This document shows, piece by piece, positions 1-60,283 of a stretch of 60,283 nucleotides of DNA; positions within the stretch are counted from its first letter, which is position 1, and each line of letters opens with the position of its first letter. The DNA lies in assembly GCA_045611665.1 (NCBI GenBank), contig JAZKXP010000006.1, positions 1-60,283 of the forward strand. The letters are read 5' to 3'. This stretch comes from Alphaproteobacteria bacterium. Lineage in GTDB: Bacteria; Pseudomonadota; Alphaproteobacteria; CAAHEQ01; UBA3637. The notes beneath the pieces are model-generated. The model did not search any database. It was given only the letters and a program-made list of their open reading frames with translations, and was not told the origin of the DNA. A program made the position numbers and the translations under genes.

Positions 1-211
1 TGAGTTTTTCAATAAGTGCCGGCCTGGCTTTGTCGGCGTTGTGTTCATGATATGCGGTCAGCGCACCGTGTTTAATGCCAAGTAAATTAAGCAAAGAACC
101 GGTTGTTCTTGTGTCCTCACAAGCGATTAAATCCGCAGACTGCAGAATCTCTATGGCACGGGCAGAAATATCCTTTAAATTTCCAATGGGTGTAGATACC
201 AGATATAACAT
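1..211 (-). CDS. rsmI: 16S rRNA 2'-O-methyltransferase RsmI, N-terminal part (gene continues beyond window start)
   Basis: Not in ORF track (truncated). Minus-strand translation from ATG at 209-211 gives MLYLVSTPIGNLKDISARAIEILQSADLIACEDTRTTGSLLNLLGIKHGALTAYHEHN, the typical RsmI/tetrapyrrole-methylase N-terminus. It is divergent from an LpoA-like gene, as rsmI(yraL)/lpoA(yraM) are in E. coli. Confidence 0.8.
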   Translation of the reverse strand, partial: MLYLVSTPIGNLKDISARAIEILQSADLIACEDTRTTGSLLNLLGIKHGALTAYHEHNADKARPALIEKL

Positions 212-268
212 ATTAAAAACCTTTAAATAAAACTTGAAAAATTCTAATAAAACATATAACATACCCTT

Positions 269-1570
269 ATGCAAAAAATCAATAAAAAAGGATGTAAAAA
301 AATGATTTGGAAAATGTTGGCTTTGACGGGATTAGTAATGACGGCCGCTTGTGGTGTTAAACAAAACGATCCGTTTATGCAACCAATGTTTGGACGAGTA
401 CCGTCTGCGTATGATATGACGGTTGGAACGGCGTCAACAAAAATTGCCGTTTTGTTGCCCTTATCCGGAAAGTCATCGGGTGTTGGGACGGATATGCAAA
501 AGGCGGCTATGATGGCCGAATTTGATAGACGTAATTTGGGGGCCGCCGTTGTGTTTTATGATACGGCCGGAACGCCGGAAGGGGCAGAAAAGGCTTTGGA
601 AGCCGCCGAACGGATTAATCCGTCCGTGATTGTGGGGCCGGTATTTTCTGCGGCAGTGGAGGCTGTGAAAGATGAAGGAACTTTTGTTCCCGTATTGTCC
701 TTTACCTCAGATACAGAGGTCGTTGAAGATGATGTTTATACATTGGCGCTGACCATACCGACTCAGGTGAATAAAATTGCGGAATATGCGTGTGGACAAG
801 GGCAAAAAAGAATCGCTGTTATCGGACCGGAAAATAAGGTCGGAGAGATTGTTATGAATACGTTGTCGAAAGCCATTCAGAGATGCCCAAATATGGATAT
901 GGTTAAGGTATCATTATATGATCCCGCAACGGTTAATTTTGATCCGGTTATTGCAAAAATCGCCCCTCAGCCGATTGATTCCAGACGTAAGGATTTAACC
1001 GATGAAGAAAAAGAATTGCTGGCTAAACCAATCAGTGAAAAGGTGGAATTTGATTCATTATTTGTTTTTGAAGACGGTGTTAAATTGCAACAGGTTATGA
1101 GTATGTTGTCCTATTATGATATTACACCGAACGATATTCCTGTTTACGGATTGTCTTCTTGGGAAGGAATGAAAATAACCGAGTTGGTCGGTGGCTTTTA
1201 TCCTGCAATGCCGGTCGCCTTATCTGCTGATTTTAACGCCAGATTTCGCCAAGCATTCGGTGCGAAACCATCTGCTTTAGCGGCATATGCTTATGATGGT
1301 GTTTCGTTGGGTATTGTTTTGGGAACGCAAGGCGTATTGAATAAACAAAAATTGTTGGATGATAACGGTTTTTCCGGTGTTAACGGACGTTTTCGTTTGA
1401 ATGAAGACGGGACGAATTTACGATTGTTGGATATGAGACAGATAAAATCTAAGTATCGTTCTGTGGTTGTTGAACAAGCTCAAACAACTATGCCTAAGCG
1501 GGGAGATAATGATTTTTGGTATGCGCCGGCGATCATTGAGGAAGAGATACCAAACAATCCGTCTTTTTAA
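269..1570 (+). CDS. LpoA-like penicillin-binding protein activator / type I periplasmic-binding-fold lipoprotein
   Basis: 433-aa ORF with lipoprotein signal (LTGLVMTAAC) and a Leu/Ile/Val-binding-protein-like fold (IAVLLPLSG...G). Divergent from rsmI. The true start may be the internal ATG at 302. Confidence 0.65.
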   Translation: MQKINKKGCKKMIWKMLALTGLVMTAACGVKQNDPFMQPMFGRVPSAYDMTVGTASTKIAVLLPLSGKSSGVGTDMQKAAMMAEFDRRNLGAAVVFYDTAGTPEGAEKALEAAERINPSVIVGPVFSAAVEAVKDEGTFVPVLSFTSDTEVVEDDVYTLALTIPTQVNKIAEYACGQGQKRIAVIGPENKVGEIVMNTLSKAIQRCPNMDMVKVSLYDPATVNFDPVIAKIAPQPIDSRRKDLTDEEKELLAKPISEKVEFDSLFVFEDGVKLQQVMSMLSYYDITPNDIPVYGLSSWEGMKITELVGGFYPAMPVALSADFNARFRQAFGAKPSALAAYAYDGVSLGIVLGTQGVLNKQKLLDDNGFSGVNGRFRLNEDGTNLRLLDMRQIKSKYRSVVVEQAQTTMPKRGDNDFWYAPAIIEEEIPNNPSF

Positions 1571-1577
1571 AAATAAC

Positions 1578-1605
1578 TTGAAATGAACAATCCTTTCTGT
1601 ATAAT
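1578..1605 (+). promoter_or_regulatory. sigma70-like promoter of the 1642 pilin-like gene
   Basis: TTGAAA (1578-1583), 16-nt spacer, TATAAT (1600-1605), about 35 nt upstream of the GGAG RBS. Confidence 0.5.
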
Positions 1606-1641
1606 ATAGGCTATAAATTAAATATGCTGCGGAGTGAAAAT

Positions 1642-3069
1642 ATGAAACATAATCAATTCGGTCGGTCCATGGTGGAGATGTTGGGGGTATTGGCCATTAT
1701 GGGCGTATTGGCAATTATGGCTGTTGTCGGTTTTAAATATGCAATGGATAAGTCAAAGGCTAATCAGATTTATCATGATGCAAAAATCGCATATGTTTCT
1801 ATGGGGGCAGGGGCTCCGTACGATTGGACGGAAACGGAATTTACACCGTCCAGCGGATTTGTGACATTCGTACGGCGTGATAAAGCAAACAGAGATTTTG
1901 TATTGGTGGAACAAATACCGGACAGTGTGTGTGATATATTATTGAATATGTCTGAAGAGGCTGGCGAGGTTGTGTTGTATTCGGCTATGAATGAGCCTAT
2001 GTTGTGTGAAGAAGAGAAACAAGATATTGTCATTTCATTTGATGGAATTCCGCCGCTTATCCCGTGTTTTGATGCTGATGAATGTCCGTCTTGGTATAAC
2101 AGTTATTGTGACCCAACAGATGAGGTTTGTAAGACATGTGAATTGGGTCAGAAAACGAATGAGTTCGGGGACGGATGTGTGGATCTATGCTTAGATCGCA
2201 CGGATAAGTATACAAGCACATGTACATCTGAAGAAGCCGGAGCCAATTGGTGTTGTCCGGATAATTCGGTGTGCAGTCATGTCGTTGGTAAGTGTATTGA
2301 AGCGGCTAACGTTTGTGTTTATGATATGGCAAAAACAAATAATACGACCGTCTATTATACGTCAACATGCAGCTATACGATGGCGCAAACCGAAATAACA
2401 CAAATGTATTATACGGCAACATGCGGATATGATTTTGCTCAATCAACGGATTCAAATGGTAATATTACAACCTCTTTTTCAAAAATTGGTAATCCGTGTC
2501 CTGAAAATCATTATTGTCGTTTGACGTGGACAAAGCAAACGTGGAATTCCGGTGAAGCAGCTCCAACCGGTTTCGCGAATGATTATACAGGTGAAATGTG
2601 GGGTGTTTGTGTACCGATGTCGGCAACGTCGGCTAATGCTCAACCGGTGTATCCTGAATCCAAAAATTTACTGACTCGTAAAAAAATGCCGTGTCCCGAA
2701 AATCATTATTGTCGTTTGATGTGGACAAAAGAAAAATGGGAATCTGGCGAAACGACTCCGACAGGTTTTGCTAATGATTATGTCGGAGATATGTTTGGTG
2801 TTTGTGTGCCAATGTCGGCGACAACTGGAAACGCTCAGCCGGTATATCCGTCTTCTGACAATTTAATGAGTCTCAAGGGTGAAGATTGTCCGGAAAATCA
2901 GTATTGTAATTTAAGATGGACGACGACGGAGAATAATTGTGCTAACGCCTCTATTCCGAATGATCATGTTGGTTTGATGTATGGCAGATGTGTGGATATG
3001 AATCAAGTTAATACGGCAGTTTGTCCGGGTAGTGTTCCGGGGATTGTGATTCCGGAAGAAGAAAATTAG
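1642..3069 (+). CDS. Cys-rich secreted/surface protein with type IV pilin-like class III signal (sub-family A)
   Basis: ORF track 1624..3069. GGAG at 1631-1634 favours ATG 1642, giving leader MKHNQFG|RSMVEMLGVLAIMGVLAIMAVVGF (Gly, Glu at +5, ~20-aa hydrophobic helix). 28 Cys. Three C-terminal ~65-aa repeats. Paralog of 31548..32906. Confidence 0.8.
   Translation: MKHNQFGRSMVEMLGVLAIMGVLAIMAVVGFKYAMDKSKANQIYHDAKIAYVSMGAGAPYDWTETEFTPSSGFVTFVRRDKANRDFVLVEQIPDSVCDILLNMSEEAGEVVLYSAMNEPMLCEEEKQDIVISFDGIPPLIPCFDADECPSWYNSYCDPTDEVCKTCELGQKTNEFGDGCVDLCLDRTDKYTSTCTSEEAGANWCCPDNSVCSHVVGKCIEAANVCVYDMAKTNNTTVYYTSTCSYTMAQTEITQMYYTATCGYDFAQSTDSNGNITTSFSKIGNPCPENHYCRLTWTKQTWNSGEAAPTGFANDYTGEMWGVCVPMSATSANAQPVYPESKNLLTRKKMPCPENHYCRLMWTKEKWESGETTPTGFANDYVGDMFGVCVPMSATTGNAQPVYPSSDNLMSLKGEDCPENQYCNLRWTTTENNCANASIPNDHVGLMYGRCVDMNQVNTAVCPGSVPGIVIPEEEN
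2494..3045 (+). repeat. three tandem ~195-bp (65-aa) coding repeats (CPENHYC..W..W..GE..PTGFANDY.G.M.GVCVPM)
   Basis: Repeat units start near 2494, 2689 and 2884. Units 1 and 2 are about 80% identical at DNA level; unit 3 is diverged and shorter. Confidence 0.8.
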
Positions 3070-3071
3070 AT

Positions 3072-3099
3072 AAAATGCCCTTTTTTGAGGGCATTTTTT
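3072..3099. terminator. bidirectional intrinsic terminator between the pilin-like gene and hemW
   Basis: AAAATGCCC-TTTTTT-GAGGGCATTTTTT hairpin flanked by A/T runs on both sides. Confidence 0.7.
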
Positions 3100-4204
3100 A
3101 TGGCAACAGCATTAAAATAAGTTCATTTAATACTAAGGTTCCGTTTAGTGTCGGGGTTAACATTTTTTTGTTGTCGGATAGGTTAATCCACCCTAAATTT
3201 TTGGCCTTTTGAATGCCGCTTCCGGATAGTCCGTCTGTCGAAAACGGTTTATGTGTTAGTCGTAATCCCATTAAGAGTTTTTCCTCAAAGCGTTCTTGAG
3301 GGGTGAGTGTTTCAATCACTGTGCCGTTTTTGAGCCACTTATCTACGGATTTTGGCGCCTCTGTAGCCGTTAGTCCAAGCCGACCATGGGCGGCCGGCCC
3401 GATACCGATGTAATCACCCCCCGTCCAATAGGTTAAATTATGCCGGCTTTCTTCTCCTTGGCGAGCATAGTTAGATACTTCATAACTTGGAATGCCGGCT
3501 TCATTCATAATACTATCGGTTAAGCGGTATAACTGCTCAGCTGTTTTTTCATCGGCCGGTGATATGTTTTTTTGCCCGAATACGGTATTTTCCTCAATGG
3601 TCAGTTGATATAAAGAATAATGAGACAGCCCCAAAGATAAAGCCGTGCGTAATTCTGTTTCCCATTCCTTTGGTGTTTGGTTAGGGCGGGCATAAATTAA
3701 ATCCATATTGAGGTGAGGGAAAATGCTTTTTGCTTTCTCAATTTTGTTAAGGGCTGTTTGAACGGAATGTCTGCGCCCCAAAAATTTTAAATCTGTATCA
3801 TTCAGAGCTTGAACGCCGATGGATAATCGATTAATGCCCAGATTTTTAAAGGCGGTCATTTTTTCTTTGCTAATCGCATCCGGATTGGCTTCTAACGTGA
3901 TTTCAATATCATCTGACAGCGTAAAAACAGTTGTGATGCCGTGCATTAGTTTTTCCATAAATGCCTGCGACATTAACGATGGGGTGCCACCACCGAAAAA
4001 AATGCTGGTTAACCGGCGATTTGTGGTTAAATCAGCCATTTGTTTTAAATCTCTGAGATAACCAGCCATCAATATTTCTTCATTTGGAGCTGAACACGGA
4101 TGGCTGAAAAAATCACAATAGGGACATTTGCTGAGGCAGTATGGCCAATGTAAGTATAGACCAAATAAGGGTTTTTGATGTGATTGCATTTGACCTCTTG
4201 ACAA
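3098..4204 (-). CDS. hemW: radical SAM heme chaperone HemW (oxygen-independent coproporphyrinogen-III-oxidase-like)
   Basis: CxxxCxxC radical SAM motif (CLSKCPYCDF), GGGTPS motif, HemN_C-like tail, 368 aa. Confidence 0.85.
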   Translation of the reverse strand: MSRGQMQSHQKPLFGLYLHWPYCLSKCPYCDFFSHPCSAPNEEILMAGYLRDLKQMADLTTNRRLTSIFFGGGTPSLMSQAFMEKLMHGITTVFTLSDDIEITLEANPDAISKEKMTAFKNLGINRLSIGVQALNDTDLKFLGRRHSVQTALNKIEKAKSIFPHLNMDLIYARPNQTPKEWETELRTALSLGLSHYSLYQLTIEENTVFGQKNISPADEKTAEQLYRLTDSIMNEAGIPSYEVSNYARQGEESRHNLTYWTGGDYIGIGPAAHGRLGLTATEAPKSVDKWLKNGTVIETLTPQERFEEKLLMGLRLTHKPFSTDGLSGSGIQKAKNLGWINLSDNKKMLTPTLNGTLVLNELILMLLP

Positions 4205-4275
4205 TTTGTAAAAAAAGGGGTAGAGTTTTAATCCTGAAGATAATTATTGATTAATCTAACAAGAAAGATAAAACA

Positions 4276-4824
4276 ATGCAAATAATAATTACAGGTCAAC
4301 AAATTAATTTAGGCGACAACTTGCGTTCTTATGCCGAAAAAGCTTTGGATGCGGCTGTTTCAAAATATTTTGCCGACGCAATCAGTGCTGATGTGCGTGT
4401 GATTAAAGAAGGCGAAGAAATCAGAACGGATATTACGGTTCATCCGATTGCCGGTGCTTTGGTGAAAACAACGGCATTTTCTGCCGATGCTTATGCTTCA
4501 TTTGATGGCGCTGTTGCAAAATTGTCCAGACAGCTCAGCCGTTATAAAAATCGTTTGACGGATCATCGTGCCGAACCGGTAGAAATGGTTGATATGGCCG
4601 TTATTGATGCCAAAGAAGACGAAGAAGAAGTCGGTGATGCTCCGGTGATTATTGCCGAAATGCAAACTGAATTACCGATTTGTACGGTCAGCGGTGCGGT
4701 TATGCGTATGGACTTGGCTGGACTTCCGGCATTGATGTTTAAAAACTCCGCTCATGGTGGTCTTAATATGGTTTACCGCCGTCCGGATGGTAATATCGGT
4801 TGGATTGATCCAAAAAATAAGTAA
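4276..4824 (+). CDS. hpf: ribosome hibernation promoting factor (long HPF)
   Basis: S30AE N-terminal domain (MQIIITGQQINLGDNLRSYAEKAL) plus C-terminal dimerisation domain. Followed by ptsN, as in rpoN-hpf-ptsN clusters. Confidence 0.85.
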   Translation: MQIIITGQQINLGDNLRSYAEKALDAAVSKYFADAISADVRVIKEGEEIRTDITVHPIAGALVKTTAFSADAYASFDGAVAKLSRQLSRYKNRLTDHRAEPVEMVDMAVIDAKEDEEEVGDAPVIIAEMQTELPICTVSGAVMRMDLAGLPALMFKNSAHGGLNMVYRRPDGNIGWIDPKNK

Positions 4825-4833
4825 GGATAATCC

Positions 4834-5289
4834 ATGAAAATTATTGATATTTTATCAAAGGATTCTATTGTTCCGAATGGGGCGTACGGCAGTAAACGTC
4901 AATTATTGGAAGAATTGGCTAAGGTGGCGTCTCGTCAAACCGGACTGGATGACAGAATTGTCTTTGATGCATTATTGGAACGGGAACGTTTAGGCACAAC
5001 GGGTGTTGGTAAAGGGGTTGCTTTGCCGCACACCAGATTGTCCGGGTTGGATAAGATTTTTTGTGCTTTTATTAAATCCGAACCGGTTTCATTTGATGCT
5101 GTTGACGGAAAACCCGTTGATTTAATCTTCTTATTGTTGGCTCCGGAAGAATCGGGGGCTGATCACCTGAAAGCATTGGCAAAATTATCTCGTATTTTAC
5201 GTGATGAAACGGCCGCCGAAGGATTGCGTCAGGCGAAATCATCAGATGATATTTATGCCTTGATTGAAAAGTATGACGCAGAAGATTAA
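4834..5289 (+). CDS. ptsN: nitrogen-related PTS EIIA (PtsN)
   Basis: EIIA-2 fold with phospho-His context GVGKGVALPHTRL. 151 aa, immediately downstream of hpf. Confidence 0.85.
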   Translation: MKIIDILSKDSIVPNGAYGSKRQLLEELAKVASRQTGLDDRIVFDALLERERLGTTGVGKGVALPHTRLSGLDKIFCAFIKSEPVSFDAVDGKPVDLIFLLLAPEESGADHLKALAKLSRILRDETAAEGLRQAKSSDDIYALIEKYDAED

Positions 5290-5308
5290 GTAGAAAAGTT
5301 AAATGAAT

Positions 5309-5336
5309 GCCCCTCTGTCAGAGGGGTATTTTTTTA
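5309..5336 (+). terminator. intrinsic terminator after ptsN
   Basis: CCCCTC-TGTCA-GAGGGG followed by a T run. Confidence 0.75.
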
Positions 5337-5362
5337 GAAAATTAATATCCCTAAAAAAATCC

Positions 5363-5391
5363 TTGACTTTTATGTATGGATAGTGTATATT
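5363..5391 (+). promoter_or_regulatory. sigma70-like promoter of the leu leader/leuA
   Basis: TTGACT (5363-5368), 17-nt spacer, TATATT (5386-5391). Confidence 0.6.
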
Positions 5392-5398
5392 CGCCCAC

Positions 5399-5467
5399 AT
5401 GAACAATAAAAAACTACATCTCTTGTTATGCTTGTTAGGAAATAATAACCATCTCCTAAGAGGGTAG
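5399..5467 (+). CDS. Leu-rich leader peptide (22 aa) of a leuA attenuator
   Basis: ATG 5399 to TAG 5465-5467 gives MNNKKLHLLLCLLGNNNHLLRG, 8 Leu in 22 codons. It lies between the promoter and a strong terminator just upstream of leuA. Too short for the ORF track. Confidence 0.7.
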   Translation: MNNKKLHLLLCLLGNNNHLLRG

Positions 5468-5490
5468 CTTTTATACATTTTTTTAAAGCC

Positions 5491-5519
5491 AAACACCCTT
5501 TTAGGAGGGTGTTTTTTTT
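5491..5519 (+). terminator. attenuator terminator upstream of leuA
   Basis: AAACACCCT (5491-5499) / AGGGTGTTT (5506-5514), 9-bp stem plus T run. Segment 5453-5465 (CTCCTAAGAGGGT, end of leader ORF) is complementary in 12 of 13 positions to 5495-5507, giving a possible antiterminator. Confidence 0.7.
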
Positions 5520-5541
5520 ATTATCTAGTGAAAGGAAAAAT

Positions 5542-7050
5542 ATGACACACCAACCATTTTTTTACGATGTAACATTAAGAGACGGCAATCAAGCTCTTAA
5601 AAAGCCATGGAATCAATCCGAAAAAGAAACAATCTTTAATCAATTGGTTTCTTTGGGGGTTCAAGGGATTGAAATCGGTTTTCCGGCTTCCAGTGATATG
5701 GATTTTGATTCTTGCCAAAAATTGGCCGCTATGGCGCCTGAAAATGTGGTGGTGAGCGTATTGGCCCGTGCCGTGGAAAATGATATTGTGAAAGCGGCCG
5801 AAGCGGTGCGTCATGCTCATAAGCCTCGCATTCATACATTTATTGCCATGAATCCATTGGGGCTTGAACACGTTCTTAAAAAAGACATTCATGAAGTGAC
5901 GGATATTGCTGTCAGGGCTGTTAGAAAGGCAAAGGAATTACTGCCCAATGGTCAGGTGGAATTTTCCGTAGAACACTTTGGGGATTGTCGTGACAATTTA
6001 CCGGATGTGATTAACGCCATTGAAAAAGTGGTCGAAGCCGGTGCCGATGTGGTGAATTTGCCCAATACGGTCGAACGTTTCCGGCCTTTGGAATTTGTGC
6101 AAATGGTGGAACAAGTTCACAAACGTATTGGCAATAAAGCCATTGTTTCTGTTCATTGTCATAATGATTTAGGGATGGCTACGGCAACAACCGTGGAAAG
6201 TTTTTTCCATGGGGCGAGTCAGCTTGAAACAACATTAAACGGTCTTGGAGAGCGAGCTGGCAATACGGATATGTATCAAGTGGCAGTGGCATTGCATAAT
6301 ACTGGCGTGAATGTACCATTAAATATGCGTTTGTTTGATAAAACGGCTCAGATGGTATCCGAAATGTCGCATGTACCTATTTGGGAAAAAATGCCGATTA
6401 TCGGGGGTGATGTCTTGGCTCATCGCAGTGGTATTCACCAAGATGGGTCCAATAAAACTAAGGGACTTAAAAAAGGGCAATACATTGCCTTTGATCCGGC
6501 CTTGGTTGGGCGTGATGACGGGGAATATTTGGGCTTTACCAGTCAGTCAGGTAAATCTGCTTTAAGAGAAATTTATGAAAATGCCGGCTATCCGATTACG
6601 TTAAAGGAAACCGAAATGTTAATGCCGTTTGCCAAAAAAATGGCCGAGCAAAAAGGCGAACTGAGTATAGAAGATTGTGATAAGCTGTACCGTGAGCATT
6701 TGTGTGCAGTGGCAGGGCCTTACCAATATGGGGCTTTTGATCGTATTCAACAAGGACGTTATGTTTTGACCTATACGGAAAATGGTCAGAAAAAAGAAAC
6801 AGTCGGTTATGGCTATGGACCGGTAGAGGCGTGTATCCACGGATTGTGTTCTTTGGGGGTGGCTATTTCCATTTTGGATTATCAACAAAAAATGTTGCGT
6901 GGGGAAGATAAAGAGGCGTCAGAAGCTATCGCAACCATTAAATTGGCCAAAGGCGACAAACAAGTTATTTGCCATGCGATTGACCGGTCAACGACACAGG
7001 TTAGTATTAAGGCTATTTTTAACGGACTTAATCAGTTGGAAAAACAATAA
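5542..7050 (+). CDS. leuA: 2-isopropylmalate synthase
   Basis: ORF track 5509..7050. RBS GAAAGGA favours ATG 5542. N-terminus FYDVTLRDGNQAL...GIEIGFPASS is the HMGL-like/LeuA signature; C-terminal LeuA dimerisation/regulatory region. A Leu leader lies upstream. Confidence 0.85.
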   Translation: MTHQPFFYDVTLRDGNQALKKPWNQSEKETIFNQLVSLGVQGIEIGFPASSDMDFDSCQKLAAMAPENVVVSVLARAVENDIVKAAEAVRHAHKPRIHTFIAMNPLGLEHVLKKDIHEVTDIAVRAVRKAKELLPNGQVEFSVEHFGDCRDNLPDVINAIEKVVEAGADVVNLPNTVERFRPLEFVQMVEQVHKRIGNKAIVSVHCHNDLGMATATTVESFFHGASQLETTLNGLGERAGNTDMYQVAVALHNTGVNVPLNMRLFDKTAQMVSEMSHVPIWEKMPIIGGDVLAHRSGIHQDGSNKTKGLKKGQYIAFDPALVGRDDGEYLGFTSQSGKSALREIYENAGYPITLKETEMLMPFAKKMAEQKGELSIEDCDKLYREHLCAVAGPYQYGAFDRIQQGRYVLTYTENGQKKETVGYGYGPVEACIHGLCSLGVAISILDYQQKMLRGEDKEASEAIATIKLAKGDKQVICHAIDRSTTQVSIKAIFNGLNQLEKQ

Positions 7051-7054
7051 AAAA

Positions 7055-7086
7055 ACGGCCATCGGTTCTCCGGTGGCTTTTTTTGT
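7055..7086 (+). terminator. intrinsic terminator after leuA
   Basis: GGCCATCGG-TTCT-CCGGTGGC followed by T7. Confidence 0.7.
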
Positions 7087-7149
7087 CATCCCTGATTGTT
7101 GAGGTAAGTAATTGTTTTGCTGTCATTCAGAGGTGTTTTAGTTGTTTTT

Positions 7150-7617
7150 TTATTCTTTGTTGTGTATCCAAGGGCGTCCTTCGCGCGTGGCCAATCGGGT
7201 GAAGCCGGCCGCCAATCTTGAGGCTAATCGTTCTGCATATCCGCGAGAAGGATGCTTAACCGATATCTTAATCGGGTGCGGCATCATAATTTGAATCATC
7301 ATTTGTTGTATTTTTGGCGAGGCATCCGATAGTATTTTTGCCACACTTTTGTCGTTTAAGTACAAATTAAAGAGCAATTCAATATCTTTTTTATCTCCGG
7401 CACGTAATAATCCATACTTATGATATGTTTTCTTAATATTTAAACGGCATTTTTTCCAAGCTCTGGCCCATTTTTCCAATGGTTTAATTGAATTTGTATT
7501 TTCCGCTTTTTGCAAGGCGTTATATAACAAATGCGAGCTCAGATCGGCGAGTCGTCCGTCATGAGTGTAAAATGTCTTTAAAATGGTTGTGTATTCGGTG
7601 TCTGAAAATCTGGGCAT
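7150..7617 (-). CDS. hypothetical protein
   Basis: ORF track 7150..7674. RBS GAAGGA favours the internal ATG at 7615-7617 (MPRFSDTEY...). No recognisable domain. Confidence 0.5.
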   Translation of the reverse strand: MPRFSDTEYTTILKTFYTHDGRLADLSSHLLYNALQKAENTNSIKPLEKWARAWKKCRLNIKKTYHKYGLLRAGDKKDIELLFNLYLNDKSVAKILSDASPKIQQMMIQIMMPHPIKISVKHPSRGYAERLASRLAAGFTRLATREGRPWIHNKE

Positions 7618-7746
7618 TTGATATTGTTCCTTCTGAGTGCGAGTATAAAATAACTGTATTATAAAAACAAACAAAAAAATAATTGCATAAAAAACAATGT
7701 CTTATGCGAAAAACAAATAAAAATATAATTTTTTTAAAAAAAGTGC

Positions 7747-7775
7747 TTGACTTTTGATTTTAAAAGGTATATATT
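7747..7775 (+). promoter_or_regulatory. sigma70-like promoter in a very AT-rich spacer
   Basis: TTGACT (7747-7752), 17-nt spacer, TATATT (7770-7775), about 115 nt upstream of the 7890 ORF. Confidence 0.4.
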
Positions 7776-7889
7776 TATTGCGATTTTTCGTTTTAAAAGG
7801 GAATTACAATTTAAAAGATTAAAAATTTGTAATAATTACAATGAATTAAATTAAAAAAACAACATCATTATAACAGAAGGGAAAAATAA

Positions 7890-8132
7890 ATGAAAAATGT
7901 TTTTAATAAAACATTAATGGGTCTTTTTGCGTTGTCCGCAGTATTTGAGGTTCAAAACTCTTTACCTCCGACACCGGAACGCTCTATTGCTAACTCTTTA
8001 CCGCCGTGTATTGAAGCACCGGCACAAAAAATGGCTAATACCTTGCCACCGACTTGGGATTCTCCGGTTAAAGTATTGGCAAATTCTTTGCTTCCGGTTC
8101 CGGAATACGGCAGAATGCACGGTCGTTGCTAA
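7890..8132 (+). CDS. small secreted protein with four (A/Q)N(S/T)L(P/L)P repeats
   Basis: RBS GAAGGGA. Signal-like N-terminus MKNVFNKTLMGLFALSAVFEV, then QNSLPPTPERSI / ANSLPPCIEAPAQKM / ANTLPPTWDSPVKVL / ANSLLPVPEYGRMHGRC. The repeat is also visible at DNA level. Confidence 0.55.
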   Translation: MKNVFNKTLMGLFALSAVFEVQNSLPPTPERSIANSLPPCIEAPAQKMANTLPPTWDSPVKVLANSLLPVPEYGRMHGRC

Positions 8133-8198
8133 TAAAGAAAAAAATAAAATATCCCCCGCCCGCAAAAAACGGTGGGGGATTTTTATTCGTGCATCCTA

Positions 8199-8468
8199 TT
8201 ACTCATTCGGATTGTGACACACGATACGAGGGCTTAGTGCTCTACGGGCATTTAGTTGGTTATTAATTATCTCTCCGACTTTATTGTTATACACCCGCAT
8301 GCATCCGGTCCATTGACAATAACTGCTACATTTTCCAGATTGGCAGTAACTGGTTGGCGTACATTTTTGCCCATTTTGTGCTTCTACATCACAGACACCG
8401 ATAATTGCCAGCGTTCCCAACATTTCAACCATAGAACGACCAGATTGTAACGTGTGTTTCAAGTTCAT
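8199..8468 (-). CDS. mini-variant / deletion derivative of pilin-like Cys-rich family (sub-family B)
   Basis: The first 26 aa (MNLKHTLQSGRSMVEMLGTLAIIGV) and the 5' UTR are nearly identical to gene 16460. The hydrophobic helix is cut short and fused to one Cys-knot module and a C-terminal ...RIVCHNPNE tail. Its 3' flank/terminator resembles that of 45946..47385. Confidence 0.5.
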   Translation of the reverse strand: MNLKHTLQSGRSMVEMLGTLAIIGVCDVEAQNGQKCTPTSYCQSGKCSSYCQWTGCMRVYNNKVGEIINNQLNARRALSPRIVCHNPNE

Positions 8469-8490
8469 TTTTTACTCCTTTTTTTCGAAT

Positions 8491-8530
8491 TTTATCTGTC
8501 ATAAAAACGCCCCTTTTTATGACAGATAAA
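8491..8530. repeat. perfect 17-bp inverted repeat in shared 5' UTR (copy 1)
   Basis: TTTATCTGTCATAAAAA-CGCCCC-TTTTTATGACAGATAAA, about 25 nt upstream of the RBS of the minus-strand gene. Confidence 0.9.
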
Positions 8531-8668
8531 TTTTTTAATTGGACAAAGGTGAAAATTCAGCAATATTTCGACTCTATAAAAAAAAGGAACTCACCAGCCT
8601 AAGCCGGTAGTTTTCAAGATACAAAAATCCCCCTTAAATGAAGGGGGAATAACATATCTGACTGCAGT

Positions 8669-9610
8669 TTATTTCAAAAAGGCGTCAATGTCGTCAGGTG
8701 TTCCCAATGAAAATACCGGCACATCCGGATAAGTCTTTTTCACCAAACCAGCCAGCACCTTGCCATTACCGCACTCAACAAAACGGTTGATGCCCATATC
8801 ATCCACCATTTTATGCATGGAATCTGTCCACAAAACCGAACCGGTTACTTGACGCACCAATAATTCCTTAATTTGTTCAGCCTCTTGAACGGGTTCGGCA
8901 AATACATTGGAAATAACTGGAACAATCGGATTTTTTAGCGGTGTTTCGGCCAAAACTTCACGCATTTTATCGGCAGCTGATTGCATTAATGGACTATGGA
9001 ATCCACCGGAAACAGCTAATTTAATGGCTCGTTTAGCACCAGCGGCTTGACACCCGGCCATAACGGCTTCTAAGGCATCATTTTGACCACTAATCACAAT
9101 TTGTCCCGGACAGTTATCATTTGCCATGACACAAATTTGTCCTTTTAAATCCGTATTTGCAATCACCTCAGCAATTTGGTCTTTTGTCAGTGCCAAAATA
9201 GCGGCCATACCACCCACATTTTCTTTGGCAGCTTCGGCCATTGCCAAACCACGCAACCGCAATAATTTGGCCGTATCTGTAATGCTTAAAGCCCCTGCGG
9301 CACACAACGCCGTATATTCACCGAGTGAGTGTCCGGCAACGCAACCGGCTAATTCAAAAATATTTTTACCGGTTTCGGATTCCAATACTTTTAGAACAGC
9401 CATGCCGACTGCCATAATTGCCGGTTGAGCATTTTGCGTTTGCATTAATTCATCAGCATCCCCAGAAAACATTAATGTACTTAATTTTTGACCTAAGGCC
9501 TCATCTACTTCTTCAAAAACATGTTTTGCAACGGGAAAAGCCTCATTTAATGCCAATCCCATTCCGATACTTTGGGACCCTTGTCCCGGAAAAATCAAAG
9601 CCGTTTTCAT
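8669..9610 (-). CDS. fabD: malonyl-CoA:ACP transacylase
   Basis: FPGQGSQ N-terminus and GHSLGEY active-site motif; 313 aa. Confidence 0.9.
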   Translation of the reverse strand: MKTALIFPGQGSQSIGMGLALNEAFPVAKHVFEEVDEALGQKLSTLMFSGDADELMQTQNAQPAIMAVGMAVLKVLESETGKNIFELAGCVAGHSLGEYTALCAAGALSITDTAKLLRLRGLAMAEAAKENVGGMAAILALTKDQIAEVIANTDLKGQICVMANDNCPGQIVISGQNDALEAVMAGCQAAGAKRAIKLAVSGGFHSPLMQSAADKMREVLAETPLKNPIVPVISNVFAEPVQEAEQIKELLVRQVTGSVLWTDSMHKMVDDMGINRFVECGNGKVLAGLVKKTYPDVPVFSLGTPDDIDAFLK

Positions 9611-9724
9611 TTTTTCTCCTATATTTGTTAATTATCTTTCTCGGGGGCATTATACACATTTTTTTTCAAAAAGAAACCATTTTTTTAACTTGTCTAAAGA
9701 GGCTTTTTCATATATAGTGTCATC

Positions 9725-11305
9725 ATGTCATTAATAAAATCCATAACCACCGTTGGTGGCTTTACGCTTGTCAGCCGATTAGTCGGTTTTGTACGAGATA
9801 TTTTAATTGCCAAATTTTTAGGTGCCTCCATGATGGCGGATGCTTTTTTTGTCGCCCTGAGGTTTCCGAATTTGTTTCGATCCTTATTTGCCGAAGGAAC
9901 ACTGAATGTAGCGTTTGTTCCGCTGTTTGCCGGAGAACTGCACAGTGGCGGTAAAAAACGAGCGCTCACCTTTGCAAGAGCAACTTTCAGCTTTTTATTT
10001 TATGTGCTGTTGATTTTTACGGTCTTTATGGAAATCTTTATGCCGGCCTTTATGTTTGTGTTGGCGCCCGGATTTGAAGATATTGCCGGTAAATTAGAAC
10101 TCACCACACACTTAAGCCGGATTACTTTTCCGTTTTTGCTATGTGTTTCATTGGTGTCCTTATTGTCCGGTGTTTTAAATTCGGCCGGAAAATTTTGGGC
10201 GGCTGCCTTCACACCGACATTATTAAACTTAATGATGATTGGGGCGTTGTTTATCATTACACCGTTTATCCACAGTGATTTTGCACCGGCCTATGCTCTG
10301 GCAATCGGTGTCTGTTTGGCGGGTTTTGCCGAATTAATCTTCTTGTTTTACCATGTCAAAAAAGCCGGCCTGTTATTTGGTCTTATTGGTCCGATACGGG
10401 CGTTATTTCATTTATCCAAACGGGTCAAATTATTGCTGAAAAAAATGGCGCCGGGGGTGCTGGGATCCGGCGTTTATCAAATCAATTTATTCTTAGATAC
10501 GTTATTCGTTTCCTTTGTCGGGGCCGGTGCGATTTCATGGCTGAATTATGCGCATCATTTGTTCCAATTACCCATCGGTATTATCGGGGTTGCCATTGGG
10601 ACAGCCCTGTTGCCGGTTTTATCCAAACACATTAAAGCCGGCGAAAAACAAGAGGCCAATACTCAGTTGAACCGAGGCTTGGAAATTGCTCTTGCCATGT
10701 CTTTGGCTTCCATGATCGGGTTGGTATTATTGGCTCACCCCATCATTGCTGTTTTGTTTGAGCGAGGCGCCTTTACCATGACCGATACCGAACAAACGTC
10801 AAAGGCATTAATCGTATTTGCGTTTGGATTACCGGCCTATATGATGACTAAGGCATTATCGCCGTTTTTCTATGCTCGTTCCGATACAACAACACCGGTT
10901 AAAATTGCCGTTGTCGGTGTGATTTTAAATGCCGTATTGGCGCTTTCTTTAATGGGACCGTTAGGATTCGTCGGCATTGCCTTGGCCACTTCAATTACCG
11001 TTTGGGTCAATGCATTCCAATATATGTGGCGATTAAAAAAACAAGGCGAATTCAGTTTGGACAAACTCTTTATGTTCCGCATTAAACGCATTGTTTTAGC
11101 GGGTGTTTTAATGATGGGAACATTATATACGACGTTATTTTATATCTCAAAATGGTATCCGTTATGGCAACATGAACACGGTATTTTTTCGGTCATATGG
11201 TTGGGAATTTTGATTTGTTCCGGTGTTTTTGTTTTTGCGGCGACCTTAATTGGTACGGGTGGAATCGCCCTAAAGGACATTAAAGGATTTTTACGTCGAA
11301 CATAA
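9725..11305 (+). CDS. murJ: lipid II flippase MurJ (MviN)
   Basis: 526 aa, polytopic. N-terminus GGFTLVSRLVGFVRDILIAKFLGAS..DAFFVA.R.PN.FR is typical of MurJ. Confidence 0.9.
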   Translation: MSLIKSITTVGGFTLVSRLVGFVRDILIAKFLGASMMADAFFVALRFPNLFRSLFAEGTLNVAFVPLFAGELHSGGKKRALTFARATFSFLFYVLLIFTVFMEIFMPAFMFVLAPGFEDIAGKLELTTHLSRITFPFLLCVSLVSLLSGVLNSAGKFWAAAFTPTLLNLMMIGALFIITPFIHSDFAPAYALAIGVCLAGFAELIFLFYHVKKAGLLFGLIGPIRALFHLSKRVKLLLKKMAPGVLGSGVYQINLFLDTLFVSFVGAGAISWLNYAHHLFQLPIGIIGVAIGTALLPVLSKHIKAGEKQEANTQLNRGLEIALAMSLASMIGLVLLAHPIIAVLFERGAFTMTDTEQTSKALIVFAFGLPAYMMTKALSPFFYARSDTTTPVKIAVVGVILNAVLALSLMGPLGFVGIALATSITVWVNAFQYMWRLKKQGEFSLDKLFMFRIKRIVLAGVLMMGTLYTTLFYISKWYPLWQHEHGIFSVIWLGILICSGVFVFAATLIGTGGIALKDIKGFLRRT

Positions 11306-11316
11306 GAGGAGAATTT

Positions 11317-12240
11317 ATGAAAAAAATCATTTCATATTTGTTAGCCTGTGCGATTCTTGGGGGGATTTTCTACGGAACTTATCGACTGAATGTATGGATA
11401 AAAACACCGGAAAAAGAAACTCAAATATTATCGGATAACCGGCAACTCAAAACAAGTTTAGAGCAGACACATCATATTTCAAATTCTGTTATACCGACAG
11501 AACAGAACAATACCCCGCCATTGAGCAGTCACTCACATACAGCCGGAGAGTTGACGACGACACAGCAAGTAGCACAAAAAATGCAGACCGAATATAATCA
11601 TCATATTCGTAAGGTATATTTAGATCATTTTCCCGATGATTTTGTTCAAAACGGTACGCCGGAATTATTTGCTAAAATTGTGACGGCATTGGTATTGAGG
11701 GAAAATGAATTAATCAAAGCGGATCGACTTTTTTTAATACAATTACGTGCAAATTTTATGCAAAATATACCATGGGATGAAACACAAACAGCTAAATTTA
11801 ATCAGCTAATCAAACAGTACGGAATAACGGAACAAAAATTAATTCGTCCACAATTAGAAGAATTATTAAAGCGTGTCAACATAATACCGCCTTCTTTGGC
11901 CGTTGCAATGGCGGGGGTTCATACGAATTGGGGAAAACAGTCTTTAAACGCACCTTTTGGGCAAAAAGAATGGATAGATGGCAAATATACCGAAAAGGAA
12001 TTTGCAACGTTGCCTGAGGCAGTTCAAGCTTATATGGCGGAATTGAATACACTGCCGATTTATAACAGCCTATGGTTAAATCGTCATATATATCAAGATA
12101 TACGTGGGTCTTTGGGAGAAAAATTAGTAACACAAGTAAAAGATTTTAAGCCCGAAGATACATCCTATCGAGCTCGCTTAAAGCAAGCTTTTAAAGACAA
12201 ACAACTACGGAAATTGGATCGTGCGGTTTTATCTGACTAA
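11317..12240 (+). CDS. Bax-like glucosaminidase-domain protein
   Basis: N-terminal membrane anchor. The central/C-terminal region (FAKIVTALVLRENELI...SLAVAMAGVHTNWGK) resembles Bax / mannosyl-glycoprotein endo-beta-N-acetylglucosaminidase family proteins. Confidence 0.55.
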   Translation: MKKIISYLLACAILGGIFYGTYRLNVWIKTPEKETQILSDNRQLKTSLEQTHHISNSVIPTEQNNTPPLSSHSHTAGELTTTQQVAQKMQTEYNHHIRKVYLDHFPDDFVQNGTPELFAKIVTALVLRENELIKADRLFLIQLRANFMQNIPWDETQTAKFNQLIKQYGITEQKLIRPQLEELLKRVNIIPPSLAVAMAGVHTNWGKQSLNAPFGQKEWIDGKYTEKEFATLPEAVQAYMAELNTLPIYNSLWLNRHIYQDIRGSLGEKLVTQVKDFKPEDTSYRARLKQAFKDKQLRKLDRAVLSD

Positions 12241-12670
12241 AATTATTTTGGGGTGCTTTGTTTTTTTGTTTAGTCCCTGTGTATCGGCAGAGGAGTTGAT
12301 TTTTATGACTCCCGAAAAACATTATCTGTTTGATGTTGAGGTAGCTGACACCCCCAAAAAAGCTCAAACAGGTTTGATGTATCGTCAGCATTTAGACGCA
12401 AACAAGGGAATGATTTTTATTAAAGATACAGATCAAGTTTGGCATATGTGGATGAAAAATACATATTTAAGTTTAGATATGATATTTTTTAATCGTGACG
12501 GACGGATTATTAAAATCATTTCCGATACACGCCCGTTCAGCTTAGATATTTTATCGTCAGATATTCCGGTTGCGGGAGTAGTCGAGGTCAATGCCGGAAC
12601 GGCACAAAAATTGAATTTATCCATCGGTGATTATATTGATACGCCACACATTACGAAAAAATCAAAATAA
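12221..12670 (+). CDS. DUF192 (COG1430) periplasmic protein
   Basis: GTG start and signal peptide. EVADTP..QTGLMYR...GM.F.......MWMKNT..SLDMIFF...G.I matches DUF192. Confidence 0.7.
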   Translation: MRFYLTKIILGCFVFLFSPCVSAEELIFMTPEKHYLFDVEVADTPKKAQTGLMYRQHLDANKGMIFIKDTDQVWHMWMKNTYLSLDMIFFNRDGRIIKIISDTRPFSLDILSSDIPVAGVVEVNAGTAQKLNLSIGDYIDTPHITKKSK

Positions 12671-12671
12671 T

Positions 12672-14141
12672 CTAAATAAAACTGTCCTTTAACAATTGTT
12701 TTGTATAATCATTTTTCGGCGTATTAAAGATACGGGAGGCAAAATTTTGTTCAATGACTTTACCATCTTTCATAACTAAGACATAATCGGACAAAGCTTG
12801 TACCGCTTTCATATCGTGTGAGATAAAAATATAGGCCAGATTAAATCGTTTTTGTAAATCGGTTAATAAACGAATTAATTGACGCTGTGTTTTAACATCT
12901 AACGAGGAGGTGACTTCGTCTAACACCAATACGGACGGCTTTAAAATTAAGGCTCTGGCCAAAGCAACACGAGTGCGCTGACCGCCGGACAGTTCATGGG
13001 GATATCTGTCCACAATATCATCAGACAACCCAACGGATTTTAGGGTTTCTTTAACAGCGGGTAAGGTATCTTTGAGTCCTTGAACTTTCAGTCCTTCTCC
13101 GACAATATCGGCTATCATCATACGGGGATTTAATGAGGAGGCAGGATCTTGCAAAACCATTTGAATGTTTGACCGAGCCGTCCGTAATTCTTTGCCGGAC
13201 AAGGCAAAAAAATCCATGTCGTTGATTTTGACTGTGCCGGTTGCCGCAATTAATCTGACCAATCCTTGAGCTAATGATGATTTACCCGATCCGCTTTCCC
13301 CGACAACAGCAACGGTTTGAGAGGGCATAACTTTAAAATGAACATCTTTAACGGCTTGGAATTTTTGATAAAATACGGACAGACCATTAACTTCGATAGC
13401 CGGTTTTTGCCCCCTCACATAAGGGGTGTACCGTATCCATGGTCGCATAGGGGACGGCATTTGAGTTGACGTAATTTTACCGTATTGCATCACATACACA
13501 CGGTCGGCAATAGCCCGTACAATATCTAAATCATGTGTAATAAATAAAATGGCCAGTTTTAGTTCTTTTTGCAACCGTTTCAGCAAATCTAAAATTTGTG
13601 CCTGTACACTGACATCTAATGCGGTTGTCGGTTCATCGGCAATGAGTAAATCCGGTTTTCCGGCCAACGCCATAGCAATCATGACCCGTTGTCTTTGTCC
13701 GCCGGACAATTCGTGCGGATAAGCCTTATAAATACGCTCTGTATCGGTTAAATCAACTTGACGTAATAACGCACAAACAATTTCTTTTGAAACCGGTAAA
13801 TGATTAATTTTTAATACCTCAGCAATTTGAGCGCCGGCAGTATGAAGTGGATTTAATGATGTCATCGGTTCTTGGAAAATCATAGCAATTTTTGATGCTC
13901 TGAGTTGACGCAGTTTATCATCATTCATACATAAAATATTTTTACGTCTGAAAAAAATTTGTCCTTTAATACGTACATTATCTTGCAACCGTAAAATATT
14001 CATTGCTACGGTGGATTTTCCGGACCCGCTGGCGCCCACTAAAGCGACGAACTCACCACATTCTACGGATAAGGATACACCCTTGACTGGCATAAAAGAA
14101 CCAAAGGACACCCGCATTTTTTTGATATTCAGTAAACTCAT
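12672..14141 (-). CDS. yejF: peptide ABC transporter, fused double ATPase (YejF-like)
   Basis: Two ABC cassettes: Walker A GASGSGKST and GESGSGKSS; signatures LSGGQRQR and LSGGQRTR. Confidence 0.8.
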   Translation of the reverse strand: MSLLNIKKMRVSFGSFMPVKGVSLSVECGEFVALVGASGSGKSTVAMNILRLQDNVRIKGQIFFRRKNILCMNDDKLRQLRASKIAMIFQEPMTSLNPLHTAGAQIAEVLKINHLPVSKEIVCALLRQVDLTDTERIYKAYPHELSGGQRQRVMIAMALAGKPDLLIADEPTTALDVSVQAQILDLLKRLQKELKLAILFITHDLDIVRAIADRVYVMQYGKITSTQMPSPMRPWIRYTPYVRGQKPAIEVNGLSVFYQKFQAVKDVHFKVMPSQTVAVVGESGSGKSSLAQGLVRLIAATGTVKINDMDFFALSGKELRTARSNIQMVLQDPASSLNPRMMIADIVGEGLKVQGLKDTLPAVKETLKSVGLSDDIVDRYPHELSGGQRTRVALARALILKPSVLVLDEVTSSLDVKTQRQLIRLLTDLQKRFNLAYIFISHDMKAVQALSDYVLVMKDGKVIEQNFASRIFNTPKNDYTKQLLKDSFI

Positions 14142-15163
14142 GCGCTCTCCTTTTTATTTGGGTCAAATGCATCACGAACCCCTTCGCCGATGAAGACCAA
14201 CAAAGACAACAAAACGGTTAAGGTGAAAAAGGCCGTTAATCCCAACCAAGGAGCATTTAAGTTATCTTTTCCTTGCCTGATAAGTTCCCCTAAACTGGGT
14301 GTTCCGACCGGTAATCCCAATCCCAAAAAGTCCAATGCAGATAAAGAAATGATAGCGCCGGCTAACATAAACGGGACATAAGTGATTGTTGCAACCAAAG
14401 CATTAGGTAAAATGTGACGCAACATAATTTCAAAGTCGGTCAGACCTAATCCTCTGGCGGATTTAACATAATCTAAGCCTCGGGTGCGTAAAAATTCCGC
14501 ACGAACAACCCCTGTGAGAGAGGTCCAGCTGAATAACAGTAAGATCAATAAAATTGTCCAAAAACCGGGGGTGATTAAACTGGATATAATGATTAAAATA
14601 AACAGCTGAGGCAATGATCCCCATATTTCCAAAAAACGACCGATAAGTAAATCGGTGTATCCTCCGAAATATCCTTGTAATGCTCCGACAAAAATACCAA
14701 TCATTGCCGATAAAACAGTTAAAATAATCCCAAATATTAATCCTAATCGAACCGCATAAATCAAACGGGCCAAGACATCTCGCCCTTGATCATCCGTTCC
14801 CAACCAATGACGTTCGGAAGGCGGAGCCGGAACAGGGTCAACAGAAAAATAATCCACTGTATCATAATGCCATGGAATAATCGGCATAATCATCCATCCG
14901 TTTTTGTCAATTTCATTGATGGTATAGGCATCTTTAAAATCGGCCTGAGTCGGCAAATTACCCCCCATTTCAGTGTCGGTAATAAATTGTACCATTGGGA
15001 AATACCAAGATCCTTTATATGATACGACCAGCGGTTTATCATGAACCAACAAAGGAGCCAACAAACACAATAAGCCTATCATGCCTAACAAAATCAAAGC
15101 GCAAAGGCTGCGTTTATTAGATTTGAAAATATGGAGTCTTTTTTTTGCCAACTTTGAAATCAT
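14138..15163 (-). CDS. yejE: peptide ABC transporter permease (YejE-like)
   Basis: BPD-transporter inner-membrane component. Overlaps neighbours by 4 nt (operon). Confidence 0.8.
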   Translation of the reverse strand: MISKLAKKRLHIFKSNKRSLCALILLGMIGLLCLLAPLLVHDKPLVVSYKGSWYFPMVQFITDTEMGGNLPTQADFKDAYTINEIDKNGWMIMPIIPWHYDTVDYFSVDPVPAPPSERHWLGTDDQGRDVLARLIYAVRLGLIFGIILTVLSAMIGIFVGALQGYFGGYTDLLIGRFLEIWGSLPQLFILIIISSLITPGFWTILLILLLFSWTSLTGVVRAEFLRTRGLDYVKSARGLGLTDFEIMLRHILPNALVATITYVPFMLAGAIISLSALDFLGLGLPVGTPSLGELIRQGKDNLNAPWLGLTAFFTLTVLLSLLVFIGEGVRDAFDPNKKESA

Positions 15164-16260
15164 TTTAACCTCTTATCAAAATGAATTCTGGGATCAACAA
15201 GAGTATAAACAAAATCGCTGATAAGATTTAACACCAACCCAAGTAAAGCAAATAAATAAAGGGTGCCAAATACAACGGGATAGTCTCGAGTTTGAACCGC
15301 TTCAAAACCGAGCAAGCCCAACCCATTCAGCGAAAAAATAACCTCAATTAATACAGAACCGGTAAATAACATACTGACAAGCATTGCCGGAAAACCCGCA
15401 ATAACAATTAGCATGGCATTACGAAACACATGGCCGTATAAAATCTGACGATTATTTAATCCCTTTGCTTTAGCCGTGCGAACATAATTTTTCCCCAATT
15501 CATCCAAAAAAGCATTTTTGGTCAAAAAACACAATCCGGCCAATCCGCCGATTGTCATAGCCAATACGGGTAAGGTTAAATGCCACAAATAATCCAAAAT
15601 TTGTTGATAAAAGGGCAAGTTATCCCATCCGTTTGAGGTTAATCCTTTTAACGGGAACCAAGAAAAATATCGTCCTCCGGCAAAAACAATAATGAAAAAA
15701 ATGGCTAATAAAAAAGCGGGAACGGCATACCCTATCGTTAATGTCCAACTGGTTGCAATATCAAATTTTGATCCGTGTTTAACTGCTTTTCTGATGCCTA
15801 AAGGAATGGCTATCAGGTATATTAATAAGGTTGAAAAGACACCCAAAGAAATGGAAACCGGTAGCCGTTCTTTTATCAATTCTATAACGGATTTATCCTG
15901 ATAAAAACTGGTTCCAAAATCAAAAACGGCATAGTTTTTTATCATAATCCAAAAACGCACCCAAGCCGGTTTATCAAATCCGAATTGCTTAGTCAATTCA
16001 TCACGCAGTTGTTCATTTAATCCTTGGGCACCACGATATTTTGATGTATTTGAAACAGCAGGTGTCATGCTTTCCAGCCCTCCTGCCGTACCACTCACCC
16101 GTGATAAAGCACTTGAAGGAGCCGATGCGGTTATTTTGGTCATCATTTGTTCGACCGGCCCACCGGGGGCTAGTTGTACAAACAAAAAATTGACAGCCAT
16201 AATTCCGAATAATGTAATCGGAATAAATAACAGGCGTTTCAAAAAATATGCTTTATTCAT
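15160..16260 (-). CDS. yejB: peptide ABC transporter permease (YejB-like)
   Basis: ORF track 15160..16296. The internal ATG 16258-16260 (MNKAYFLKRLLFIP) matches the usual DppB/YejB N-terminus. Confidence 0.8.
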   Translation of the reverse strand: MNKAYFLKRLLFIPITLFGIMAVNFLFVQLAPGGPVEQMMTKITASAPSSALSRVSGTAGGLESMTPAVSNTSKYRGAQGLNEQLRDELTKQFGFDKPAWVRFWIMIKNYAVFDFGTSFYQDKSVIELIKERLPVSISLGVFSTLLIYLIAIPLGIRKAVKHGSKFDIATSWTLTIGYAVPAFLLAIFFIIVFAGGRYFSWFPLKGLTSNGWDNLPFYQQILDYLWHLTLPVLAMTIGGLAGLCFLTKNAFLDELGKNYVRTAKAKGLNNRQILYGHVFRNAMLIVIAGFPAMLVSMLFTGSVLIEVIFSLNGLGLLGFEAVQTRDYPVVFGTLYLFALLGLVLNLISDFVYTLVDPRIHFDKRLK

Positions 16261-16398
16261 GACAAACAGTATGGCATATTTACTCCCAAAAAGCAAGCCT
16301 GAAAAGCCGGTAATTGTACTTGCGGTTTATCCCACCTTTTGAATTAAAATCTCCTTAAAATTCCATTGGCATTTTTTTAGGGGAGATTTATTTTAAAA

Positions 16399-16438
16399 TT
16401 TATCTGTCATAAAAAGGGGCGTTTTTATGACAGATAAA
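16399..16438. repeat. perfect 17-bp inverted repeat in shared 5' UTR (copy 2)
   Basis: TTTATCTGTCATAAAAA-GGGGCG-TTTTTATGACAGATAAA, followed by ATTCGAAAAAAGGAGTAAAAA-ATG. Confidence 0.9.
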
Positions 16439-16459
16439 ATTCGAAAAAAGGAGTAAAAA

Positions 16460-17473
16460 ATGAACTTGAAACACACGTTACAATCTGGTCGTTCTATGGT
16501 TGAAATGTTGGGAACGCTGGCGATTATCGGTGTTCTGTCTGTCGGTGGTATTGTTGGATATTCCTACGGTATGGATAAATATTGGGCGAATGAAACAATT
16601 AATGATGTGAATATGCGAGGTATTGATTTAGTGCGTCAAGTTGCCACGAATCAAGCCCCTGATTTATCCGATTGGCCCACTGTATCACAAGCCGGATATA
16701 CCATCAGTGAGGCCAATTTAAGCGCCGATGGTGAGGCCTATTTTAGTATTTCGGGTATGTCTCAACGTGTGTGCGAAATGGTTTATGAGGGGATTCAAAA
16801 CAACCAAACGACCGTCGTCAAAATTAACGAATCAACAAACGGAGATACCTCTGATTGTCAATCCGACAATAACACCATGACATTTTTCTTTGTAACAACG
16901 GCTGGGGGTGGTGGTGTAAAACCAGAAGATTTGTGTCAAAATGTCACCTGTCAAGAAGGATATTCTTGTACCCATGGGATTTGTATGAGTGAGATGCTTC
17001 CTCAATTCCATTCTAATGGATTTAAATATTGTTCTTCTAGTTTTCAATGTTCGGAATGTCAATATTGCCATAGTGAGTGGCAATATTGTGAAAGTAATGA
17101 TAATGGAACGGTGTGTGCCGGTGGAACGTGTTATAATGGAAAATGTGTTTTGAATGAGGATATCTGTACATCTCATGATGATTGTGCCAAGGGGTACTTC
17201 TGTGATAAGGGAGATTCTAATAAATGTGTTAAATTAGATTGGTATAAAATTCCAGGTAATGATATTTATATTTCTAAAGTAGCTACTGAAGATGATTTAT
17301 GTGAATTAGCTGGTTTTTACTCTTTAACAAAAGCACAAATGATGTATGTTGTCAAGGAACTTGGGGATTCTATTGTCTCTTATAGCGCTTATTTGCATAC
17401 CAGTGATGCCGGTGGTTGTGATAGGGATGATATGGTGGCAGTCCAGCCAATTCGTTGTGTGTTCCCGATTTAA
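16460..17473 (+). CDS. Cys-rich protein with type IV pilin-like class III signal (sub-family B)
   Basis: MNLKHTLQSG|RSMVEMLGTLAIIGVLSVGGIVGYSYG. Pilin-like head (..RVCEMVYEG..TMTFFF), then EGF/knottin-like CxxGxxC modules. 21 Cys. Confidence 0.8.
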   Translation: MNLKHTLQSGRSMVEMLGTLAIIGVLSVGGIVGYSYGMDKYWANETINDVNMRGIDLVRQVATNQAPDLSDWPTVSQAGYTISEANLSADGEAYFSISGMSQRVCEMVYEGIQNNQTTVVKINESTNGDTSDCQSDNNTMTFFFVTTAGGGGVKPEDLCQNVTCQEGYSCTHGICMSEMLPQFHSNGFKYCSSSFQCSECQYCHSEWQYCESNDNGTVCAGGTCYNGKCVLNEDICTSHDDCAKGYFCDKGDSNKCVKLDWYKIPGNDIYISKVATEDDLCELAGFYSLTKAQMMYVVKELGDSIVSYSAYLHTSDAGGCDRDDMVAVQPIRCVFPI

Positions 17474-17632
17474 ACAATGTTGAAATATTAGATTTTTCAG
17501 TAGCTCTAGAAGAAACGGTTACTGAGTAAATTTCGTTTTCATATAAGTAACAGGAATAATTTTCCTCTTGTTATTTATTTCACAAAAAAACCGCCTCATT
17601 TGGGGCGGTTTCAAATATTTTGTAAATCTATG

Positions 17633-18193
17633 TTATTTTGGGGACATCATCATCGCCATTTGACGACCATCCATTTTGGGTTCTTGATCCACTTTGGCAA
17701 CATCCTCTAATTCGGATTTGGCACGGCGTAAAACCTCCATCCCCAAATCCACATAGCTCATTTCACGGCCACGGAAACGTAACGTAAATTTGACTTTGTT
17801 TCCTTCTTCCAAAAAGCGTTTAGCAGAACGCATTTTTACGGAATAATCGTTATCCCCGATATTGGGCGTAAATTTGATTTCTTTGGTTTCTTGAACCTTT
17901 TGTTTTTTCTTAGCCTCGGCTTTACGTTTTTGCATTTCGTATTTGTATTTGCCGGAATCTAAAACTTTACAAACGGGAATTTCTCCGTTCGGAGCGATTT
18001 CAATTAAATCCAATCCAAGTTCTGAAGCTCGGCGAATGGCTTCGCTGGTTGGGACAACCCCCACATTTTCACCGTCAGACAAAATCAATCTGACTTTAGG
18101 TGATGTAATTTGCTCGTTAATACGTGGTCCGTCTTTGGAAGCGGCACCGGCTTGATTAGAGCTTGATAAATTCGGTTTAATGATATCCTCCAT
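17633..18193 (-). CDS. infC: translation initiation factor IF-3
   Basis: RINEQITSPKVRLI...GVV....A...A...GLDL..I. IF3 N- and C-domains; 186 aa. Confidence 0.9.
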   Translation of the reverse strand: MEDIIKPNLSSSNQAGAASKDGPRINEQITSPKVRLILSDGENVGVVPTSEAIRRASELGLDLIEIAPNGEIPVCKVLDSGKYKYEMQKRKAEAKKKQKVQETKEIKFTPNIGDNDYSVKMRSAKRFLEEGNKVKFTLRFRGREMSYVDLGMEVLRRAKSELEDVAKVDQEPKMDGRQMAMMMSPK

Positions 18194-18267
18194 AAAAAAA
18201 TTGAAACTAACGCTATTTTACACATTTTTTTGAAGACAATCAAGTTTTTTTTTGTTATAGTGAGGGT

Positions 18268-20190
18268 ATGATACGTATTTTTTTAATGTTTTTTGCGTTA
18301 ATGTGGGCCAATTTGGTGTTTGCCGAACAAAACCAAGGCGCTGACGTTCCTGTTTCTGAGGCGGCTTCGGTTGCGGTTGATCCCAGTTTGCTTTCTCCGA
18401 CAGAGGAGATTGTATATCAAGCGGCAAAGCATGTTTTTATGCCGTTAAAAAATTGGATGGCTCAAGTTCGGCAGATGGACACCGAAAAAGTTAATATCAA
18501 AGCAGTTGACAACCCATTGACGGCTTTGTATTTAATGACGACATCTGAGGTGAATCCTTTAACAGGCACACGTGGGTATGGTGAGTGGAAAACTTATCCT
18601 TTCGGACGTATGCGTTTGGTCTCTTGTAATGCCGGATTGGTTGAAAACGAACCTGCTTTTGTCGGAATACAAGCGCAAATCCATTCGGATTGGGCATTGT
18701 ATAAACCCAATATCATATTGACCACACCGGCGCGAGAAACGGTTATTTCGTATCCGCTGTCTTTAAAGTTGCCCAAAGGCATAACACGTACTTTTTTATA
18801 TGACGGAGATACGGTTTTTCCTGTCTTTTTTATGCCGGAAGCTTTTGATAAAGCGCTGGATGTTTCTGTGACAGTAGAGTGGCGAGCTTTAAACCCTTAT
18901 ACAAAAAAAGATATCTTTGGAACTGATTTATTTCAAATCAAATTAACGCCGGAAAAGGCTTATGAAACAGGTATTTGTCCGTATATGATGTCTTTTTTGT
19001 CTGTTTCTCCTGCTCCGGTCAGGGATAATTTAACGTTATCGGCGACAGTTAATGCCTATAATCAAGTCCAGTTGTTTTTTGAATTTAAGCAGGTAACAGA
19101 TGATGTATCTGTTCAGATTGATGATGAGTGGACATTTGTTGAGGAGAAAAAAAATGTAAAAGGAAAAGTGGCTGAAATGGTCATTATGCCTTCTCGTATG
19201 CTACATGAGGGAGATGTGTTGCCTGTAAAGGTGATAACTTCCTATGGTATATATGATGTGCCGACGGTTTTAAAATCAGGTAATTTTTATCAAGATACCC
19301 CTGCTTTTGATTGGATGGGAATTTTGATTGCGGGTGTTGGTTTGTTCTTTTTAACCCCATTGTTTCCTTACTTTTTGGCACATGCAAAAAGCAATGCCGA
19401 ACAGGTCAAAAAAGATGCCGGACAAACACTGATATTTTTAAGTGTAACCGGTATTATATGGACGCTTGCATGGCAGGCGGGTTTGGTTCCTGTCATAGAT
19501 TTGGTTCAACACAGTCAGATTATATTTTGGCTGACGGTAGGGGGACTGATTTGGTGGTTATTGCGTCCCGGTTTGTCATTAGGGGCGGTGGGTGTATTAA
19601 TTGTCTTTTTGCCAAAGCCTTATTTAACGGACGTTGCCGGATTGGTAACGTATTATTCTTTTGCTCCGGTGGTTATCGGCGGTATGTTGACTGTGATGAT
19701 GATGTATCCTTTTTGGTGGATATATCGTTATCCCGATATTTTTGTGATATTTCATCAAATGAGTCAAAAAGATACTAAGGCTGTTTTTTGGTTGACACGA
19801 TTGCCCGCACTCGTGTTACTGATATGGTTGATTTTAGGTGGGATGGTTTCGTCAGACTCTTTACCCTATACGGCTCGTGCTGTCAGACAAGCGGTGTCCG
19901 ACGGGCAAGTGGTTTTTGTGTCGGTCGAACCGCCGGTGTGTTTGAGTTGTCGTTTTTTGCAAACCAGTTTTGCTATGTCACGGACAATGCGCCGCTTAAA
20001 GGATGAAAACGGTCTTATTCAGATGACTGCACCGCTTGAGTCGTTTGACGGAAAAGAACTGATGAAATATTACGCCCAAACATCTGTACCTCTTAATGTG
20101 CTATATGGACCGAAAAATCCTAACGGGATTATAATTCCGGCCTATGTGGATTATGCCGAATTGAATGACTATTTGGATTTTGTTAAATAA
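18268..20190 (+). CDS. DsbD/ScsB-like membrane protein (divergent; thioredoxin-like C-terminus)
   Basis: Signal peptide, large periplasmic N-domain, ~8 TM segments and a C-terminal domain with VFVSVEPPVCLSCRF (CxxC). The TM block contains no Cys. Confidence 0.45.
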   Translation: MIRIFLMFFALMWANLVFAEQNQGADVPVSEAASVAVDPSLLSPTEEIVYQAAKHVFMPLKNWMAQVRQMDTEKVNIKAVDNPLTALYLMTTSEVNPLTGTRGYGEWKTYPFGRMRLVSCNAGLVENEPAFVGIQAQIHSDWALYKPNIILTTPARETVISYPLSLKLPKGITRTFLYDGDTVFPVFFMPEAFDKALDVSVTVEWRALNPYTKKDIFGTDLFQIKLTPEKAYETGICPYMMSFLSVSPAPVRDNLTLSATVNAYNQVQLFFEFKQVTDDVSVQIDDEWTFVEEKKNVKGKVAEMVIMPSRMLHEGDVLPVKVITSYGIYDVPTVLKSGNFYQDTPAFDWMGILIAGVGLFFLTPLFPYFLAHAKSNAEQVKKDAGQTLIFLSVTGIIWTLAWQAGLVPVIDLVQHSQIIFWLTVGGLIWWLLRPGLSLGAVGVLIVFLPKPYLTDVAGLVTYYSFAPVVIGGMLTVMMMYPFWWIYRYPDIFVIFHQMSQKDTKAVFWLTRLPALVLLIWLILGGMVSSDSLPYTARAVRQAVSDGQVVFVSVEPPVCLSCRFLQTSFAMSRTMRRLKDENGLIQMTAPLESFDGKELMKYYAQTSVPLNVLYGPKNPNGIIIPAYVDYAELNDYLDFVK

Positions 20191-20649
20191 TTATCGGCAC
20201 ATTAATAAATCAGGGCTATATGTATCACGTTGTTCGCAAGCCAGTTTATCCACCAGTTCATTCATCGGATGGCCGGCGTGTCCTTTGACCCAAGTCCAGC
20301 TGACATGATGTTGGGACAGCGCTTCATCTAAAGCAATCCATAAATCTTGGTTGAGAACAGCTTTTTTATCGGCCTTTTTCCAACCACGTTTTTTCCATCC
20401 GTCTAACCATTTTGTGGCGCCTTCCAACACATATTTACTGTCGGTGAAAATATGCACCTGACATGTTTCTTTTAAATGTTTTAATCCTTCAATGACGGCG
20501 GTTAATTCCATGCGATTATTTGTTGTTTGCGACTCGCCGCCGGCAAACTGCTTCATGGACTCTTTGTAAATCAAAACGCATGCCCAACCGCCAGGACCCG
20601 GATTACCGGAGCACGCGCCGTCAGTATATAATTCAATTTGTTTCATCAC
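20191..20649 (-). CDS. rnhA: ribonuclease HI
   Basis: YTDGACSGNPGPGGWA...ELTA...DSKY...W.....H.GH..NE..D.LA catalytic DEDD context. Confidence 0.9.
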   Translation of the reverse strand: MMKQIELYTDGACSGNPGPGGWACVLIYKESMKQFAGGESQTTNNRMELTAVIEGLKHLKETCQVHIFTDSKYVLEGATKWLDGWKKRGWKKADKKAVLNQDLWIALDEALSQHHVSWTWVKGHAGHPMNELVDKLACEQRDTYSPDLLMCR

Positions 20650-20656
20650 TAGACTT

Positions 20657-20842
20657 TTAGGCGCTGAGTTGTTGTTCTTCGTAAGCGGCTTCTGCTATTT
20701 TGTTTTCACTGAACCAAACGCGTTCAGAAAATTCCGATTTTTTCCCTTTGTTAAAGTGGCTGACCGGACGGAAATATCCCATCACTCTGGTCCAACATTC
20801 TACCGGTTGACGTTCTTCATCTTTTAAAATGATTTCACTCAT
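20657..20842 (-). CDS. small protein with NrdD C-terminal glycyl-radical-like signature
   Basis: 61 aa. TRVMGYFRPVSHFNKGKKSEFSERV parallels the NrdD C-terminus pattern RVxGY......FNxGKxxExxxRV (recalled from E. coli NrdD). Confidence 0.55.
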   Translation of the reverse strand: MSEIILKDEERQPVECWTRVMGYFRPVSHFNKGKKSEFSERVWFSENKIAEAAYEEQQLSA

Positions 20843-21001
20843 AATGGCCTCCTGTTTTTTGTTTTATGAGCTTTTGCCCCTTACAGATTCATTGTACCTT
20901 CAAAATTATGTATAAATGGTTAAAAGGAATACGATTTTTAAAATTATTTTTTAATGTGTTGATTCTAATGAAAAACCGCCCTAAAACAGAGCGGTTTAAT
21001 A

Positions 21002-21955
21002 TTACATAGGCAAAGTGTATAAATAATAATTATACACGGCATAGGCGGCCAAAAAAGCGAATCCGATGGGTCTGGAAAATCTTTTTTGCCATAAGGCTAT
21101 TCCGATTAAAATGGCCGTTATAATGGTCATTAGCCAAATATCTGTTCCCATGCCGATAGGAACCGAAATCGGTAAGAAAACTGCCGTTGTCCCCAAAATA
21201 AATAACGCATTATAAATATTGGATCCGACAACGTTTCCGAAAGCCACATCATTATGGCCCCGAATACCACTCATAACCGAGGTGGCCAATTCGGGTAGGG
21301 AAGTGCCGACCGCTACAATGGTTAAGCCGATGACGGCTTCGGATACGCCCCAAGAGCGAGCCAAAATAATGGAATTATCGACCAACAATTTGGCTCCTAA
21401 CATCATGAGGGCTATTCCACCGATGGCTTTAACCAAGGCTAACCATGTCGGCATAAGTACTTCTTGTTTTGTATCGGATGTATCTGTATTTTTGGCCCGT
21501 GTTTTTGATGTTTGTTTTTTGTCGGTAATATAAGAATAGATAATGTATCCGATTAACATTGCCACTAAAACGCCCCCCATGATGCGTCCGATTTGTCCCA
21601 AAAATAAAGCCAATATTAACATCACGCAAGATAAGGCCAAAAAGGTACCATCACGTTTAAAAGCCTTTATATCTACATTTACCGGAGCAATAACGGCCGC
21701 CATGCCCAACACCAATAAAATATTAGCGATATTGGACCCAACCACGTTTCCCAAAGCAATATCATTAGATCCTTTAATGGCGGCCAATAAACTGGTGAGT
21801 AATTCCGGTGTGGATGTTCCAAATCCCACCAATGTTAACCCGATGAGCAAGGTGGAAATCCCTATTTTTTTAGCCAATGCTACAGCGCCGGAGACCATGG
21901 TATCTCCGCCAAAGGCCAATAAACATAATCCTAAAATCAATAAAACATAAATCAT
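21002..21955 (-). CDS. Ca2+/Na+ antiporter (CaCA / YrbG family)
   Basis: Two alpha-repeats GNVVGSNIANILLVLG and GNVVGSNIYNALFILG; about 10 TM. Confidence 0.85.
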   Translation of the reverse strand: MIYVLLILGLCLLAFGGDTMVSGAVALAKKIGISTLLIGLTLVGFGTSTPELLTSLLAAIKGSNDIALGNVVGSNIANILLVLGMAAVIAPVNVDIKAFKRDGTFLALSCVMLILALFLGQIGRIMGGVLVAMLIGYIIYSYITDKKQTSKTRAKNTDTSDTKQEVLMPTWLALVKAIGGIALMMLGAKLLVDNSIILARSWGVSEAVIGLTIVAVGTSLPELATSVMSGIRGHNDVAFGNVVGSNIYNALFILGTTAVFLPISVPIGMGTDIWLMTIITAILIGIALWQKRFSRPIGFAFLAAYAVYNYYLYTLPM

Positions 21956-22154
21956 TTTTTATCCTTTCATAAATAATGTCGCCTTTATACACGAAAAAAA
22001 GAAAAAAATCCACCCTCTTGTTTATGACATATTTGTGACACAATGAATACATAAATATGACATTTGACATAATGGGGTATGGCTTTCTCTATCCTTATAT
22101 ATCATAATATGCTAAGAAAAACGCGTTTGTATAACTCAGAAATAGGAGATTTCT

Positions 22155-23414
22155 ATGAAAAAAATATCAAGTGCTTTGGCAATCGCTGCCGTTTTAGGCT
22201 TCAGCGTACAAGCCAATGCTGCCGGTTATCAATTAACTGAATATTCAACAACCGGTTTAGGTCGTTCTTTTGCAGGCGCTGGTTTGGTCGGCGATGACTA
22301 TTCTGCTGTTGCTTATAACCCAGCTGGTATGAGCTACACAACACGTAATGGTGCTCAACTTGGTTTTTCCACAGTTGGTATTCGTTCCACAGCAAAAGGA
22401 ACAGCCGGTACAACATCCGGTAAGGAAAGCCCGTACATTGTGCGTGTTTTACCACATGGTTTTGCTCAATACAGATTAAATGACAGAACTGTTTTAGGTT
22501 TGGGTATTTACACACCGTTTGGTTTGGCAACAGACTATAAAAATGGTTGGTTTGGTAAAACACATGCCGGTCGCAGTGAAATTCAAACAGTCAACGTATC
22601 TCCGGCTTTGTCCGTTAATGTAACGGATTCCATTGCTTTGGGTGCCAGTGTGAACTTGCAACATGCTCGTGCTGATTTGACAAGTGAAGTGGAAGCACAA
22701 GGACAGTATCTTGGAGGTAAAGCCCACTTGCGTGGTCATGACACTTCTTTGGGATACACATTGGGTGCTACATGGGAACCGGTAAAAAATAAAACACGTT
22801 TAGGTGTTTCCTATCGTTCAAAAGTTGTCCACGATTTAAAAGGTAAAAACACAGTGTCTGATGCAGGGATGTTATATAGGCTGTTTGATCTCAATGGCAC
22901 TAACAATATTCATACAAAAATTACAACACCAGAAACTGTGACATTGTCCGCTTGGCAACGTTTGACAGATAAATGGAGTGTTTCTGCCACTGCTCGTTGG
23001 ACACGTTGGAGTCAATTTAAGGATTTAAATATTTATTATGATGAACCGCATCCGGTGACTCATTTAACAGTGACTTCTGCAACACATGAACACTGGCGCA
23101 ACACTTGGTTCTATTCTTTGGGTGCCGATTACCAATACTGTAAAAATTTGATTTTCCGTTTTGGTGGGGCTTATGACCAATCCGTTGTGAAAGGTCCTGA
23201 ATACAGAACAGCCCGAATTCCTGACGGTCGTCGGATTTGGACATCTTTGGGTTTCAGTTATATGAAAAACAACTGGCAATTGGATGGTGGGTATGCTCAC
23301 TTATTCGTGAAAGATGTGAAAGCCAGACATAAAAGTGAAGGTATGTCAGACTTTGATGCGAAGTATTCTTCCAATGCCAATTTGTTCAGTTTAGCTGTTC
23401 AATACAAATTCTAA
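22155..23414 (+). CDS. fadL: FadL/OMPP1/TodX-family outer-membrane hydrophobic-compound channel
   Basis: Signal peptide, N-terminal AGYQLTEYSTTGLGRSFAG hatch motif, beta-barrel pattern, C-terminal ...LAVQYKF. Confidence 0.8.
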   Translation: MKKISSALAIAAVLGFSVQANAAGYQLTEYSTTGLGRSFAGAGLVGDDYSAVAYNPAGMSYTTRNGAQLGFSTVGIRSTAKGTAGTTSGKESPYIVRVLPHGFAQYRLNDRTVLGLGIYTPFGLATDYKNGWFGKTHAGRSEIQTVNVSPALSVNVTDSIALGASVNLQHARADLTSEVEAQGQYLGGKAHLRGHDTSLGYTLGATWEPVKNKTRLGVSYRSKVVHDLKGKNTVSDAGMLYRLFDLNGTNNIHTKITTPETVTLSAWQRLTDKWSVSATARWTRWSQFKDLNIYYDEPHPVTHLTVTSATHEHWRNTWFYSLGADYQYCKNLIFRFGGAYDQSVVKGPEYRTARIPDGRRIWTSLGFSYMKNNWQLDGGYAHLFVKDVKARHKSEGMSDFDAKYSSNANLFSLAVQYKF

Positions 23415-23605
23415 AATTTGAACAAGTATGGTAAAAAGCGACTCGTTTTGGCGGGTCGTTTTTTGTGTATTTAAGGAGGTATCATTTTTGTAAAAAAAAG
23501 AATAAAAAAATCGGTTAAAATTCAATTTACCCCTTGCAATTCATTTTTTTGCATGCTTAAATGGAAGCCGCTAATTATTTTTAATTTTAGATATGGAGAA
23601 AACTC

Positions 23606-24499
23606 ATGAATTCTAAATCAACTCATACACATACAGCAAAAGAAGAAGTTTGCAAAACATCTGCTTGCAAGTGCGGTGAAGATTGCAAGTGCTGTGAAAC
23701 ATCTTGCTGTTCTAAATTTTTAATGCCGGCTACTGTTTTGGCCAGTGCTATTTTGATTTCCGGTTCTATTTTGGCAGTGGCTTTTGACGGTCCGTGTGCT
23801 CGTAGAGTAAAGTCAATGAAAGACAAAGGAATGCGTCAAGAACAAGTTATTCATGATTATATCGTGAAAAATCCGAAAGTATTGATTGACACAGTTGAAA
23901 AATACTATGAAGAACAACGTAAAGCCGAAGCTAAAAAAGCTCCGCAAAAACCTGCTCCGCAAGCCGAAGCCGATAAAACTTTGGTTGACGAAATTTTGAA
24001 TGACAAAACGAATCATGTTTTGGGTAACCCAAAAGGTAAATTTGTTATCATTGAATTCTTTGATTATCAATGTGGTTGGTGTAAACGTACCAATAAAGAA
24101 ATTTCTGCAGTGTTGAAAGATGCTCCGAATATTCGTTGGGTTTTGATTGATACACCGATTTTTGGCGAAGCCAGTGAACAAATTGCTCGCTATGCCATGG
24201 CTGCCGGTAAACAAGGTAAATTTAAAGAATATCATGAAGCTATCGGTAATGCCAAAGGTAAATTGGATAAAGATGCCTTGATTAAATTAGGTCGTGATTT
24301 GAAACTTAACACAAAACGTTTGACTGCCGATGCCGAAAGTCAAGAAGTTAAGGATAAAATGGCTAAAAATCAAAAATATGCTCGTCAGTTGAATATTAAC
24401 GGCGTGCCGATGTTGATTGTTGACGGTAAAATTAATCCGGGTGCTTTAATCGGCGACAGATTGGCTGATGCCGTAGCAGCTTCTAAAGCTAAAAAATAA
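23606..24499 (+). CDS. DsbA-family thiol:disulfide oxidoreductase with Cys-rich cytoplasmic N-terminus and membrane anchor
   Basis: DsbA fold with CGWC active site (FFDYQCGWCK). N-terminus CKTSACKCGEDCKCCETSCC (9 Cys in 21 aa) precedes one TM helix. Confidence 0.8.
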   Translation: MNSKSTHTHTAKEEVCKTSACKCGEDCKCCETSCCSKFLMPATVLASAILISGSILAVAFDGPCARRVKSMKDKGMRQEQVIHDYIVKNPKVLIDTVEKYYEEQRKAEAKKAPQKPAPQAEADKTLVDEILNDKTNHVLGNPKGKFVIIEFFDYQCGWCKRTNKEISAVLKDAPNIRWVLIDTPIFGEASEQIARYAMAAGKQGKFKEYHEAIGNAKGKLDKDALIKLGRDLKLNTKRLTADAESQEVKDKMAKNQKYARQLNINGVPMLIVDGKINPGALIGDRLADAVAASKAKK

Positions 24500-24595
24500 T
24501 TCTGTTAGCTTGTCCATAGACAGAGGGGATTTTTTCCTCTCTGTTTTTTTTGTTGTATATTGCATTTTAATTCAAAAGGCCGTAGAATAACTTTG

Positions 24596-25453
24596 ATGAA
24601 AAGTGTTGGTTTTATTGTATTTATTTTTTTATTGACGGCCTGTCATTCATATAAGGTGCCTATGGTGCCTTCTTATCAGCAAATTCCCGTTATACAGGTT
24701 AAAAAAGATGATACGTTGTATTCATTGGCAAAACGGTATGATACAACGGTTCAGGAGTTGGCTCGTAAAAACAATATTGCCGATCCAACCGCTTTACAGG
24801 TTGGTCAAGATTTGCATTTACCCAAAGCGGTGCGGGTTGCGACGTATCAAGAGCCGGCTGTATCTTCGGACACGAAAACAGTTAAAAAAACAGCACGCTC
24901 GATTAAAGAGAATAAAACAAACAGCCCAAAACAAGCAGGTGGTACAAAAAAGTCAAGTTCTGGAGCGTCAAAAATATCTGCGACCCAATCAAAAAACAAA
25001 CTGTCTGCGACATCTAAAAAATATCCGAAACCAACTCAAAAAATGACAAAATTGGATAAGCCGTTTGTGGCAACGGGCAAAGTTCATTTTTCTTGGCCTT
25101 TAAAAGGCAATGTTATTTCTTCTTTTGGTTCTAAGGGCGGCGGTGTCAAAAATGACGGTATTAATATTGCTGCGGCTCAAGGAACGTCTATTAAAGCCGC
25201 TGAGGCCGGTATTGTCGTTTATGCCGGTAATGAGTTAAAGGGATATGGTAATTTATTGTTGATACGTCACGAAAAAGATTTTATGAGTGCGTATGCTCAT
25301 GCCGATAAATTGTATGTTAAAACAGGGGATGTTGTTGCAAAAGGGGATAAAATTGCAACCGTTGGAACGACCGGAAATGTTAAAACACCTCAGTTACATT
25401 TTGAAATTCGTAAAAAAACAAAATCAGTTGATCCAAAAAAATATTTACAATAA
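24596..25453 (+). CDS. nlpD: LysM + M23 peptidase lipoprotein (NlpD-like)
   Basis: ORF track 24560..25453. ATG 24596 gives lipobox FLLTAC. LysM (DTLYSLAKRYDTTVQELARKNNI) and C-terminal M23 (LLIRH....SAYAH...GTTG....PQLHFEIR). Confidence 0.8.
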   Translation: MKSVGFIVFIFLLTACHSYKVPMVPSYQQIPVIQVKKDDTLYSLAKRYDTTVQELARKNNIADPTALQVGQDLHLPKAVRVATYQEPAVSSDTKTVKKTARSIKENKTNSPKQAGGTKKSSSGASKISATQSKNKLSATSKKYPKPTQKMTKLDKPFVATGKVHFSWPLKGNVISSFGSKGGGVKNDGINIAAAQGTSIKAAEAGIVVYAGNELKGYGNLLLIRHEKDFMSAYAHADKLYVKTGDVVAKGDKIATVGTTGNVKTPQLHFEIRKKTKSVDPKKYLQ

Positions 25454-25507
25454 CATTATCCTGTGATACAATAACTCAGTATTATGTCAAAAACCTAAGG
25501 GGGTTCA

Positions 25508-26911
25508 ATGCCGTTTAAATTTATTTGCACAATTTTGGGAACAACATTTTTAACAACATCTGTTTGGGCCGGATTGCCGGAAGCTGTTCGTGCTTATGAG
25601 GCGGGTCAATACACTCAAGCTATGGAGGAATTTACCTATTTGGCAGATGAACAGAATGCTAAGGCTTTATTTTATTTGGGGCAAATGTATGAGTTGGGGC
25701 AAGGTGTTGAAAAAGATGTGGTAAAGGCAACAGAATATTATCAGAAGGCCGATGCATTAGGGGATGAACGCGCAACCGTTGCTCTTGCCAAAATGGTGTT
25801 TTATGATGATACGATTGAAAATAATAAAGAATTGGGATTGGAATATTTGAAAAAATCGGCCTATAACGGTAACTCGGATGCGTTATATGAATTGGGTGAA
25901 ATTTATCGAGAAGGAAAAGGAATTGATGCCGATTATTCTTATGCCTTCGGGTATTATTTAATGGCGGCTATGAAGGGGGAAAAACGGGCTCAGCATAAAT
26001 TGGCTTTTGCTTATATTCAAGGGCGTGGTACACCTCAAGATTTTGAAAACGGTGTTAAATGGTTGTCTCGTTCGGCGAATCAAGGATATGTGCAAGCCCA
26101 AAAGGATTTAGCAGATTTACAATCGTCCGATCCGCGGTTGTTAAATTTGGCGGACGCTTATGCTTGGTACAGTATTATTGCGGCCTATAATACAGATAAA
26201 ATCGGTCATGAAGCGGCCCGCAGACGTGATGAGATTGCTAAAAATATTGGGAATAAGGATAATAAATTACTTGCCAGACAACGTGCGGCCAGAGATTGGC
26301 GTCCGATTCGGCCGGAGCAATCTGTGTCTCAAGAAGATTTGTTGACCATTCCAACGCCGATTATTCCAGGGTTTAATGATCCGTCATCTGTCCAAAAAAG
26401 ATTGGCCAGCGGGGCTGTTTTATACGGAGATGGCGCTAAATATGGTGTTTCTCCGACAATGGTGGAAGAAGCCGTTCTCGACAAAAATACAGATGAAATC
26501 GCTAAAGTCATTGATAATGCATTTAAAAATGGACATACCGGGGCTTATGCGTATTTCGGTGATTTAATACACACACGTTTTAATGATGATAAAATGGCAT
26601 TTGATTGGTATCAAAAGGGCGCTATGGCCGGAGATGCCTATGCCAAGTATCAGTTGGCTAATTTATATTGTGAAGGTCGTGGCGTGGAAGCTCCCAGTGC
26701 CGTTGAGTGCTATAAATGGTTGATTTCTGCCTCTGAAACGGAAGACGAAACATTGCGTTTGTCTGTGGCTCAGGCAATCCGTGAAGTGGAAAATCAGGTG
26801 ACGCCTGAGGAGATTGAGGCCGGTAAAGCGGCTGCCGCTAAATTGGCTGAAGAGGTAGCTGCTTCAAAAACACGGCAGGTGGATAAATCCGGTGGATTTA
26901 ATTTCTTCTAG
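25508..26911 (+). CDS. Sel1-repeat (SLR/TPR-like) secreted protein
   Basis: Signal peptide. Repeated A..YYLG.MYE.G.GV..D...A..WY.KAA-type Sel1 units. Confidence 0.8.
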   Translation: MPFKFICTILGTTFLTTSVWAGLPEAVRAYEAGQYTQAMEEFTYLADEQNAKALFYLGQMYELGQGVEKDVVKATEYYQKADALGDERATVALAKMVFYDDTIENNKELGLEYLKKSAYNGNSDALYELGEIYREGKGIDADYSYAFGYYLMAAMKGEKRAQHKLAFAYIQGRGTPQDFENGVKWLSRSANQGYVQAQKDLADLQSSDPRLLNLADAYAWYSIIAAYNTDKIGHEAARRRDEIAKNIGNKDNKLLARQRAARDWRPIRPEQSVSQEDLLTIPTPIIPGFNDPSSVQKRLASGAVLYGDGAKYGVSPTMVEEAVLDKNTDEIAKVIDNAFKNGHTGAYAYFGDLIHTRFNDDKMAFDWYQKGAMAGDAYAKYQLANLYCEGRGVEAPSAVECYKWLISASETEDETLRLSVAQAIREVENQVTPEEIEAGKAAAAKLAEEVAASKTRQVDKSGGFNFF

Positions 26912-26929
26912 AGTGTCTTTAAACTTTAA

Positions 26930-26959
26930 AAACCGCTCGGTTATGAGCGGTTTTTTTTA
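26930..26959. terminator. bidirectional terminator between the Sel1 gene and rpmG
   Basis: AACCGCTC-GGTTAT-GAGCGGTT followed by T8. Confidence 0.7.
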
Positions 26960-26980
26960 TGAAAGAAAAAAAGAAAAAAA

Positions 26981-27148
26981 CTATTTGATTTTCTTTTCTA
27001 CAAATTCCTCGTGTTTTCTGGTTTTCTTGTCATATTTTCTAACAGACATTTTTTCCGTTTTTGTACGAGGATTTTTCTTTGTGATATAGAAAGTACCGGT
27101 ACCGGCTTTGCTTTCTAATTTAATTTCAATTGTCGTTGGCTTTGCCAT
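26981..27148 (-). CDS. rpmG: 50S ribosomal protein L33
   Basis: Not in ORF track (55 aa). The minus strand gives [55 protein letters not shown], a typical L33. Confidence 0.85.
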
Positions 27149-27285
27149 TTTAATCCACCATTTTTATATAAAAATTAAACCTTAGAGGTGCAGTATAGCC
27201 GTTTTTTCTATAAAAGTCAAGCAAAAAAACACCTGGCCGTCCTTTTTTTTCGGTAACTCAAATGGTTGTTGAGTATAAGACTGTG

Positions 27286-28095
27286 TTACAACCCAAAATC
27301 GAATTTAAATCCTTGAGATTCCAGTAAATCCATGACTTTGGCTAAAAACGCCTGTTCTTTCGGATTTACGTCACCATTGGCCATAATGACATTAATTAAA
27401 GCCTCTATAAACGGTTGCAGTACGGATTTATCTTTGGCTAAAACTTTTTGAAAGGCCATACCGGCACTAGGTGCATCCGGTGCGATGGAGATGAGATACT
27501 CATCCAGTTCTGTATCTGTATAGTTTAAATTCGGCGTTTGAGCCCGTACATATTTTGCAACGGTATTTCGTTCCGTTTTTTCACGAATGCCGTCAATTGC
27601 CACAACGTACATTAATACCGTTATTTCATTATGCATTTGTTCAATTACTTTAGCAAATTCGGATAATTTTTCGGGTAAAATATCATCTGCCACGGTGATA
27701 CCTAATTTATCTTGTAAAAAACGATAGGCATTATCATAAATTCGCCCCGACCCAATATCTCGAATTTGATCAATTTGTGACACTTTTACCAATCTCGGCG
27801 CACGAATATCCGTTGCCAGACCGTCAATATAAATTTCATTTTTTCCTTGAATGACCCGTCGAATCAGAAAATCTCTGTCTTTGTAGTTTCCACTGATAGA
27901 TTTATATGTAATACCGACCAACATAGAAACACCGACACGTGTTTCATGACCGGAATGTAATGTTTCATGAATTTCTGACGGTATTTGACCGGGTAAAGGA
28001 CTGCCGATTGGGGGTGGAGAAGGGATAATAACCCCGTTTCCTGATGATAAATCTTGTAGGGCTTGCAAAACTTCAGTAGTTGATGTTACGGTCAT
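27286..28095 (-). CDS. WYL-like + TerB-like two-domain protein
   Basis: The central ITYKSISGNYKDRDFLIRRVIQGKNEIYIDGLATDIRAPRLVKVSQI resembles a WYL domain. The C-terminal half (VVAIDGIREKTE...IMANGDVNPKEQAFLAKVMDLL) resembles two TerB/DjlA-N helical repeats. Last gene of the MoxR operon. Confidence 0.45.
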   Translation of the reverse strand: MTVTSTTEVLQALQDLSSGNGVIIPSPPPIGSPLPGQIPSEIHETLHSGHETRVGVSMLVGITYKSISGNYKDRDFLIRRVIQGKNEIYIDGLATDIRAPRLVKVSQIDQIRDIGSGRIYDNAYRFLQDKLGITVADDILPEKLSEFAKVIEQMHNEITVLMYVVAIDGIREKTERNTVAKYVRAQTPNLNYTDTELDEYLISIAPDAPSAGMAFQKVLAKDKSVLQPFIEALINVIMANGDVNPKEQAFLAKVMDLLESQGFKFDFGL

Positions 28096-28570
28096 TTTTT
28101 TTATCCTTCAGTATATTATTGAGTAATAAATGTGTTGCTTTATAAATGGCCTGAGCGGTTACCGATGTGCTTTTATTATCAGGCAAATAAGTCGAATATG
28201 TAATAAATTTTATAACAGTTGGGTCAATTTTTGAGTGGGCGTGAGCCGATAAAAAACGTTCCCACATTTCATCGGATAATGCCGCTACTTTTTCGGCAGA
28301 AAATCGTAAAATAGCCGCTCGTTTTAACAGTTTACTGACCTCTTTTGCCAATTTTGCAGCAGAGTCATTTTGTTTTTTTAATTTTTTAAGTTCTCGTTGT
28401 GCATATGATAACGGGGAAAAATAATGGTGTACAACGATACTGATAAAACCCAGTATCAAAATCAGACCGATAACAATAACAATCCACCATCCGACTGCCA
28501 ATGGCCAGACAGGCGGTTTCGCAGGTAAGATAATATCTTTTAAGCCGGATAAATCAATTTGAGGTGTCAC
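28073..28570 (-). CDS. DUF4381-like membrane protein
   Basis: LKDIILPAKPPVWPLAVGWWIVIVIGLILIL is the usual DUF4381 N-terminus found after MoxR/DUF58. Confidence 0.6.
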   Translation of the reverse strand: MTPQIDLSGLKDIILPAKPPVWPLAVGWWIVIVIGLILILGFISIVVHHYFSPLSYAQRELKKLKKQNDSAAKLAKEVSKLLKRAAILRFSAEKVAALSDEMWERFLSAHAHSKIDPTVIKFITYSTYLPDNKSTSVTAQAIYKATHLLLNNILKDKKNDRNINY

Positions 28571-29487
28571 GTTGTTTTCCCTTCACAATAACGACTGAGC
28601 ATATCGATGTACGCTTCATCGGTTCGTATCGGCAAATATCCCAATTGATAGGTGTTCACGGCATTACCGACAATGGATTGTATTTTTGTAAATGAATCGG
28701 AAAATAATTTGCGATTGGTTTTATCTTGCATATCGGCCATAAAAGCATGTACGCCGTCCGTAATCGGTAAAACAGCAGCCGGCATTTTTTCTTCCATTGT
28801 ATCGAAAATATGGATTAAGGATACATCTGCTTTTTTTGAGATTTGCCCTAAACTTTGAACGGCGCTAGGAGTTATATCGTGAAAATCGCTGAAAATAAAA
28901 ATGGATGCCCCCTTAGGCGCTAATGATCCGACACGGCTGATTGTTTGTTCGAATGTGATGATGTCTTGTGACAGATGTAAAGGATGCGTGGCTTCACTGA
29001 GTTCAGGCAGTAAGGCGCTGACAACTTGGGTTCCGCTGCCGATTGGTGTGGCTTTTAACATGTCCGGCAATATTAAAATTGACCGTAACACATTTCCTTT
29101 TTGAATGGCTGTCCACGCCAAGAATGTAGCCATCTTAGCGCTTAAAACGGACTTAAAATCCCCTTGAGTGGCGAATTTCATAGAGGTGCGTAAGTCGCAT
29201 ACTAAAATAACTTGTCGTTGTTTTTCATCTGTATATAATTTTGTAAATGGTTTTCCATACTTTGCCGTCACACGCCAATCAATTTGTCGTACATCATCGC
29301 CGGCTTGATATTGACGCACTTCAGAAAAGTCCATGCCTTTGGTTTTAAAGGGAGATTTGCTGATACCCGTTCCGGTTAAAGCTTGTTTTTTTGTTTGAGG
29401 TAAGCCCAGTAATGCAGCTTTTTTTTGCAGAGCGGTCAGGGCTGATACAGAGGCAAAAACAGAGCTATTGACAGGTGGGTGTTTCAT
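28567..29487 (-). CDS. DUF58 (vWA-like) protein
   Basis: VRQYQAGDDVRQIDWRVTAK signature. Translationally coupled to MoxR. Confidence 0.8.
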   Translation of the reverse strand: MKHPPVNSSVFASVSALTALQKKAALLGLPQTKKQALTGTGISKSPFKTKGMDFSEVRQYQAGDDVRQIDWRVTAKYGKPFTKLYTDEKQRQVILVCDLRTSMKFATQGDFKSVLSAKMATFLAWTAIQKGNVLRSILILPDMLKATPIGSGTQVVSALLPELSEATHPLHLSQDIITFEQTISRVGSLAPKGASIFIFSDFHDITPSAVQSLGQISKKADVSLIHIFDTMEEKMPAAVLPITDGVHAFMADMQDKTNRKLFSDSFTKIQSIVGNAVNTYQLGYLPIRTDEAYIDMLSRYCEGKTT

Positions 29488-30446
29488 TATGGCATTGGTA
29501 CCTTTTGCAAGAGCATATCAATAATTTTATCCGATGTGTATCCTTCGGATTTGGCTTCAAATGATAAAATAACGCGGTGGCGTAAAACATCTTTAACAAC
29601 TGCATGAATATCAGACGGCATCACAAAATCACGGTTATTTAACCAAGCCATGGCGCGAGAAACGATATCTAATGCAATGGTTCCTCGTGGGGACGATCCG
29701 AAAGCGATTAAGCGACCTAAATCTTTATCATAAGCGCTTGGGTTACGGGTAGCCATCACAAATTGGATTAAATATTCTTGTAAGTCCGGTGCCATATACG
29801 TGTCTAAAACTTCATTTTTGGCATCAAAAATAACGCTTTGACGAATTTTGGGGAATGGAGGCAGAGGTTCTTTTTTTTCTTCAGCTTGTATTAATTTTAA
29901 AATTTTGCGTTCTGCTTCAATATCCGGATATCCGATTTTGACATACATTAAAAAACGGTCTAATTGTGCCTCCGGCAAATTGTATGTTCCTTCATTCTCA
30001 ATCGGGTTTTGTGTTGCCATCACCATAAACAATTCTGGCAATTGATATGTTTGATTGCCGATAGTGACTTGGCGTTCTCCCATCGCTTCCAATAAGGCAG
30101 ATTGTACTTTTGCCGGAGCCCGGTTGATTTCATCCGCCAGTACTAAATTTTGGAAAATAGGGCCTTTTTGGAAAAAGAACGTATTTGTTTCCGGTCGAAA
30201 AACATCTGATCCGGTGATGTCGGCCGGTAATAAATCCGGCGTAAATTGGATACGGTGAGAATTGGCTTCGACACAATCAGCCAAAGTTTTGACAGCTTTT
30301 GTTTTTGCCAGCCCCGGGGCCCCTTCAACCAACAAATGACCATCGGCCAATAAGGCAATCAGCAATCGTTCAATTAAAACAGGCTGACCGATAATACGAG
30401 AGTTCATAAAATCTTTTAATGCGAAAAAACTTTCTTTTGGTGTCAT
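29487..30446 (-). CDS. MoxR-family AAA+ ATPase
   Basis: AAA_3: Walker A GAPGLAKT, Walker B LVLADEINRA, ATQNP..EGTY.LPEAQLDRF. Confidence 0.9.
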   Translation of the reverse strand: MTPKESFFALKDFMNSRIIGQPVLIERLLIALLADGHLLVEGAPGLAKTKAVKTLADCVEANSHRIQFTPDLLPADITGSDVFRPETNTFFFQKGPIFQNLVLADEINRAPAKVQSALLEAMGERQVTIGNQTYQLPELFMVMATQNPIENEGTYNLPEAQLDRFLMYVKIGYPDIEAERKILKLIQAEEKKEPLPPFPKIRQSVIFDAKNEVLDTYMAPDLQEYLIQFVMATRNPSAYDKDLGRLIAFGSSPRGTIALDIVSRAMAWLNNRDFVMPSDIHAVVKDVLRHRVILSFEAKSEGYTSDKIIDMLLQKVPMP

Positions 30447-30514
30447 AGACTTATTCCTTTTTTAATTAGTGGTTGCATTTTTATTTTCTTTAATATATAC
30501 TTTTTTTAGCGAGA

Positions 30515-31282
30515 TTGCAAATGAGATTTACGGTATTATCGCCTTATCAAGTCTTTTTTATTGATGAAACCGAAAAATTGTGGACGGTTTTAAAAGATTC
30601 TCGTATCAGATTAATCGGTGCAGTCCCTGCTTTTTCCAATATTTCGGTATCTTATAAAACTTTATGTGGTGTAGAGTTTGACGGAGAGCATACCGTCATT
30701 TTGTCTATGCCTTTTGGATTTGCCGAAGAAAATCCTCATCAATTATTCAGATTGTTCGGATATTGTTATTATCCTACGTTGTTTGAAGGAAAACATCCTA
30801 AGGTAGCTTTGTTAAAGGCCGATTTGCTCAATCGAGCCGGAACGGCTGATTTAATTATTTATGAACGGGCCAGAACGAAGTTTCATCCTTTGGTTAAGTT
30901 GGCGGCTCGTATTATTCCTCCGAAATGGGACGCGCAAAATGGCTTGTTATATTATGTTACGGCCAAAGGAACGTTAGCGCGTACCAACGGAAAAACGGGT
31001 GAAAAATTGGCCGAATCAGCAGATTATTTTTGTTTGAATCGAACGGCAACGGAAATAGCCTATTACGATGGGGAACATATTTACACTGTTTCTTTGGAGA
31101 CGGGTAATACACGTAAGATTATGGCTTTTAATGTGACGGCACTCGGGTATTCGGGTGAGGGGGATGAGCTGTTTTTTGCAACTTCAAACGGCGAAACGCA
31201 TATGATACAAAAGTATAATAAACAAACGGATGAAGTGGATTTAATTGCCCGTGTTGCCGTTGCCGTTAGAATGATATTGTGA
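30515..31282 (+). CDS. hypothetical protein (possible TolB/PD40-like beta-propeller blades)
   Basis: TTG start (ATG 2 codons later). Repeated G..LY/YY....G motifs near the C-terminus. No firm domain call. Confidence 0.45.
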   Translation: MQMRFTVLSPYQVFFIDETEKLWTVLKDSRIRLIGAVPAFSNISVSYKTLCGVEFDGEHTVILSMPFGFAEENPHQLFRLFGYCYYPTLFEGKHPKVALLKADLLNRAGTADLIIYERARTKFHPLVKLAARIIPPKWDAQNGLLYYVTAKGTLARTNGKTGEKLAESADYFCLNRTATEIAYYDGEHIYTVSLETGNTRKIMAFNVTALGYSGEGDELFFATSNGETHMIQKYNKQTDEVDLIARVAVAVRMIL

Positions 31283-31352
31283 TTTTGTGTTTTTTTTATT
31301 GATTCTGATAAAAATACTTGCTCTTGCTTCGGGTATCTGTTATAACAAATGA

Positions 31353-31535
31353 CAGGGCGAGTGATGTGCGCCCCGAGGTATAAGAGCCTCTTTTCAGAAG
31401 CATCTTTTAGGATGAAACGTCTTTCCGGCTTGGCTGGAAGGCGGCCCAATAAGCCTTTTGCGGTCAATAAGCCGCACTATATCTTCTGAAATAGCTCTTA
31501 ACTTCCAGTCGCCACTCATCACGGCGATTTTTTAA
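31353..31535 (+). ncRNA. structured cis-regulatory leader RNA, copy A
   Basis: Promoter TTGCTC (31318-31323)/17 nt/TATAAC (31341-31346). GCCCCGAGG-loop-CCTCTT hairpin (31370-31392). Central hairpin CTTTCCGGC-TTG-GCTGGAAGG (31421-31441). GCTCTTA (31494-31500) is complementary to loop TAAGAGC (31381-31387). 3' box ACTTCCAG (31501-31508). Terminator TCGCC..GGCGA plus T6 (31509-31533). The GGAGG RBS and TTG start of 31548 follow. Confidence 0.75.
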
Positions 31536-31547
31536 TGGAGGTTTATT

Positions 31548-32906
31548 TTGAAACGTGATTTTGACTCCGGTCGGTCTATGGTGGAAATCATTGGCGTGAT
31601 GGCGGTGATGGGCGTTTTAATTATCGGCGGAATAGCCGGATACAAATACGCCATAGACAAAGCCAAAGCGAATCACATTATGAAAGATGTAGAACTGGCA
31701 TATGTGGCTGTATCTGCCTCCCCTGACCGAGAAAATATCGGCCTTACCGAATATACCGATGCCGTCAGCGGTTTTCCGACTTTTACAGAATGCATTATAG
31801 ATAAAGACTTTCAAGCAGATATTATCTTAGTCAAACACGTTCCTGAATCGGTCTGTGACAAAGTGTTGGAAATGGCCGAACCGACGCAGTGGATTGTTTC
31901 TTCGGTGGAAACGGATACGAATTATCTGTACCCGTTGACGGAATGTTCGGATACAAATGCATTAGTATTTTCTTTAGCCGATATACGCGATTTTGCATAC
32001 ACTTGCGATAAAGAATGTCCCGCAAATATGATGTGTGGCGTGAATGATGATTGTATTTGTGCCTATGGGTACAAGGCTGATGAAACAGGGACTTGTCAAG
32101 AAATTCAATGTGATGAAACGACAGAAGTCACTTGCACTTTTGACAGAGGGGAAAAATGGTGTTGCCCATACAATACATTCTGCAGCGAAACCCAAATCGG
32201 ACAATGTATTCCCTCAGATGGGTCATGTATTTATTACTTTTATGGTAATGGTAATACAGATTCTAAATATACAACAAATTGTAGTTACTTTGTTGCCGCC
32301 CAAGATACTGTCGAAAAAAATGGAACGAATTGCAGTTATATTATCAGTAGTTCTGGTACAGTAACATCCAACCAAGAATGTCCAGAAAAAAATCATTATT
32401 GCGCACTGATTTGGACAAAAGCAAGTTGGGAGGGAAATGAACAAGAGCCTATTGCATCTGGTAATTTTACTGGAACAATCTATGGTAAATGTCAATCAAT
32501 GGCGGCTTTTGAACGAACACCCGTCGTCTCATACAAAGAAGGAAAGTCAATGATTTACCCAAATATTGAATGTCCAGAAAAAAATCATTATTGTGCACTG
32601 ATTTGGACAAAAGAAAATTGGGAAGGAAATGAACAAGAGCCTATTGCATCTGGTAATTTTACTGGAACAATCTATGGTAAATGTCAATCAATGGCGGCTT
32701 TTGAACAAACACCTATTATGAAACACAATGATGCCAATCCTTTAAATTATCGTGTTGAAAAAGAATGTCCTCAAAAGCAATATTGCCATTTACAATGGTC
32801 AAATGAAATCTGCGAAATAGCTCCTGCAGATATAACTGGCCCAATATATGGAGCATGCGCGAGCATGAACACCTCAAATAAAGCTTGTCCCATAAAATCA
32901 GAATAA
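31548..32906 (+). CDS. Cys-rich protein with type IV pilin-like class III signal (sub-family A)
   Basis: TTG start 7 nt after GGAGG. MKRDFDSG|RSMVEIIGVMAVMGVLIIGGIAGYKYA. Head domain and three C-terminal ~64-aa repeats homologous to 1642..3069. Confidence 0.8.
   Translation: MKRDFDSGRSMVEIIGVMAVMGVLIIGGIAGYKYAIDKAKANHIMKDVELAYVAVSASPDRENIGLTEYTDAVSGFPTFTECIIDKDFQADIILVKHVPESVCDKVLEMAEPTQWIVSSVETDTNYLYPLTECSDTNALVFSLADIRDFAYTCDKECPANMMCGVNDDCICAYGYKADETGTCQEIQCDETTEVTCTFDRGEKWCCPYNTFCSETQIGQCIPSDGSCIYYFYGNGNTDSKYTTNCSYFVAAQDTVEKNGTNCSYIISSSGTVTSNQECPEKNHYCALIWTKASWEGNEQEPIASGNFTGTIYGKCQSMAAFERTPVVSYKEGKSMIYPNIECPEKNHYCALIWTKENWEGNEQEPIASGNFTGTIYGKCQSMAAFEQTPIMKHNDANPLNYRVEKECPQKQYCHLQWSNEICEIAPADITGPIYGACASMNTSNKACPIKSE
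32376..32900 (+). repeat. three tandem ~192-195-bp coding repeats; units 1 and 2 nearly identical
   Basis: Units start at about 32376, 32568 and 32763. Units 1 and 2 share a ~145-nt stretch with only a handful of mismatches (ECPEKNHYCALIWTK..WEGNEQEPIASGNFTGTIYGKCQSMAAFE). Confidence 0.85.
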
Positions 32907-32933
32907 ATAACTTTATAAAAGAAAGGCAAATAT

Positions 32934-33338
32934 ATGAAAAAAGTACTCATACTAATATGTATTATTTTAACAATATTTAATATTACATCAGTGCATGCGG
33001 AATCTTGTGCTGGTGGACATGGTACAATTCAAACTGGTATAAATGGCAAAAAGTATTGCGCCAGCAAAAATACTTTAAATTGGTGGAGCGCTCATGCTTG
33101 GTGTCGAAAAGCCGAAGGATTTTCTGAACTACTAACCATGGAAGATTGTGATTGTACTGGTTATGATGAATGTGATACAACATTAAGTTGTCCAAATTTA
33201 AAAAATATTTATGAAAGTTGGTCTGGTATTCCTGCGGGAAAAGATAACGCATATTATTTTTCGTATGGAGCCGTCAAACATCCTGGCCCTCTTGGAAGAT
33301 ATCGAAATTGGGGGGGCTATAGAGCACTATGTAAATAA
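32934..33338 (+). CDS. small secreted Cys-rich C-type-lectin-like protein
   Basis: Signal peptide. KYCASKNTLNWWSAHAWCRKAEGF...YRALCK pattern. Paralog of 43109..43555. 27 nt downstream of the pilin-like gene, so probably co-transcribed. Confidence 0.7.
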   Translation: MKKVLILICIILTIFNITSVHAESCAGGHGTIQTGINGKKYCASKNTLNWWSAHAWCRKAEGFSELLTMEDCDCTGYDECDTTLSCPNLKNIYESWSGIPAGKDNAYYFSYGAVKHPGPLGRYRNWGGYRALCK

Positions 33339-33447
33339 TTTTTCACTTTTGATTTTCTTTTATCCCCCATCAATGGGGGATTTTTTGTGCCATATATACA
33401 AAAAAAATACGCCGGCAAAACCGGCGTATCGTTATTCAAACCCCATC

Positions 33448-34086
33448 TTAACTGCGGTTAATCAAGGTAATTTCTACACGGCGGTTTTGTTCACGTCCGG
33501 CGGCGGTCGCATTGGACGCAATCGGATTTTGACTGCCCATACCGTCCGTCACGATGCGGTTGCCGTCAACACCTTGCAAACGCAAGTAATTAGACACCGC
33601 ATTGGCACGGCGCAAAGACAAGGCATTGTTTGTCGCGGCAGACCCCGTAGAATCCGTATAACCGATAATTTCCACCATTGTTTTGTTGTATTCGTTAATG
33701 ACTTTGGCAACAGAATTTAACACTGGTTGAAACTGAGCTCTAATAACCGCTTCATTCGTTCCAAATGTCACATTCCCCGGCATAATCAAATAAACACGGT
33801 CACCTTCTTGAGCCACTTGTACACCTGTTCCTTGTAATTCCAAACGCAATTTTTTGGCTTGAGCATCCATATAGGCCCCTGTACCAAGACCGGCAGCAGC
33901 CCCAACACCTGCACCGATTAAAGCGCCTTTTTTACCACCGGCAATAGCTCCGATACCGGCACCGACAGCCGTTCCGATACCTGTTCCCCAAGCCGTTTTA
34001 GATACTTGGCTTTGACCCGTGTACGGATTAGTCGCACATGCCGATAAAAAGGCAACCAAACAAATACTTGCAATTATTTTTTTCAT
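33448..34086 (-). CDS. OmpA-family lipoprotein with glycine-zipper (YiaD/Omp16-like)
   Basis: Lipobox FLSAC, Gly-zipper GIGTAVGAGIGAIAGG, OmpA_C motif GYTDSTGSAATNNALSLRRANAV. Confidence 0.85.
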   Translation of the reverse strand: MKKIIASICLVAFLSACATNPYTGQSQVSKTAWGTGIGTAVGAGIGAIAGGKKGALIGAGVGAAAGLGTGAYMDAQAKKLRLELQGTGVQVAQEGDRVYLIMPGNVTFGTNEAVIRAQFQPVLNSVAKVINEYNKTMVEIIGYTDSTGSAATNNALSLRRANAVSNYLRLQGVDGNRIVTDGMGSQNPIASNATAAGREQNRRVEITLINRS

Positions 34087-34253
34087 ATTATTTTCTCCTG
34101 TTGTTTAAAATCATATGTCTATTTTATTAAGTTTATGACCTCTGTCAAGATGTTTTTATCGGATTTTATTTATTTCAAAAGTCTATATTGCCGTTGGTAT
34201 CAAAAATGCCTACTTAAGATACAGGCTGATTATCAAAAAAAGGGGGGAATAAA

Positions 34254-35018
34254 ATGCCGCAATCGAAAAAAAATGAAATTCACCGAGAAACGTGTGTATG
34301 TCCTATGTCTATTCCGTTAATTGGAGATAAAGCGCCGGCGTTTGAGGCCGAAACAACGAAAGGGTTGCTTCGATTTCCGGAAGATTATCAGGGCCGATGG
34401 GTGATTTTATTTTCTCATCCGGCCGACTTTACACCCGTTTGTACAACGGAATTTATTATGTTTGCCAATTTATTGGAAGAATTTCGTCAGATGAATGCCG
34501 AACTGATCGGATTGTCCGTGGATAGTTTATCCAGCCATATTGCTTGGTTGTATGCAATTGAACAAGAAGTTAAATTTAAAGGGCATAAAAATGTCAAAAT
34601 AGACTTTCCTCTCATTGCCGATTTAAGCACACACATTGCAAAAAAATATGGTATGCTTCATCCGAATGCCAGTACGACAAAAGCCGTACGAGCCGTTTTT
34701 TTTATTGATCCGGAAGGGATTATTCGGACGATTTTATACTATCCGGCTTCTACAGGGCGTAATTTTTCAGAAATGAAACGCATTCTATCCAGTTTGCAAC
34801 TAACTGATATGTACGGGGTTTCTACTCCGGCTGATTGGTGTCCGGGAGATGATGTCATTGTGCCCAATCCTTCTACTTTAGAAGAAGCCGCAGCTGCGCA
34901 TAATCGTAATGCTCAATCGACAGAGGTGTGGTTTTTATCTTTAGAACCGATGCCGACCGAGGCACCCCAAAAGGAAAACAAAAAGAAATGGTCCGGGTGT
35001 AAAAAGAGTAAAAAATGA
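34254..35018 (+). CDS. 1-Cys/Prx6-type peroxiredoxin
   Basis: GDKAP.F.A.T..G...F.......W..LFSHPADFTPVCTTE. Strong RBS AGGGGGGAA before ATG 34254. Confidence 0.85.
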   Translation: MPQSKKNEIHRETCVCPMSIPLIGDKAPAFEAETTKGLLRFPEDYQGRWVILFSHPADFTPVCTTEFIMFANLLEEFRQMNAELIGLSVDSLSSHIAWLYAIEQEVKFKGHKNVKIDFPLIADLSTHIAKKYGMLHPNASTTKAVRAVFFIDPEGIIRTILYYPASTGRNFSEMKRILSSLQLTDMYGVSTPADWCPGDDVIVPNPSTLEEAAAAHNRNAQSTEVWFLSLEPMPTEAPQKENKKKWSGCKKSKK

Positions 35019-36214
35019 CACGGACTCAGCCTGTTAAAAAATTCGGTCTTGGATTGTGGAGTGCTGTTTCACTGGGAATAGGGTCTATTATTGGCGCCGG
35101 TATTTTTGCTTTATTGGGACAAGTGGTTTTATTGGCGGGAGATAAAACCTATTTATCTTTTTTGGTTTCCGGTATTATTGCATGTTTATGCGGATATACG
35201 TATGCAAAATTAGCCGCTGTTTATCCCGATTCCGGAGGGTTAACGGATTATTTTCATAATGCTTTTAAATCTAAATTAGTATCCGGAAGCTTATCGTTAA
35301 TTTATTATTTTACGTCGGCGGTTTCTATTTGTACGATGGCAAAATCTTTTGGCCTTTATATGGATCAGTTATTGCCTCATACATTTTTGCCACATTTGGT
35401 CGTTAATGTGTGCGCTGCCGGATTAATTGTTGCGTTGGGTTTTTTGAATATGTTGACGTCATCTGATGTCGGCCGGGTGGAAACGATTTTGGTGTCTTTA
35501 AAGGTTGGGATTATGTGCTTATTAGTTGCGGCTGCCGTTTATCAGTTTGATTTTCGTTTCCATGCACACCCGATTAAACCGACAACTATGGATTTTTTTC
35601 GTAGCGTAGGTATTACATTTTTTGCCTATGCCGGATTTGGTGTGATTACGAATGCGGCAGCCGATGTAAAAAATCCGCAAAAAACAATTACACACGCGAT
35701 TTATTTAACGTTGGGAATAGTTGCTTTACTGTATATGGGATTGGCATTCGTCGTCTTAAACTATGTTCCGATGGCCGAATTTTATAAAAATACGGATACG
35801 GCTGTGGCTGTGGCGGCCAATAAATTATTAGGACGGGCCGGATATGGCGTTTTATATGTTGCCGCCATCATGGCTTTTATATCCGGTATCAGCGCCACTT
35901 TTTTCAGCATTTTCCGCATTTCCCGTTCTTTGGCCTATCAAGGTGTTATGCCGAAAATTTATAAAGAAAAGTTTTGGCATAAAGGTAGTTACGGTAATTT
36001 TTTAACGGTTTGTCTGGTGACATTAGCCACAATTTTATTTGATTTTAATGCTATCGTTAATTTATCCAGCGGAGCTTATTTAGTCAGCTATTTGAGTATT
36101 TTTATCGCAGGTTTTGTTTTGCGTAAAAAAACACAAATCAGTGTTCCGATTGTGGCAACCGGTTTTATGTTAATGAGTGGTGTTTTAATCGGATTTTTAA
36201 TCAGCTTAAGTTAA
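35015..36214 (+). CDS. APC-superfamily amino acid permease
   Basis: 12-TM protein. N-terminal GSIIGAGIFALLG motif. Confidence 0.75.
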   Translation: MTRTQPVKKFGLGLWSAVSLGIGSIIGAGIFALLGQVVLLAGDKTYLSFLVSGIIACLCGYTYAKLAAVYPDSGGLTDYFHNAFKSKLVSGSLSLIYYFTSAVSICTMAKSFGLYMDQLLPHTFLPHLVVNVCAAGLIVALGFLNMLTSSDVGRVETILVSLKVGIMCLLVAAAVYQFDFRFHAHPIKPTTMDFFRSVGITFFAYAGFGVITNAAADVKNPQKTITHAIYLTLGIVALLYMGLAFVVLNYVPMAEFYKNTDTAVAVAANKLLGRAGYGVLYVAAIMAFISGISATFFSIFRISRSLAYQGVMPKIYKEKFWHKGSYGNFLTVCLVTLATILFDFNAIVNLSSGAYLVSYLSIFIAGFVLRKKTQISVPIVATGFMLMSGVLIGFLISLS

Positions 36215-37140
36215 TTTTTTAAATATGCCTTAATTTTATTTTTGACTTGTTTTTTGGTGGTTTTAAATGATTTTTTTAATCCTTGAATTTTAGCGGTAAT
36301 AAAATCTTTTTTGCGTTTGAGCGTTGTTTGTTTTGTGATACCTAACAGATGTTTTTTTTGATTTTTTGTTAAGTCCATTTGTTTGATGGTATCATTATAA
36401 ATACGATAAATTTCATTCCAATGTTTCCAGAAAATACATAATTTTGTTTTATCGGTTTTATGTGACAATGATTTTGGATAAATAATATATTTTGATAAGA
36501 TTTCATCTAAATAACAATAGGTGCCAAAGTAATTAACAGGAATTTGAATTTGAAAGTTTTGTCCTATTCGTGACGGATAAATTTTTAAGGTGGGATTTGC
36601 TGCTGCCAATTTTTTTGTTCGCATTAAATACCCGCATTGTCCAATCCAAGACTCATCTTGTAATAAATTCATCAGCATATTTGTTTTATCGGGATTTAAC
36701 CGAATTTGGTATAAGGTTTTTTCGGTATTTTCAGCAGATACAACATCATAGGGGTGATAAACAATGTCACATTCGGGATTATTTTTTAATGTATGGACCA
36801 ATTTTTCTATACGGGTTGGCAACATAATATCATCACTGTCAAATTGAGTGAAAAATTCACCTGTAACATATGGCAATCCTAAATTACAGGCATGGCCTAT
36901 ACCACCATTTTTAGGTGATTGAATATATGTAATTTTAATATTGTTTTTTTGTAAAATGGATTGCCACTGTTGAAAAATGCTGTGAGTTGTATCTGTTGAA
37001 GCATCATTGATAAAAATTAATTCAATCGGCCTGTATGTTTGTTTTAATAAAGAATTTAAAAAAATATCCATTGTTTTAGCGCCATTATAGCATGGAGTTA
37101 AAACGGATACTAAATTTTTTTTAAAATGATTTTTACTCAT
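36211..37140 (-). CDS. family 2 glycosyltransferase
   Basis: VSVLTPCYNGAKTMDIFLNSLLKQTY..IELIFINDASTD GT-A signature. Confidence 0.8.
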   Translation of the reverse strand: MSKNHFKKNLVSVLTPCYNGAKTMDIFLNSLLKQTYRPIELIFINDASTDTTHSIFQQWQSILQKNNIKITYIQSPKNGGIGHACNLGLPYVTGEFFTQFDSDDIMLPTRIEKLVHTLKNNPECDIVYHPYDVVSAENTEKTLYQIRLNPDKTNMLMNLLQDESWIGQCGYLMRTKKLAAANPTLKIYPSRIGQNFQIQIPVNYFGTYCYLDEILSKYIIYPKSLSHKTDKTKLCIFWKHWNEIYRIYNDTIKQMDLTKNQKKHLLGITKQTTLKRKKDFITAKIQGLKKSFKTTKKQVKNKIKAYLKN

Positions 37141-38176
37141 AGTAATCTGTTATGTCCTTGTGTGAATTAAATTGTGATAAACATGTATGATAAAAAGGGG
37201 ATGATATTCCGGATAACAAAGGAACAATTTGTGCCAGGCTTTGTTTTTTATGATATGGATTCCAACTGACAAAATTTTGATTTGATAATATTTCAAAATT
37301 ATCCGGCGTAATTAAATCAAAATAAAATCCGCCGGCATTTTTTTCACGGACCGTTATTGTCGGGATATCATGATTAATTAAATCCATGGCTGCATATCCG
37401 CCACGACAAACGGCTAAACAAAAATGATTTGTTTTTAAATAATCCGATACATCCACGAATCCGTCATATATCAAACGGTGCTGATGGTTAATTTTATGGC
37501 TGTCCGGTATTGGATAGCCGATACAATGTATTGTGTATGTTTTGGGTAAAATATCAATAATATCATTTAAAATATCATGTATGGGTGTTTGATTGGTCAA
37601 CATAAATAATATGTTATGAGAGGGATAAAATGTCGGTTTTTTGTTTGAAACGTTATAAGCGTTTTTAACTAACAGTGTTTTATCCAGATACCGGGGGAAT
37701 TTTTGTATAAACATATCGGCAAGCGGAAGGCTGACCGTGATGATTTTATCAAAAGATTTTTGGGGTGGACAAAATAATGAAACGGAAGGAAGACCGTGCA
37801 ATGTATAAAAGAGTTTTGTTTTGTTGGACAGAACGGGTAAATCGGCAATCCATTCAGTATAAAACGGGTGTATATCCAGTATGTCAAACCGGCAAAAAAA
37901 TAAAAAGGACGTTAAAATATTTTGTTTGAAAGGGATAATAACGATATCTTTAAAATAACCGGTTGGTTTTATTTTCATATCTTGTTTTTGTGTTTGAGTC
38001 AGCAAAACAAAATGGTATTTTTGATGGTATAAATTAACAATATGATTGATACGGGTTTCTAAGCCACCCCCTTTGAATGATTCGGAAACAATCAGGATTT
38101 TTTTTCTTTTGTTAAAGAGGGTATGTGTGAAACACCGAATGATTTGTCCGTAAATTTTAAAATTATCAAATACCAT
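37133..38176 (-). CDS. putative GT-B-fold glycosyltransferase
   Basis: N-terminal KILIVSESFKGGGLE resembles the GT4-type N-terminus. Within the operon, overlapping neighbours. Weak similarity only. Confidence 0.45.
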   Translation of the reverse strand: MVFDNFKIYGQIIRCFTHTLFNKRKKILIVSESFKGGGLETRINHIVNLYHQKYHFVLLTQTQKQDMKIKPTGYFKDIVIIPFKQNILTSFLFFCRFDILDIHPFYTEWIADLPVLSNKTKLFYTLHGLPSVSLFCPPQKSFDKIITVSLPLADMFIQKFPRYLDKTLLVKNAYNVSNKKPTFYPSHNILFMLTNQTPIHDILNDIIDILPKTYTIHCIGYPIPDSHKINHQHRLIYDGFVDVSDYLKTNHFCLAVCRGGYAAMDLINHDIPTITVREKNAGGFYFDLITPDNFEILSNQNFVSWNPYHKKQSLAQIVPLLSGISSPFYHTCLSQFNSHKDITDYYE

Positions 38177-38182
38177 AGGGGA

Positions 38183-39301
38183 TCAATCCAAATGCTGAGA
38201 TAAAATGGCTTCAATTTGTTGAGCAGCCGTTCCACTTCCATAGGGATTGAGTTTTTTGTTTAAGCGTGTATCGGCTTTACTTTGAGATAAAATATGACGG
38301 GCATTTGAGATGATTTTTTCTGTATCGGCACCGACCAATTCGGCAAAACCGGCTTCTACTCCTTCCATGCGTTCTGTTTCATAACGCATCACCAAAATGG
38401 GAACGCCGAAAGAGGGCGCTTCTTCTTGAATACCACCCGAATCGGTTAAAATTAATTTTGCCTCACGCATCAGACAAACCATTTGAGGATAGGTAAGAGG
38501 GGAAGTGAGAATAATATTTTCCCGTCCGGATAATTCGGCATGTACTTTTTCCTTTACGTTGGGATTGGGATGTACCGGTAAAATAAATTGATGGTCCGGA
38601 TAGGCCGAAGATAATGCCCAAATGGCCGCCAAAATATCATTCAGGCGTGATCCGTGATTTTCTCGGCGATGGACAGTACACAGTACCAGTTTATCATTGA
38701 ATGTAATCCCCTTTTCCGAAAGGGTATTTTTGGCGTCAAAGAGAGCTTCATCAGATAAACAGGTGAGGGCATCAATAACGGTATTACCGGTTAGATAAAT
38801 TTTATCGGCCTGTATATTTTCTGAACGTAAAGCATTTACGGCTTTTTGTGTTGGAGCGCAATGCCATGTTGTGATACGGGCCGTCATTTGACGCAGTGCT
38901 TCTTCCGGAAACGGTTCAAATAAGTCATAAGACCGGAGACCGGCTTCCACATGACAAACGGGTACTTTGTGATAAAATGCCGTTAGAGCCCCACATAGTA
39001 CGGTCATTGTGTCGCCTTGAACAATGACACAATCCGGTGGTGTTGTTTTGAATGTGTTATTTAAAGCCGTTAATATACGCGCCTGTATTTCCGTCAGAGT
39101 TTGATTTGGTCTCATACAGTCTAAATTCATATCGGCTTGAATATTAAAAAACTGAAGCGTTTGGTTAGACAGCTCTTTTTGTTGTTCTGTATTACAAACG
39201 ATAACTTGGTATTTTTCCGGATATTTTTTTAATTCTAAAATAACTGGAGCTAATTTTATAGCCTCAGGCCGCGTTCCCAAAATGATTAAAATTGTTTTCA
39301 T
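38183..39301 (-). CDS. wecB: UDP-N-acetylglucosamine 2-epimerase (non-hydrolysing)
   Basis: ILGTRPEAIKLAP, HVEAGLRS, TDSGGIQEEAPSFGVP motifs. Confidence 0.9.
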   Translation of the reverse strand: MKTILIILGTRPEAIKLAPVILELKKYPEKYQVIVCNTEQQKELSNQTLQFFNIQADMNLDCMRPNQTLTEIQARILTALNNTFKTTPPDCVIVQGDTMTVLCGALTAFYHKVPVCHVEAGLRSYDLFEPFPEEALRQMTARITTWHCAPTQKAVNALRSENIQADKIYLTGNTVIDALTCLSDEALFDAKNTLSEKGITFNDKLVLCTVHRRENHGSRLNDILAAIWALSSAYPDHQFILPVHPNPNVKEKVHAELSGRENIILTSPLTYPQMVCLMREAKLILTDSGGIQEEAPSFGVPILVMRYETERMEGVEAGFAELVGADTEKIISNARHILSQSKADTRLNKKLNPYGSGTAAQQIEAILSQHLD

Positions 39302-40544
39302 TTAATATCTCCTGTAATATATGATGCCACCGATTTCGCCATATTTTTTTAGAAAAGCATTGGCTGGTTTTTAGGGCATTTTGTGATAATTGCATTCGTA
39401 AGTTTGGATTTGACAGAACCAATTCTAAGGTTTCCAATAATTCTTTTGAATTCGGATTAATTAATAAACCGTTATAGCCTTGTAAAATCAAGTTGGGCAG
39501 ACCTCCGACATTTGTGGCAATAACGGTGTTGCCCGAAGCCATAGCCTCTAAACATGATAGGCTGGTGCCTTCGGAATGTAAGGTTGGGATGAGGCAAATA
39601 TCCGTATTTTGATAAACCTCAGGCATTTTATCACCTTCAACAATGCGATGGGAAATTTGATTCGGAAATTGGTGTTTTAACCTGTCTAAATCCTGCACGA
39701 TTTCTTCTTGGCAGGGAAAGCCTACAAATTCAAACAATACATCCGGATGACGAGACAGTAAAGTCGGTAAAATATCGGCGGTTTCCCAATACCCTCGTTC
39801 AATGGAACATCGTCTGGGAAAGGTTATTTTTACGGGATGATTTATTCTTTTAATCGGTTTGAAAGTGTCTAAATCTACGTAATTTGGAATGTAGTACATT
39901 TTTTTGTCGGATTGATAAACCGTCTGTGAAAATGTGGAACGAAACCAAGATAATGTGTTGGTATCTACGGATATAAAAGTGTCAGTCTCTTTTAAATAGA
40001 TATCATATAATTGTGTGATATTTTCGACATTTTTTTTGACGATATCCCATGTAATGCCGTGAGAAATTCGTATGTTTGGATGATTTAAGGGGCCGAAATT
40101 GGCAACACCCGAGTAAATGTATAACGCCGCTTTCGGTAATTTAGATAACATGTCGGCAATAAAGGCTGTTTCGTAAACGGGTATGCCGATAACGTTCAGA
40201 TTATTTTTGTTTCGAAAAAACGGTGCGATATCTTGATTGGCATTTTGCAATAAAATAGGGATATATCCCATATCTGTCAGCAATTGTGCTAAATCTAAAG
40301 CATACCGTTCTCCACCGCCCGAAAAAAAGTTTTCACCCCGAAAATCAAAAAAGGATTCTTGAATGATGTAAATGGCTTTATCTGTTTTTCCACCCGTTAT
40401 TGAGATTATTTTGTCACAAATCGGGTCGGCATTTTTCAGTAAGTATTTTTGAAAGGCTTTAAATTTTTTAAATCGTCTGTATTTTTTTAACGGACAAACG
40501 GCTGTTTTAAAGGCACGTTTATACCATGGTTTAGGCTTTTTCAT
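39264..40544 (-). CDS. family 4 (GT-B) glycosyltransferase
   Basis: C-terminal EGTSLSCLEAMASGNTVIATNVGGLP..I..G.NG is the GT1/GT4 E-x7-E region. Confidence 0.8.
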   Translation of the reverse strand: MKKPKPWYKRAFKTAVCPLKKYRRFKKFKAFQKYLLKNADPICDKIISITGGKTDKAIYIIQESFFDFRGENFFSGGGERYALDLAQLLTDMGYIPILLQNANQDIAPFFRNKNNLNVIGIPVYETAFIADMLSKLPKAALYIYSGVANFGPLNHPNIRISHGITWDIVKKNVENITQLYDIYLKETDTFISVDTNTLSWFRSTFSQTVYQSDKKMYYIPNYVDLDTFKPIKRINHPVKITFPRRCSIERGYWETADILPTLLSRHPDVLFEFVGFPCQEEIVQDLDRLKHQFPNQISHRIVEGDKMPEVYQNTDICLIPTLHSEGTSLSCLEAMASGNTVIATNVGGLPNLILQGYNGLLINPNSKELLETLELVLSNPNLRMQLSQNALKTSQCFSKKIWRNRWHHILQEILNENNFNHFGNAA

Positions 40545-41388
40545 ATTTTTTCCCCATTAATCCTTTGATAACGAATAAACCGTAAAATAATCGCCCCCAA
40601 AGGGGTGAAACGGTTAAAATTTTATCTTTACTTGTTTTGTCCTTTAATCGTTTGAATTGTTTAAATAAACTGACTGTTTTGGTATAAGATGATAAGTGCC
40701 ATTGAGACCAATAAGCCAGTTTTACTTCTAATGTTTTTTGTTGGACTTGCTGTTGTTTGGTTGCGGTTAAAGAGGATGAATTGTCACGATATTTATATAA
40801 GCAATCATTTAATTTCATAAAATGAATGCCGGCTGTGTATAAGCGCATCCAATATTCGTAATCTTCTGCACAAAATAAGTTTTCATTATATCCGCCCAAT
40901 GTATCGTAACATGTTCGTCGATATAAAAAACACGCTCCGATACAGCACCCGTTGTATAATGATTTTGGGGTTTTTAAACGGATAGTTTTTTTTGCGTTTC
41001 CTTGCTCATCAATGATTTGCATATCGGCATAAACAAAGTCGGTTTCGGGATGTGATTGAAAAGCGTTTATCATCACCTCAAACGCATTGGGCAGATATCT
41101 GTTATCATCACTGGTCCAAGTGAAAAAATCACCTTTTGCTTGGGCAAATCCTATGTTCAATGAGGCCGGTAATTTTTTATTAACCGCATTGGTTATGATA
41201 CGAATTCGATTATCTTTTTTGGCGTAATCTTTTAAAATATCGGCGGTTTTGTCGGTTGAACAATCATTGATGATAATCAGCTCAAAGTCCGCAAACGTTT
41301 GTGCCAAAATACTGTCAATGGATTCGGATAAAAATCGCATACCGTTATATGTCGGCAAAATAACCGATAGTGTCGGATTTTGTGTCAT
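40531..41388 (-). CDS. family 2 glycosyltransferase (first gene of operon)
   Basis: LSVILPTYNG..FL.ESIDSILAQTF.DFELIIINDCSTD; DDN motif. Confidence 0.8.
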   Translation of the reverse strand: MTQNPTLSVILPTYNGMRFLSESIDSILAQTFADFELIIINDCSTDKTADILKDYAKKDNRIRIITNAVNKKLPASLNIGFAQAKGDFFTWTSDDNRYLPNAFEVMINAFQSHPETDFVYADMQIIDEQGNAKKTIRLKTPKSLYNGCCIGACFLYRRTCYDTLGGYNENLFCAEDYEYWMRLYTAGIHFMKLNDCLYKYRDNSSSLTATKQQQVQQKTLEVKLAYWSQWHLSSYTKTVSLFKQFKRLKDKTSKDKILTVSPLWGRLFYGLFVIKGLMGKKYEKA

Positions 41389-41504
41389 ACTTTCCCCCTT
41401 AAAGTATTTACGAATATAATCGGATAGGTTATATGGGGGGTATCGACTGAAAAATCAATACTTTTGTGTAAAAAAAACATATATTTCAAACTCCCGTTTT
41501 TTGT

Positions 41505-41687
41505 TAAACAAAAACCACTTAAAAAGTGGTTGGAAGTTGAACACTACTTTAGCCAAATAGTACATCGTATTCGCCGGAACAACGACTTATTCAGATGTCT
41601 TCCAACCGTTGTTGGAAGTATTGATATCCTGTTTTTTCAAGATAGGCTAAAAAGAGGTGTTCAAACCTCGGGGCAAAAAATTACCTT
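41505..41687 (-). ncRNA. structured cis-regulatory leader RNA, copy D (upstream of glycosyltransferase operon)
   Basis: On the minus strand: GCCCCGAGG-TTTGAACA-CCTCTT. Loop TTGAACAC (plus-strand 41657-41664) is complementary to GTGTTCAA (41537-41544). Central hairpin CTTCCAAC-AACG-GTTGGAAG (41599-41618). 3' box ACTTCCAACC (41528-41537). Terminator AACCACTT-TTT-AAGTGGTT plus T run (41505-41531). Weak promoter TTGCAT/17 nt/TACCCT (41694-41722). Confidence 0.7.
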
Positions 41688-41793
41688 ATTCTCAGGGTAT
41701 CAAAAATTTTTTTAAGATGCAACATAAAAATAAAAAGATTGCATTTTATATGTTTTTTTGGCACACTGTTTTTTATCAGAAAAGGGCAATGAA

Positions 41794-42381
41794 ATGTTTG
41801 AACAATTGGAACAAATTCGTCAAAAATGTGCAGCATGTCAAAAGTGTGCATTGTGTCAAACTCGCACAAAATCCGTTTTTTCCGGTGGTATTCCAAATCA
41901 TAAATTGATGTTAATTGGTGAAGCTCCCGGTTTTTTTGAAGACCAACAAGGTGAACCTTTTGTCGGAAAAGCCGGTCAGTTATTGGATAAAATTTTTGAA
42001 TCGGTAGGCTTAAGTCGTCAAAAAGATGTGTATATTTGCAATACGATTAAGTGTCGTCCGCCCGATAACCGAGACCCTTTGCCTCAGGAAAAAGAGGCGT
42101 GTCGAGAGTATCTGGATGCTCAGCTTGATATTTTAAAGCCCAAAATTATTTTATTGTGTGGTAAGGTGGCTTTAAAATCCTTTGTTAATACAGATTTAGG
42201 TATTACAAAGGTGCGAGGTAAATGGTTTGATGGGCCAAACGGGGCTAAAATGATGCCGATTTTTCATCCGTCGTATTTGCTCAGAAATGCTCAAAAAACC
42301 GTCGGGTCTCCGAAGTGGTTAATGTGGCAGGATATTCAAGAAATTAAACGGGTCTATGATACGTTATCTGGTGGCGATTAA
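41794..42381 (+). CDS. udg: family 4 uracil-DNA glycosylase
   Basis: ORF track 41758..42381. ATG 41794 follows RBS AAAGGG. C..C..C Fe-S cysteines, GEAPG..ED..G.PFVG.AG, HPS. Confidence 0.85.
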   Translation: MFEQLEQIRQKCAACQKCALCQTRTKSVFSGGIPNHKLMLIGEAPGFFEDQQGEPFVGKAGQLLDKIFESVGLSRQKDVYICNTIKCRPPDNRDPLPQEKEACREYLDAQLDILKPKIILLCGKVALKSFVNTDLGITKVRGKWFDGPNGAKMMPIFHPSYLLRNAQKTVGSPKWLMWQDIQEIKRVYDTLSGGD

Positions 42382-42824
42382 AAAGAGTTAGCTGTTATTT
42401 TGTTGACATCACAGGCGGGCGGTAAAGTGTCTTCTTTCACTTTGACCAATTCCCCCGTTGGTGTTAATTCATAAAGGGTGAGGGTAATGGGATGAACATC
42501 CATCCACGAGTTGCCAAACTCACGTTTTTTGCGTACAATCCGAAATGGATTTGTGTAAAAGTCAAAATCTTGTACCATGCAGTCGGCTCCTTCCATCGTG
42601 TTAAAATTTTCTACAGAAATTTGATGCCATTTATTATCCCGAAAAACTTCCAATAAAAACGTATCGTACCCATGAGCGGTTATATTGGGACTATGTATAC
42701 GTGTTATGCGAATTTTTATGTTGTTTTGTGTCAAATCGGTTGTGCCGATCGGTATGTTTAACGGTTCGGCCCATACCACGGCAGACCACATCATCACACA
42801 TAATCCCAATAAAAATTTTATCAT
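42378..42824 (-). CDS. hypothetical secreted protein
   Basis: 148 aa with signal peptide MIKFLLGLCVMMWSAVVWA. No recognisable domain. Confidence 0.5.
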   Translation of the reverse strand: MIKFLLGLCVMMWSAVVWAEPLNIPIGTTDLTQNNIKIRITRIHSPNITAHGYDTFLLEVFRDNKWHQISVENFNTMEGADCMVQDFDFYTNPFRIVRKKREFGNSWMDVHPITLTLYELTPTGELVKVKEDTLPPACDVNKITANSF

Positions 42825-42895
42825 ATTTTACGAATACGTCATTTTAAACCATTTTTCGGGTTGATTTTTGTATGTGGATTTGCTAATCTGATTTT

Positions 42896-43077
42896 AAGGT
42901 AAGTATTTTGCCCCGAGGTGTCAGAACCTCTTAAAGCGCGTCCGACAGCGGACGAAAAATATACGCTTTCCAGCATTGGCTGGAGGGCGGCAAAATAGGC
43001 AGTAATGCTGAATATGCCCACTATTCGCTTTAATAGTTCTGAACTTCCAGCCACTTTTTTTATAAAGGTGGTTTTTT
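42896..43077 (+). ncRNA. structured cis-regulatory leader RNA, copy B
   Basis: Promoter TTGATT (42861-42866)/17 nt/TAATCT (42884-42889). GCCCCGAGG-TGTCAGAA-CCTCTT (42910-42932). Loop TCAGAAC (42921-42927) is complementary to GTTCTGA (43036-43042). Central hairpin CTTTCCAGC-ATTG-GCTGGAGGG (42966-42987). 3' box ACTTCCAGCC (43043-43052). Terminator CCAC..GGTGG plus T6 (43051-43077). Confidence 0.75.
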
Positions 43078-43108
43078 GTTGAATGATAACAGAAAGGGAA
43101 TGTTCAAA

Positions 43109-43555
43109 ATGAAAAACTTATTTTTAATCTGTGCTGTTTTATTCACTACACCTGTTGCATTGGCCGATGATATCACTACCGAAACTTGTGCGAATGGCGC
43201 CGGAACAGTTATTGTGGGAAAAAGCGGTACTCAATATTGCATGAGCAACAATACAATGAATTTTTGGAATGCTTATTCTTGGTGTGATTCTTTGGGGATG
43301 CGTTTTATTGATTTAAATACTGAATGTGGATGTTCATCATTAGTTGATTGTAATGGACCTGTAAATACAGCAGGAAAATGTCCTGAATTGGCAACGGGGG
43401 TGGATACAAATATTTATATTTGGACAACATATTCTCAGGGACAAAATCCCTTGCTGATGAGCATTAATAATGGTGAAATTACATCGTATTGGACATATCG
43501 TTCACACACATCAAATGGTGTTAAAGGATGGCCATATCATGCTTTATGTCGCTAA
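43109..43555 (+). CDS. small secreted Cys-rich C-type-lectin-like protein
   Basis: ORF track 43076..43555. ATG 43109 follows RBS AAAGGGA and gives signal peptide MKNLFLICAVLFTTPVALA. QYCMSNNTMNFWNAYSWCDSLGMRF...YHALCR. Paralog of 32934..33338. Confidence 0.7.
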   Translation: MKNLFLICAVLFTTPVALADDITTETCANGAGTVIVGKSGTQYCMSNNTMNFWNAYSWCDSLGMRFIDLNTECGCSSLVDCNGPVNTAGKCPELATGVDTNIYIWTTYSQGQNPLLMSINNGEITSYWTYRSHTSNGVKGWPYHALCR

Positions 43556-43617
43556 TTGTAAAAAAAACAACCCCGCCAAACCGGCGGGGCATTTCGCATA
43601 ACTTATCGTAAAATAAA

Positions 43618-43977
43618 TTATTCTTTGTCTTCGGTAATACGAGCGGCTTTACCGAACAAATTGCGCAAGTAGTACAATTTGGAACGACGGACTTTACCAC
43701 GACGAACGACTTCAATGCTGGCGACGTTCGGAGAGTAAATCGGGAAAATTCTTTCAACTCCTTCACCGAAAGAAATTTTACGGATTGTCATTGTGGAGTT
43801 CAAACCATCGTTGGAACGAGCGATACAAACACCTTCATACGCTTGTAAACGTTCACGACCTTTATCTTCAATGATTTTGCACATCACTTTAACGGTATCA
43901 CCAGCTTTAAATTCCGGAATGGATTTGTTCAATTTGGCGATTTGTTCGTTTTCCAATTGTTTAATTAAGTTAGTCAT
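43618..43977 (-). CDS. rplS: 50S ribosomal protein L19
   Basis: [12 protein letters not shown]....[11 protein letters not shown] matches the L19 N-terminus (ORF track starts 5 codons earlier, at 43992). Confidence 0.9.
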
Positions 43978-43996
43978 GTTTTTACCTTTCATTTTA

Positions 43997-44677
43997 TTAT
44001 TTTTGGCAATAAGTTGTCCATAAATCAGGACGTCTTTGTTTAGTCATTTCTTCAGACATGTGCCGGCGCCATTTGGCGATATTGGCATGATGTCCGCTGA
44101 GCAGTATGTCGGGCACTTCACGACCTTGCCAGACGGCAGGTTTTGTGTATTGCGGATATTCCAATAATCCATTGGCAAAACTTTCTTCCGATAAAGAATC
44201 GGCATTTCCCATAACGGATGGAATTAAACGGATAACGGCATCTAACATTGTTAATAGGGCAGGTTCTCCACCACTTAAAACAAAATCGCCGATGCTGATT
44301 TCTTGAATGTTATATTTTTCAATAACGCGTTCGTCAATTCCTTCAAAACGGCCACAAATAAAGGTCGCTTTTTCCATATTGGCAAATGTATGGGCCATTT
44401 TTTGAGAAAAAACCTTACCACGTGGCGATAAATAGAAAATGGGTTCATCTTCATGGACCGAAGCAATGGCTTTATCCAATACTTCCGGTTTCATCACCAT
44501 ACCGGCACCACCGCCAAAGGGTGTATCATCAACGGATTTGTATTTGTCGGTTGCAAAATCACGAATGTTGATGACATTCATAGACCATTTGTTTTCAGCG
44601 AGTGCCCGACCAGCCAAGGAATATCCAAGGCATCCGGGGAACATTTCGGGATAAAGTGTCAAAATGTTAATCTTCAT
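43997..44677 (-). CDS. trmD: tRNA (guanine37-N1)-methyltransferase
   Basis: [15 protein letters not shown]..., [23 protein letters not shown] 44675-44677 follows a GGAGA RBS. Confidence 0.9.
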
Positions 44678-45179
44678 CTGTATCTCCGTTAATGTCATGA
44701 GGGGCATTCAAACAAATCGTTTTATTTTGCATATCCACAACCGGAAAATTATCGGATGTAAATGCAAAATCCATTACTTTGCCGTTTAATAAAGTTATTT
44801 CCAAAATATCCGAAGCACCATAGTTGTTCACAGCCGTTACCGACCCGATTTTATCATCATTTTGCAAGACATCTAATCCCACTAAATCATGATAGTAATA
44901 TTCATCGGTATTTGCCACCGGTAATTTACTTTTATCGGCATACAGACGTTTTCCTCGTAAGGTTTCCGCCGTATTGCGATTGTTTACGTTTTTAACGCTG
45001 GCAATGATTGTTTCACCATGAACACGTGTGCCATACAACTCATAAATCGTCCCGTTATCATCCACGAACGGATTTAATTTGCCGATTTGCGCAGGGTTAT
45101 TCAAGAACGGTTTAATTTTTACCGCCCCTTTAATGCCATGCACATTGACAATTTGACCGACGAGGATTTTATTGGACAT
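44667..45179 (-). CDS. rimM: 16S rRNA processing protein RimM
   Basis: VG.IVNVHGIKG.VKIK and a PRC-barrel C-terminus. Position in rpsP-rimM-trmD-rplS. Confidence 0.9.
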   Translation of the reverse strand: MSNKILVGQIVNVHGIKGAVKIKPFLNNPAQIGKLNPFVDDNGTIYELYGTRVHGETIIASVKNVNNRNTAETLRGKRLYADKSKLPVANTDEYYYHDLVGLDVLQNDDKIGSVTAVNNYGASDILEITLLNGKVMDFAFTSDNFPVVDMQNKTICLNAPHDINGDTDED

Positions 45180-45190
45180 TTATTTATTCC

Positions 45191-45577
45191 TTATTCAGCT
45201 GGTGTTTCTGCGGCGGCAGCGGCAGCTTCGGCAGCGGCAGCAGCTTTTTCAGCCAATTCTCTCATACGTTCTTGAGCTTTTGCTTTCGGAGCGCATTTTT
45301 TGGTTTGTTCACGAATAGCCGGTTTTTCAGCTAAACCTTTTAAGGCAAACAATTTTTGAACACGTTCCGTCATTTGAGCGCCTTGAGCCATCCATTTTTT
45401 AGCGGCTTCTTCTTTGATAACCAAAGCATCAGCGTGATCTTTCGGTAATAACGGATTGTAATGACCTAAAGCTTCAATGAAACGACCGTCACGAGGACTG
45501 CGGCTGTCTGCGACAACAATTTTATGAACAGGGCGTTTTTTGGAACCACCTCTTGCTAAACGAATTTTTACTGACAT
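45191..45577 (-). CDS. rpsP: 30S ribosomal protein S16 (with Ala/Glu-rich C-terminal extension)
   Basis: [16 protein letters not shown]...[19 protein letters not shown]. Confidence 0.9.
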
Positions 45578-45721
45578 ATTGTCCCTTTCTTTATTTAGTT
45601 TTTACATATTCTAAAGTATCATCAAAAATCATACAGTTATCGCCCCGGTGAGCGAACCATCGCCGAACGGGGTATCTCCATAGAGACTGAAAATAACATC
45701 AGCTTTTTGAAAGATAGGCCA

Positions 45722-45750
45722 ACTATACCCGATTTTTTTTCATAAGTCAA
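45722..45750 (-). promoter_or_regulatory. sigma70-like promoter of the rpsP operon
   Basis: On the minus strand: TTGACT (45745-45750), 17-nt spacer, TATAGT (45722-45727). Leaves a ~135-nt 5' leader. Confidence 0.5.
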
Positions 45751-45945
45751 GAGATTTTTTACATCTTCTTGTGTTTACTGTAAGATTAATTGTGGAGCAA
45801 AAAAACAGCTCTCTCATAGGGATGCCTGACAGAGGCGAGCATCTTGATTTCTTTAAAACGGCTTTGTGGAGACAGAGCGTTTCGGATAAATAAAATATCC
45901 CCCCAAGCGGCAAAACCGGTGGGGGGATTTTATTCGTGTCCTCTC

Positions 45946-47385
45946 TTACTTATCGGTGCAAAGTATAAAACCAGCAGAATATTGATTAGCATCATAAGGT
46001 GATATATGCTCTGTTCCGCCACAAATAAAACGTTGTGAAGTATTCTCAGAATAAACATCTTCCAGCCACTTTCTGTTAATGTTGGTTTTAAATGATTTTG
46101 CTCGATTGTTGGGAACAACGGTTGAGAGGTGTTCTGAATCAAATGACCACGATAAATAAAAATCATCGGCTTTGGCCATTCGCCATCCACTAGAACTACA
46201 GACATCTTTGGCCGTGTACCAATTTGTAAAATCGCTACTAGTTGAGGGGAAATACCAATTTTCCGTATGTTCTATGCCATTTTCATCCGTAAATGTAATT
46301 GTTTCGGTTGTATAGGATGGTACCTGTTCGCAAACACCACTCCCGTTTTGGGATAACCCATTACAGTATTGTCCACTGCCACACACCTTATGCGAGGTAC
46401 ATGAAATGGCGCAAGTCCCATCTAGCCAACATATACCGATTTGGTTATCTTGCGTTATACACATATTCCCTATCAAATAGGTACAAGAATTATCTTGACA
46501 CCCGACACAAACTGTATCTACTCCTTGTTCTGTGGCATACATAGTACAATCAATACCCCCACATAGCGTGTTTTCAGTTTGGCATATACCATTAGAACAC
46601 ACACCTTGCTTACCGTTTTTCTCACAAGTTAATCCACCGATAAGAGTTGGTGTACCATCTGCTACAACAAAGCAAGCTGGATCATAAGGGCAATTTTCCA
46701 CACTGCCGGTTTCACTGATACAAGTTTGTGTTCCGTCTGCCATACAAGTACCCAATACGCAATATCCCGTTTGTCCATCTTCAGTTGTACATTTAGATAT
46801 TGGTCCATTATTACTACAGCCTTTATTTTCTTCTTCATCAAAATAAAAGACCAACGTATTTTCATCACCGCAATCGCCGGCGTTTTCTCCCGCATATTCG
46901 GCATTAATTTTAACAGCTTTTGCATGTTTTTCCATACCCTCTACCATCAACTCACATACACGGCTCGGCACACCGGATACCTGAATTCCTATGGTTTCAT
47001 CTTCTAACGTAATCGGGTAAAGAGTCTTTTCATTTTTCCACCCATCTAAGGTGGCATCTCCGGTTGTATCAAACTGAGCCAACACATCTACAGCTCGTAC
47101 ATTCACATCATATATAGTCCGATTTGCCCGATATTTGTCCATACCGTAGCTGTAGCCGGCAATTCCGCCGACACTCAATACGCCGATGATGGCCAAAGTA
47201 CCGAGCATTTCTACCATAGAACGTCCACTTTGTGCTATGATGGCCCCTCGGGTCTTCGTTTCACTCCGACCGAGGGAGACAGAAAGGGGGAAACGACCGG
47301 CTTCTACTTTTCTATCATACTGGTGCCCCTCACCAGTATCCAGCAGTAATGAGGCATTATTATGGTTAAAATCTTGCGTAGCCAT
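45946..47385 (-). CDS. Cys-rich protein with internal pilin-like class III signal and C-type-lectin-like C-terminus (sub-family B)
   Basis: RBS AAGGAAG before ATG 47385. The motif ...AQSG|RSMVEMLGTLAIIGVLSVGGIAGYSYGMDKYRAN begins only at about residue 53. Many CxxGxxC modules. C-terminus FTNWYTAKDVCSSSGWRM...GFILCTDK. Confidence 0.75.
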   Translation of the reverse strand: MATQDFNHNNASLLLDTGEGHQYDRKVEAGRFPLSVSLGRSETKTRGAIIAQSGRSMVEMLGTLAIIGVLSVGGIAGYSYGMDKYRANRTIYDVNVRAVDVLAQFDTTGDATLDGWKNEKTLYPITLEDETIGIQVSGVPSRVCELMVEGMEKHAKAVKINAEYAGENAGDCGDENTLVFYFDEEENKGCSNNGPISKCTTEDGQTGYCVLGTCMADGTQTCISETGSVENCPYDPACFVVADGTPTLIGGLTCEKNGKQGVCSNGICQTENTLCGGIDCTMYATEQGVDTVCVGCQDNSCTYLIGNMCITQDNQIGICWLDGTCAISCTSHKVCGSGQYCNGLSQNGSGVCEQVPSYTTETITFTDENGIEHTENWYFPSTSSDFTNWYTAKDVCSSSGWRMAKADDFYLSWSFDSEHLSTVVPNNRAKSFKTNINRKWLEDVYSENTSQRFICGGTEHISPYDANQYSAGFILCTDK

Positions 47386-47414
47386 TTAGACTTCCTTTCA
47401 ATTTACAAATTAAA

Positions 47415-47597
47415 CGAAAACCACCTTTATAAAAAAAGTGGCTGGAAGTTAAGAGCTATTAAAACCAAACAGTATGATATATTGACCCCATAGGGCTATT
47501 TTATCATCCTCCAGCCAATGCTGGAAGTATTTTATGTCCTTGACTATAGGACAGGTTTTAAGAGGCTCTTATACCTCAGGGCAGAACACCTGCCTTA
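47415..47597 (-). ncRNA. structured cis-regulatory leader RNA, copy C
   Basis: Promoter TTGCAA (47627-47632)/17 nt/TAGTGT (47604-47609) on the minus strand. GCCCTGAGG-TATAAGAG-CCTCTT. Loop TAAGAGC (plus 47565-47571) is complementary to GCTCTTA (plus 47450-47456). Central hairpin CTTCCAGC-ATTG-GCTGGAGG (47508-47528). 3' box ACTTCCAGCC (47440-47449). Terminator (47417-47440). Confidence 0.75.
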
Positions 47598-47642
47598 AAA
47601 ATTACACTATCGAATTTTTTTATCTTTTGCAATACTAAAATA

Positions 47643-47696
47643 ATAAAAACGCCCCCGATTCCTCAAGGGCGTTTCAAAAATCAGATTACTCAAATC
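47643..47696 (-). terminator. eno intrinsic terminator (also duplicated downstream of thrS)
   Basis: On the minus strand: AAACGCCC-TTGAGGAATCGG-GGGCGTTT plus T run, immediately after the eno stop. Confidence 0.75.
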
Positions 47697-49007
<1,311 letters not shown>

Positions 49008-49133
49008 TTATTAAGACTGAATGGCTGTATTTGAACCAGAAACACTAAATTCGTCGCAAACAACGCTCCTCATTAAGTTTATCTGCGTTCAAGTTCTGCC
49101 ATATTTTTATCCTTTCTATGCTTAATTATTAAA

Positions 49134-49961
49134 TTATTCAGCCTGTTTAGCAATTTTATCAAAAGCCATCAAGCGTGTCAAAACTTTTTCCATATCTTTT
49201 AGCGGAATCATATTCGGACCGTCACTTGGCGCAGTATCCGGTGTTTCGTGCGTTTCAATAAAAACACCGGCAATCCCCGTTGAAACGGCAGCACCCGCCA
49301 AAACAGGAGCAAACTCACGTTGTCCGCCACTGGATGTGCCTTGTCCGCCCGGTTGTTGAACAGAGTGCGTCGCATCAAAGACAACCGGATATCCCGTTTG
49401 TTTCATAATGGGCAAGCCTCGCATATCCACAACCAATGTATTGTATCCGAAACTGCATCCGCGTTCCGTTAATAAGATTTTATCATTCCCGGTGCTTTCA
49501 ATTTTAGCCACCACATTTTTCATATCCCACGGTGCTAAAAATTGACCTTTTTTCACATTAATGACCTTACCCGTACGACCGGCAGCTAACAACAAATCCG
49601 TTTGACGACATAAAAAGGCCGGAATTTGCAATACATCCATCACTTCGGCCGCCACCGCACATTGATGTGGTTCGTGAATGTCCGTTAAAACGGCACAACC
49701 GAGTTTAGCTTTAATATCGGCAAAGGCTTGTAATCCTTTTTCCAATCCCATACCCCGAATACCATTCACACTGGTGCGATTGGCTTTATCAAAACTGGCC
49801 TTAAAAACAAAAGGGATACCAAGTTTACTTGTCAACTCTTTCAAGGCACTGGCCATTTCCATACCATGAGCGGCACTTTCCATTTGGCAAGGCCCTGCGA
49901 TTAAAGCAAACGGAGCCTCATTGCAAAAGACGATATCATTTAAGGTTACTCTTTTTTGCAT
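49134..49961 (-). CDS. kdsA: 3-deoxy-8-phosphooctulonate synthase
   Basis: [21 protein letters not shown]. 275 aa. Confidence 0.9.
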
Positions 49962-49982
49962 ACCTTATCCTCCGATAAAAAT

Positions 49983-50348
49983 TTATTGAGCTGGTTGTTC
50001 CGTCGGTTCTGCCACAGGAGCTGTTGGTACTTCTGCGGTTGGTGCCACCGGATCAGCAGCCGGTGTTTCAACATTTTGAGCTTGTTCTGTCGGCACCAAT
50101 TTAATATTTTCGGCTTGAGTTGCTTGTTTGGCTAAAATAACCAAAGATAAATTAACTAAAACAAACAATGTAAAAGCCCACCAAGTTAACCGTGTCAACA
50201 TATTGCCTGCTTGACGACCGGTAAATAAGCTGTTACCGCTGCCACCGCCAAGAGCACCCAAAGCACCACCTTCGGAACGTTGTAACAATACCAAAATGGT
50301 TAATACAACGGCTAAAATAATATCGATAGCTAATAATACTGAATTCAT
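49983..50348 (-). CDS. secG: preprotein translocase subunit SecG (with Pro/Ala/Glu-rich tail)
   Basis: Two TM helices, LLQ....GGLG..GGGS motif. Downstream of tpiA, as is usual. Confidence 0.85.
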   Translation of the reverse strand: MNSVLLAIDIILAVVLTILVLLQRSEGGALGALGGGSGNSLFTGRQAGNMLTRLTWWAFTLFVLVNLSLVILAKQATQAENIKLVPTEQAQNVETPAADPVAPTAEVPTAPVAEPTEQPAQ

Positions 50349-50362
50349 GTGTTATTCCTTTC

Positions 50363-51121
50363 TTACAATTGACTTTCGGCAATCGCCCAAAAATCTTCTA
50401 CTTTTAAACTGGCACCGCCGATGAGAGCCCCATCAACATTATCCACGGCCAACAATTCTTTTGCATTAGACGGCTTTACGGAACCCCCGTACAAAACACG
50501 CATACCATTTGCGATGTCTGCGCCCAATAAATCCATGAGTTCTTTTCGAATGGCGGCATGCACTTCAGCAACATCCGCTACAGTCGGTGTTTTACCTGTC
50601 CCAATGGCCCAAACCGGTTCATAAGCAATAACGCAATTTTCGGCCGTAGCAATCGCCGGAACGGATCCTTTAATCTGTGTTGCCACAACATCCAAAGCAC
50701 GCCCTTCATCGCGTTCGGCTTCGGTTTCACCGATACAAATAATGGCACGTAAGCCTGCTTTTATCGCATTTTCGGCCTTAGTTTTTACAACCGCATCTGT
50801 TTCACCGTGTAATGTACGGCGTTCGGAGTGTCCAACAATCGCATAATCAGCGCCCAAATCTTTAACCATTTCGGCGGAAACATCCCCTGTAAAAGCGCCA
50901 AAAGATTTTGGTGCCTCAGCCACATCTTCGGAACCGACTTTTAAACCGGCATGAGGCAAATCACAAACCAATCCCAACAAAGACATCGGCGGACAAATGA
51001 GCACTTCTATCGGCATATCGCCGGCAGCGGCCGTCTTTTCCGCCACAGACTTAGCCAAAGCCAACCCGTCAGCCTTTAAACAATTCATTTTCCAGTTTCC
51101 TGCGATAAGTTTTTGACGCAT
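50363..51121 (-). CDS. tpiA: triosephosphate isomerase
   Basis: ORF track extends to 51184. ATG 51119-51121 follows AAAGGAGAA and gives MRQKLIAGNWKMN. GHSERR, AYEPVWAIGTG. Confidence 0.9.
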   Translation of the reverse strand: MRQKLIAGNWKMNCLKADGLALAKSVAEKTAAAGDMPIEVLICPPMSLLGLVCDLPHAGLKVGSEDVAEAPKSFGAFTGDVSAEMVKDLGADYAIVGHSERRTLHGETDAVVKTKAENAIKAGLRAIICIGETEAERDEGRALDVVATQIKGSVPAIATAENCVIAYEPVWAIGTGKTPTVADVAEVHAAIRKELMDLLGADIANGMRVLYGGSVKPSNAKELLAVDNVDGALIGGASLKVEDFWAIAESQL

Positions 51122-51262
51122 ATTTTCTCCTTTTGTTTTGTTAACTGATTTTTTACTCTTAGCACATTTTACCCCTCTTTTCAAGCAAGATTTACATCCA
51201 TTGACAAAAAAACAAGAAAAGCGTATAATATTAAGAGGATTTACTTAATAAATGAGGGGTGT

Positions 51263-52093
51263 ATGACCGAAAATATAGAAAAAAATAATCAATATGCCCG
51301 TGTGACAGCCGGTTCGTTTTGGGATTTGAAAACGCCTCAAGAACGATCGGTCTGGCTGATTAAATTATTAGGCCACCAGTTTATCTCCTATTTATTACAT
51401 TCTTCAATAGATCCGGATAAAATTATTCCCGCTTCAACCGAGTTTGATTTGAAAACAAAATATAATGGACAAACTATTTTTTCTGAGGCTTTACGGACCG
51501 GATACTATCGTGTTGCCGGAAATTATATCCGCTTTAATAAAAAACATCCCGATTTCAAAGCCGGATTGAATCTGACAAATGAAAGCACGATTCGGGCGTT
51601 ACAAGAACTGGTAAAACCCATCCCCCCCAAAAAAAATCTGTATCAAACTCGTGCTCAGCGAGAAGCGGCCGAAGACAGACGGTTATTGTGTGTTGCTTTG
51701 ATGGATATTTTTCCTCCCAAAACAATAGCTTATGAGAGGGGTATGCGGAATGAGACGGATTTTTCGGCGGCCTTGAAGTTAGGGATAAAATGGAAACATC
51801 TGCGACCGGCCTATCGTGTTTTACAGGGATTGGAAAATAAATCTCAGGATGTGATTTTGCATGAGTTAAACTTAAAAGATGCCGAAACAAAAACTCTGTT
51901 AAAGGAAATAACATCACCTCATACATCGGAAAAACATCATCGTATTTTGACGGCAAAACTGCAACAGTTGTTGACTCCTGAAAATTTTGTCAAACAAGTA
52001 CGCAATAAGCAGTTATCTTATCAAGAAAGATTGGATATGAGAGAAAATTCCAGATTCTATTCGGAAATGGATTTTAAAGGGGGAGGAAGATGA
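51263..52093 (+). CDS. hypothetical protein
   Basis: 276 aa with no recognisable domain. Stop overlaps the start of the next gene (ATGA). Confidence 0.5.
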   Translation: MTENIEKNNQYARVTAGSFWDLKTPQERSVWLIKLLGHQFISYLLHSSIDPDKIIPASTEFDLKTKYNGQTIFSEALRTGYYRVAGNYIRFNKKHPDFKAGLNLTNESTIRALQELVKPIPPKKNLYQTRAQREAAEDRRLLCVALMDIFPPKTIAYERGMRNETDFSAALKLGIKWKHLRPAYRVLQGLENKSQDVILHELNLKDAETKTLLKEITSPHTSEKHHRILTAKLQQLLTPENFVKQVRNKQLSYQERLDMRENSRFYSEMDFKGGGR

Positions 52094-52875
52094 AAAAAAT
52101 CATTTTATTTGTGATAACGTTATGTATCCCGTTGGGGGTATTTGCCCTAAGTGACAGTGCTTTAGACAGTCGTGCAAAAACACTCCCTTCCGACTATAGT
52201 ACGACAAAAGAGCAGTTGGTTGAGGCGCTAACCCGCGGATTAACAACTCCGGCCGATAAAGCCAGAGTAATCGCCGGTTGGGTCGCTTATCAAGTTGACC
52301 GAAACGGTTATGAATATGATCAGCGGATACGTGCTTCAAATGATAATGATTTAGCCGACAATCCCATTCCAAACGATGTTTTTAAAACACGGATTGGAAC
52401 ACCGGCAGAATTTGCTCAATTATATGCGGAATTAGCCACTTTAGCCGGATTGGAGGTCGCCATTATAGAAGGATATGCCGGTCACAATGTTCCATCTCAT
52501 CGATATTCCGGTAAGTTAATGAAAGCATTGGAGCCTAATATCAATAAATTACGGGGCGGAACCTATCACTTGCAACGATACCGAGCGGCTTGGAATGCTG
52601 TAAAAATCAACGGAAAGTGGAACTTGCTGGATACGTACTGGATGATAAAAGGCGAAAAAATGCTCGGACGCGGTTGGTCTGAACGGGACTTCATTCGTGA
52701 AATGAAAAAGCGGATTCGTCGTGTGCCGTCAGCTTCTCAACTGAGTGCCGGAAAAACCATAGATAATGATTACTTTTTCGCCAAACCACGTGATTTTATC
52801 GATACACATTTTCCGGATGAAACAAAATGGCAGTTATTGGCTGTTCCCAAAACTTGGAGTAGTTTTACAAATTAA
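52090..52875 (+). CDS. secreted transglutaminase-like (KY/cysteine-protease fold) protein lacking catalytic Cys and His
   Basis: Signal peptide. TRIGTPAEFAQLYAELATLAGLEVAIIEGYAG and AAWNAVKINGKWNLLDTYW align to the G-x-C...GY / H-A-W-N-x-V...D-x-T-W transglutaminase core, but with Pro for Cys and Ala for His. Confidence 0.55.
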   Translation: MKKIILFVITLCIPLGVFALSDSALDSRAKTLPSDYSTTKEQLVEALTRGLTTPADKARVIAGWVAYQVDRNGYEYDQRIRASNDNDLADNPIPNDVFKTRIGTPAEFAQLYAELATLAGLEVAIIEGYAGHNVPSHRYSGKLMKALEPNINKLRGGTYHLQRYRAAWNAVKINGKWNLLDTYWMIKGEKMLGRGWSERDFIREMKKRIRRVPSASQLSAGKTIDNDYFFAKPRDFIDTHFPDETKWQLLAVPKTWSSFTN

Positions 52876-52958
52876 AAAAGAGGTATCGCTCCTTTTTTTC
52901 TTGTCTTGCAATTTTTCAAAAAATCAGATATAGTCCATAGGAAACAAAAGGAGGACAT

Positions 52959-53597
52959 ATGATTCAAATTGCTCCGAGTATTTTAAGTGCCGATTTTGCT
53001 AATTTGGGTAAAGATGTTAAAAAAGTATCCGATGCCGGCGCCGATTTAATTCACATTGATGTCATGGACGGTCATTTTGTACCGAATTTGACTTTCGGGC
53101 CTGTGGTCGTAAAATCTATTCGCCCCTATACGGACAAAATATTTGATGTGCATTTGATGATGACGAATCCTGCCGATTTTATTGAACCGTTTGTACGTGC
53201 GGGTGCCGATATAATTACCGTCCATTTGGAATGTGCTGATGAGATACCGACCTTAATTTCCATGATTAAAAAACATGGTAAAAAAGTGGGAATTTCCATA
53301 AAACCGTCAACAAAGGTCAGTGATATTATTCCATATTTGACCGATATTGATTTGGTGTTGGTGATGAGTGTAGAACCCGGCTTTGGCGGTCAGAGTTTTC
53401 AAAAAACAGCATTGAATAAAATTGCCGAACTAAAAAATTTAATCGGGCGTAAGCCTGTCAAAATTTCGGTAGATGGTGGTATTAATGATATCACGGCTCC
53501 GGCGTGTATTTTGGCAGGCGCTGATATTTTGGTGGCCGGCAGTTATGTGTTTGGGGCGCGCTCTTATAAACAAGCAATAGATAAATTAAAAGGATAA
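52959..53597 (+). CDS. rpe: ribulose-phosphate 3-epimerase
   Basis: IAPSILSADFA.LG......GAD.IH.DVMDGHFVPN.T.G. 212 aa. Confidence 0.9.
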   Translation: MIQIAPSILSADFANLGKDVKKVSDAGADLIHIDVMDGHFVPNLTFGPVVVKSIRPYTDKIFDVHLMMTNPADFIEPFVRAGADIITVHLECADEIPTLISMIKKHGKKVGISIKPSTKVSDIIPYLTDIDLVLVMSVEPGFGGQSFQKTALNKIAELKNLIGRKPVKISVDGGINDITAPACILAGADILVAGSYVFGARSYKQAIDKLKG

Positions 53598-53600
53598 CCC

Positions 53601-54302
53601 ATGACAAAAATTATGATTGTGGAAGATGAAGCCGCTTTGGTAACATTACTCAAATACAATTTGGAAAAACAAGGATACGAAACCATTTCGGTTATGGATG
53701 GGAAAGAAGTTATGAATACCGCCATGACGGAAAAACCGGATTTAATTTTGCTTGATTGGATGTTGCCGAATGTACAGGGCATTGATTTGTGCCGTGATAT
53801 GCGCAAATCTTATGAACTGAGAAATATTCCGATTATTATGTTGACGGCTCGGGGAGAAGAAGCCGATAAAGTACGGGGCTTATCCTATGGGGCAGATGAT
53901 TATATGACTAAGCCGTATTCTATTCCGGAATTAATGGCTCGGATTGTGGCACTCCTCAGACGTGTGCAACCCGAACAACGTCAAGAAAATTTATCATTTG
54001 AAGATTTGACAATGGATTTTGCCAAACGTCGAGTGATGCGGGGTGACCGACCGGTTCATTTGGGGCCTACCGAGTTCAGATTGCTTCAATACTTAATGGA
54101 AAAACCGGGGGTTGTTTTATCCCGTGAAGCATTGTTGAAATTGGTTTGGGGCGGGTCTATCCATGTGGAACTCAGAACGGTTGATGTGCATATTCGCCGT
54201 CTACGCCGAGCATTGAATGAAGGCGGAGAACCCGATATTGTCAGAACTGTTCGTTCGGCGGGATATGCATTGGATAGTACCCCCAGCGATGAGGGGGAAT
54301 AA
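53601..54302 (+). CDS. phoB: OmpR-family response regulator, PhoB-like
   Basis: IVEDE...DLILLDWMLP...GI.....R......IPIIMLTARGEE.DKVRGL..GADDY.TKP closely parallels PhoB. Winged-helix C-terminus. Confidence 0.8.
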   Translation: MTKIMIVEDEAALVTLLKYNLEKQGYETISVMDGKEVMNTAMTEKPDLILLDWMLPNVQGIDLCRDMRKSYELRNIPIIMLTARGEEADKVRGLSYGADDYMTKPYSIPELMARIVALLRRVQPEQRQENLSFEDLTMDFAKRRVMRGDRPVHLGPTEFRLLQYLMEKPGVVLSREALLKLVWGGSIHVELRTVDVHIRRLRRALNEGGEPDIVRTVRSAGYALDSTPSDEGE

Positions 54303-54305
54303 TAT

Positions 54306-55157
54306 ATGAAATATTCCCCCAATATGGATTATTTAAAAAAGTTATTTAGTCGTCCATCAAAAAAAATAGTAAATGACTCGATAGAACAAGAAACGGAAGA
54401 TCTTCCAGAATATGAGTTTCACTTTTCTTGGAGCGCGTTAAGTCAAATGCTGGTTGGACTTGCTTTTGGGGTTGTGTTTGGTGAAACACTCGGGGATTTG
54501 TTCTGGTTTTTGTATATTACCTCTTTATGTTCAGAATGTGTGCCGATCTTATGTTTTCTTTTTACAAAAAAACACAACCATAAAACAGATGATAATCTAG
54601 AGTTTTTGGATGGATCAATTAGATTAAGAGGTTTTTTAAAATCACTTTTTGGTTTAAAATTAACAATAGTGGATGTGCCGGGCATTATTTGGTGGTTTGG
54701 TTTATGGTATTATTTGCTGGGGACATTACTTAGTGTTTCTTATCCGTTTTCTGTGGAACATCGCTATTTTTTGTTTCTTGTTCCATTTGGCCTCTTGTCA
54801 GGGTATAAACGTATTGTGGAGGCCAAAAAACATGGAGATGGACATCTGCACCTTACAATGCTTCCATCACTTTTTACACTTTTAAGATTGTTTGGTGCAA
54901 TGATGTTTATCATGGTTAAAAGGATAGATTTTTCCTCATCTGAGATTTTGTATTATATTGGTCTCTATGCTTGGTTTTTTATTCCAATAAAATTTACCAG
55001 AAAAACAGAAGATATGGTTTTATCTAATCTGGCAGAAAACAAGGTTAAAGTGAAAAAGAAGCCCGAGGTAACACCAATGCCAGTGCCGCCAGCTCCGTCA
55101 TTGCTGTGGTGGCGTCGTCATCGAAAACGTAAAAACAACATAAATAAAGTTTTTTAG
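54306..55157 (+). CDS. hypothetical polytopic membrane protein
   Basis: About 6 hydrophobic segments and a basic Pro-rich tail. 4 nt after phoB. No domain recognised. Confidence 0.5.
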   Translation: MKYSPNMDYLKKLFSRPSKKIVNDSIEQETEDLPEYEFHFSWSALSQMLVGLAFGVVFGETLGDLFWFLYITSLCSECVPILCFLFTKKHNHKTDDNLEFLDGSIRLRGFLKSLFGLKLTIVDVPGIIWWFGLWYYLLGTLLSVSYPFSVEHRYFLFLVPFGLLSGYKRIVEAKKHGDGHLHLTMLPSLFTLLRLFGAMMFIMVKRIDFSSSEILYYIGLYAWFFIPIKFTRKTEDMVLSNLAENKVKVKKKPEVTPMPVPPAPSLLWWRRHRKRKNNINKVF

Positions 55158-55198
55158 ATGGTTAATTTTTATATTTTCAATAAGTTGTGAAAAATCCC

Positions 55199-55226
55199 TT
55201 GATTTTTTTTCTCAATGTGTTATAAT
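55199..55226 (+). promoter_or_regulatory. sigma70-like promoter of the HNH paralog cluster
   Basis: TTGATT (55199-55204), 16-nt spacer, TATAAT (55221-55226). Confidence 0.5.
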
Positions 55227-55255
55227 AAATATTGACAAAATATTGCGAGGGATAA

Positions 55256-56035
55256 ATGTTTACGAGAATTACCAATTTTAAGGGAAGTACATATTTTGAA
55301 TATGATTATGGCAATATACCATCCCGGTATATTGAAGTGCGATCTATTCCTCGAGCCATTAATGATGTGCGGTGGGATTTGACTTTGGGTAATGATAAAA
55401 TATACCGTCAAACAGTTAAAAATTGGGCAGAATGTGTTGAGCTTGAGCATTATTTTTCTAAAAAAGATGTTTTAAGTATTCGTCGTCGTGGTGTTTTGCC
55501 GGAGGGGTATTCTTTGCATCATATTCATCCCCGTGCGTTGGGCGGAAATACGATGGAATTAAAGAATATGGTTTTAATACCATATGATTTGCACGAACGA
55601 TTGCATGATTTTTTGCGTGATTTTATTATTATTAAATGTTTGCCGCGGACTCATTTAACGGCACCAATTCCACAAAATAAGAAAGTTTTTATGCAAGTTC
55701 CTATTTTGCCGCCAGTTGTTCGCGAGATAGATTTGCAATTTGCGATGAAACCAGCTTGTTTTGAACGTGATATTTGGCGTGCTGAAAAAATAATTACAGG
55801 ATATTTACGTCGTTATCCGAATAGCATATGCCGACCGTTATTTGTAAATGGTGTTATTGCTCAGTCGCCTAATCGTACAGTTATACCATCGTGGCCGCCA
55901 GCTCGTGTAGAGCCAACTAAAGTACATCAATTGCATAGAACGCATCAAAAATCACCACGTTTTCAACAAGAACATTGGTCTTTTAATGAGTGGGCCGCTA
56001 GTGTCAGAAATCGCAGTCAGAATTTTAGAACTTAG
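55256..56035 (+). CDS. HNH (His-Me finger) domain protein, paralog 1
   Basis: YSLHHIHPRALGGNTMELKNMVLIPYDLHERLH, followed by the family motif FMQVPILPPVV. Confidence 0.65.
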   Translation: MFTRITNFKGSTYFEYDYGNIPSRYIEVRSIPRAINDVRWDLTLGNDKIYRQTVKNWAECVELEHYFSKKDVLSIRRRGVLPEGYSLHHIHPRALGGNTMELKNMVLIPYDLHERLHDFLRDFIIIKCLPRTHLTAPIPQNKKVFMQVPILPPVVREIDLQFAMKPACFERDIWRAEKIITGYLRRYPNSICRPLFVNGVIAQSPNRTVIPSWPPARVEPTKVHQLHRTHQKSPRFQQEHWSFNEWAASVRNRSQNFRT

Positions 56036-56046
56036 GGAATATATGG

Positions 56047-56658
56047 ATGATAGATACATATTTAAACGAAGACGGCAATTTGGTTTTTACATACGATTCT
56101 CGTATGGAAAAAGAGGTTAAGCCTGTTTTATATCGTGATGATGAAGCGGTTTGTGCAATGCGTATGGCTTATGAGAAAAACAATAAAATTCAACGTGAGT
56201 TTTTAAAGCATTTAGCAGCTCAAGGCCATTTAAACAAAGTATTCCCAAAATCGGTTATTCGTGCTGCTTTAAATCGTGGTGCAAGACCCAGAAATTATCA
56301 AGTTCATCATATTGTTCCGCTTTGTTGTGGCGGCAGTAATGATTTTTCCAATTTAATGTTAGTTCATAAAGATGTTCATGCTGAAATTCATGATCGAATT
56401 TGGAAGGGAATTTATAAGACGTTAGCGGCAGGGATTAAACAACGTCGAGCCTTTGTTGATTTGCCCAAATTACCTCCGGTTATGATTCCAGAAGATAAAG
56501 TGTTGTTGTTGAGTTTAGAGGAATTAAGTAGATTGTTAGCTAAGGAAAAGTGTAAACGTGCAAAGTCTGCTTATCGAAATGGACAACAGTTGGGGCATCA
56601 AATTTCAAAACACACAAGTTATCACATCTCGCCTAATCAAGGTCGTTCATCGAGATAG
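56047..56658 (+). CDS. HNH (His-Me finger) domain protein, paralog 2
   Basis: YQVHHIVPLCCGGSNDFSNLMLVHKDVHAEIH, the best-preserved HNH motif of the three, then FVDLPKLPPVM. Confidence 0.7.
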   Translation: MIDTYLNEDGNLVFTYDSRMEKEVKPVLYRDDEAVCAMRMAYEKNNKIQREFLKHLAAQGHLNKVFPKSVIRAALNRGARPRNYQVHHIVPLCCGGSNDFSNLMLVHKDVHAEIHDRIWKGIYKTLAAGIKQRRAFVDLPKLPPVMIPEDKVLLLSLEELSRLLAKEKCKRAKSAYRNGQQLGHQISKHTSYHISPNQGRSSR

Positions 56659-56677
56659 GAGTAGTAAGGGGGATAGA

Positions 56678-57415
56678 ATGTTTTCACAAATTGCACACGA
56701 TGAAAAAAATAATGTTTATTGTTGGTATGACTATAGGGGAGTGCCTTCTCGTTGGGTTGAAGTGATGGGGCGCCATACTAGAAAGTTTGAAGGATTTGAA
56801 GAAACTGTTTTGAAACAATGTGCTTCTCAAGGGATATTTGATGCCTTTCCTGAATTTAAAGCTCAAGCGCAAGAGGGGTTTGTAAAGGGGTATTATTTAT
56901 ACAATTTACACCCAATTGGTATGGGTGGCAATTTGTATGGTAAAACATGTTGTAATTTAAGTTTAATGCCCAAAGAATATGTTGATACCTTATATCGTTT
57001 TTTGAATGGATGGTATTATGGAAATTTATTAATAAAGCCAGATCGTGTTGCGGCAGATGGTCATAAAATTTTTATTAATGTGCCGATTTTACCAGCTGTT
57101 GTCAGTGAAAAAGATATGCCATTTTTAGATATTTTTAAAAATCCGGCCGAGGTAAAAAAACACGATATTATGTGTCAACATGGGCATGATGTTTTGGTAA
57201 AAATGCAGGCACATCAATTGAGTGTTTCTGGATTAACGCAAGAAACATATTCGGCTGCTGGTTATAAACGAGCTGAGTGTATTTATCCGCCAAAAAGTTT
57301 GCAGGATAAAATTGCGCATACACAGACAATTGCGGGAGGACCGGAAAAATCTGAGATGATTATCACAAAGTCACGAGAATTGATTGTTCCAAATAGACCA
57401 CGTACTCGCGAATAA
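56678..57415 (+). CDS. degenerate HNH-family protein, paralog 3
   Basis: ORF track 56558..57415. ATG 56678 follows TAAGGGGGA. YYLYNLHPIGMGGNLYGKTCCNLSLMPKEYVDTLY keeps the fold landmarks but not the HH pair or distal His. FINVPILPAVV motif is retained. Confidence 0.6.
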   Translation: MFSQIAHDEKNNVYCWYDYRGVPSRWVEVMGRHTRKFEGFEETVLKQCASQGIFDAFPEFKAQAQEGFVKGYYLYNLHPIGMGGNLYGKTCCNLSLMPKEYVDTLYRFLNGWYYGNLLIKPDRVAADGHKIFINVPILPAVVSEKDMPFLDIFKNPAEVKKHDIMCQHGHDVLVKMQAHQLSVSGLTQETYSAAGYKRAECIYPPKSLQDKIAHTQTIAGGPEKSEMIITKSRELIVPNRPRTRE

Positions 57416-57424
57416 AAAAAGACT

Positions 57425-57452
57425 TTGACTTTTAAAAATTTTTATGTATAAT
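57425..57452 (+). promoter_or_regulatory. sigma70-like promoter of thrS
   Basis: TTGACT (57425-57430), 16-nt spacer, TATAAT (57447-57452). Leaves a ~170-nt leader. Confidence 0.55.
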
Positions 57453-57630
57453 AAAATCCTACCCCGTGGTATGGGGAGGTTCAAAAATTCCTTTTTAGTG
57501 GCGTGTTCGCCCAACGGTTTTGGACTTTGAAAAAATCCAGCATGTCGTATGTGCGGGTTTTGATGGGAAAAAAGCTGATTTGCCTGAAACGGGATTTTTG
57601 GGCAAACAATTTAACAAAAGGAATAAAATA

Positions 57631-59556
57631 ATGATAGAATTAGTATTGCCAGATGGCGCAAAAATGTCAGTAGAAAGTGGCATTAAAGGGGTAGAAGTTG
57701 CCTCAAAAATTTCTGAAGGATTGGCGAAATGTGCGGTTGCTGTTAAAGTAAATGATACTTTGATGGATGTGACAACTCCGATTACAACAGGCGGTACTTT
57801 TTCAATTATCACAAGTAAAAATCCGGAAGGTTTAGAAATTTTGCGTCATACGGCGGCTCACGTGTTGGCTCAGGCTGTGGAAGCTTTATATCCAAATGCT
57901 AAAGCCACAATTGGTCCGGTTATTGAAAATGGTTTTTATTATGACTTTGCCGGTATTATTATCAAAGAAGATGAACTGCCGAAAATTGAAGCTAAAATGG
58001 CCGAAATTGTGGCGGCCGATTATCCGATTTCTCGCCAAATGATGGCTAGAGATGAGGCTGAACGTTTCTTTGCTGAACGTGGCGAACCATATAAAGTTGA
58101 AATTATTCGTGATATGCCCGAGGATGTAACGGAAGTGTCCATCTATACGCAAGGCGATTATGTGGAATTGTGCCGTGGTCCGCATTTGCCAAGAACGGGT
58201 ATGCTCGGCAAAGCTTTTAAATTAACTAAGGTATCCGCTGCCTATTGGCGTGGAGATGCAACAAAAGAATCTTTGCAACGTGTCTATGGAACGGCTTTCT
58301 TTAATGAAAAAGAACTGAAAAACTACTTTACTATGTTGGAAGAGGCCGAACGCCGTGATCACCGTAAACTCGGTAAAGAAATGGATTTGTACCATTTTGA
58401 AGAATTTGCACCGGGCGATGTATTTTGGCATCCACGTGGTTGGACATTGTTCCAAACATTGATTGATTATATGCGTAAACGTCAAAAAGCCGTCGGTTAT
58501 GTTGAAATTAACACGCCGCAACTGATGAACCGCGTGTTATGGGAAACGTCAGGCCACTGGGATTGGTATCAAGAAAATATGTTTACAACAACGGTGGAAG
58601 AAAAGGCTTTTGCCTTAAAACCGATGAACTGCCCAGGGGGGGTATTGGTCTTTAAACATGGTCTGACCAGCTATCGTGATTTACCGCAATATATTGGTGA
58701 ATTTGGTCGTGTTCATCGTTATGAAGCCTCAGGTGCTATTCACGGATTAATGCGTGTGCGTGCCTTTACGCAAGATGATGCCCATATTTTCTGTACGCCT
58801 GAGCAATTGCATGACGAATTGCAAAATGTGGTTAAATTGATGGTCAGTATTTATGAAGATTTTGGCATGACGGATATGAAAATCAAATTGTCTACCCGTC
58901 CGGCCGAACGCATTGGATCTGATGAAATTTGGGACTTCCTTGAAAACGGATTAGCCGAAGCCATTACGGATATGGGCTATACCTATGAAATTAACGAAGG
59001 CGACGGGGCTTTCTATGGTCCGAAATTGGACTTTAAATTCCGTGATGCAATTGGCCGTGAATGGCAACTTGGGACTTTGCAAGCCGATTTGAACTTGCCG
59101 GAACGCTTTGATGTAAACTATGTCGGTGAAGATGGTCAAAAACATCGCCCGATTATGTTGCACCGTGCTTTGTTCGGGTCTTTGGAACGGTTCTTAGGCG
59201 TGTATATTGAAAGCACAGCCGGTCGTTTCCCGTTCTGGTTAGCGCCGGTTCAAATTATGGTGGCACCCGTTACGAATGACCAAGACGACTATGCCAAAAA
59301 AGTCCTCAAACGTCTGCAACGGGCCGGTATTCGTGCCGAAGCCGATTTGCGTAATGAAAAAATCAGCTATAAGGTACGTGAACACAGTTTGAAAAAAATC
59401 CCAGTGATTGCTGTCGTTGGTAAAAACGAAGCGGCTGAAGAAACACTCACTTTGCGTCGCTTGGGTGAAGAAAAACAAGTCGTCATGAAATTGGAAGATG
59501 CCGTTAAACAATTTAAATTGGATGCACGGTACCCATCCGTTGAGTATGATGATTAA
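57631..59556 (+). CDS. thrS: threonine--tRNA ligase
   Basis: ORF track starts at 57520. ATG 57631 (RBS AAAGGA) gives the TGS-domain N-terminus MIELVLPDG. HTAAHVLA, class II motifs, anticodon-binding C-terminus. Confidence 0.9.
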   Translation: MIELVLPDGAKMSVESGIKGVEVASKISEGLAKCAVAVKVNDTLMDVTTPITTGGTFSIITSKNPEGLEILRHTAAHVLAQAVEALYPNAKATIGPVIENGFYYDFAGIIIKEDELPKIEAKMAEIVAADYPISRQMMARDEAERFFAERGEPYKVEIIRDMPEDVTEVSIYTQGDYVELCRGPHLPRTGMLGKAFKLTKVSAAYWRGDATKESLQRVYGTAFFNEKELKNYFTMLEEAERRDHRKLGKEMDLYHFEEFAPGDVFWHPRGWTLFQTLIDYMRKRQKAVGYVEINTPQLMNRVLWETSGHWDWYQENMFTTTVEEKAFALKPMNCPGGVLVFKHGLTSYRDLPQYIGEFGRVHRYEASGAIHGLMRVRAFTQDDAHIFCTPEQLHDELQNVVKLMVSIYEDFGMTDMKIKLSTRPAERIGSDEIWDFLENGLAEAITDMGYTYEINEGDGAFYGPKLDFKFRDAIGREWQLGTLQADLNLPERFDVNYVGEDGQKHRPIMLHRALFGSLERFLGVYIESTAGRFPFWLAPVQIMVAPVTNDQDDYAKKVLKRLQRAGIRAEADLRNEKISYKVREHSLKKIPVIAVVGKNEAAEETLTLRRLGEEKQVVMKLEDAVKQFKLDARYPSVEYDD

Positions 59557-59593
59557 GGTCTTATGATAGTTGTCGGCTCTGCATTTGCGGGGC

Positions 59594-59662
59594 CGCTTTA
59601 AAAAATAAGATTTGAGTAATCTGATTTTTGAAACGCCCTTGGGGAATCGGGGGTGTTTTTTT
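59594..59662 (+). repeat. duplicate of the eno 3' end (last codons and stop) plus the eno terminator
   Basis: CGCTTTAAAAAATAAGATTTGAGTAATCTGATTTTTGAAACGCCCTTGGGGAATCGGGGGTGTTTTT matches the minus strand of 47643-47711 with 2 mismatches. It also serves as the thrS terminator. Confidence 0.85.
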
Positions 59663-59677
59663 ATATATTGGAAAAAA

Positions 59678-59717
59678 TTTATCTGTCATAAAAAGGGTCG
59701 TTTTTGTGACAGATAAA
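59678..59717. repeat. 17-bp inverted repeat in shared 5' UTR (copy 3, one mismatch)
   Basis: TTTATCTGTCATAAAAA-GGGTCG-TTTTTGTGACAGATAAA, followed by the same ATTCGAAAAAAAAGGAGTAAAAA-ATG. Confidence 0.9.
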
Positions 59718-59740
59718 ATTCGAAAAAAAAGGAGTAAAAA

Positions 59741-59890
59741 ATGAACTTGAAACACACGTTACAATCCGGTCGGTCTATGGTGGAAATGCTATGGGTTTTG
59801 GCGATTATCGGTGTTCTGTCTGTTGGGGCGATAGCGGGATATTCCTACGGTATGGCCAAATACCGTGCGAATGAAACGATTAATGATATT
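59741..59890 (+). pseudogene. 5' fragment of a sub-family B pilin-like gene
   Basis: MNLKHTLQSGRSMVEMLWVLAIIGVLSVGAIAGYSYGMAKYRANETINDI is homologous to 16460 and 45946. After about codon 50 the similarity ends, and the track ORF (to 60094) reads through low-complexity sequence and the next gene's promoter. Confidence 0.7.
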
Positions 59891-60109
59891 ATGCTCAACC
59901 GACTTATGCTTATGGAGTTAATAGGGCCCAACATCGTGGCGGCGGGCGGTGAGTTTTTGCCACAAAATCAATTTCTGCACCTAATTATCGTTAATAACAT
60001 TAAAGTTATCAGAATGATTTTTATCTGTCTTTGTCTTTTTTTAAAAACACTTGACAGAAAATATGTTTTCTGCTATTTTCTTTCGAAAAAGTAACAGGAG
60101 TTATGGACT

Positions 60110-60283
60110 ATGGCAGATAATGTAAAGAAAATATACGATCACAAAAATCAATTGAAATCACAAATAATGATACAGCCGGATGGGCGGGAATTGGAAACGG
60201 AATTTTATCCGAATGGAAAGCCCCGAGTGATTGCCGAGTACCGAGACGGTGTTTTGGATGGTGTTTATAAAGAATATTATGCA
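60110..60283 (+). CDS. MORN-repeat-variant (YwqK-like) protein, N-terminal part (runs off window end)
   Basis: Not in ORF track. RBS AGGAG, ATG 60110. ...ETEFYPNGKPRVIAEYRDGVLDGVYKEYYA shows the MORN_2 periodicity. Confidence 0.6.
   Translation, partial: MADNVKKIYDHKNQLKSQIMIQPDGRELETEFYPNGKPRVIAEYRDGVLDGVYKEYYA

Follow-up and report, generated by a model that had tools for sequence, protein, structure and literature searches.

The DNA analysed here, which we call the window, is a 60,283-nt stretch of about 40% GC (positions 1-60,283 of contig JAZKXP010000006.1, assembly GCA_045611665.1, Alphaproteobacteria bacterium). A six-frame search of the whole window finds exactly six open frames that carry G-R-S-M-V-E-(M/I)-(L/I), and these are the six that a preliminary description of this DNA had listed, from the sequence, as members of a single family. 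Four of them (1642, 16460, 31548 and 45946, called m1 to m4 below) are intact genes, while those at 8199 and 59741 must be reclassified as remnants. The members and the features associated with them are as follows:

1642..3069, plus strand: m1, 475 aa from MKHNQFG, 28 Cys (open reading frame and motif)
1642-1662, plus strand: leader of m1, MKHNQFG
1663-2052, plus strand: pilin-like head of m1 (residues 8-137)
2053-2511, plus strand: Cys-rich stalk of m1
2512-3066, plus strand: three ~65-aa beta-rich repeats of m1
8199..8468, minus strand: remnant, 89 aa, matching m2 in its 5' module and over the first ~26 residues
8491..8530, minus strand: palindrome copy 2, upstream of the remnant at 8199
16399..16438, plus strand: palindrome copy 1, 40 nt, perfect, 17-bp arms, 22 nt upstream of the m2 ribosome-binding site
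16460..17473, plus strand: m2 (found by motif), 337 aa, 21 Cys; leader MNLKHTLQSG, pilin-like head, Cys-rich modules, then a lectin-like C-terminal end
31548..32906, plus strand: m3 (found by motif), 452 aa, TTG start, 29 Cys
32934..33338, plus strand: small Cys-rich protein, 134 aa, Sec signal, 28 nt downstream of m3
43076..43555, plus strand: paralogue of the 32934..33338 product (30% identity), with no adjoining family member
45946..47385, minus strand: m4 (found by motif), mature part 425 aa from ~47223, 27 Cys
59678..59717, plus strand: palindrome copy 3, 2 mismatches, upstream of the remnant at 59741
59741..60094, plus strand: remnant, 117 aa, first ~50 residues family-like, degenerate beyond

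The start codon of m4 is uncertain; its sole canonical start is the ATG at 47385, which gives a 53-aa leader and makes the Gly residue 54 of the frame. The intact genes fall into two subfamilies, 1642/31548 and 16460/45946. The m3 protein has the same architecture as m1 and is 35% identical to it over the full length, and m4 is 37% identical to m2. In the remnant at 8199 there is an in-frame jump after about 26 residues to a short Cys-rich tail, the head having been deleted. A 5' module of about 125 nt is common to m2 and both remnants and contains the palindrome TTTATCTGTCATAAAAA-GGGGCG-TTTTTATGACAGATAAA. The number of copies expected by chance is 0, the folding energy is -22.3 kcal/mol (z = -5.8), and the palindrome might serve as an operator or form a hairpin in the 5' UTR. 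The pairing of m3 with the small Cys-rich protein gene is kept in three related loci, and the 32934..33338 product may be secreted and act as a partner of the pilin; neither it nor its paralogue at 43076..43555 belongs to a Pfam family.

The N-termini of all six members in the window are nearly invariant, (E/Q)xG↓RSMVEMLGVLAI(I/M)GVL. The preliminary description read this as a prepilin-peptidase layout with Gly at -1, Glu at +5 and Arg at +1, and the larger sample bears it out: independent alignments of 54-77 relatives show no variation at G-1 and E+5, and R+1, S+2 and the ~20 residues after them hardly vary, either in those alignments or among 190 distinct N-termini from related genomes, whose conservation is partly imposed by the regular expression that selected them. 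Judged on these sequences, the signal motif is far beyond chance. The residue at +1 is Arg in 99% of the 190 N-termini and so is not of the hydrophobic or aromatic kind (Phe, Met, Leu, Val and others) that typical prepilins have at this position, where it becomes N-methylated; we know of no characterised prepilin with Arg there. The leaders are polar or basic and end in Gly, with lengths of 7-10 aa in the window members (m4 being uncertain) and commonly 8-20 aa in relatives. Glu+5 is followed by about 20 hydrophobic residues, the N-terminal half of an alpha1 of about 50 residues (helix 6-53 in the AF2 model). Searching with the N_methyl HMMs, which had been suggested as a check, gave a divided outcome. 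The intact members score 11.3-15.7 bits with PF07963 (curated cut-off 21.2), and two of them, m2 and m4, match TIGR02532 at 11.8-12.5 bits (cut-off 16.3), so that all fall below; the remnant at 59741 is the sole member over the TIGR02532 cut-off, with 18.5 bits.

A conserved head had been described after the signal, and it is present throughout the 54-77 aligned sequences, with a VPxxVC motif and nearly invariant Cys97 and Cys122. Structure prediction, also suggested earlier, models this head as a pilin fold. The AF2 model of full-length m1 (pLDDT 88.2) has a helix at 9-53 and is all-beta beyond it, and the model of the head alone (pLDDT 85.6) consists of a 48-residue alpha1 and a small sheet. 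The five best Foldseek matches of the head model in the PDB are all type IVb pilins: CofA 9iuf (probability 1.00, TMq 0.60), TcpA 8uhf (0.96), CofA 3s0t, S. Typhi PilS 3fhu and CofA 3vor. The best match of the full-length model is the minor pilin TcpB 7w63. When a head profile is compared with the PDB, TcpA is again best (E = 1.3e-4), 13 of the 15 matches are type IV pilins, and the conserved Cys of the head motif 'V.gVP..VC' is placed on TcpA Cys120. The predicted structure has alpha1 lying on an antiparallel sheet of type IVb topology, with a disulfide from the helix that follows the second strand, and the head is predicted with confidence to be a pilin fold. In Pfam searches the window members match neither PF08805 (PilS) nor PF05307 (Bundlin), and there are zero matches to the head domain among 72,556 plasmids.

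In both sequence and model, the pilin domain of the members is followed by a large C-terminal extension. The tandem repeats reported previously in these extensions are real, a 195-nt unit present 1.8 times in m1 (2496-2850) and two 146-nt copies, 97% identical, in m3 (32376-32521 and 32568-32713). The EGF and lectin labels that had been given to the window members do not find the same backing, as Pfam recognises no EGF or Lectin_C domain in them and the resemblance to a C-type lectin in the PDB, that of PLA2R, reaches only E = 0.33. A paralogue elsewhere (L002:6198-8423) has strong teneurin-type EGF repeats (2e-45), and among ten very large members Pfam recognised domains in just one. Members reach 1,632 aa in mature form, with 112 Cys. 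In the m1 orthologues the C-terminal repeats are the best conserved part (87-89% in the three closest, versus 36-65% for the head), which fits a conserved ligand-binding function. The window also encodes a DsbA-like oxidoreductase, which counts for the modular pilin interpretation given below.

The family is very large: grouped at 50% identity it forms some 6,500 clusters, and there are many copies per genome. Its members are annotated as 'hypothetical' apart from one JGI entry labelled PulG pseudopilin, and there is no Pfam or NCBIfam model for it. Its hosts are uncultured gut Alphaproteobacteria that are common commensals of humans, ruminants and rabbits; a literature search returned nothing relevant on the motif, nor on this gut lineage together with pili. 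The preliminary description placed the members at breaks between blocks of housekeeping genes. Their positions are instead conserved across the lineage, next to fabD, infC, moxR, rpsP/eno, thrS and lppC/hemW, and the m1 orthologues are syntenic and 64-80% identical, which rules out a recent mobile insertion. That no integrase or transposase lies nearby agrees with our scan of a subset of the window ORFs, in which none was found. The low-GC clade also has pilin-sized members (mature length 115-140 aa), often in tandem, in which the middle part varies and a disulfide loop is present at the C-terminus; PilS-like pilins do occur in this clade. In one case, L069, a small pilin gene immediately precedes that of a large member. 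The small-pilin profile matches PDB entries in the alpha1 region only. The surroundings of the small pilin genes (L047, L069, L042, L026, L084 and L087) contain genes for ankyrin-repeat proteins and acetyltransferases and no machinery, and the L069 neighbours that were considered as T4SS genes encode, according to Pfam, an arylsulfotransferase, an OmpA protein and a DUF6311 protein.

As had been noted, no assembly machinery is found in the window. When the 57-aa N-terminus of m2 was used as query, type IVb operons were retrieved from related gut contigs, including contigs from the human gut, with genes for TcpQ, a secretin, PilO, an assembly ATPase, a platform protein, pilins and a second ATPase. 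In loci L118 and L168 the corresponding matches are TcpQ (PF10671), Secretin (PF00263), PAP_PilO (PF06864), T2SSE, T2SSF and a second T2SSE. The pilins of these two operons are 189-218 aa long, match PF08805 PilS (4e-17) and PF05307 Bundlin (1e-13), and begin NEQxG↓RSMVEMLGVLAIIGVLSVGGIAGYS, the same signal as that of the large Cys-rich members. When alpha1 is left out, hhalign gives a weak in-register match of 30 columns between the family heads and the operon pilins (P = 0.0017, probability 15%). The novel secretion signal once offered as an alternative is not needed. Machinery and family also occur together in one MAG (BRZ_AF__bin11, labelled Alphaproteobacteria), whose locus L023 has a TcpQ/secretin/PilO block and a 662-aa Cys-rich member, and whose loci L038 and L065 have further members. 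The contigs with the operon have a GC content of 45-52%, versus ~40% for the window, and no type IVb machinery was seen in the loci examined from the window's lower-GC clade. The operon lacks a large minor pilin.

The search for a prepilin peptidase and type IV pilus genes that had been proposed as a check found machinery in related contigs only. Neither the window, nor 1.17 Mb of genomic sequence around 81 loci, nor 0.67 Mb of metagenomic loci yielded an A24 prepilin peptidase (about 1.9 Mb sampled in all), and there was none within 10 kb of the type IVb operon. Regular-expression scans of the 81 loci for the A24 (GxGDxK) and T2SSE motifs gave nothing. A tblastn search of these member-centred loci with E. 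coli GspC-O, HofB/C and PpdD returned pilin N-termini only; these queries overlooked the divergent secretin of L023, which lineage-specific queries found later. A weak GspE match in L027 is actually the ABC-F protein EttA.

The pilin-like N-terminus could be an inner-membrane anchor and nothing else, with the Cys-rich domains working in the periplasm or outer membrane in the absence of an extended pilus, as bitopic periplasmic proteins or as short pseudopilus-like stubs, cleaved or uncleaved. No peptidase or machinery was found near any of the ~110 large members, and some of them look too bulky to export; it is not evident how a protein of 1,632 aa with 112 Cys would pass through a secretin, a point that also counts against a pilus. 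Moreover, the system does include pilin-fold proteins that are anchored, since one product of the type IVb operon is a bundlin-fold protein of 191 aa whose anchor looks uncleaved. A filament, however, requires features that are seen here and that an anchor would not need, namely G-1 and E+5 without variation and the same alpha1 as in the operon major pilins. EGF-like, lectin-like and repeat modules together with paralogue expansion are typical of surface adhesins, and we think it quite unlikely that these proteins are anchored only.

The neighbours of the operon could point to a different role. In L023, L168 and L169 it is arranged back to back with genes for TrbC/VirB2 and VirB4, and in L023 the 662-aa member directly follows VirB4. 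The family might then serve conjugation alone, as PilV-like recipient-recognition adhesins on the mating pilus of a chromosomal T4SS element and not as general adhesins for hosts or glycans, for which mating-type role the thin pilus of IncI plasmids R64 and TP114 is a precedent (PMC9045228). Yet the members are scattered among housekeeping genes, at lineage-conserved positions off mobile elements; no relaxase or integrase was seen in the loci looked at, and the numbers per genome are far above any known shufflon repertoire. A purely conjugative role is therefore rather unlikely, and it would in any case be a sub-case of the modular pilin interpretation given below and not in contradiction with it.

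The machine might also serve secretion, the class III-like signal being an export tag with which a type IVb apparatus extracts the members from the membrane and sheds them into the gut lumen as soluble Cys-rich binding proteins or toxins. Type IVb pili are known to secrete TcpF and CofJ in addition to their role as pili (PMC6048534, PMC5207764), and small Sec-dependent Cys-rich proteins encoded directly downstream of m3-type members suggest secreted partners. But the proteins known to be secreted in this way use Sec signals, bind the minor pilin and do not have pilin N-termini, and a complete pilin head would be superfluous in a mere export tag; we regard shedding as improbable. Tad/Flp-type pilins were considered as well, for the ESG↓xxxxE layout, and dropped, since type IVb character is seen in the fold, in the hydrophobic segment and in the linked machinery (PilS/bundlin, TcpQ, PilO). 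A Tad-type peptidase could still be the processing enzyme.

We interpret the members as modular type IVb pilins, each a pilin 'handle' with a differing Cys-rich module, that are supplied in trans as large minor pilins, and give this a probability of about 0.7. The preliminary description had already suggested a class III-like signal on oversized modular proteins displayed on a pilus, and the predicted fold, the TcpA profile match, the operon pilins and the shared MAG all point that way; cleavage, display and adhesion we infer. Each protein has four parts: a short basic leader ending in Gly, a near-invariant alpha1 (RSMVEMLGVLAIIGVLS...) with Glu+5, a small type IVb-type head that the two conserved cysteines close, and a C-terminal module, rich in disulfides and particular to each paralogue, consisting of a Cys-knot stalk, 65-aa beta repeats or a lectin-like end. 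Alpha1 would insert the protein in the inner membrane, and an A24 prepilin peptidase would cut after the Gly. To go by the relatives in which the machinery is found, the shared alpha1 would then dock the member into a filament of PilS/bundlin-type major pilins assembled by the TcpQ-secretin-PilO-T2SSE-T2SSF machine. As the operon has no large minor pilin, the dispersed genes presumably supply in trans the single large 'initiator/tip' subunit that a type IVb system requires. The large pilins would in this way play the TcpB/CofB/PilV part, each presenting a different binding module at the tip, and each genome would hold a repertoire of alternative tip adhesins. Most probably, then, the members are pilus-borne adhesive subunits that can replace one another.

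A more far-reaching version, which we offer tentatively and would not ourselves bet on, is that the single tip pilin has here become a library, with dozens of interchangeable tip subunits per cell and thousands of variants across the lineage that share the Arg+1 signal and one machine. This would be the gene-family equivalent of the plasmid shufflon, with many disulfide-rich modules of eukaryote-like EGF or lectin-like type; it would let the pilus switch among host, mucus and microbial ligands, and the small co-encoded secreted partners and the adjacent T4SS might possibly be involved.

To our knowledge, work on type IVb pili has been confined almost entirely to enteric pathogens and IncI plasmids, in whose pili a single large minor pilin acts as the primer and sets what is bound. 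Here a type IVb system is present in uncultured gut commensals, and its priming or tip subunit has apparently been multiplied into a huge unannotated family, whose Arg+1 signal variant slips past standard prepilin detectors. If this is true, it offers a testable model of one pilus machine presenting many ligand-binding modules. It would also provide a new signature, ESG↓RSMVEMLGVLAI, with which thousands of gut proteins now called "hypothetical" could be annotated, and a set of adhesins that may determine the place these bacteria take up in the gut. A further question is what kind of peptidase would accept Arg at +1.

The family probably has parallels in lineage-specific expansions of proteins with prepilin signals, such as the DUF1559 proteins of Planctomycetes and Verrucomicrobia and the pilin-like proteins of Elusimicrobia, which number tens to hundreds per genome and combine a prepilin-type N-terminus with diverse C-terminal parts far from any machinery, as in the present family; unlike it, they have canonical GFTLIE-type signals that HMMs recognise, and they are not type IVb-like. 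The family heads resemble PilS, bundlin (BfpA), TcpA and CofA in fold and in the position of the first disulfide Cys, and their signal is identical to that of the operon PilS/bundlin pilins, but they are shorter (~130 aa versus 180-200 aa), have no Pfam type IVb match and show marginal similarity beyond alpha1.

The minor pilins TcpB of V. cholerae and CofB and LngB of ETEC consist of a type IVb pilin domain with Glu5 and a large C-terminal beta-rich extension, initiate assembly and are found at the pilus tip. In CofB the terminal domain is of lectin type, and the protein binds the small secreted protein CofJ (PMC5207764, PMC6048534). The family has the same plan of a pilin domain and a big C-terminal extension, TcpB heads the full-length Foldseek matches, and the small secreted protein gene just downstream of m3-type members recalls the CofB-CofJ pair. 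No match to TcpB or CofB was detected at the sequence level. Whereas TcpB and CofB are single-copy and encoded in the pilus operon next to the major pilin, the family is dispersed and multi-copy, with none of its large members in the operon, and has unrelated, Cys-rich C-terminal modules and Arg at +1.

PilV of R64 and TP114 is a type IVb minor pilin with a constant N-terminus and alternative C-terminal ends that set target specificity, and its operon, which encodes the PilN secretin, PilO, the PilQ ATPase, the PilR platform protein and the PilS pilin, lies beside a T4SS (PMC9045228). The related operons here share the PAP_PilO and PilS Pfam matches and the adjacent T4SS genes. The variation takes a different form, however: many complete genes, chromosomal and conserved in position, in place of DNA inversion of one, with no Rci-type recombinase seen and a repertoire far above 7-8 variants.

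Finally, Raynaud et al. (2021) described modular pilins of S. sanguinis, PilB with a vWA module and PilC with a lectin module, that were found through IPR012902, and predicted that many others, with modules lacking database signatures, are undetected (PMC8179133). The present family would have been overlooked by a search of that kind because its N-methyl HMM scores lie below threshold. [quoted passage not shown]

The preliminary description listed six members of this family of large cysteine-rich proteins with a prepilin-like N-terminus, and a six-frame search of the window for G-R-S-M-V-E-(M/I)-(L/I) open frames gave exactly those six; four are intact genes (m1 to m4) and two are only remnants:

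1642-3069, m1, intact, 475 aa with 28 Cys
16460-17473, m2, intact, 337 aa with 21 Cys
31548-32906, m3, intact, 452 aa with 29 Cys, TTG start
45946-47385, m4, intact, start uncertain, mature part 425 aa with 27 Cys
8199-8468, remnant, first ~26 residues kept, then in-frame into a short Cys-rich tail
59741-60094, remnant, ~50 residues kept, degenerate beyond

The m4 start is uncertain because its sole canonical start implies a 53-aa leader. The intact genes form two subfamilies (m1/m3 and m2/m4), and the tandem repeats noticed earlier are real at the DNA level. As also described, no pilus, T2SS or Tad component, integrase or transposase was found among the window ORFs read by eye or Pfam-scanned; the window (GC ~40%) has no tRNA or Rfam matches. 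Between ~35000 and ~42000 the GC drops to 31%; read by eye, the translations there include a UDP-GlcNAc 2-epimerase-like gene and several glycosyltransferase-like ones, and the region looks like a surface-polysaccharide island. Three adjoining paralogous ORFs (55256-57415, +), the middle one with an HNH endonuclease motif (PF01844, 7e-5), lie just upstream of thrS and the remnant at 59741. At 23606-24499 (+) the window encodes a DsbA/ScsC-like enzyme, a thiol:disulfide oxidoreductase whose Cys-rich N-terminal stretch, CKTSACKCGEDCKCCETSCC, is unusual; the enzyme may be relevant to the folding of this organism's many disulfide-rich proteins.

Among 190 distinct N-termini, tabulated with a regex that itself imposes part of the pattern, the residues at -1 and +5 of the predicted cleavage site are G and E in 100%, and R occupies +1 in 99%; (E/Q) at -3, S at +2 and LGVLAI(I/M)GVLS(I/V)GGIAGY.YAM.K..AN after E+5 complete the signal. 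G-1 and E+5 are invariant in independent alignments too. Arg at +1 is atypical for prepilin signals. The N_methyl model PF07963 sees the proposed resemblance but scores it at 11-16 bits against a cut-off of 21.2, and with TIGR02532 the 59741 remnant is the only window member above threshold. The family has no model of its own in Pfam or NCBIfam.

A full-length AlphaFold2 model built on a 54-sequence alignment (pLDDT 88.2) has a helix at 9-53, a small alpha/beta head and an all-beta C-terminal part; its best PDB match is the type IVb (T4b) minor pilin TcpB, with the poor TM-score expected of a multi-domain query. The five best matches of a head-only model (137 aa, pLDDT 85.6) are CofA, TcpA, CofA, S. 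Typhi PilS and CofA, led by CofA in the CFA/III pilus (prob 1.00, TMq 0.60) and then TcpA in TCP (0.96). The head-only sequence profile also finds TcpA best (E = 1.3e-4; weaker with the full-length profile), in an alignment spanning the conserved 'V.gVP..VC' motif and landing on TcpA Cys120, and 13 of its 15 PDB matches are type IV pilins. These matches identify the head as a probable T4b-type pilin module, on predicted structure and marginal-to-significant sequence evidence. It seems rather unlikely that the members are membrane anchors and nothing more.

Searches with E. coli queries around 81 member-centred loci found no pilus machinery. When the 57-residue N-terminus of m2 was compared with metagenome contigs, loci were found in which the same signal heads proteins of 189-218 aa that match PF08805 PilS (4e-17) and PF05307 Bundlin (1e-13), and these sit inside a complete T4b operon:

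gene 1, 614-aa protein
gene 2, TcpQ (PF10671)
gene 3, secretin (PF00263)
gene 4, PAP_PilO (PF06864)
gene 5, 521-aa protein
gene 6, T2SSE ATPase
gene 7, T2SSF platform protein
gene 8, 191-aa bundlin-fold protein
next, one to three pilins
last, second T2SSE, 320 aa

None of the operon's genes encodes a large minor pilin, and there is no A24 peptidase gene up to 10 kb away. Divergent TrbC/VirB2 and VirB4 genes lie upstream, a back-to-back layout that recurs in two divergent clades (contigs L168, 859-6980 (-), L169, and L023, 6629-9896 (+)) and resembles the way IncI plasmids combine a thin pilus with a T4SS. The range examined around these loci showed neither a relaxase nor an integrase. A plasmid search gave no match to the family. 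A purely conjugation-linked, PilV-like role, itself a sub-case of the tip or minor pilin model discussed below, is conceivable though somewhat unlikely.

The metagenome contigs with this operon have 46-52% GC. L023 is a GTDB contig (45% GC) from BRZ_AF__bin11, an Alphaproteobacteria MAG. Besides TrbC and VirB4 it has the TcpQ/secretin/PilO block, with a secretin that is 40% identical, and a 662-aa Cys-rich family member comes directly after VirB4; the same MAG has more large members in contigs L038 and L065. Contigs of 33-36% GC also encode PilS-like pilins bearing the family signal, and this low-GC clade has many pilin-sized members (precursors 141-175 aa) with a conserved N-terminal helix (alpha1), a middle part that varies and a disulfide loop at the C-terminus, often in tandem and in one case directly upstream of a large member. 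In several genomes, small pilin genes arranged in tandem have ankyrin-repeat proteins as recurrent neighbours (L047 7861-8820; L084 8985-9614 and 11482-12087; L087 12639-14345). A pyruvate formate-lyase and an [FeFe]-hydrogenase-like protein in these organisms suggest that they live anaerobically and in association with a host. A second pilin-like family (570-780 aa, signal G|S(L/I)MVEV(L/I)AVLGL...) occurs <10 kb from family members with no machinery adjoining (L038 2927-4648 (-), L048 13739-16081 (-)).

The nearest relatives of the members (up to 80% identity) are found only in metagenomes; those with names are gut MAGs of animals and humans ('MAG: Alphaproteobacteria bacterium'), all annotated hypothetical. 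One JGI record is auto-named PulG. A literature search found no match to the family. A pattern scan in which a single genome represented each GTDB species gave at least 594 matches, with 545 of those listed confirmed. Among the matches listed, all 80 kept loci belong to uncultured gut Alphaproteobacteria MAGs (human, rabbit, sheep, yak, buffalo and roe deer), several per MAG, and hold 97 family ORFs with a median mature length of 403 aa, the largest being 1,632 aa with 112 Cys. An exhaustive head-domain profile search gave 6,467 clusters at 50% identity, 5,216 of them at E <= 1e-10. One member (L002 6198-8423, +) has strong teneurin-type EGF repeats (PF25024 2e-45; PF23106 3e-38), a eukaryote-like module borne by a pilin-like protein of bacteria.

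Members had been described as sitting at breaks between housekeeping blocks. Their positions recur. The m1 orthologues of other species have the same context (lppC / member / hemW-hpf-ptsN-leuA), and in other MAGs members adjoin fabD, infC, moxR, rpsP, eno and thrS as in the window. These conserved neighbours rule out recent insertion at synteny breaks, so the members occupy old chromosomal loci. Subsets of paralogues within one genome carry the same leader peptide (L021, L037, L042, L046, L054, L068 and L078 of MAG SIG60; L009, L022 and L069; and L041, four tandem copies with leader MKIKFNEIG), and leaders differ between genomes (MSVKNKTNKNYKRSQKG in SIG60, MTRQFKKQVQNQSQSG in rabbit-gut (Lapin) MAGs), a pattern suggestive of 5' ends evolving in concert. 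A ~125-nt 5' module is common to m2 and both remnants in the window, which points to 5' ends that were recently duplicated or gene-converted. The module contains a perfect 40-nt palindrome (two mismatches in the third copy):

16399-16438 (+), 5' of m2
8491-8530 (-), 5' of the remnant at 8199
59678-59717 (+), 5' of the remnant at 59741

The palindrome has 17-bp arms (RNA fold z = -5.8) and precedes the ribosome-binding site by 22 nt. None of 83 related loci contains it. It could control a subset of the family, acting either as an operator or as a 5'-UTR hairpin.

Small Cys-rich proteins with Sec signals (131-159 aa, motif '..NWWsA..WC..', no Pfam family matched) occur in the window and in three other loci, and in each of these four loci one such gene follows an m1/m3-type member at a distance of 16-68 nt:

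32934-33338 (+), window
43076-43555 (+), window, not beside a family member
11637-11996, L002
11450-11830, L003
downstream of 9923-11332, L005

The pairing of an m3-type member with a small secreted protein recalls CofB-CofJ and TcpB-TcpF, and by analogy with CofJ and TcpF these proteins may be secreted partners of the members. Between m1 and its orthologues P0001-P0008 the C-terminal repeats are most conserved (58-89%; 87-89% in the three closest) and the globular pilin head is usually least (36-65%), the opposite of a simple 'variable adhesin tip' prediction; the conserved repeats and the small downstream protein both fit a tip or minor pilin.

Studied T4b systems need one large minor pilin (TcpB, CofB, or PilV with its shufflon variants) that has alpha1 in common with the major pilin, primes assembly, occupies the tip and has a C-terminal binding region (PMC5207764, PMC6048534, PMC9045228). 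Since the operon has no large minor pilin and many dispersed genes have that design, we infer that the family members serve in trans as alternative tip or minor pilins, each of which would present a different disulfide-rich module. Such a protein would be cut after Gly, built into the filament and, at the tip, mediate adhesion. The main weakness of this model is that the peptidase is missing (no A24 signature anywhere in the ~1.9 Mb sampled), as is machinery for the window's own clade. Secretion of the members in some machine-dependent way is, in our judgement, very unlikely. The original observation is borne out, and its core interpretation, pilus-borne modular proteins with a prepilin-like signal, is supported. 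Grafted modules are widespread among pilins (PMC8179133), and T4b modular or minor pilins, to which this family probably belongs, are themselves a known kind. New here are the Arg+1 signal, which standard models miss, the extreme multiplication of paralogues, the Cys-rich modules, some of them EGF-like, and the occurrence in Alphaproteobacteria of the gut that are uncultured.

Follow-up and report, generated by a model that had tools for sequence, protein, structure and literature searches.

Three genes in the 60,283-nt stretch of alphaproteobacterial DNA analyzed here (the whole stretch is called the window) begin with nearly the same 5' module, and each module opens with a long palindrome; the question is what this palindrome does. 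The hosts are uncultured Alphaproteobacteria, represented by MAGs only (e.g. those like 'Acetobacter sp. CAG:977') and common in human and ruminant guts. The palindrome is most likely a site for DNA inversion by a recombinase and not a simple hairpin, and we lean toward a site-specific inversion system in which the 40-bp element is the core site. When the window was searched for the 17-nt arm TTTATCTGTCATAAAAA together with its reverse complement, three sites and no others were found, each at the front of a gene of the same family:

16399..16438, palindromic site A; arms 16399-16415 and 16422-16438 around an asymmetric 6-bp spacer, GGGGCG (16416-16421); the proposed recombinase core site
8491..8530, palindromic site B; arms 8491-8507 and 8514-8530; spacer CGCCCC on the plus strand
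59678..59717, palindromic site C; arms 59678-59694 and 59701-59717; spacer GGGTCG; oriented as site A
16439..16459, plus strand, conserved short 5' UTR; RBS GGAG at 16450-16453, 6 nt before the ATG
16460..17473, plus strand, intact family gene of 337 aa; prepilin-like N-terminus (G/RSMVEMLG...), pilin-like head and Cys-rich C-terminal modules
8199..8468, minus strand, truncated family gene of 89 aa; UTR, RBS and first 25 codons in common with the gene at 16460, then a short Cys-rich tail
59741..60094, plus strand, truncated family ORF of 117 aa; family-like for the first ~50 codons only (to about 59890), the remainder unrelated

The module is taken here as the palindrome, a 21-23-nt UTR, GGAG, the ATG and 25-50 codons. 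The original prediction had described it as nearly identical at 16399 (plus strand), 8530 (minus strand) and 59678 (plus strand), and our comparison confirmed this: the copy at 16395 agrees with the one at 8534 (reverse complement) at 118/120 positions, the two diverging past codon 25, and the copy at 59674 is ~92% identical, with homology extending to about codon 50. Each palindrome is followed by ATTCG, 6-8 A, GGAG, TAAAAA and the ATG, which lies at 16460, 8468 (minus strand) or 59741. The spacer of site B reads GGGGCG toward its minus-strand gene, and its arms and spacer are thus those of site A in inverted orientation; site C differs in one base of the spacer and has a single arm mismatch (A>G at 59706). 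Among four copies the arms are constant, with the exception at 59706, and the spacers are variable (GGGGCG twice, GGGTCG and GGGCCG). A search with the 17-mer arm allowing up to 2 mismatches gave 7 matches against 0.02 expected; the seventh (26954, 2 mismatches) is an ordinary terminator and not a copy of the palindrome. Homology among the copies opens just 3-4 nt before the left arm, and the three upstream flanks, which lie in the mutually unrelated contexts of fabD, an ABC permease and thrS, join the module at the outer edge of the palindrome. Inverted arms around an asymmetric spacer of 6-8 bp are the layout of a tyrosine-recombinase core site, and this layout was found here as 17-6-17 with GGGGCG or GGGTCG in the middle.

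The proteins behind the module are type-IV-pilin-like and Cys-rich, and they belong to a very large family (>2000 relatives in a homology search) of uncultured gut and rumen Alphaproteobacteria. They carry the class III signal G/RSMVEMLGTLAIIGVLSVG, i.e. G/xxxxE followed by a hydrophobic helix; the 59741 copy matches TIGR02532 with 18.5 bits (cut-off 16.3), and the top 8 PDB matches of an AF2 model of a family protein (pLDDT 66.7) are all type IV pilins (prob 0.5-0.98, E 0.02-0.3). Neither a prepilin peptidase nor pilus machinery was found in the window. The downstream coding sequences had been said to differ, and they do diverge after codon 25 or 50, but mainly because two of the three copies are truncated (89 and 117 aa). 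The 89-aa gene is likely a relic or a silent copy. The first ~50 codons of the 59741 ORF resemble the allele of the 16460 gene found on L001, a related contig described below.

The site is sparse and is tied to this gene family. A core motif of the palindrome matched 12 times in 806 kb, and 11 of these matches precede family genes. Of 13 perfect inverted-repeat pairs in the same 806 kb, 8 are located no more than 200 nt upstream of a family gene, with gaps of 115-127 bp in 7 of these 8. An exact scan of a species-representative genome collection with a longer palindrome pattern gave 0 matches, and a metagenome scan with a shorter core pattern returned three contigs only, all from one assembly; in each of them the palindrome precedes family genes.

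The full form of the element was observed in two related contigs, L003 and L004. Each has two palindromes ~154 bp apart with the spacers GGGTCG and CGACCC, bracketing an AT-rich cassette of ~115 bp directly upstream of the RBS. The interior of L003 (148 nt) aligned to the reverse-complemented interior of L004 with a score of 235 (23 when aligned directly), being 100% identical across ~90 nt, and the outer flanks aligned directly. The inner arms move with the cassette and the outer arms stay, so the breakpoints lie between the arms, at the centres of the palindromes; the palindromes of L004 are outer/inner hybrids. The two orientations were seen at two different genes, and another sample of the L003 locus (L091) showed the orientation of L003; among the orthologues of these genes in other samples, one (L092) has the whole switch deleted.

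Other MAG species have the two-site layout as well, with sites that have diverged (L018, L019, L020, L032 and L035, gaps 115-127 bp; a shorter cassette of 67 bp in L070), and these loci share the core (G/T)T(A/C)A(C/T)AAAAA-N6-TTTTT. L032, where the arms appear to be 109 bp long, was given little weight because it is located at the end of a contig and could have arisen in assembly, and an inverted repeat with a gap of 113 (L047) was left out of the counts as a different kind of sequence. Two inverted sites around a segment shorter than ~500 bp, as expected of an inverton, were thus present in L003, L004, L091, L018, L019, L020, L035 and L070. The spacers of L035 (CGATCG) and L070 (GGATCC) are symmetric and would therefore give a tyrosine recombinase no directionality. 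As for what a flip might change, the L004 orientation places the distal hairpin and then CTTTGTTTTGTTGTTTTT, terminator-like, toward the gene, and the L003 orientation does not; an extended -10-like TGTTAAAAT faces the gene in L003, as does a comparable motif in L070, although consensus scans did no better than on shuffles and promoter predictions in the cassette were no better than in shuffled sequence. An arm search found no partner palindrome within 500 bp of any site in the window, so that the two-site feature is absent there. Because of this, and because two of the three genes are broken, the window copies may be dead remnants.

A second, larger rearrangement involves sites A and B themselves, which delimit the following block:

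8531..16398, the 7.9 kb from site B to site A; holds fabD, murJ, a glucosaminidase-like gene, DUF192, an ABC ATPase and two ABC permeases; orientation reversed against the flanks in L001/L002
16366..16394, plus strand, sigma-70-like match TTGGCA-17-TATTTT; ends 5 nt before site A, within the block; a consensus match only

The related contig L001/L002 is 94.5% identical to the window. Its positions 1-2025 (L001) correspond to window 10415..8391 reversed and its positions 1880-8034 to window 16396..22552 forward; therefore, the block between B and A is inverted and the junction lies inside the module, resolvable no finer than the ~146 bp of the module. The module of L001 is a mosaic that resembles the copy at 59678. 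This inversion is known from one metagenome contig, which is possibly chimeric across the ~146-bp repeat; a metagenome scan did not turn up the reciprocal junction, and exact look-ups of the 337-aa, 89-aa and fabD proteins returned no record. Synteny in more distant MAGs gave no pointer to which arrangement is ancestral.

We propose that two 17-bp arms would bind a recombinase around the 6-bp asymmetric crossover spacer, as in loxP, FRT and dif, and that the system would be confined to a subset of the pilin-like, Cys-rich surface-protein genes. Its complete form, seen in the relatives, would be two sites with opposite spacers around the ~115-bp AT-rich cassette, with 35-65 nt between the gene-proximal site and the ATG. 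Inversion of the cassette, presumably reversible and hence a form of phase variation, might switch the gene between on and off, either because a promoter changes direction or because a T-tract comes to follow the distal hairpin and makes it a terminator, and one of the two orientations would then be the ON state. The genes in the window keep one site each and have no cassette. The 7.9-kb inversion would exchange what lies on the promoter side of the 337-aa gene and of the 89-aa relic and would carry the sigma-70-like match to the 89-aa gene, and the remaining module (UTR, RBS, signal-peptide and N-terminal helix codons) would be homogenised by recombination and gene conversion among paralogues. 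The original prediction had listed, among other options, a recombination site for exchanging C-terminal cassettes. The comparative data, namely the inversion at the module junction and the invertible cassette, favour the recombination site; the exchange of C-terminal cassettes did not hold, since the crossover is upstream of the RBS and the exchanged DNA is therefore the upstream side of whole genes.

No gene for a recombinase, integrase or transposase was found among about 50 window genes searched with Pfam, and no recombinase adjoined the switch loci (Pfam on 10 neighbour genes and a motif scan of all loci). The motif scan matched an XerC/D-like gene (L006) and a Hin-like gene (L065), both of which adjoin family genes without the palindrome. 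The invertase may be encoded elsewhere in the genome. A wider scheme can be drawn, in which one unlinked recombinase, acting on lox-like 17-6-17 sites in the 5' UTRs of numerous scattered pilin-like genes, would run a dispersed, genome-wide promoter shufflon, combining local flips of ~115 bp with inversions of blocks from kb to tens of kb that include essential genes, so that expression is re-assigned among family members, with the ~185-nt riboswitch-like leader as an interchangeable second layer; we regard this scheme as distinctly unlikely.

Much of what was seen around the 7.9-kb block could also arise by homologous recombination only, with the ~146-bp modules acting as plain paralogous repeats for RecA-type inversion and gene conversion and the palindrome as a cis-regulatory or structural piece of the UTR. 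RecA-type recombination between the inverted 146-bp modules could produce the same inversion, and the coarse junction, the mosaic module of L001 and the lack of a recombinase in the window or beside the switch loci all agree with this. Homologous recombination is indeed active in the family, because in L090, L093 and L094 orthologous gene bodies are joined to another 5' module; the breakpoint falls within the codons for GRSMVEMLG, and one partner lacks the palindrome. These orthologue comparisons also support the earlier claim of two alternative control modules, the palindrome and the ~185-nt leader. As the whole explanation, however, homologous recombination is in our view unlikely: the L003/L004 inversion has mere ~17-bp arms as homology, with breakpoints at the palindrome centres, the two-site ~115-bp layout with flipped spacers is kept across species despite diverged sites, and the homology between copies begins right at the palindrome edge. 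A dimeric transcription factor binding the palindrome as an operator, with repression by looping at the two-site loci, would account for the perfect dyad, for an arm sequence that is itself partly conserved across species, (G/T)T(A/C)A(C/T)AAAAA, and for two sites flanking an AT-rich, promoter-sized segment with the proximal site between this segment and the RBS. It leaves unexplained the two cassette orientations with swapped inner arms, the flipped asymmetric spacers and the inversion at the module; 17-bp arms are also long for a half-site, and the Pfam search of the window showed no regulator gene linked to the loci. We thus consider an operator improbable.

Quite improbable, too, is an RNA element, i.e. 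a 5' UTR hairpin that stabilises the mRNA or modulates translation, possibly with an antisense terminator or insulator function. The 17-bp stem, with 3 GC pairs in 17, is present in the minimum-free-energy fold (z = -5.7), the arm change at 59706 is a U-G wobble, and the sigma-70-like match ends so close to site A that the hairpin could form the 5' end of the mRNA, but the predicted fold leaves the RBS unsequestered, the promoter regions upstream of the three copies are unrelated, and compensatory changes are absent (a palindrome of L004 has one C-A mismatch beside one C-G pair). Rfam gave no family match for the whole window at gathering thresholds or for the module at E<=1, its miRNA-hairpin matches being spurious and far under threshold, and the inversions would remain unexplained. 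That the palindrome is not a terminator, as had been stated, held for the sense strand, on which the terminator scan found no site at 16150-16600; it did not hold for the antisense strand, where a T-run follows the palindrome at two copies (8491-8530 and 59678), although only the antisense side of 8491-8530 passed the scan. Finally, the palindrome, or the ~190-bp unit of two palindromes, might be a REP/REPIN- or MITE-like insertion that landed there by chance, and the unit does resemble a ~186-bp element with 32-bp terminal inverted repeats, varies in orientation between loci and is sporadic among orthologues. We judge this highly improbable. Such elements would have many unrelated intergenic copies, and we found three in 60 kb, all at family genes; as nearly all core matches in the 806 kb precede family genes and adjoin the same UTR, and as the genome scan gave no match and the metagenome scan only three contigs, the palindrome is not a generic REP/MITE, a possibility that had been raised against the original prediction. 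The hybrid palindromes of L004 also show that the unit did not flip as a whole, and no transposase or RAYT gene was seen in the window or at the switch loci.

Should the palindrome prove to be an inversion site, surface phase variation as in Bacteroides and mycoplasmas would extend to these bacteria, with a distinctive lox-like site. The arm-N6-arm pattern beside GGAG would then serve as a simple sequence tag for switchable genes, and ON/OFF ratios would be measurable straight from metagenomic reads via the site. At modules of this kind, assembled genomes of these bacteria may contain rearrangements or false joins. The finding would add one more example of possible surface-protein switching in gut bacteria, in a new lineage and gene family.

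Known invertons include fimS of E. coli (FimB/FimE), flgB and cwpV of Clostridioides difficile (RecV), the polysaccharide promoters of Bacteroides (Mpi) and mpl of Mycoplasma penetrans. The loci of L003, L004, L018, L020, L035 and L070 are like them in having a 100-300-bp segment with inverted sites directly upstream of a surface gene, and our site is probably a member of this inverton, or site-specific inversion, class in a new lineage and gene family. In cwpV a T-tract becomes a terminator tail in one orientation, and the L004 orientation similarly puts a T-tract behind the hairpin that might serve as a terminator tail. On the other hand, the window has single sites without a cassette, each site is a long perfect 17-6-17 palindrome whereas the known sites are simple inverted-repeat arms, and no recombinase is linked to the sites here. 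A literature search found no described inverton in uncultured gut Alphaproteobacteria or at pilin-like Cys-rich genes. M. penetrans has many dispersed family members, each with its own switch (PMC2268961).

The anatomy of the site is that of loxP (13-8-13), FRT and dif (11-6-11), i.e. inverted arms around an asymmetric spacer of 6-8 bp. At such tyrosine-recombinase core sites the orientation of the spacer decides between inversion and deletion, and the proposed partners A and B here have identical spacers, site C differing by one base. The arms of dif contain CATAA/TTATG, which the arms of our palindrome also hold. Our arms are longer (17 bp) and perfectly symmetric, with A5/T5 tracts beside the spacer, and the symmetric spacers of L035 and L070 are a further difference; the enzyme might instead be a serine invertase.

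Two systems that move promoters between surface genes come close to the arrangement in the window. The vpma genes of M. agalactiae, vsp of M. bovis and vsa of M. pulmonis are switched by the tyrosine recombinases Xer1, Mbr and HvsR. [quoted passage not shown] Likewise, the site here lies inside a conserved 5' UTR/signal-peptide module, and the 8530/16399 inversion shifts the promoter side. Unlike the vpma genes, which form a cluster at one locus and have a single promoter and a neighbouring xer1, the genes here are separated by 8-51 kb (8 and 43 kb from one copy to the next) among housekeeping genes. Housekeeping genes also occupy the inverted block, and none of the copies has a recombinase gene beside it. 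At sapA of Campylobacter fetus, a RecA-dependent inversion of several kb, other genes included, between conserved 5' regions of ~600 bp moves the promoter between opposed surface-protein paralogues and gives antigenic variation, and this is the closest analogue of the 7.9-kb event, the conserved region starting before the ORF in both cases; ours is ~146 bp and opens with a lox-like palindrome, and the small cassettes of the relatives are beyond homologous recombination. Type-IV-pilin genes are also diversified by site-specific inversion in the R64 shufflon (Rci, PilV C-termini) and by Moraxella Piv (tfpQ/tfpI), where the N-terminal part stays constant as it does in our family. The crossover in those systems is intragenic and swaps C-termini, whereas here it lies upstream of the RBS and concerns whole genes.

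The palindrome described in the original prediction is present at three places in the window, at 16399, 8491-8530 and 59678, and heads genes of a family of type-IV-pilin-like, Cys-rich surface proteins.

Palindromic sites in the window
16399-16438, site A: TTTATCTGTCATAAAAA, six bases and the reverse complement of the arm; spacer GGGGCG
8491-8530, site B, gene on the minus strand: same arms; spacer GGGGCG
59678-59717, site C: one mismatch in an arm; spacer GGGTCG, not GGGGCG

When the window was searched for the 17-mer arm with up to two mismatches, seven matches were obtained against 0.02 expected; one of them, the seventh (26954), proved to be an ordinary terminator and not another site. Every palindrome is followed, in order, by ATTCG, an A-run, GGAG, TAAAAA, ATG and codons beginning with MNLKHTLQSGRSMVEML. 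As had been predicted, the 5' modules are nearly identical and the coding sequences behind them differ: the 16395 copy matches the reverse complement of the 8534 copy at 118 of 120 positions and diverges past codon 25, and the 59674 copy is ~92% identical, with homology extending to about codon 50. Homology begins only 3-4 nt 5' of the left arm. Beyond that point the three copies have unrelated flanks, one being the divergent promoter region of an ABC permease and the other two the terminator regions of fabD and thrS. The 17-bp stem appears in the minimum-free-energy RNA structure (z = -5.7) with the RBS free rather than sequestered, and no sense-strand terminator was predicted at the module, in line with the earlier view that the palindrome is not a terminator. 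The outermost 10 nt of the arm recur as TTTATCTGTCTTTGTC at 60021-60036, where the junk stretch of the 59741 ORF stops; this could be a half-site that has degenerated, or simply chance. The same 11-mer opens the left site of a related locus, L020.

Six window ORFs carry the motif G-R-S-M-V-E, a prepilin-type (class III) signal with a hydrophobic helix behind it; one copy passes the TIGR02532 cut-off. For the 337-aa protein, AlphaFold predicts a long helix at the N-terminus and a head of beta-sheet (pLDDT 66.7); the eight PDB entries that match the model best are all type IV pilins, with weak E-values. The C-terminal halves of the family proteins are rich in Cys, and the more than 2000 relatives found by homology search all come from uncultured gut/rumen Alphaproteobacteria MAGs. 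Only 16460-17473 (+), encoding the 337-aa protein, is intact among the three module-bearing genes; ORF 8199-8468 (89 aa) has a short Cys-rich tail directly after codon 25, and ORF 59741-60094 is family-like over only ~50 codons. Close to family genes, both the window (23606-25453) and a distant MAG (L032 1297-3076) have genes for a DsbA-like protein and a LysM-M23 peptidase, and a periplasmic disulfide oxidoreductase would suit Cys-rich proteins. In gene 45946-47385, ~140 nt are inserted between the start codon and the G|RSMVE motif (47226-47385, minus strand), translating as LLDTGEGHQYDRK...SLGRSETKTRG; comparable odd N-terminal extensions occur in the related proteins P0013, P0014, P0016, P0022 and P0029, and the probable origin of the insert is a small repeat, or non-coding DNA mistaken for coding.

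Sites A and B have identical spacers, are mutually inverted and bracket a block that is found inverted in contig JAEIGA010023630.1 (L001/L002), which is ~94.5% identical to the window; site C is in direct orientation to site A, and their spacers differ by one base. L001 1-2025 aligns in reverse to window 10415..8391 and L001 1880-8034 aligns forward to 16396..22552, so that fabD lies immediately 5' of the orthologue of the 337-aa gene in that strain. The 7.9 kb that separate the two inverted module copies are thus flipped, with the junction within the shared ~146 bp, in a single metagenome contig and across a repeat prone to assembler mis-joins; a search for the reciprocal junction did not recover it. 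The block carries housekeeping functions only: fabD, murJ, a glucosaminidase-like gene, DUF192, an ABC ATPase and two permeases. In L001 the orthologue has both a frameshift and a TAG stop, and its first 50 codons are closer to the truncated 59678 copy than to the window 16460 gene, showing that the modules are mosaic. The ~50 family-like codons of the 59741 ORF (59741-59890) are closer to the L001 allele of the 16460 gene (L001 1946-2093; 93.5% over 217 nt) than is the 5' end of 16460 itself, and thrS lies just 5' of the 59741 fragment and infC just 3' of the 16460 gene, an arrangement that suggests one gene split by an older rearrangement.

The sites are doubled in L003 and L004, two loci from the same metagenome as L001, where two other family genes have a pair of palindromes ~154 bp apart that directly precedes the shared UTR and RBS. 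In both loci the spacer reads GGGTCG at the distal palindrome and its reverse complement, CGACCC, at the proximal one. The 148-nt interior of L003 aligns to the reverse complement of the L004 interior with a score of 235 and 100% identity over ~90 nt, compared with a poor 23 when the two are aligned as they stand; the outer flanks match in direct orientation. Arm ends of the '..GATAAAA' and '..GAC' types allowed us to assign arms to positions: each L003 palindrome is symmetric and each L004 palindrome is an outer/inner hybrid, indicating that the inner arms moved with the cassette and that the breakpoints lie between the arms. A flipped whole element (MITE) would not leave this pattern, which is the product expected when lox-type sites recombine in their central spacer. 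No single locus was found in both orientations, L091 having that of L003. The L003 gene has lost its entire switch in one sample (L092 640-720), a deletion that joins the left arm of the distal palindrome to GGAGTAAAAAATG (GGAG) at an AAAAAGG microhomology.

When ~85 family genes were surveyed across 80 loci of GTDB species representatives, more pairs of pseudo-palindromic sites were found directly 5' of the RBS.

Site pairs in relatives
L018 and L019: GTTACAAAAA-GGTTCC/GGAACC-TTT.., spacer flipped between the two sites here too
L020: left site TTTATCTGTCTGTAATAAAAGGGACG, similar to the window arm
L035: CAAAAACGATCGTTTTTG, two times
L070: ATGTCCGAAAAAAGGGATCCC.., two times
L032: site pair

Their arms have in common (G/T)T(A/C)A(C/T)AAAAA and an A5-N6-T5 centre; in two relatives the spacers are symmetric. 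The window and 93 loci (806 kb) contain 13 perfect inverted-repeat pairs with arms of at least 14 bp and gaps of 30-450 bp, eight of them at most 200 nt 5' of a family gene, and in seven of these eight the gap is 115-127 bp long. The remaining long palindromes of the loci are all ordinary A-run/GC-stem/T-run terminators. A generic REP or MITE, which was to be recognized by its occurrence at many unrelated loci, does not account for the core motif, since 11 of its 12 occurrences in the 806 kb lie upstream of family genes and the element is therefore family-specific. At L032 1-350, two divergent family-gene 5' ends flank a 115-bp segment with TTGATT-18-TATAAT, in inverted arms of 109 bp that take in the site, the UTR and 14 codons; either the arrangement toggles between two genes or, at the end of a contig, assembly has produced an artefactual hairpin.

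The best reading, toward which we lean only slightly, is that the palindrome is a lox-like inversion site of a family-specific switch. In its complete form, two inverted core sites would surround a ~115-bp AT-rich cassette, the proximal site lying 35-65 nt 5' of the ATG. The L003 cassette directs an extended -10-like TGTTAAAAT at the gene (L070 has a similar motif), and in L004, of opposite orientation, the cassette end CTTTGTTTTGTTGTTTTT directly behind the distal hairpin gives a terminator-like structure toward the gene; ON/OFF states could thus come from promoter inversion or from cwpV-like terminator formation, and the scans favour neither. The single sites of the window, whose arms and spacer orientation fit a distal outer arm and spacer joined to a proximal outer arm and UTR, could have arisen by cassette deletion between the two directly repeated arms, and they are still complete core sites. 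A sigma-70-like match (TTGGCA-17-TATTTT, 16366-16394) adjoins site A at the block end and no comparable match adjoins site B on the gene strand, so the 7.9-kb inversion could place a promoter before either the 337-aa gene or the 89-aa relic.

Counted against an inversion site are the symmetric spacers in two relatives, the absence of a two-orientation locus and that of a linked recombinase. No recombinase gene was found in the window or adjoining any switch locus; the only ones near family genes are a XerC/D-like tyrosine recombinase directly 5' of another family gene (L006 1273-2253, +) and a Hin-like serine invertase (Resolvase and HTH_7; L065 4132-4725, -) divergent from a family gene in a mobile-element-like context, and the palindrome is absent at both family genes. 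The palindrome may, less probably, act as an operator or an mRNA hairpin, in place of a recombination role or alongside it. Because homologous recombination is clearly active in the conserved N-terminal coding region, with breakpoints in the GRSMVEMLG codons, the 7.9-kb inversion could also have been RecA-mediated, as in C. fetus sapA. This activity is seen in orthologues from other samples: they are >90% identical to the L003/L004 bodies, their 5' region is wholly different and other genes lie upstream, the change coming within those codons; 5' control modules are thus interchangeable by homologous recombination.

Many family genes have a conserved ~185-nt leader at their 5' side.

Leader copies
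Window ~31360-31545, plus strand
Window ~47400-47610, minus strand
L006 2290-2480
L090 1690-1880
L093 4790-4980
L094 95-290

Its blocks (CCGAGGT..CCTCTTT, CTTTCCGGC.T.GGCTGGAAGGCGGCAAAATAG, GGTCAATAT.CC.CACTAT and ACTTCCAG) precede a terminator hairpin, then a T-run and finally the RBS. Rfam gave no match even at E<=1, and the leader looks like an undescribed riboswitch or attenuator. Orthologous bodies (85-97% identical, or in the same 90%-identity cluster) bear either the two-palindrome switch or the leader, depending on the sample (L003/L091 versus L090; L004 versus L093/L094), and L085/L086 represent a third orthologue type with a plain promoter.

In the literature searched on invertons in Alphaproteobacteria and on pilins of this clade, we found no account of this system. 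[quoted passage not shown] However, the window module departs from the vpma type in clustering, single promoter and adjacent recombinase. Our working analogy is the invertons, namely fimS, C. difficile flgB and cwpV, the Mpi-controlled promoters of Bacteroides and M. penetrans mpl; by structure alone, the loci of the relatives are built as invertons are, whereas the single sites of the window are not.

Follow-up and report, generated by a model that had tools for sequence, protein, structure and literature searches.

The window, by which we mean the whole 60,283-nt stretch of DNA analyzed, holds four copies (A to D) of a structured leader RNA that align over ~240 nt including the promoter. Their 5′ box, GCCCNGAGGTN7CCTCTT, occurs four times in the window, where 0.04 occurrences would be expected by chance, and a covariance model that scores the copies at 117 to 165 bits detects no others there. 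The alignment and scores uphold the claim of a sequence-only reading that the four form one RNA family. Folded singly, copies A and D have far greater stability than shuffled sequences (z = −4.3 and −5.4, respectively). The copies, their promoters, and the genes that they precede are placed as follows.

31318..31346, + strand: promoter of copy A, with a −35 element TTGCTC (31318-31323), a 17-nt spacer, and an extended −10 element TGTTATAAC (31338-31346), conserved in homologues
31548..32906, + strand: gene after copy A, encoding a 452-aa Cys-rich protein with a prepilin-like N-terminus (G followed by RSMVEIIGVMAVMGVL) and a pilin-like model; Shine-Dalgarno GGAGG at 31537-41
32934..33338, + strand: second gene of the copy A operon, encoding a 134-aa secreted Cys-rich paralogue of the small lectin-like family (ESCAGGHGT...NWWSAHAWC)
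42861..43077, + strand: copy B, promoter at 42861-42889
43100..43555, + strand: gene after copy B, encoding a ~150-aa signal-peptide protein (ETCANGAGTV...WNAYSWCD) with a C-type-lectin-like model
47417..47632, − strand: copy C, promoter at 47604-47632
45946..47385, − strand: gene after copy C, encoding a 479-aa prepilin-like, Cys-rich protein with a lectin-like C-terminal motif
41510..41722, − strand: copy D, promoter at 41694-41722
40531..41480, − strand: region downstream of copy D, with a 31-codon uORF (start 41478-41480) and a GT2 glycosyltransferase gene (40531-41388)

Copy A heads an operon with one gene of each of the two protein families that recur behind the leader, prepilin-like Cys-rich proteins and ~140-aa secreted C-type-lectin-like proteins. 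Both families are unannotated, and the leader RNA would be a marker of their regulon. In the prepilin-like family, the N-terminus G-RSMVE-MLGxLAIIGVLS is invariant in 30 homologues and the C-terminal parts are variable and Cys-rich; the family has at least 638 homologues, none of them a named protein, and the source names among the 120 matches listed are all those of Alphaproteobacteria MAGs. Its matches to prepilin HMMs are below threshold (TIGR02532, 11.8 bits vs 16.3; PF07963, 11.3 vs 21.2), and in the protein encoded behind copy C the sub-threshold matches to both models fall at residues 53-74. An AlphaFold model (pLDDT 69) shows a 50-residue N-terminal helix and a β-sheet; the PDB entries that match it over nearly its full length, all weakly (E 0.09-0.5), are confined to type IVb pilins, namely TcpA and the pilin of ETEC. 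The small secreted proteins, which carry a signal peptide and the motif ETCANGAGTV...WWNA..WCD, have no Pfam or NCBIfam match; their model (pLDDT 74) has a weak best PDB match in the C-terminal domain of Bdellovibrio Bd2740 (E 3e-3, TM 0.47/0.59), followed by CD23, DC-SIGN, and LYVE-1. The pilin-like and lectin-like character of these products is consistent with the earlier assignment of the downstream genes to surface or secreted functions. The uORF behind copy D overlaps the start of the glycosyltransferase gene, the first of a GT/wecB cluster, by ATGA. No regulator gene is evident adjoining the leaders in the window, where the flanking genes are housekeeping.

Rfam 15 searched over the whole window at gathering thresholds gave no match to the leader, and at E ≤ 10 over positions 31000-48000, which hold all four copies, it gave nothing relevant. 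Sub-threshold matches, besides tRNAs, were at chance level only (e.g., sRNA-Xcc1, 24 bits vs 53), and five related loci matched only tRNAs. The models without a match include all known riboswitch classes, T-box, c-di-GMP-I/II, and ribozymes. EGFOA, with which the leader had tentatively been equated, is a structured RNA of gut-associated bacteria that is reported to lie near genes for cell-exterior proteins, and in these respects the two are alike. Its model, however, matches neither any copy, even at E ≤ 10, nor the five related loci, and the identification was rejected. In the literature, EGFOA is Rfam RF02955, and its two members EGFOA_Vei_C1A6 and EGFOA_Pae_6186 are putative small RNAs in large intergenic regions (bioRxiv 10.64898/2026.07.01.735769). 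No description of the leader family was found in the 200 of 408 supplementary files covered from a human-microbiome structured-RNA catalogue (PMC8040213) or in literature on RF32, Alphaproteobacteria, and pilin.

Homologues were gathered from three sources. Scanning one genome per GTDB species for the exact pattern yielded 15 real loci, all in “Alphaproteobacteria bacterium” MAGs of ruminant-gut or similar origin; another exact match, in a Bacillota MAG, was rejected as chance. A metagenome scan yielded nine more loci, and contigs encoding homologues of the downstream proteins added further copies. A covariance model (R1) at E < 1e-10 collected 43 type 1 copies, 41 of them distinct, from 35 sources, including copies that do not fit the exact pattern. 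The family is multicopy (at least 10 leaders among the contig pieces examined of MAG RGIG3823) and was seen in one lineage only, that of the “Alphaproteobacteria bacterium” MAGs and related metagenomes. In ~42 of 44 informative copies, a sense ORF starts 25 to 140 nt downstream and almost always encodes a member of one of the two protein families; no copy lies inside a gene, and two orphans (L001 and L018) have no adjacent ORF. The proposal that each copy sits directly upstream of a gene in sense orientation holds with respect to orientation and to a position in a 5′ leader with a promoter; it does not hold for copy D, which is 138 nt from its glycosyltransferase gene with the uORF between.

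Each copy had been credited with its own promoter, and across more than 40 homologues we find a conserved T-rich stretch followed by TTGCAA, 17 nt, and TGnTAnnnT, ending 7 to 9 nt before the first hairpin. A generic promoter scan did not list this element because its hexamers are off-consensus. Intrinsic terminators lie 3′ of all four copies, with a GC-rich hairpin and then a U-tract preceding the start codon, again in agreement with the earlier claim. Those of B, C, and D were detected by a terminator scan, and that of copy A, whose 9-nt loop just exceeds the limit of the scan and accounts for its omission, was read from the sequence and folded. Taken across the homologues, these data show the predicted promoter, the predicted terminator, and the gene association of the leader.

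The OFF, or terminator, fold is the single-sequence MFE structure of 28 of 30 copies. It comprises a 5′-terminal hairpin (P0), a long closing helix (P1), a four-way junction with P2, P3, and P4, and then the intrinsic terminator, which begins 2 nt past P1. P1 totals 18 to 20 bp and is built from P1a (GAGGU:ACUUC), a 1-nt bulge, the hypervariable 7-bp P1b, an internal loop (CUC / RUA), and P1c (6 to 9 bp). P2 is variable, P3 is CUUCCARC/GYUGGARG, and P4 is a hairpin in two parts separated by a near-symmetric AAUA/AAUA internal loop. The elements of this fold, together with those of the alternative (ALT), or antiterminator, fold, are located as follows.

31355..31373, + strand: copy A P0 (GGGCG/CGCCC, loop AGUGAUGUG), supported by covariation; loop complementary to the terminator loop
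31375..31390, + strand: copy A switch hairpin Pa, GAGGU (31375-79) with GCCUC (31386-90) in ALT
31375..31387, + strand: copy A 5′ strands in OFF, GAGGU (31375-79) of P1a, pairing with ACUUC, and UAAGAGC (31381-87) of P1b
31392..31400, + strand: copy A P1c 5′ strand UUUCAGAAG, pairing with 31483-31491
31401..31414, + strand: copy A P2, variable hairpin
31421..31441, + strand: copy A P3, anti-antiterminator hairpin CUUUCCGGC-UUG-GCUGGAAGG
31432..31440, + strand: copy A P3 3′ arm GGCUGGAAG, also the antiterminator 5′ strand
31441..31475, + strand: copy A P4, internal loop (N)AAUA(A) / CAAUA(A)
31476..31494, + strand: copy A Pm region, with ACUAU (31476-80), the P1c 3′ strand (31483-91), and AAUAG
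31494..31505, + strand: copy A P1b 3′ strand GCUCUUA (31494-31500) and P1a 3′ strand ACUUC (31501-05)
31502..31510, + strand: copy A 3′ box CUUCCAGUC, the antiterminator 3′ strand
31508..31533, + strand: copy A terminator, GUCGCC, 9-nt loop, GGCGAU, U6; first 3 nt common to the antiterminator
42898..43077, + strand: copy B P0 42898-42912, Pa/P1 5′ strand 42915-42938, P3 42966-42987, P4 42987-43018, 3′ box 43044-43052, terminator 43049-43077
47417..47594, − strand: copy C P0 47580-47594, Pa/P1 5′ strand 47554-47577, P3 47508-47527, P4 47474-47507, 3′ box 47440-47448, terminator 47417-47443
41510..41685, − strand: copy D P0 41672-41685, Pa/P1 5′ strand 41645-41669, P3 (A/U variant CUUCCAAC/GUUGGAAG) 41599-41618, P4 41562-41598, 3′ box CUUCCAACC 41528-41536, terminator 41510-41531

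Across the 41 distinct sequences, 91.7% of cells in the OFF fold are paired, compared with 35 to 47% when partners are slid, and both sides have changed in 34 of 48 pairs, a value reached by 0 of 500 shuffles; the covariation first described from four copies is thus retained in a larger alignment. P1a and P1b are 98.2% paired. Complementarity in P1b holds in all 41 copies, and its five variable pairs show 7 to 22 double changes each with only 1 unpaired cell. All six modelled pairs of P1c covary (98.7% paired), and this helix also appears in the single-sequence MFE fold of copy A. All five pairs of P0 covary (95.6% paired), as do both P4a and P4b, and the AAUA of P4 is invariant on both strands in type 1. 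In P2, all seven pairs covary, but the helix is loosely aligned (73.5% paired). P3 is 95.7% paired with many G-U pairs, and the covariation reported for this central hairpin is evident in one pair that is GC in 25 and AU in 15 sequences. The loop of the first hairpin had been described as pairing with a 3′ segment. This complementarity is real in 41 of 41 sequences, but it belongs to P1b of the long closing helix and is an alternative to hairpin Pa: because the loop is wholly used by P1b and the C of the stem also belongs to P1b, Pa and P1b would not form simultaneously. A pseudoknot in which the loop pairs while the hairpin stays shut was rejected. Also rejected was a role for P1b as a gene-specific address, as identical 7-mers turn up ahead of both gene classes in a single genome.

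A dispersed repeat of the MITE or REP kind, or an EGFOA member, in either case lacking a specific switch, would be multicopy within a genome as the leader is, and an OmpA-family lipoprotein gene (33448-34086) does lie nearby. That gene is on the opposite strand and downstream of no copy, the Rfam search is negative at E ≤ 10, orientation and distance to the ORF are fixed, promoter and terminator are conserved, and the 34 compensatory pairs would be difficult to account for, making this explanation highly improbable. Copies are sense upstream of ORFs, or orphan, rather than randomly oriented, and their conservation follows the pattern of helices.

The second fold emerges from the same data. RNAalifold applied to 30 sequences picks ALT unprompted, with hairpin Pa formed and the P3 3′ arm paired to the 3′ box. 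Pa (GAGGU/ACCUC) is a local hairpin that is 97.1% paired in the 41 distinct sequences, with double changes in three pairs; in L031 and L034, a G-to-A change breaks the terminal P1a pair and Pa compensates by C-to-U. The 9-bp antiterminator, in which the 3′ box pairs with the P3 3′ arm, surpasses P3 in pairing (99.7% of cells) and has four compensatory pairs, and two positions covary three ways among the P3 5′ arm, P3 3′ arm, and 3′ box (G/C/G with A/U/A and C/G/C with U/A/U). A third element, Pm (ACUAU/AUAGU), spans the P1c 3′ strand and is paired in 96.6% of cells, with a compensatory CUGU/GCAG variant in L008:82. Pm and P1c are mutually exclusive, as are Pa and P1a/P1b, and the antiterminator excludes P3 or P1a and takes the first 3 to 4 nt of the terminator stem. 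These data substantiate two proposals of the sequence-only reading, that two CUUCCARC boxes compete for GYUGGARG and that the geometry is one of transcription attenuation, with an overlap between the antiterminator and the terminator 5′ arm that is kept by compensatory change. The inclusion of the 3′ box in the terminator stem, noted for copy D, is correct as an overlap, but it holds in all copies rather than in D alone. Comparative analysis shows both predicted folds and their mutual exclusivity.

The strongest evidence that both folds are under selection comes from a divergent variant, type 2, found at three loci (L027, L031, and L015) upstream of the same gene families; type 1 copies are also present at all three. 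Type 2 swaps GAGG/CCUC/CUUCCAGC for GGG/CCC/CAUCCRCC, so that its 5′ hairpin is GGGC-loop-CCC, its P3 is GRCAUUCRCC/GGYGGAUGUC, and its 3′ box CAUCCRCC is perfectly complementary to the P3 3′ arm. In Pm, CCGU...ACGG replaces CUAU...AUAG. Every alternative pairing of type 1 is retained in different letters. Type 2 also indicates that most of the invariant bases of type 1 owe their conservation to having two or three pairing partners each, and not to being read by an effector. What is unpaired and conserved in both types is the AAU-containing P4 internal loop (AAUA in type 1, AAU(A/C) when both types are compared) and an A-rich J2/3; the junction strands are variable or just A-rich. The four-way junction, the P4 internal loop, Pm, type 2, and the link to two protein families had been missed in the earlier reading.

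We propose, with a probability of roughly 0.7, that each copy is a cis-acting transcription attenuator with two mutually exclusive folds before an intrinsic terminator. The ~185-nt leader would be transcribed from its own sigma-70-type promoter. In the OFF state, the 3′ segment would zip onto the 5′ segment to form P1c, P1b, and P1a, closing the P2/P3/P4 junction; ACUUC of the 3′ box would then be locked on GAGGU, P3 would hold GYUGGARG, and the terminator hairpin and U-tract would form just 3′ of P1, stopping transcription before the gene. Closure of P1 would start from P1c as a toehold and proceed by strand displacement through Pa. In the ON (ALT) state, GAGGU would be held in Pa so that P1 stays open, the P1c 3′ strand would be the loop of Pm, and the 3′ box would displace the P3 5′ arm and pair with the P3 3′ arm, giving a 9-bp antiterminator stacked on P4. 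Because the antiterminator would use the first 3 to 4 nt of the terminator stem, polymerase would enter the pilin-like or lectin-like gene.

When the antiterminator is forced, the full leader lies a median of 13.3 kcal/mol above its MFE, and transcripts ending just past the 3′ box, before the terminator 3′ arm, lie 8.9 kcal/mol above theirs. From the resulting preference of ~9 to 13 kcal/mol for OFF, we infer the direction of regulation, with termination as the default state and read-through needing an effector that must capture or favor ALT. A bias of 9 to 13 kcal/mol is large for any effector unless control is kinetic, and this counts against the attenuator reading, as do the two orphan leaders and the gap behind copy D.

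Our leading guess is that the effector is a lineage-specific RNA-binding factor that would clamp Pa, the gate of the P1-closing strand displacement; the AAUA/AAUA internal loop of P4 is the other candidate sensor site. A factor acting at Pa or P4 is favored by the occurrence of the leader in this lineage only, by its tight co-occurrence with two lineage-specific protein families, by the coexistence of two orthogonal types in one genome, and by the lack of a conserved junction pocket. A true riboswitch, in which a small molecule (e.g., a signalling nucleotide governing adhesion) would shift the OFF/ALT balance from a site in the P4 internal loop or the junction, is a possible but doubtful alternative. 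The leader is a large multi-helical RNA with strong covariation, it occurs in many copies per genome before one functional gene class, the P4 loop is the one unpaired element kept in types 1 and 2, and there is a likeness to c-di-GMP riboswitches that by default cause termination ahead of C. difficile pilA1 and adhesin genes (PMC6366702). However, nearly all invariant type 1 bases are explained by double or triple pairing and replaced in type 2, no known class matches in Rfam, and the junction strands are variable or merely A-rich. Riboswitch classes are mostly widespread, whereas this family is confined to the one lineage of MAGs, and ligand-stabilized P1 helices are usually far shorter than the 18 to 20 bp of P1 here. 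If the leader were a riboswitch all the same, it would be a new class, with a signalling nucleotide or a cue from the host or the gut as its plausible ligand, and would turn on variable type-IVb-like pilins and lectin-like adhesins as one regulon. The leader is probably a new family of cis-acting transcription attenuators, which may be a riboswitch or protein-controlled.

The attenuator reading places the leader among regulators of a kind already known; the family, its architecture, and its doubly supported bistability are new. As in trp-type, PyrR, and BglG/SacY attenuators, there are four segments with overlapping complementarity, namely the P3 5′ arm (1), the P3 3′ arm (2), the 3′ box (3), and the terminator 3′ arm (4), and as in the trp-type geometry, 1:2 with 3:4 would terminate, 2:3 would antiterminate, and default termination would be relieved by a factor. 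The leader differs from these systems in having no leader peptide, in the ~90 nt that separate segments 2 and 3, and in a second long-range helix, P1 as opposed to Pa, that would gate the choice. It is also much larger, with its four-way junction, than known protein-binding attenuator sites. Leader-peptide attenuation was rejected: copy A has a 25-codon ORF, but its start and frame are unconserved in the alignment. Linker lengths in the leader vary by non-multiples of 3. The type 1 sequence ACUUCC is complementary to a frequent GGAAGU Shine-Dalgarno, and sequestration of that element by the 3′ box or P3 5′ arm was rejected as a general mechanism, type 2 boxes having no such complementarity. 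Riboswitch platforms and T-box antiterminators likewise use exclusive helices to decide the fate of a terminator, with strand displacement as the switching step. In the leader, by contrast, each conformer is separately supported by covariation over nearly its full length, and the sister type has re-coded all of the switching sequences.

By analogy, the nearest functional counterpart is Cdi-2-4, the c-di-GMP-II “ON” riboswitch before Clostridioides difficile pilA1, which the riboswitch's terminator blocks by default (PMC6366702). Both would place a default terminator before a type IV pilin gene (pilin-like for the leader), and both belong to multi-copy families associated with adhesins and pili. 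The leader nonetheless has no match to the c-di-GMP-I/II models, a different architecture, and a host of another phylum, and any ligand binding by it is putative. Its significance lies in being an uncatalogued, high-copy RNA before what appear to be the main surface adhesin families of uncultured gut Alphaproteobacteria. It is unusual for both conformations of a switch to be independently visible in comparative data, and the two predicted conformers together with a re-coded sister type would make a clean natural system for co-transcriptional strand-displacement switches. The leader is also a well-defined orphan for effector hunting, whether for a ligand or a protein.

The preference for termination bears on one more alternative, that the functional product is the terminated ~185-nt RNA, a multicopy sRNA that acts in trans or sequesters protein, with the gene expressed by read-through or from another promoter. 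An RNA with its own promoter, an efficient-looking terminator, a default fold that is the terminated one, and two orphan copies without an ORF behind them has features of such a product. We regard this as improbable given that ~42 of the 44 informative copies are sense and 25 to 140 nt before an ORF, almost always of the two protein families, and that the terminator-destroying fold, which would be purposeless in a stand-alone sRNA, has been preserved through compensatory change, in type 2 as well. Complementarity between the P0 loop and the terminator loop could let the two kiss in one subfamily, giving a compact closed molecule; this hints that the terminated RNA may be a stable product with a role of its own.

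Within the leader subfamily having the GUCGCC...GGCGAU terminator, of which window copy A is a member, GUGAUG in the loop of P0, the leader's 5′-terminal hairpin, is complementary to CAUCAC in the terminator loop. The complementary segments of copy A, identified by sequence complementarity, are as follows.

Window 31360-31368 and 31514-31522, + strand: complementary loop segments of leader copy A

This complementarity is seen also in leader copies of the homologous loci L012, L013, L020, L027, L028, L005, L002, and L008, and both L008 copies have UUGGUGU and ACACCAA in place of GUGAUG and CAUCAC. Because the loops are complementary and L008 has different letters on both sides, a covarying kissing-loop contact may join the 5′ hairpin to the terminator. 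In the other leader subfamily the loops are short, without complementarity between P0 and terminator loops.

The divergent type 2 leader has every switching sequence re-coded, to GGG/CCC, GACAUUCGC/GCGGAUGUC, the 3′ box CAUCCGCC, and CCGU/ACGG. Type 2 leaders precede the same two gene families as type 1, pilin-like and small secreted lectin-like, and the loci with type 2 leaders hold type 1 copies too. L031 has two near-identical counterparts, L035 and L036.

L027:7523-7695, - strand: type 2 leader
L031:9783-9955, + strand: type 2 leader
L015:~741-914, - strand: type 2 leader

Three further sites lie in loci L027, L001, and L018.

L027:~9890-9935, + strand: region upstream of a pilin-like paralogue (gene at 10001) without a leader copy
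L001:382-542, - strand: full-scoring leader copy without an ORF after it
L018:840-1000, - strand: full-scoring leader copy without an ORF after it

The L027 region contains two strong hairpins and a dinucleotide tract, (AC)n, in which the unit is repeated about 20 times or more; this could be a slipped-strand phase-variation site. In L001 and L018, a second terminator-like hairpin comes next instead of an ORF, and these copies could represent stand-alone small RNAs or else leaders that have been orphaned.

Further features lie around leaders A, C, and D in the window.

32934-33338, + strand: small secreted lectin-like family gene
41385-41480, - strand: 31-codon ORF between leader D and a GT2 glycosyltransferase gene
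47637-47714, - strand: sub-threshold PyrG_leader match (35.6 bits versus 65)
45946-47385, - strand: protein with a long N-terminal extension (residues 1-53)

The lectin-like gene, a paralogue within a family also represented 3′ of copy B, directly follows the copy-A pilin-like gene, and therefore both of the putatively leader-controlled families are co-operonic there. The 31-codon ORF encodes MFFLHKSIDFSVDTPHITYPIIFVNTLRGKV behind a GGGAG Shine-Dalgarno sequence, and the overlap of its stop with the GT2 start codon (ATGA) suggests translational coupling. The PyrG_leader match, between eno and the leader C promoter, corresponds essentially to the intrinsic terminator of eno (47646-47675) and probably reflects a chance resemblance. 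Several pilin-like and lectin-like proteins, from window 45946-47385 and from L010, L016, L033, and L011, have unusually long N-terminal extensions (30-70 aa) that precede the G|RSMVE site or signal peptide and have motifs in common, e.g., LLLDTGEGxQYDR and DSRVFANATHKND.

Follow-up and report, generated by a model that had tools for sequence, protein, structure and literature searches.

The locus upstream of a five-gene glycan operon in an alphaproteobacterial genome raises the question of whether one structured RNA, which also stands before pilin-like and small Cys-rich protein genes nearby, can govern such different surface components, and whether the copy in front of the operon is really its control element. 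A sequence-only reading of this DNA had proposed both. Taken as a whole, we consider it probable that this copy (copy D), which is intact, works like the rest of its family as a riboswitch-like transcription attenuator with signal-induced read-through and that it drives the operon via coupling.

A previously undescribed leader RNA family in gut Alphaproteobacteria

The window, that is, the whole 60,283-nt stretch of DNA that was analyzed (JAZKXP010000006.1, positions 1–60,283; GCA_045611665.1, Alphaproteobacteria bacterium, UBA3637), carries four copies of the leader, designated A to D. When the D region was used as the query, nhmmer returned A, B, and C and no further copy in the window (E = 6e-13 to 9e-07), and the covariance models R1 and R2 identified just those four. 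Copy A (31354–31540, plus strand) is located upstream of a pilin-like gene (31548–32906), which is followed by a small Cys-rich gene (32934–33338). Copy B (42896–43080, plus strand) precedes the gene of a small secreted Cys-rich protein (43109–43555), and copy C (47410–47596, minus strand) precedes a pilin-like gene encoding 479 amino acids (47385–45946). Copy D was present where the sequence-only reading had placed it, as an RNA extending from approximately 41687 to 41506 on the minus strand, and all the quoted pairings were found. It was also, as had been claimed, the most divergent of the four, with a mean identity of 57% versus 60–63% for A, B, and C.

The family set that we assembled contained 104 distinct copies, every one from uncultured gut Alphaproteobacteria. 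An exact DNA pattern matched 15 times in the reference genomes, always in Alphaproteobacteria metagenome-assembled genomes (MAGs), and metagenomes supplied 72 further copies; a control pattern with the wrong spacing (seven Ns, not five, before AACTTCC) gave 25 matches, none of them in Alphaproteobacteria. At least 11 copies occur in a single MAG, RGIG3823. The sequence identity between copies in the same genome is just 54–67%, and every helix is nonetheless preserved via compensatory changes. Because most members were found with the DNA pattern, the invariance of GAGGU, CCUCUU, UAG, and AACUUCC is partly a retrieval effect.

A search of the whole window against Rfam 15 at gathering thresholds gave no matches, including to c-di-GMP-I and -II, T-box, SAM-I, and JUMPstart. 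When E values of up to 10 were accepted in the region 41350–43200, which contains copies D and B, nothing relevant was found; the chance-level matches there (Histone3, E = 1.2; Ysr197, E = 7.9) did not lie at the strand or position of a leader. No description of this leader motif was found in the literature. The leader represents a previously undescribed family of cis-acting RNAs of approximately 160 nt from uncultured gut Alphaproteobacteria. As a possible new regulator of the riboswitch-like kind it is a strong candidate, and it is very probably a structured cis-acting attenuator; if this is true, the family forms an orphan class of riboswitch-like RNAs that numbers more than 100 representatives and shows unusually clear covariation.

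A four-way junction and a pseudoknot supported by covariation

The members of the family share a layout of a sigma-70-type promoter belonging to each copy, the hairpins P1 and P2, a four-way junction (P3–P6), a pseudoknot between the P2 loop and the 3′ tail, a 3′ box, and a terminator. P3 closes P4, P5, and P6/P7, and the pseudoknot partner strand sits just 3′ of P3. In copy D, which is read on the minus strand throughout, the promoter (41722–41694) consists of a −35 element TTGCAT (41722–41717) and a −10 element TACCCT (41699–41694) separated by a 17-nt spacer that ends in TG (extended −10), and transcription is predicted to start at approximately 41687. An alignment of 109 upstream regions showed the same arrangement (TTGCA/TTGACA, 17 nt, TGnTAnnnT) recurring at a constant distance from the leader.

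The sensor part of D, composed of P1, P2, the P3/P4/P5/P6(P7) four-way junction, the pseudoknot, and the 3′ box, spans 41687–41528. The loop of the P2 hairpin (GAGG/CCUC; 41669–41654) is UUGAACAC (41664–41657), the 5′ strand of the pseudoknot, and is complementary to the 3′ strand GUGUUCAA (41544–41537). The sequences of these partners vary among the copies, with UAAGAGC/GCUCUUA in A and C and UCAGAAC/GUUCUGA in B. P3 (41651–41548) pairs UUUAGCC (41651–41645) with GGCUAAA (41554–41548) and closes the junction, within which lie P4 (41644–41625), P5 (41618–41599), and P6/P7 (41598–41562). P5 is formed by strand a, CUUCCAAC (41618–41611), and the switch strand a′, GUUGGAAG (41606–41599), which can also pair with the 3′ box ACUUCCAACC (41537–41528). 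Copy D scored 135 bits with model R1 (E = 1e-31) and 120 bits with R2. Its single-sequence MFE structure recovered P1, P3, P4, P5, P6, P7, and the terminator, and the fold of the leader had a z value of −5.9 against shuffles. With regard to a possible leader peptide, no conserved ORF was seen inside the leader RNA.

Across the 104 distinct sequences, 96.0% of the pairing cells were paired, compared with 70% in shuffles, and none of 500 shuffles reached the family level; double (compensatory) changes were observed at 39 of the 42 pairs. When the 3′ partners were slid by 1–3 columns, pairing fell to 40–49%. Among the individual helices, P2 was paired in 100% of cells, P3 in 97.7% (with 7/7 pairs covarying), P4 in 91%, and P5 and P6 each in 97.6%. 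The pseudoknot was paired in 98.9%, with compensatory change at all six pairs, and the helix between a′ and the 3′ box was paired in 99.1%, with 66 doubly changed cells versus 18 in shuffles. Since the pseudoknot and the a′:3′-box helix are absent from the search model, they are independent tests of the fold. An extension of the pseudoknot that appeared in MFE folds (GAGGU:ACUUC) was paired in 98.6% of cells; this was no better than in shuffles because its columns are invariant or nearly so, and the extension competes with P2. The statement that D retains its pairings by compensatory change thus holds family-wide, and P1, P3, P4, P6, and P7 can be added to the helices listed earlier. The leader also contains many conserved unpaired nucleotides, and a conserved structured sensor domain is backed by the covariation.

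One strand with two alternative partners

Strand a′ pairs either with a, in P5, or with the 3′ box, as an antiterminator, and the two helices are mutually exclusive. The 3′ box in turn overlaps the 5′ arm of an intrinsic terminator (41531–41506), which consists of AACCACUU-UUU-AAGUGGUU followed by UUUGUUU and was called independently by the terminator scan; its stem of eight pairs includes three G-C pairs, and its loop is 3 nt long. In D, the sequence AACC is common to the 5′ arm and the box. An intrinsic terminator beginning 3–4 nt within the 3′ box was found in 103 of the 104 copies. The a′:3′-box helix is a perfect 9-bp duplex, both alternative helices were possible in 87 of 90 sequences, and a was unlike the 3′ box in 68 of these 90. 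Moreover, a′ covaries with both of its partners, the triplets at three positions changing together (CGC/UAU/CGU, GCG/AUA, and AUA/GUA/UAU/GCG). A single segment that covaries with two alternative partners is direct evolutionary evidence of a switching strand. The expression platform is composed of exclusive structures that overlap the terminator, and the covariation of a′ with a and with the 3′ box, together with the start of the terminator within the box, supports the proposal of a structured cis leader that chooses between a terminator and an antiterminator.

A direction of switching can be proposed on thermodynamic and kinetic grounds. The MFE structure was the terminator state in 84 of 102 copies. 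The mean energy difference from the enforced antiterminator was 12.8 kcal/mol in favor of the terminator state, a gap that is probably overstated because the energy model disregards pseudoknots and because P3 and the pseudoknot may be compatible with the a′:3′-box helix. For D, the energies were −57.7 kcal/mol for the terminator fold and −44.1 kcal/mol for the enforced antiterminator. Termination would be the default, given that P5, a local hairpin, is the first to form and that the terminator fold is the MFE structure. While P5 holds a′, the 3′ box would be left free, so that the terminator forms and transcription halts at approximately 41506. A cellular signal, sensed by the conserved junction and pseudoknot, would move a′ onto the 3′ box, and this pairing would eliminate the G-C pairs of the terminator stem, allowing RNA polymerase to read through. 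We lean slightly toward such signal-induced read-through rather than signal-induced termination. The trigger would most likely be a small molecule or a second messenger, although we favor a small molecule as the signal only tentatively, at somewhat less than an even chance. Its identification could reveal a new ligand or regulator.

The same architecture could instead be used with a sensor that is not a metabolite aptamer, if a dedicated RNA-binding protein or a trans-acting RNA attaches to the junction or to the a′:3′-box helix and stabilizes the weak antiterminator in the manner of BglG/SacY-RAT, ANTAR, or T-box/tRNA. In these systems, too, termination is the default, and the terminator is stronger than the antiterminator, with which it has nucleotides in common; an energy gap such as that described above, with the terminator as the MFE state in most copies, is usual for factor-stabilized antiterminators. 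A single regulator could also serve scattered copies, such as the four in the 60-kb window and those in RGIG3823. Nevertheless, we consider this possibility fairly unlikely. No linked candidate regulator gene was found for the leader, in contrast to factor-dependent antitermination leaders, and the window genes examined were ordinary. The leader had no match in Rfam to the T-box or any other cis-regulatory family, its a′:3′-box helix lacks the bulge of T-boxes, and a′ has no conserved UGG. Furthermore, a 160-nt pseudoknotted four-way junction in which many unpaired nucleotides are conserved exceeds the typical protein-binding antiterminator sites in size and resembles metabolite aptamers.

Copy D and the glycan operon

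The operon downstream of D (41388–36211, minus strand) comprises five genes that overlap or lie 6 nt apart. According to Pfam, these encode a GT2 (41388–40531; Glycos_transf_2, E = 4e-33), a Glycos_transf_1 protein (40544–39264; E = 2e-20), a UDP-GlcNAc 2-epimerase (39301–38183; Epimerase_2, E = 1e-102), a 347-aa protein (38176–37133), and a second GT2 as the last gene (37140–36211; Glycos_transf_2, E = 8e-30). The annotation given in the sequence-only reading was thus supported for four of the genes, whereas the fourth in order, labeled GT-B-like, had no match in Pfam or NCBIfam. The distance that had been estimated from D to the operon, about 115 nt, was also close, as the U-run of the terminator ends approximately 117 nt before the ATG of GT2 at 41388. 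Between 41506 and this start codon, the terminator scan detected no terminator-like site on the operon strand.

The interval between the leader and the operon contains a ribosome-binding site, GGGAG (41495–41491), and a 31-codon ORF (41480–41385; MFFLHKSIDFSVDTPHITYPIIFVNTLRGKV) whose stop codon overlaps the GT2 start as ATGA. The ATG of this ORF lies 47 nt past the end of the model, at the canonical start-codon position (median 50 nt, range 16–62 nt), and the GT2 start lies 139 nt past it. Read-through transcripts of D would carry the ORF at the position where a start codon is usual, and the glycan operon may be expressed by translational coupling. In comparisons of D with its nearest relatives, L146 (77%) and L004 (75%), homology spans the leader, the terminator, and the ribosome-binding site and ends exactly at ATG 41480; in both relatives, the ATG at that position begins a small Cys-rich protein. 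The operon is probably a later arrival behind a leader that formerly served a small Cys-rich gene, and the break at the start codon suggests that a portable promoter–leader–RBS module can capture a newly acquired operon.

The same breakpoint would also be expected if D were stranded, that is, if the small Cys-rich gene had been replaced by an inserted operon that uses its own promoter in 41505–41389. Several observations are consistent with this scenario: the distance to the GT2 start exceeds the normal 13–62 nt, the GC content of the operon is 30–37% versus 40–42% in its flanks, and the closest GT2 homologue in the reference genomes, the only moderately close relative in a genome scan with the protein (L199 in UBA7488, 51% identity), has no leader according to the covariance model. 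A promoter downstream of the element, the possible existence of which had been conceded earlier, could be read from the sequence as a weak candidate (41458–41428, minus strand) with TTGATT (41458–41453), a 19-nt spacer, and TATAAC (41433–41428). The sigma-70 scan of 41300–41850 called no promoter in this spacer region, which would speak against the candidate; however, the 19-nt spacer explains why it was not called, and the scan also missed the conserved promoter of the leader itself and is thus uninformative about an internal promoter. We regard a stranded D as unlikely, since its promoter, all its helices, and its terminator are intact and its scores equal those of functional-looking copies, which argues for continuing selection, and since the 31-codon ORF, with its canonical position, good ribosome-binding site, and ATGA overlap, suggests coupling. 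Glycosyltransferase genes are also found directly behind other leaders: in the independent metagenomic loci L166 and L179, GT2+GT1 and GT2+Glyphos_transf genes, respectively, follow the leader at distances of 38 and 53 nt. Control of the five-gene operon by D is plausible, and we judge it reasonably probable.

Genes behind the leaders

The genes located behind the leaders encode type IVb-pilin-like proteins, small Cys-rich proteins (weakly C-type-lectin-like), outer-membrane barrels, and glycosyltransferases. Most of the products are uncharacterized surface proteins and do not point to a ligand. That one element precedes three classes of genes was upheld for pilin-like, small Cys-rich, and glycan genes, and the regulon proved wider than first described, also including outer-membrane barrels, lipoproteins, and repeat proteins. 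The term "pilin-like" was backed by relatives with type IVb pilin Pfam domains: some of the 2424 relatives carry PF08805 (PilS N-terminal) and PF05307 (Bundlin), both of them type IVb pilin families, and the pilin-like proteins of A and C contain the motif SGRSMVEMLGTLAIIGVLS, with E at +5 as in a class III signal. The term "lectin-like" had weak fold support. Of the 50 best Foldseek matches to the AlphaFold2 model of the small Cys-rich protein behind copy B (pLDDT 77, pTM 0.70), almost all were C-type lectin or CTLD-like structures, with a best E value of just 0.016 and TM-scores of 0.34–0.59. The pilin-like and small Cys-rich proteins of the window themselves had no match in Pfam, NCBIfam, or PDB sequence searches.

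A T-box-like "specifier," whereby the leader subtype sets the class of the gene, was considered and rejected, as leaders of the AT type and of the GC type alike were found before genes of both the pilin-like and the small Cys-rich class.

That the four units in the window are co-regulated is a conjecture, as is glycosylation of the pilin-like proteins. If the attenuator reading is correct, the leader provides a handle on surface regulation in uncultured gut Alphaproteobacteria, covering pilin-like adhesins, lectin-like proteins, porin-like barrels, and glycans, and a regulon that is definable from sequence alone. A more far-reaching interpretation, which we put forward as speculative and rather doubtful, is that the leader is a new riboswitch class with a globally used ligand, for example a cyclic dinucleotide or some other second messenger, or else a precursor of the envelope. 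It would act as the master switch of the whole surface repertoire (type IVb-like pilins, lectin-like proteins, outer-membrane barrels, and glycan synthesis) of an uncultured, host-associated alphaproteobacterial lineage, whose sisters would run these genes from invertible promoters instead.

The position and orientation of the leaders relative to these genes bear on the question of whether they act in cis. Each copy faces the next gene, and no copy is reversed relative to its neighbor. In 56 of 63 metagenomic copies, a start codon lies 13–62 nt past the end of the model, and in approximately 90% of copies, one occurs within about 60 nt. If the leaders were independent genes of trans-acting small RNAs, for which the gene neighborhood is secondary and which act, for example, via CUUCC motifs that resemble the anti-Shine-Dalgarno sequence, neither regularity would be expected. 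Each copy does have a promoter and an efficient-looking terminator, such that the default product would be a stable structured RNA of approximately 180 nt, and GGAAG, the complement of the CUUCC boxes, occurs in several downstream ribosome-binding sites. These GGAAG sites are not general, however, and a three-way covariation that links a and a′ with a terminator-overlapping 3′ box is the hallmark of a switch acting in cis, so that we consider trans action very improbable. That the leader is a dispersed DNA repeat, a mobile element, or a chance similarity lacking any function at the RNA level, as its multiple copies, its occurrence before unrelated accessory genes, and the homology breakpoint right behind D might suggest, is scarcely credible given the covariation statistics, the retention of all helices by compensatory changes at the low identity within genomes, the pseudoknot and the a′:3′-box helix outside the model (which argue against an alignment artifact), the uniform orientation, and the fact that the sole pattern match in viral contigs shares a 27,089-nt contig with the metagenome locus L140, which was rejected by the covariance model.

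Comparison with known regulatory systems

The riboswitch-like attenuator that we favor can be compared with several known systems. c-di-GMP riboswitches precede flagellar genes and genes for type IV pilins and adhesins. The riboswitches of classes I and II, such as that of pilA1 in Clostridioides difficile, resemble the present leader as structured 5′ leaders with an intrinsic terminator and many copies per genome, the targets of which include pilins, adhesins, and poorly characterized surface proteins (see also the review PMC11477304). They differ from it in that no similarity of sequence or structure was found (Rfam 15, E up to 10), the present host belongs to the Alphaproteobacteria, and the present leader combines a four-way junction with a loop-to-tail pseudoknot and a duplicated box.

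SAM-I (S-box) riboswitches combine a four-way junction closed over a long range, a pseudoknot in which a hairpin loop takes part, and competition between a terminator and an antiterminator for a shared strand. All of these are also features of the present leader, but its consensus is unrelated (no Rfam match). In addition, its switch strand lies in the internal hairpin P5 and not in the closing helix, the partner in its pseudoknot is the 3′ tail and not a junction strand, and the downstream genes are unrelated to sulfur or methionine metabolism.

The leaders of the JUMPstart/ops-RfaH, UpxY, and LoaP systems recruit NusG paralogues, which bring about processive antitermination over long operons via a short DNA or RNA signal. 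As in the present case, these are conserved 5′ leaders that precede glycan or surface operons and affect termination, whereas the leader described here has its own terminator and a large covarying fold and did not match the Rfam JUMPstart family.

The invertible promoters responsible for phase variation of surface genes in gut bacteria are a DNA-level stochastic switch and not an RNA attenuator. Their counterpart here is a segment with inverted repeats before the pilin-like family in sister MAGs; such segments are candidates known from these repeats, and as candidate invertible promoters in sister lineages, they would make it possible to compare, in a natural setting, responsive with stochastic control of one gene family. 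The segment is approximately 155 bp long, is flanked by inverted repeats of 12–14 nt, and stands at the position that the leader otherwise occupies.

Distribution of the leader RNA family

The leader RNA copy D lies on the minus strand, in a 369-nt gap between a divergent gene of the uracil-DNA glycosylase family (41758–42381, plus strand) and the minus-strand cluster that starts at 41388. All helices of the family, together with the terminator and the promoter, were present in copy D, and its leader folded with a z score of −5.9 relative to shuffled controls. Each of the copy D strings quoted in the sequence-only reading was found on the minus strand: the P2 loop UUGAACAC (41664–41657) and its pseudoknot partner GUGUUCAA (41544–41537), the P5 hairpin CUUCCAAC/GUUGGAAG (41618–41599), and the 3′ box ACUUCCAACC (41537–41528) were read from the sequence, and the terminator AACCACUU-UUU-AAGUGGUU with its U-run (41531–41506) was also called independently by a terminator scan. 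The terminator and the 3′ box have AACC in common. The promoter of copy D (−35 at 41722–41717; TG and −10 at 41702–41694) matches the family promoter upstream of the leader, which consists of TTGCA/TTGACA and TAnnnT separated by a 17-nt spacer that has TG at its end.

Matches to the copy D region in nhmmer searches defined copies A (31354–31510, plus strand), B (42896–43052, plus strand), and C (47596–47440, minus strand), and two covariance models (R1 and R2) recovered copies A–D and no further copy in the window. Copy D is indeed the most divergent, with a mean identity of 57% compared with 60–63% for the other three. A weak R1 match at 33311–33427 (minus strand; 15 bits, E = 0.28), between a small Cys-rich gene and an OmpA-like gene, is probably noise because R2 did not reproduce it.

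An exact-pattern scan in which each species was represented by a single genome identified 15 loci, all in ruminant-gut MAGs titled Alphaproteobacteria, with several leader copies per MAG; a control pattern with different spacing and similar information content gave 25 matches, none of which was in Alphaproteobacteria or showed loop/tail complementarity. The metagenome scan yielded 78 loci, in which the covariance model confirmed 72 leaders. When the pilin-like N-terminus was used as a protein query, more than 549 loci were found in gut Alphaproteobacteria MAGs from ruminant, rabbit, human, and other samples, and approximately one-quarter of the 80 retained loci carried a leader just upstream, including divergent versions beyond the reach of the DNA pattern. 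At one locus (L120:3894–4030), a second, weaker leader-like match (R2, E = 1.5e-05) occurred downstream of the pilin-like gene and possibly precedes the next gene. The leader matched none of the families in Rfam 15 when tested for membership, and no description of the motif was found in the literature searched.

Covariation and the switch strand

From 5′ to 3′, the element comprises the promoter, P1, P2 (GAGG/CCUC with an 8-nt loop), P3, the 3′ strand of the pseudoknot, the 3′ box, and an intrinsic terminator. P3 closes a four-way junction with P4, P5, and P6/P7; the stretches AAAAUAG, AAUAU, ACUAU, and ARUAG are conserved and unpaired; and the P2 loop forms the pseudoknot with a strand just before the 3′ box. 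With a model built from 10 sequences, the full set of 104 distinct sequences, those 10 included, was aligned; standard pairs occupied 96.0% of the cells, compared with 70% in shuffles, and compensatory double changes were found at 39 of 42 pairs; sliding the 3′ partners by 1–3 columns reduced pairing to 40–49%. The pseudoknot constitutes an independent test because it is absent from the covariance model, and 98.9% of its cells were paired, with covariation at all six pairs. MFE folds also extended the pseudoknot by a GAGGU:ACUUC pairing, whose columns are invariant and thus outside the reach of covariation.

The 3′ arm of P5 (a′, e.g., GCUGGAAG) is complementary to both the 5′ arm (a) and the 3′ box. 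In the a′:3′-box helix, 99.1% of the cells were paired and 66 were doubly changed, compared with 18 expected, and the triplets of a, a′, and box changed jointly at three variable positions. Both helices could be formed in 87 of 90 sequences, and a was unlike the 3′ box in 68 of the 90, which indicates that the box is more than a duplicated protein site. In a divergent copy detected only by R2 (L072:2672–2841, E = 4e-07), the three-way relation was retained with wholly different letters (a, ACAUUCGUCC; a′, GGGCGGAUGU; box, ACAUCCGCCC). A hairpin followed by a U-run began 3–4 nt inside the 3′ box in 103 of 104 copies, so that pairing of a′ with the box removes G–C pairs from the base of the terminator. 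The explicit antiterminator/terminator choice that had been proposed for copy D therefore applies family-wide.

Four copies lacked a normal P5 5′ arm, three of them from rabbit-gut (Lapin) MAGs (L071:258–439, L077:504–681, and L098:2516–2702) and one from a MAG labelled BRZ_FB (L110:2746–2923). The three rabbit-gut copies contained an extra hairpin before a′ (e.g., GCCUUGUUU...AAACAAGGU), the 3′ arm of which partly duplicates a′, and may represent a variant form of the switch to which one more layer has been added.

Predicted resting state and signal

P5 is a local, perfect hairpin of 8–9 bp that is formed ahead of transcription of the 3′ box. The terminator conformation was the MFE fold in 84 of 102 copies and was more stable than the enforced antiterminator by a mean of 12.8 kcal/mol, a gap that is probably exaggerated because the calculation ignores pseudoknots; for copy D, the values were −57.7 and −44.1 kcal/mol, respectively. 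From these folding predictions and the early formation of P5, we infer that the leader terminates transcription by default and that the signal would promote read-through.

The size, junction, and pseudoknot of the sensor favour an aptamer. A weak antiterminator is just as typical of factor-dependent systems, and a small molecule and a protein are both candidates for the signal of this class. The closest functional parallel is provided by the c-di-GMP riboswitch classes, which are of the terminator type and control pilins and surface proteins, and the closest architectural parallel by SAM-I, a four-way-junction aptamer with a pseudoknot. The leader displays the riboswitch features visible in sequence alone, namely covariation in the sensor and mutually exclusive structures overlapping the terminator, and on this basis, we would file it as a new class of riboswitch-like transcription attenuator. 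Such covariation, combined with a coherent surface-protein regulon, is unusual for an orphan class from an uncultured gut lineage, and the system can be tested directly.

Genes downstream of the leader

Of the 21 copies in the genome set, which were found by the DNA pattern, 10 preceded proteins whose N-terminus resembles that of type IV pilins (SGRSMVEMLGTLAIIGVLS), 8 preceded small secreted Cys-rich proteins, and 1 (copy D) preceded a glycosyltransferase cluster; the remaining 2 were cut off by contig ends. The 67 distinct metagenomic copies preceded pilin-like genes (20), small Cys-rich genes (7), other genes (36), or no callable gene (4). Among the other genes were those for outer-membrane beta-barrel/Opacity-type proteins, an Mrr-domain protein, RHS-, MORN-, and ankyrin-repeat proteins, and numerous unannotated proteins, the majority of which have a hydrophobic segment at the N-terminus. 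At two metagenomic loci, the leader directly preceded a GT2+GT1 fusion (L166) or a GT2+glycerophosphotransferase gene (L179), and these independent leaders place glycan genes within the family repertoire.

The pilin-like family had 2424 relatives at E values up to 1e-8, none of which was named; PilS_N and Bundlin, two domains of type IVb pilins, occurred in some of them. The small Cys-rich secreted proteins (43109–43555 and 32934–33338, plus strand) belong to a very rare family, with 13 relatives, none named, in a collection of 5.8 billion proteins. The small Cys-rich protein was modelled with medium confidence (pLDDT 77), and the best structural neighbours of the model were nearly all C-type lectin-like folds; because these matches reached only E = 0.016 or weaker, a lectin-like nature is a lead, not a result. 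Judged by eye, the 479-aa pilin-like protein may carry a similar W..A...C motif at its C-terminus. The first of two tandem 297-aa ORFs (23606–24499 and 24560–25453, plus strand) is a DsbA-like thioredoxin according to Pfam; enzymes that form disulfide bonds would be in keeping with the abundance of Cys-rich secreted proteins in this organism. The 148-aa product of 42378–42824 (minus strand), which adjoins copy B and has an N-terminal hydrophobic segment, had no Pfam or NCBIfam match.

Copy D and the glycan operon

In the sequence-only reading, one switch appears to govern pilin-like proteins, lectin-like proteins, and a glycan pathway. This interpretation is supported in part: the leader RNA and the regulon idea are strongly supported, and control of the operon by copy D, like any link to glycosylation, stands as a proposal. 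In the family, regulated genes usually start 13–62 nt after the model end (median, 50). At copy D, the ATG at this distance (47 nt; RBS GGGAG) opens a 31-codon ORF (MFFLHKSIDFSVDTPHITYPIIFVNTLRGKV; 41480–41385, minus strand), the stop codon of which overlaps the start of GT2, the first operon gene, as ATGA. The alignment of copy D with its nearest relatives, at L146 (77% identity) and L004 (75%), spans the leader, terminator, and RBS and breaks off exactly at ATG 41480; at both loci, the corresponding ATG starts a small Cys-rich protein. The glycan cluster was probably inserted behind a pre-existing promoter–leader–RBS module, and the operon would now be expressed via the 31-codon ORF by translational coupling to GT2. 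Alternatively, copy D may be stranded and the operon transcribed from its own promoter, for which there is a weak candidate at 41458–41428 (TTGATT, 19 nt, TATAAC); the sigma-70 consensus scan lacks the sensitivity needed to assess this site.

The five operon genes either overlap or are almost contiguous. Gene 4 (37133–38176, minus strand; 347 aa), previously described as GT-B-like, had no Pfam or NCBIfam match. Among reference genomes, no close homologous cluster was found for 36211–41388, and the closest GT2 homologue (51% identity) had no leader. The GC content of the operon (36211–41388) was 30–37%, compared with approximately 40–42% in both flanks, which is consistent with a glycan locus that was acquired horizontally or varies among strains.

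Pilin-like genes without the leader

In other gut Alphaproteobacteria MAGs (SIG53 and RGIG7750), pilin-like genes had no leader RNA upstream. Its place was held by a conserved segment of approximately 155 bp flanked by inverted repeats of 12–14 nt (GTAAAAAAAGGGAC ... GTCCCTTTTATTAC, 127 nt apart), as at L047:2783–2937 and L048:2785–2935 and also at L044, L049, and L054; L058 and L062 carried a different repeat. The segment looks like a putative invertible (phase-variable) promoter.
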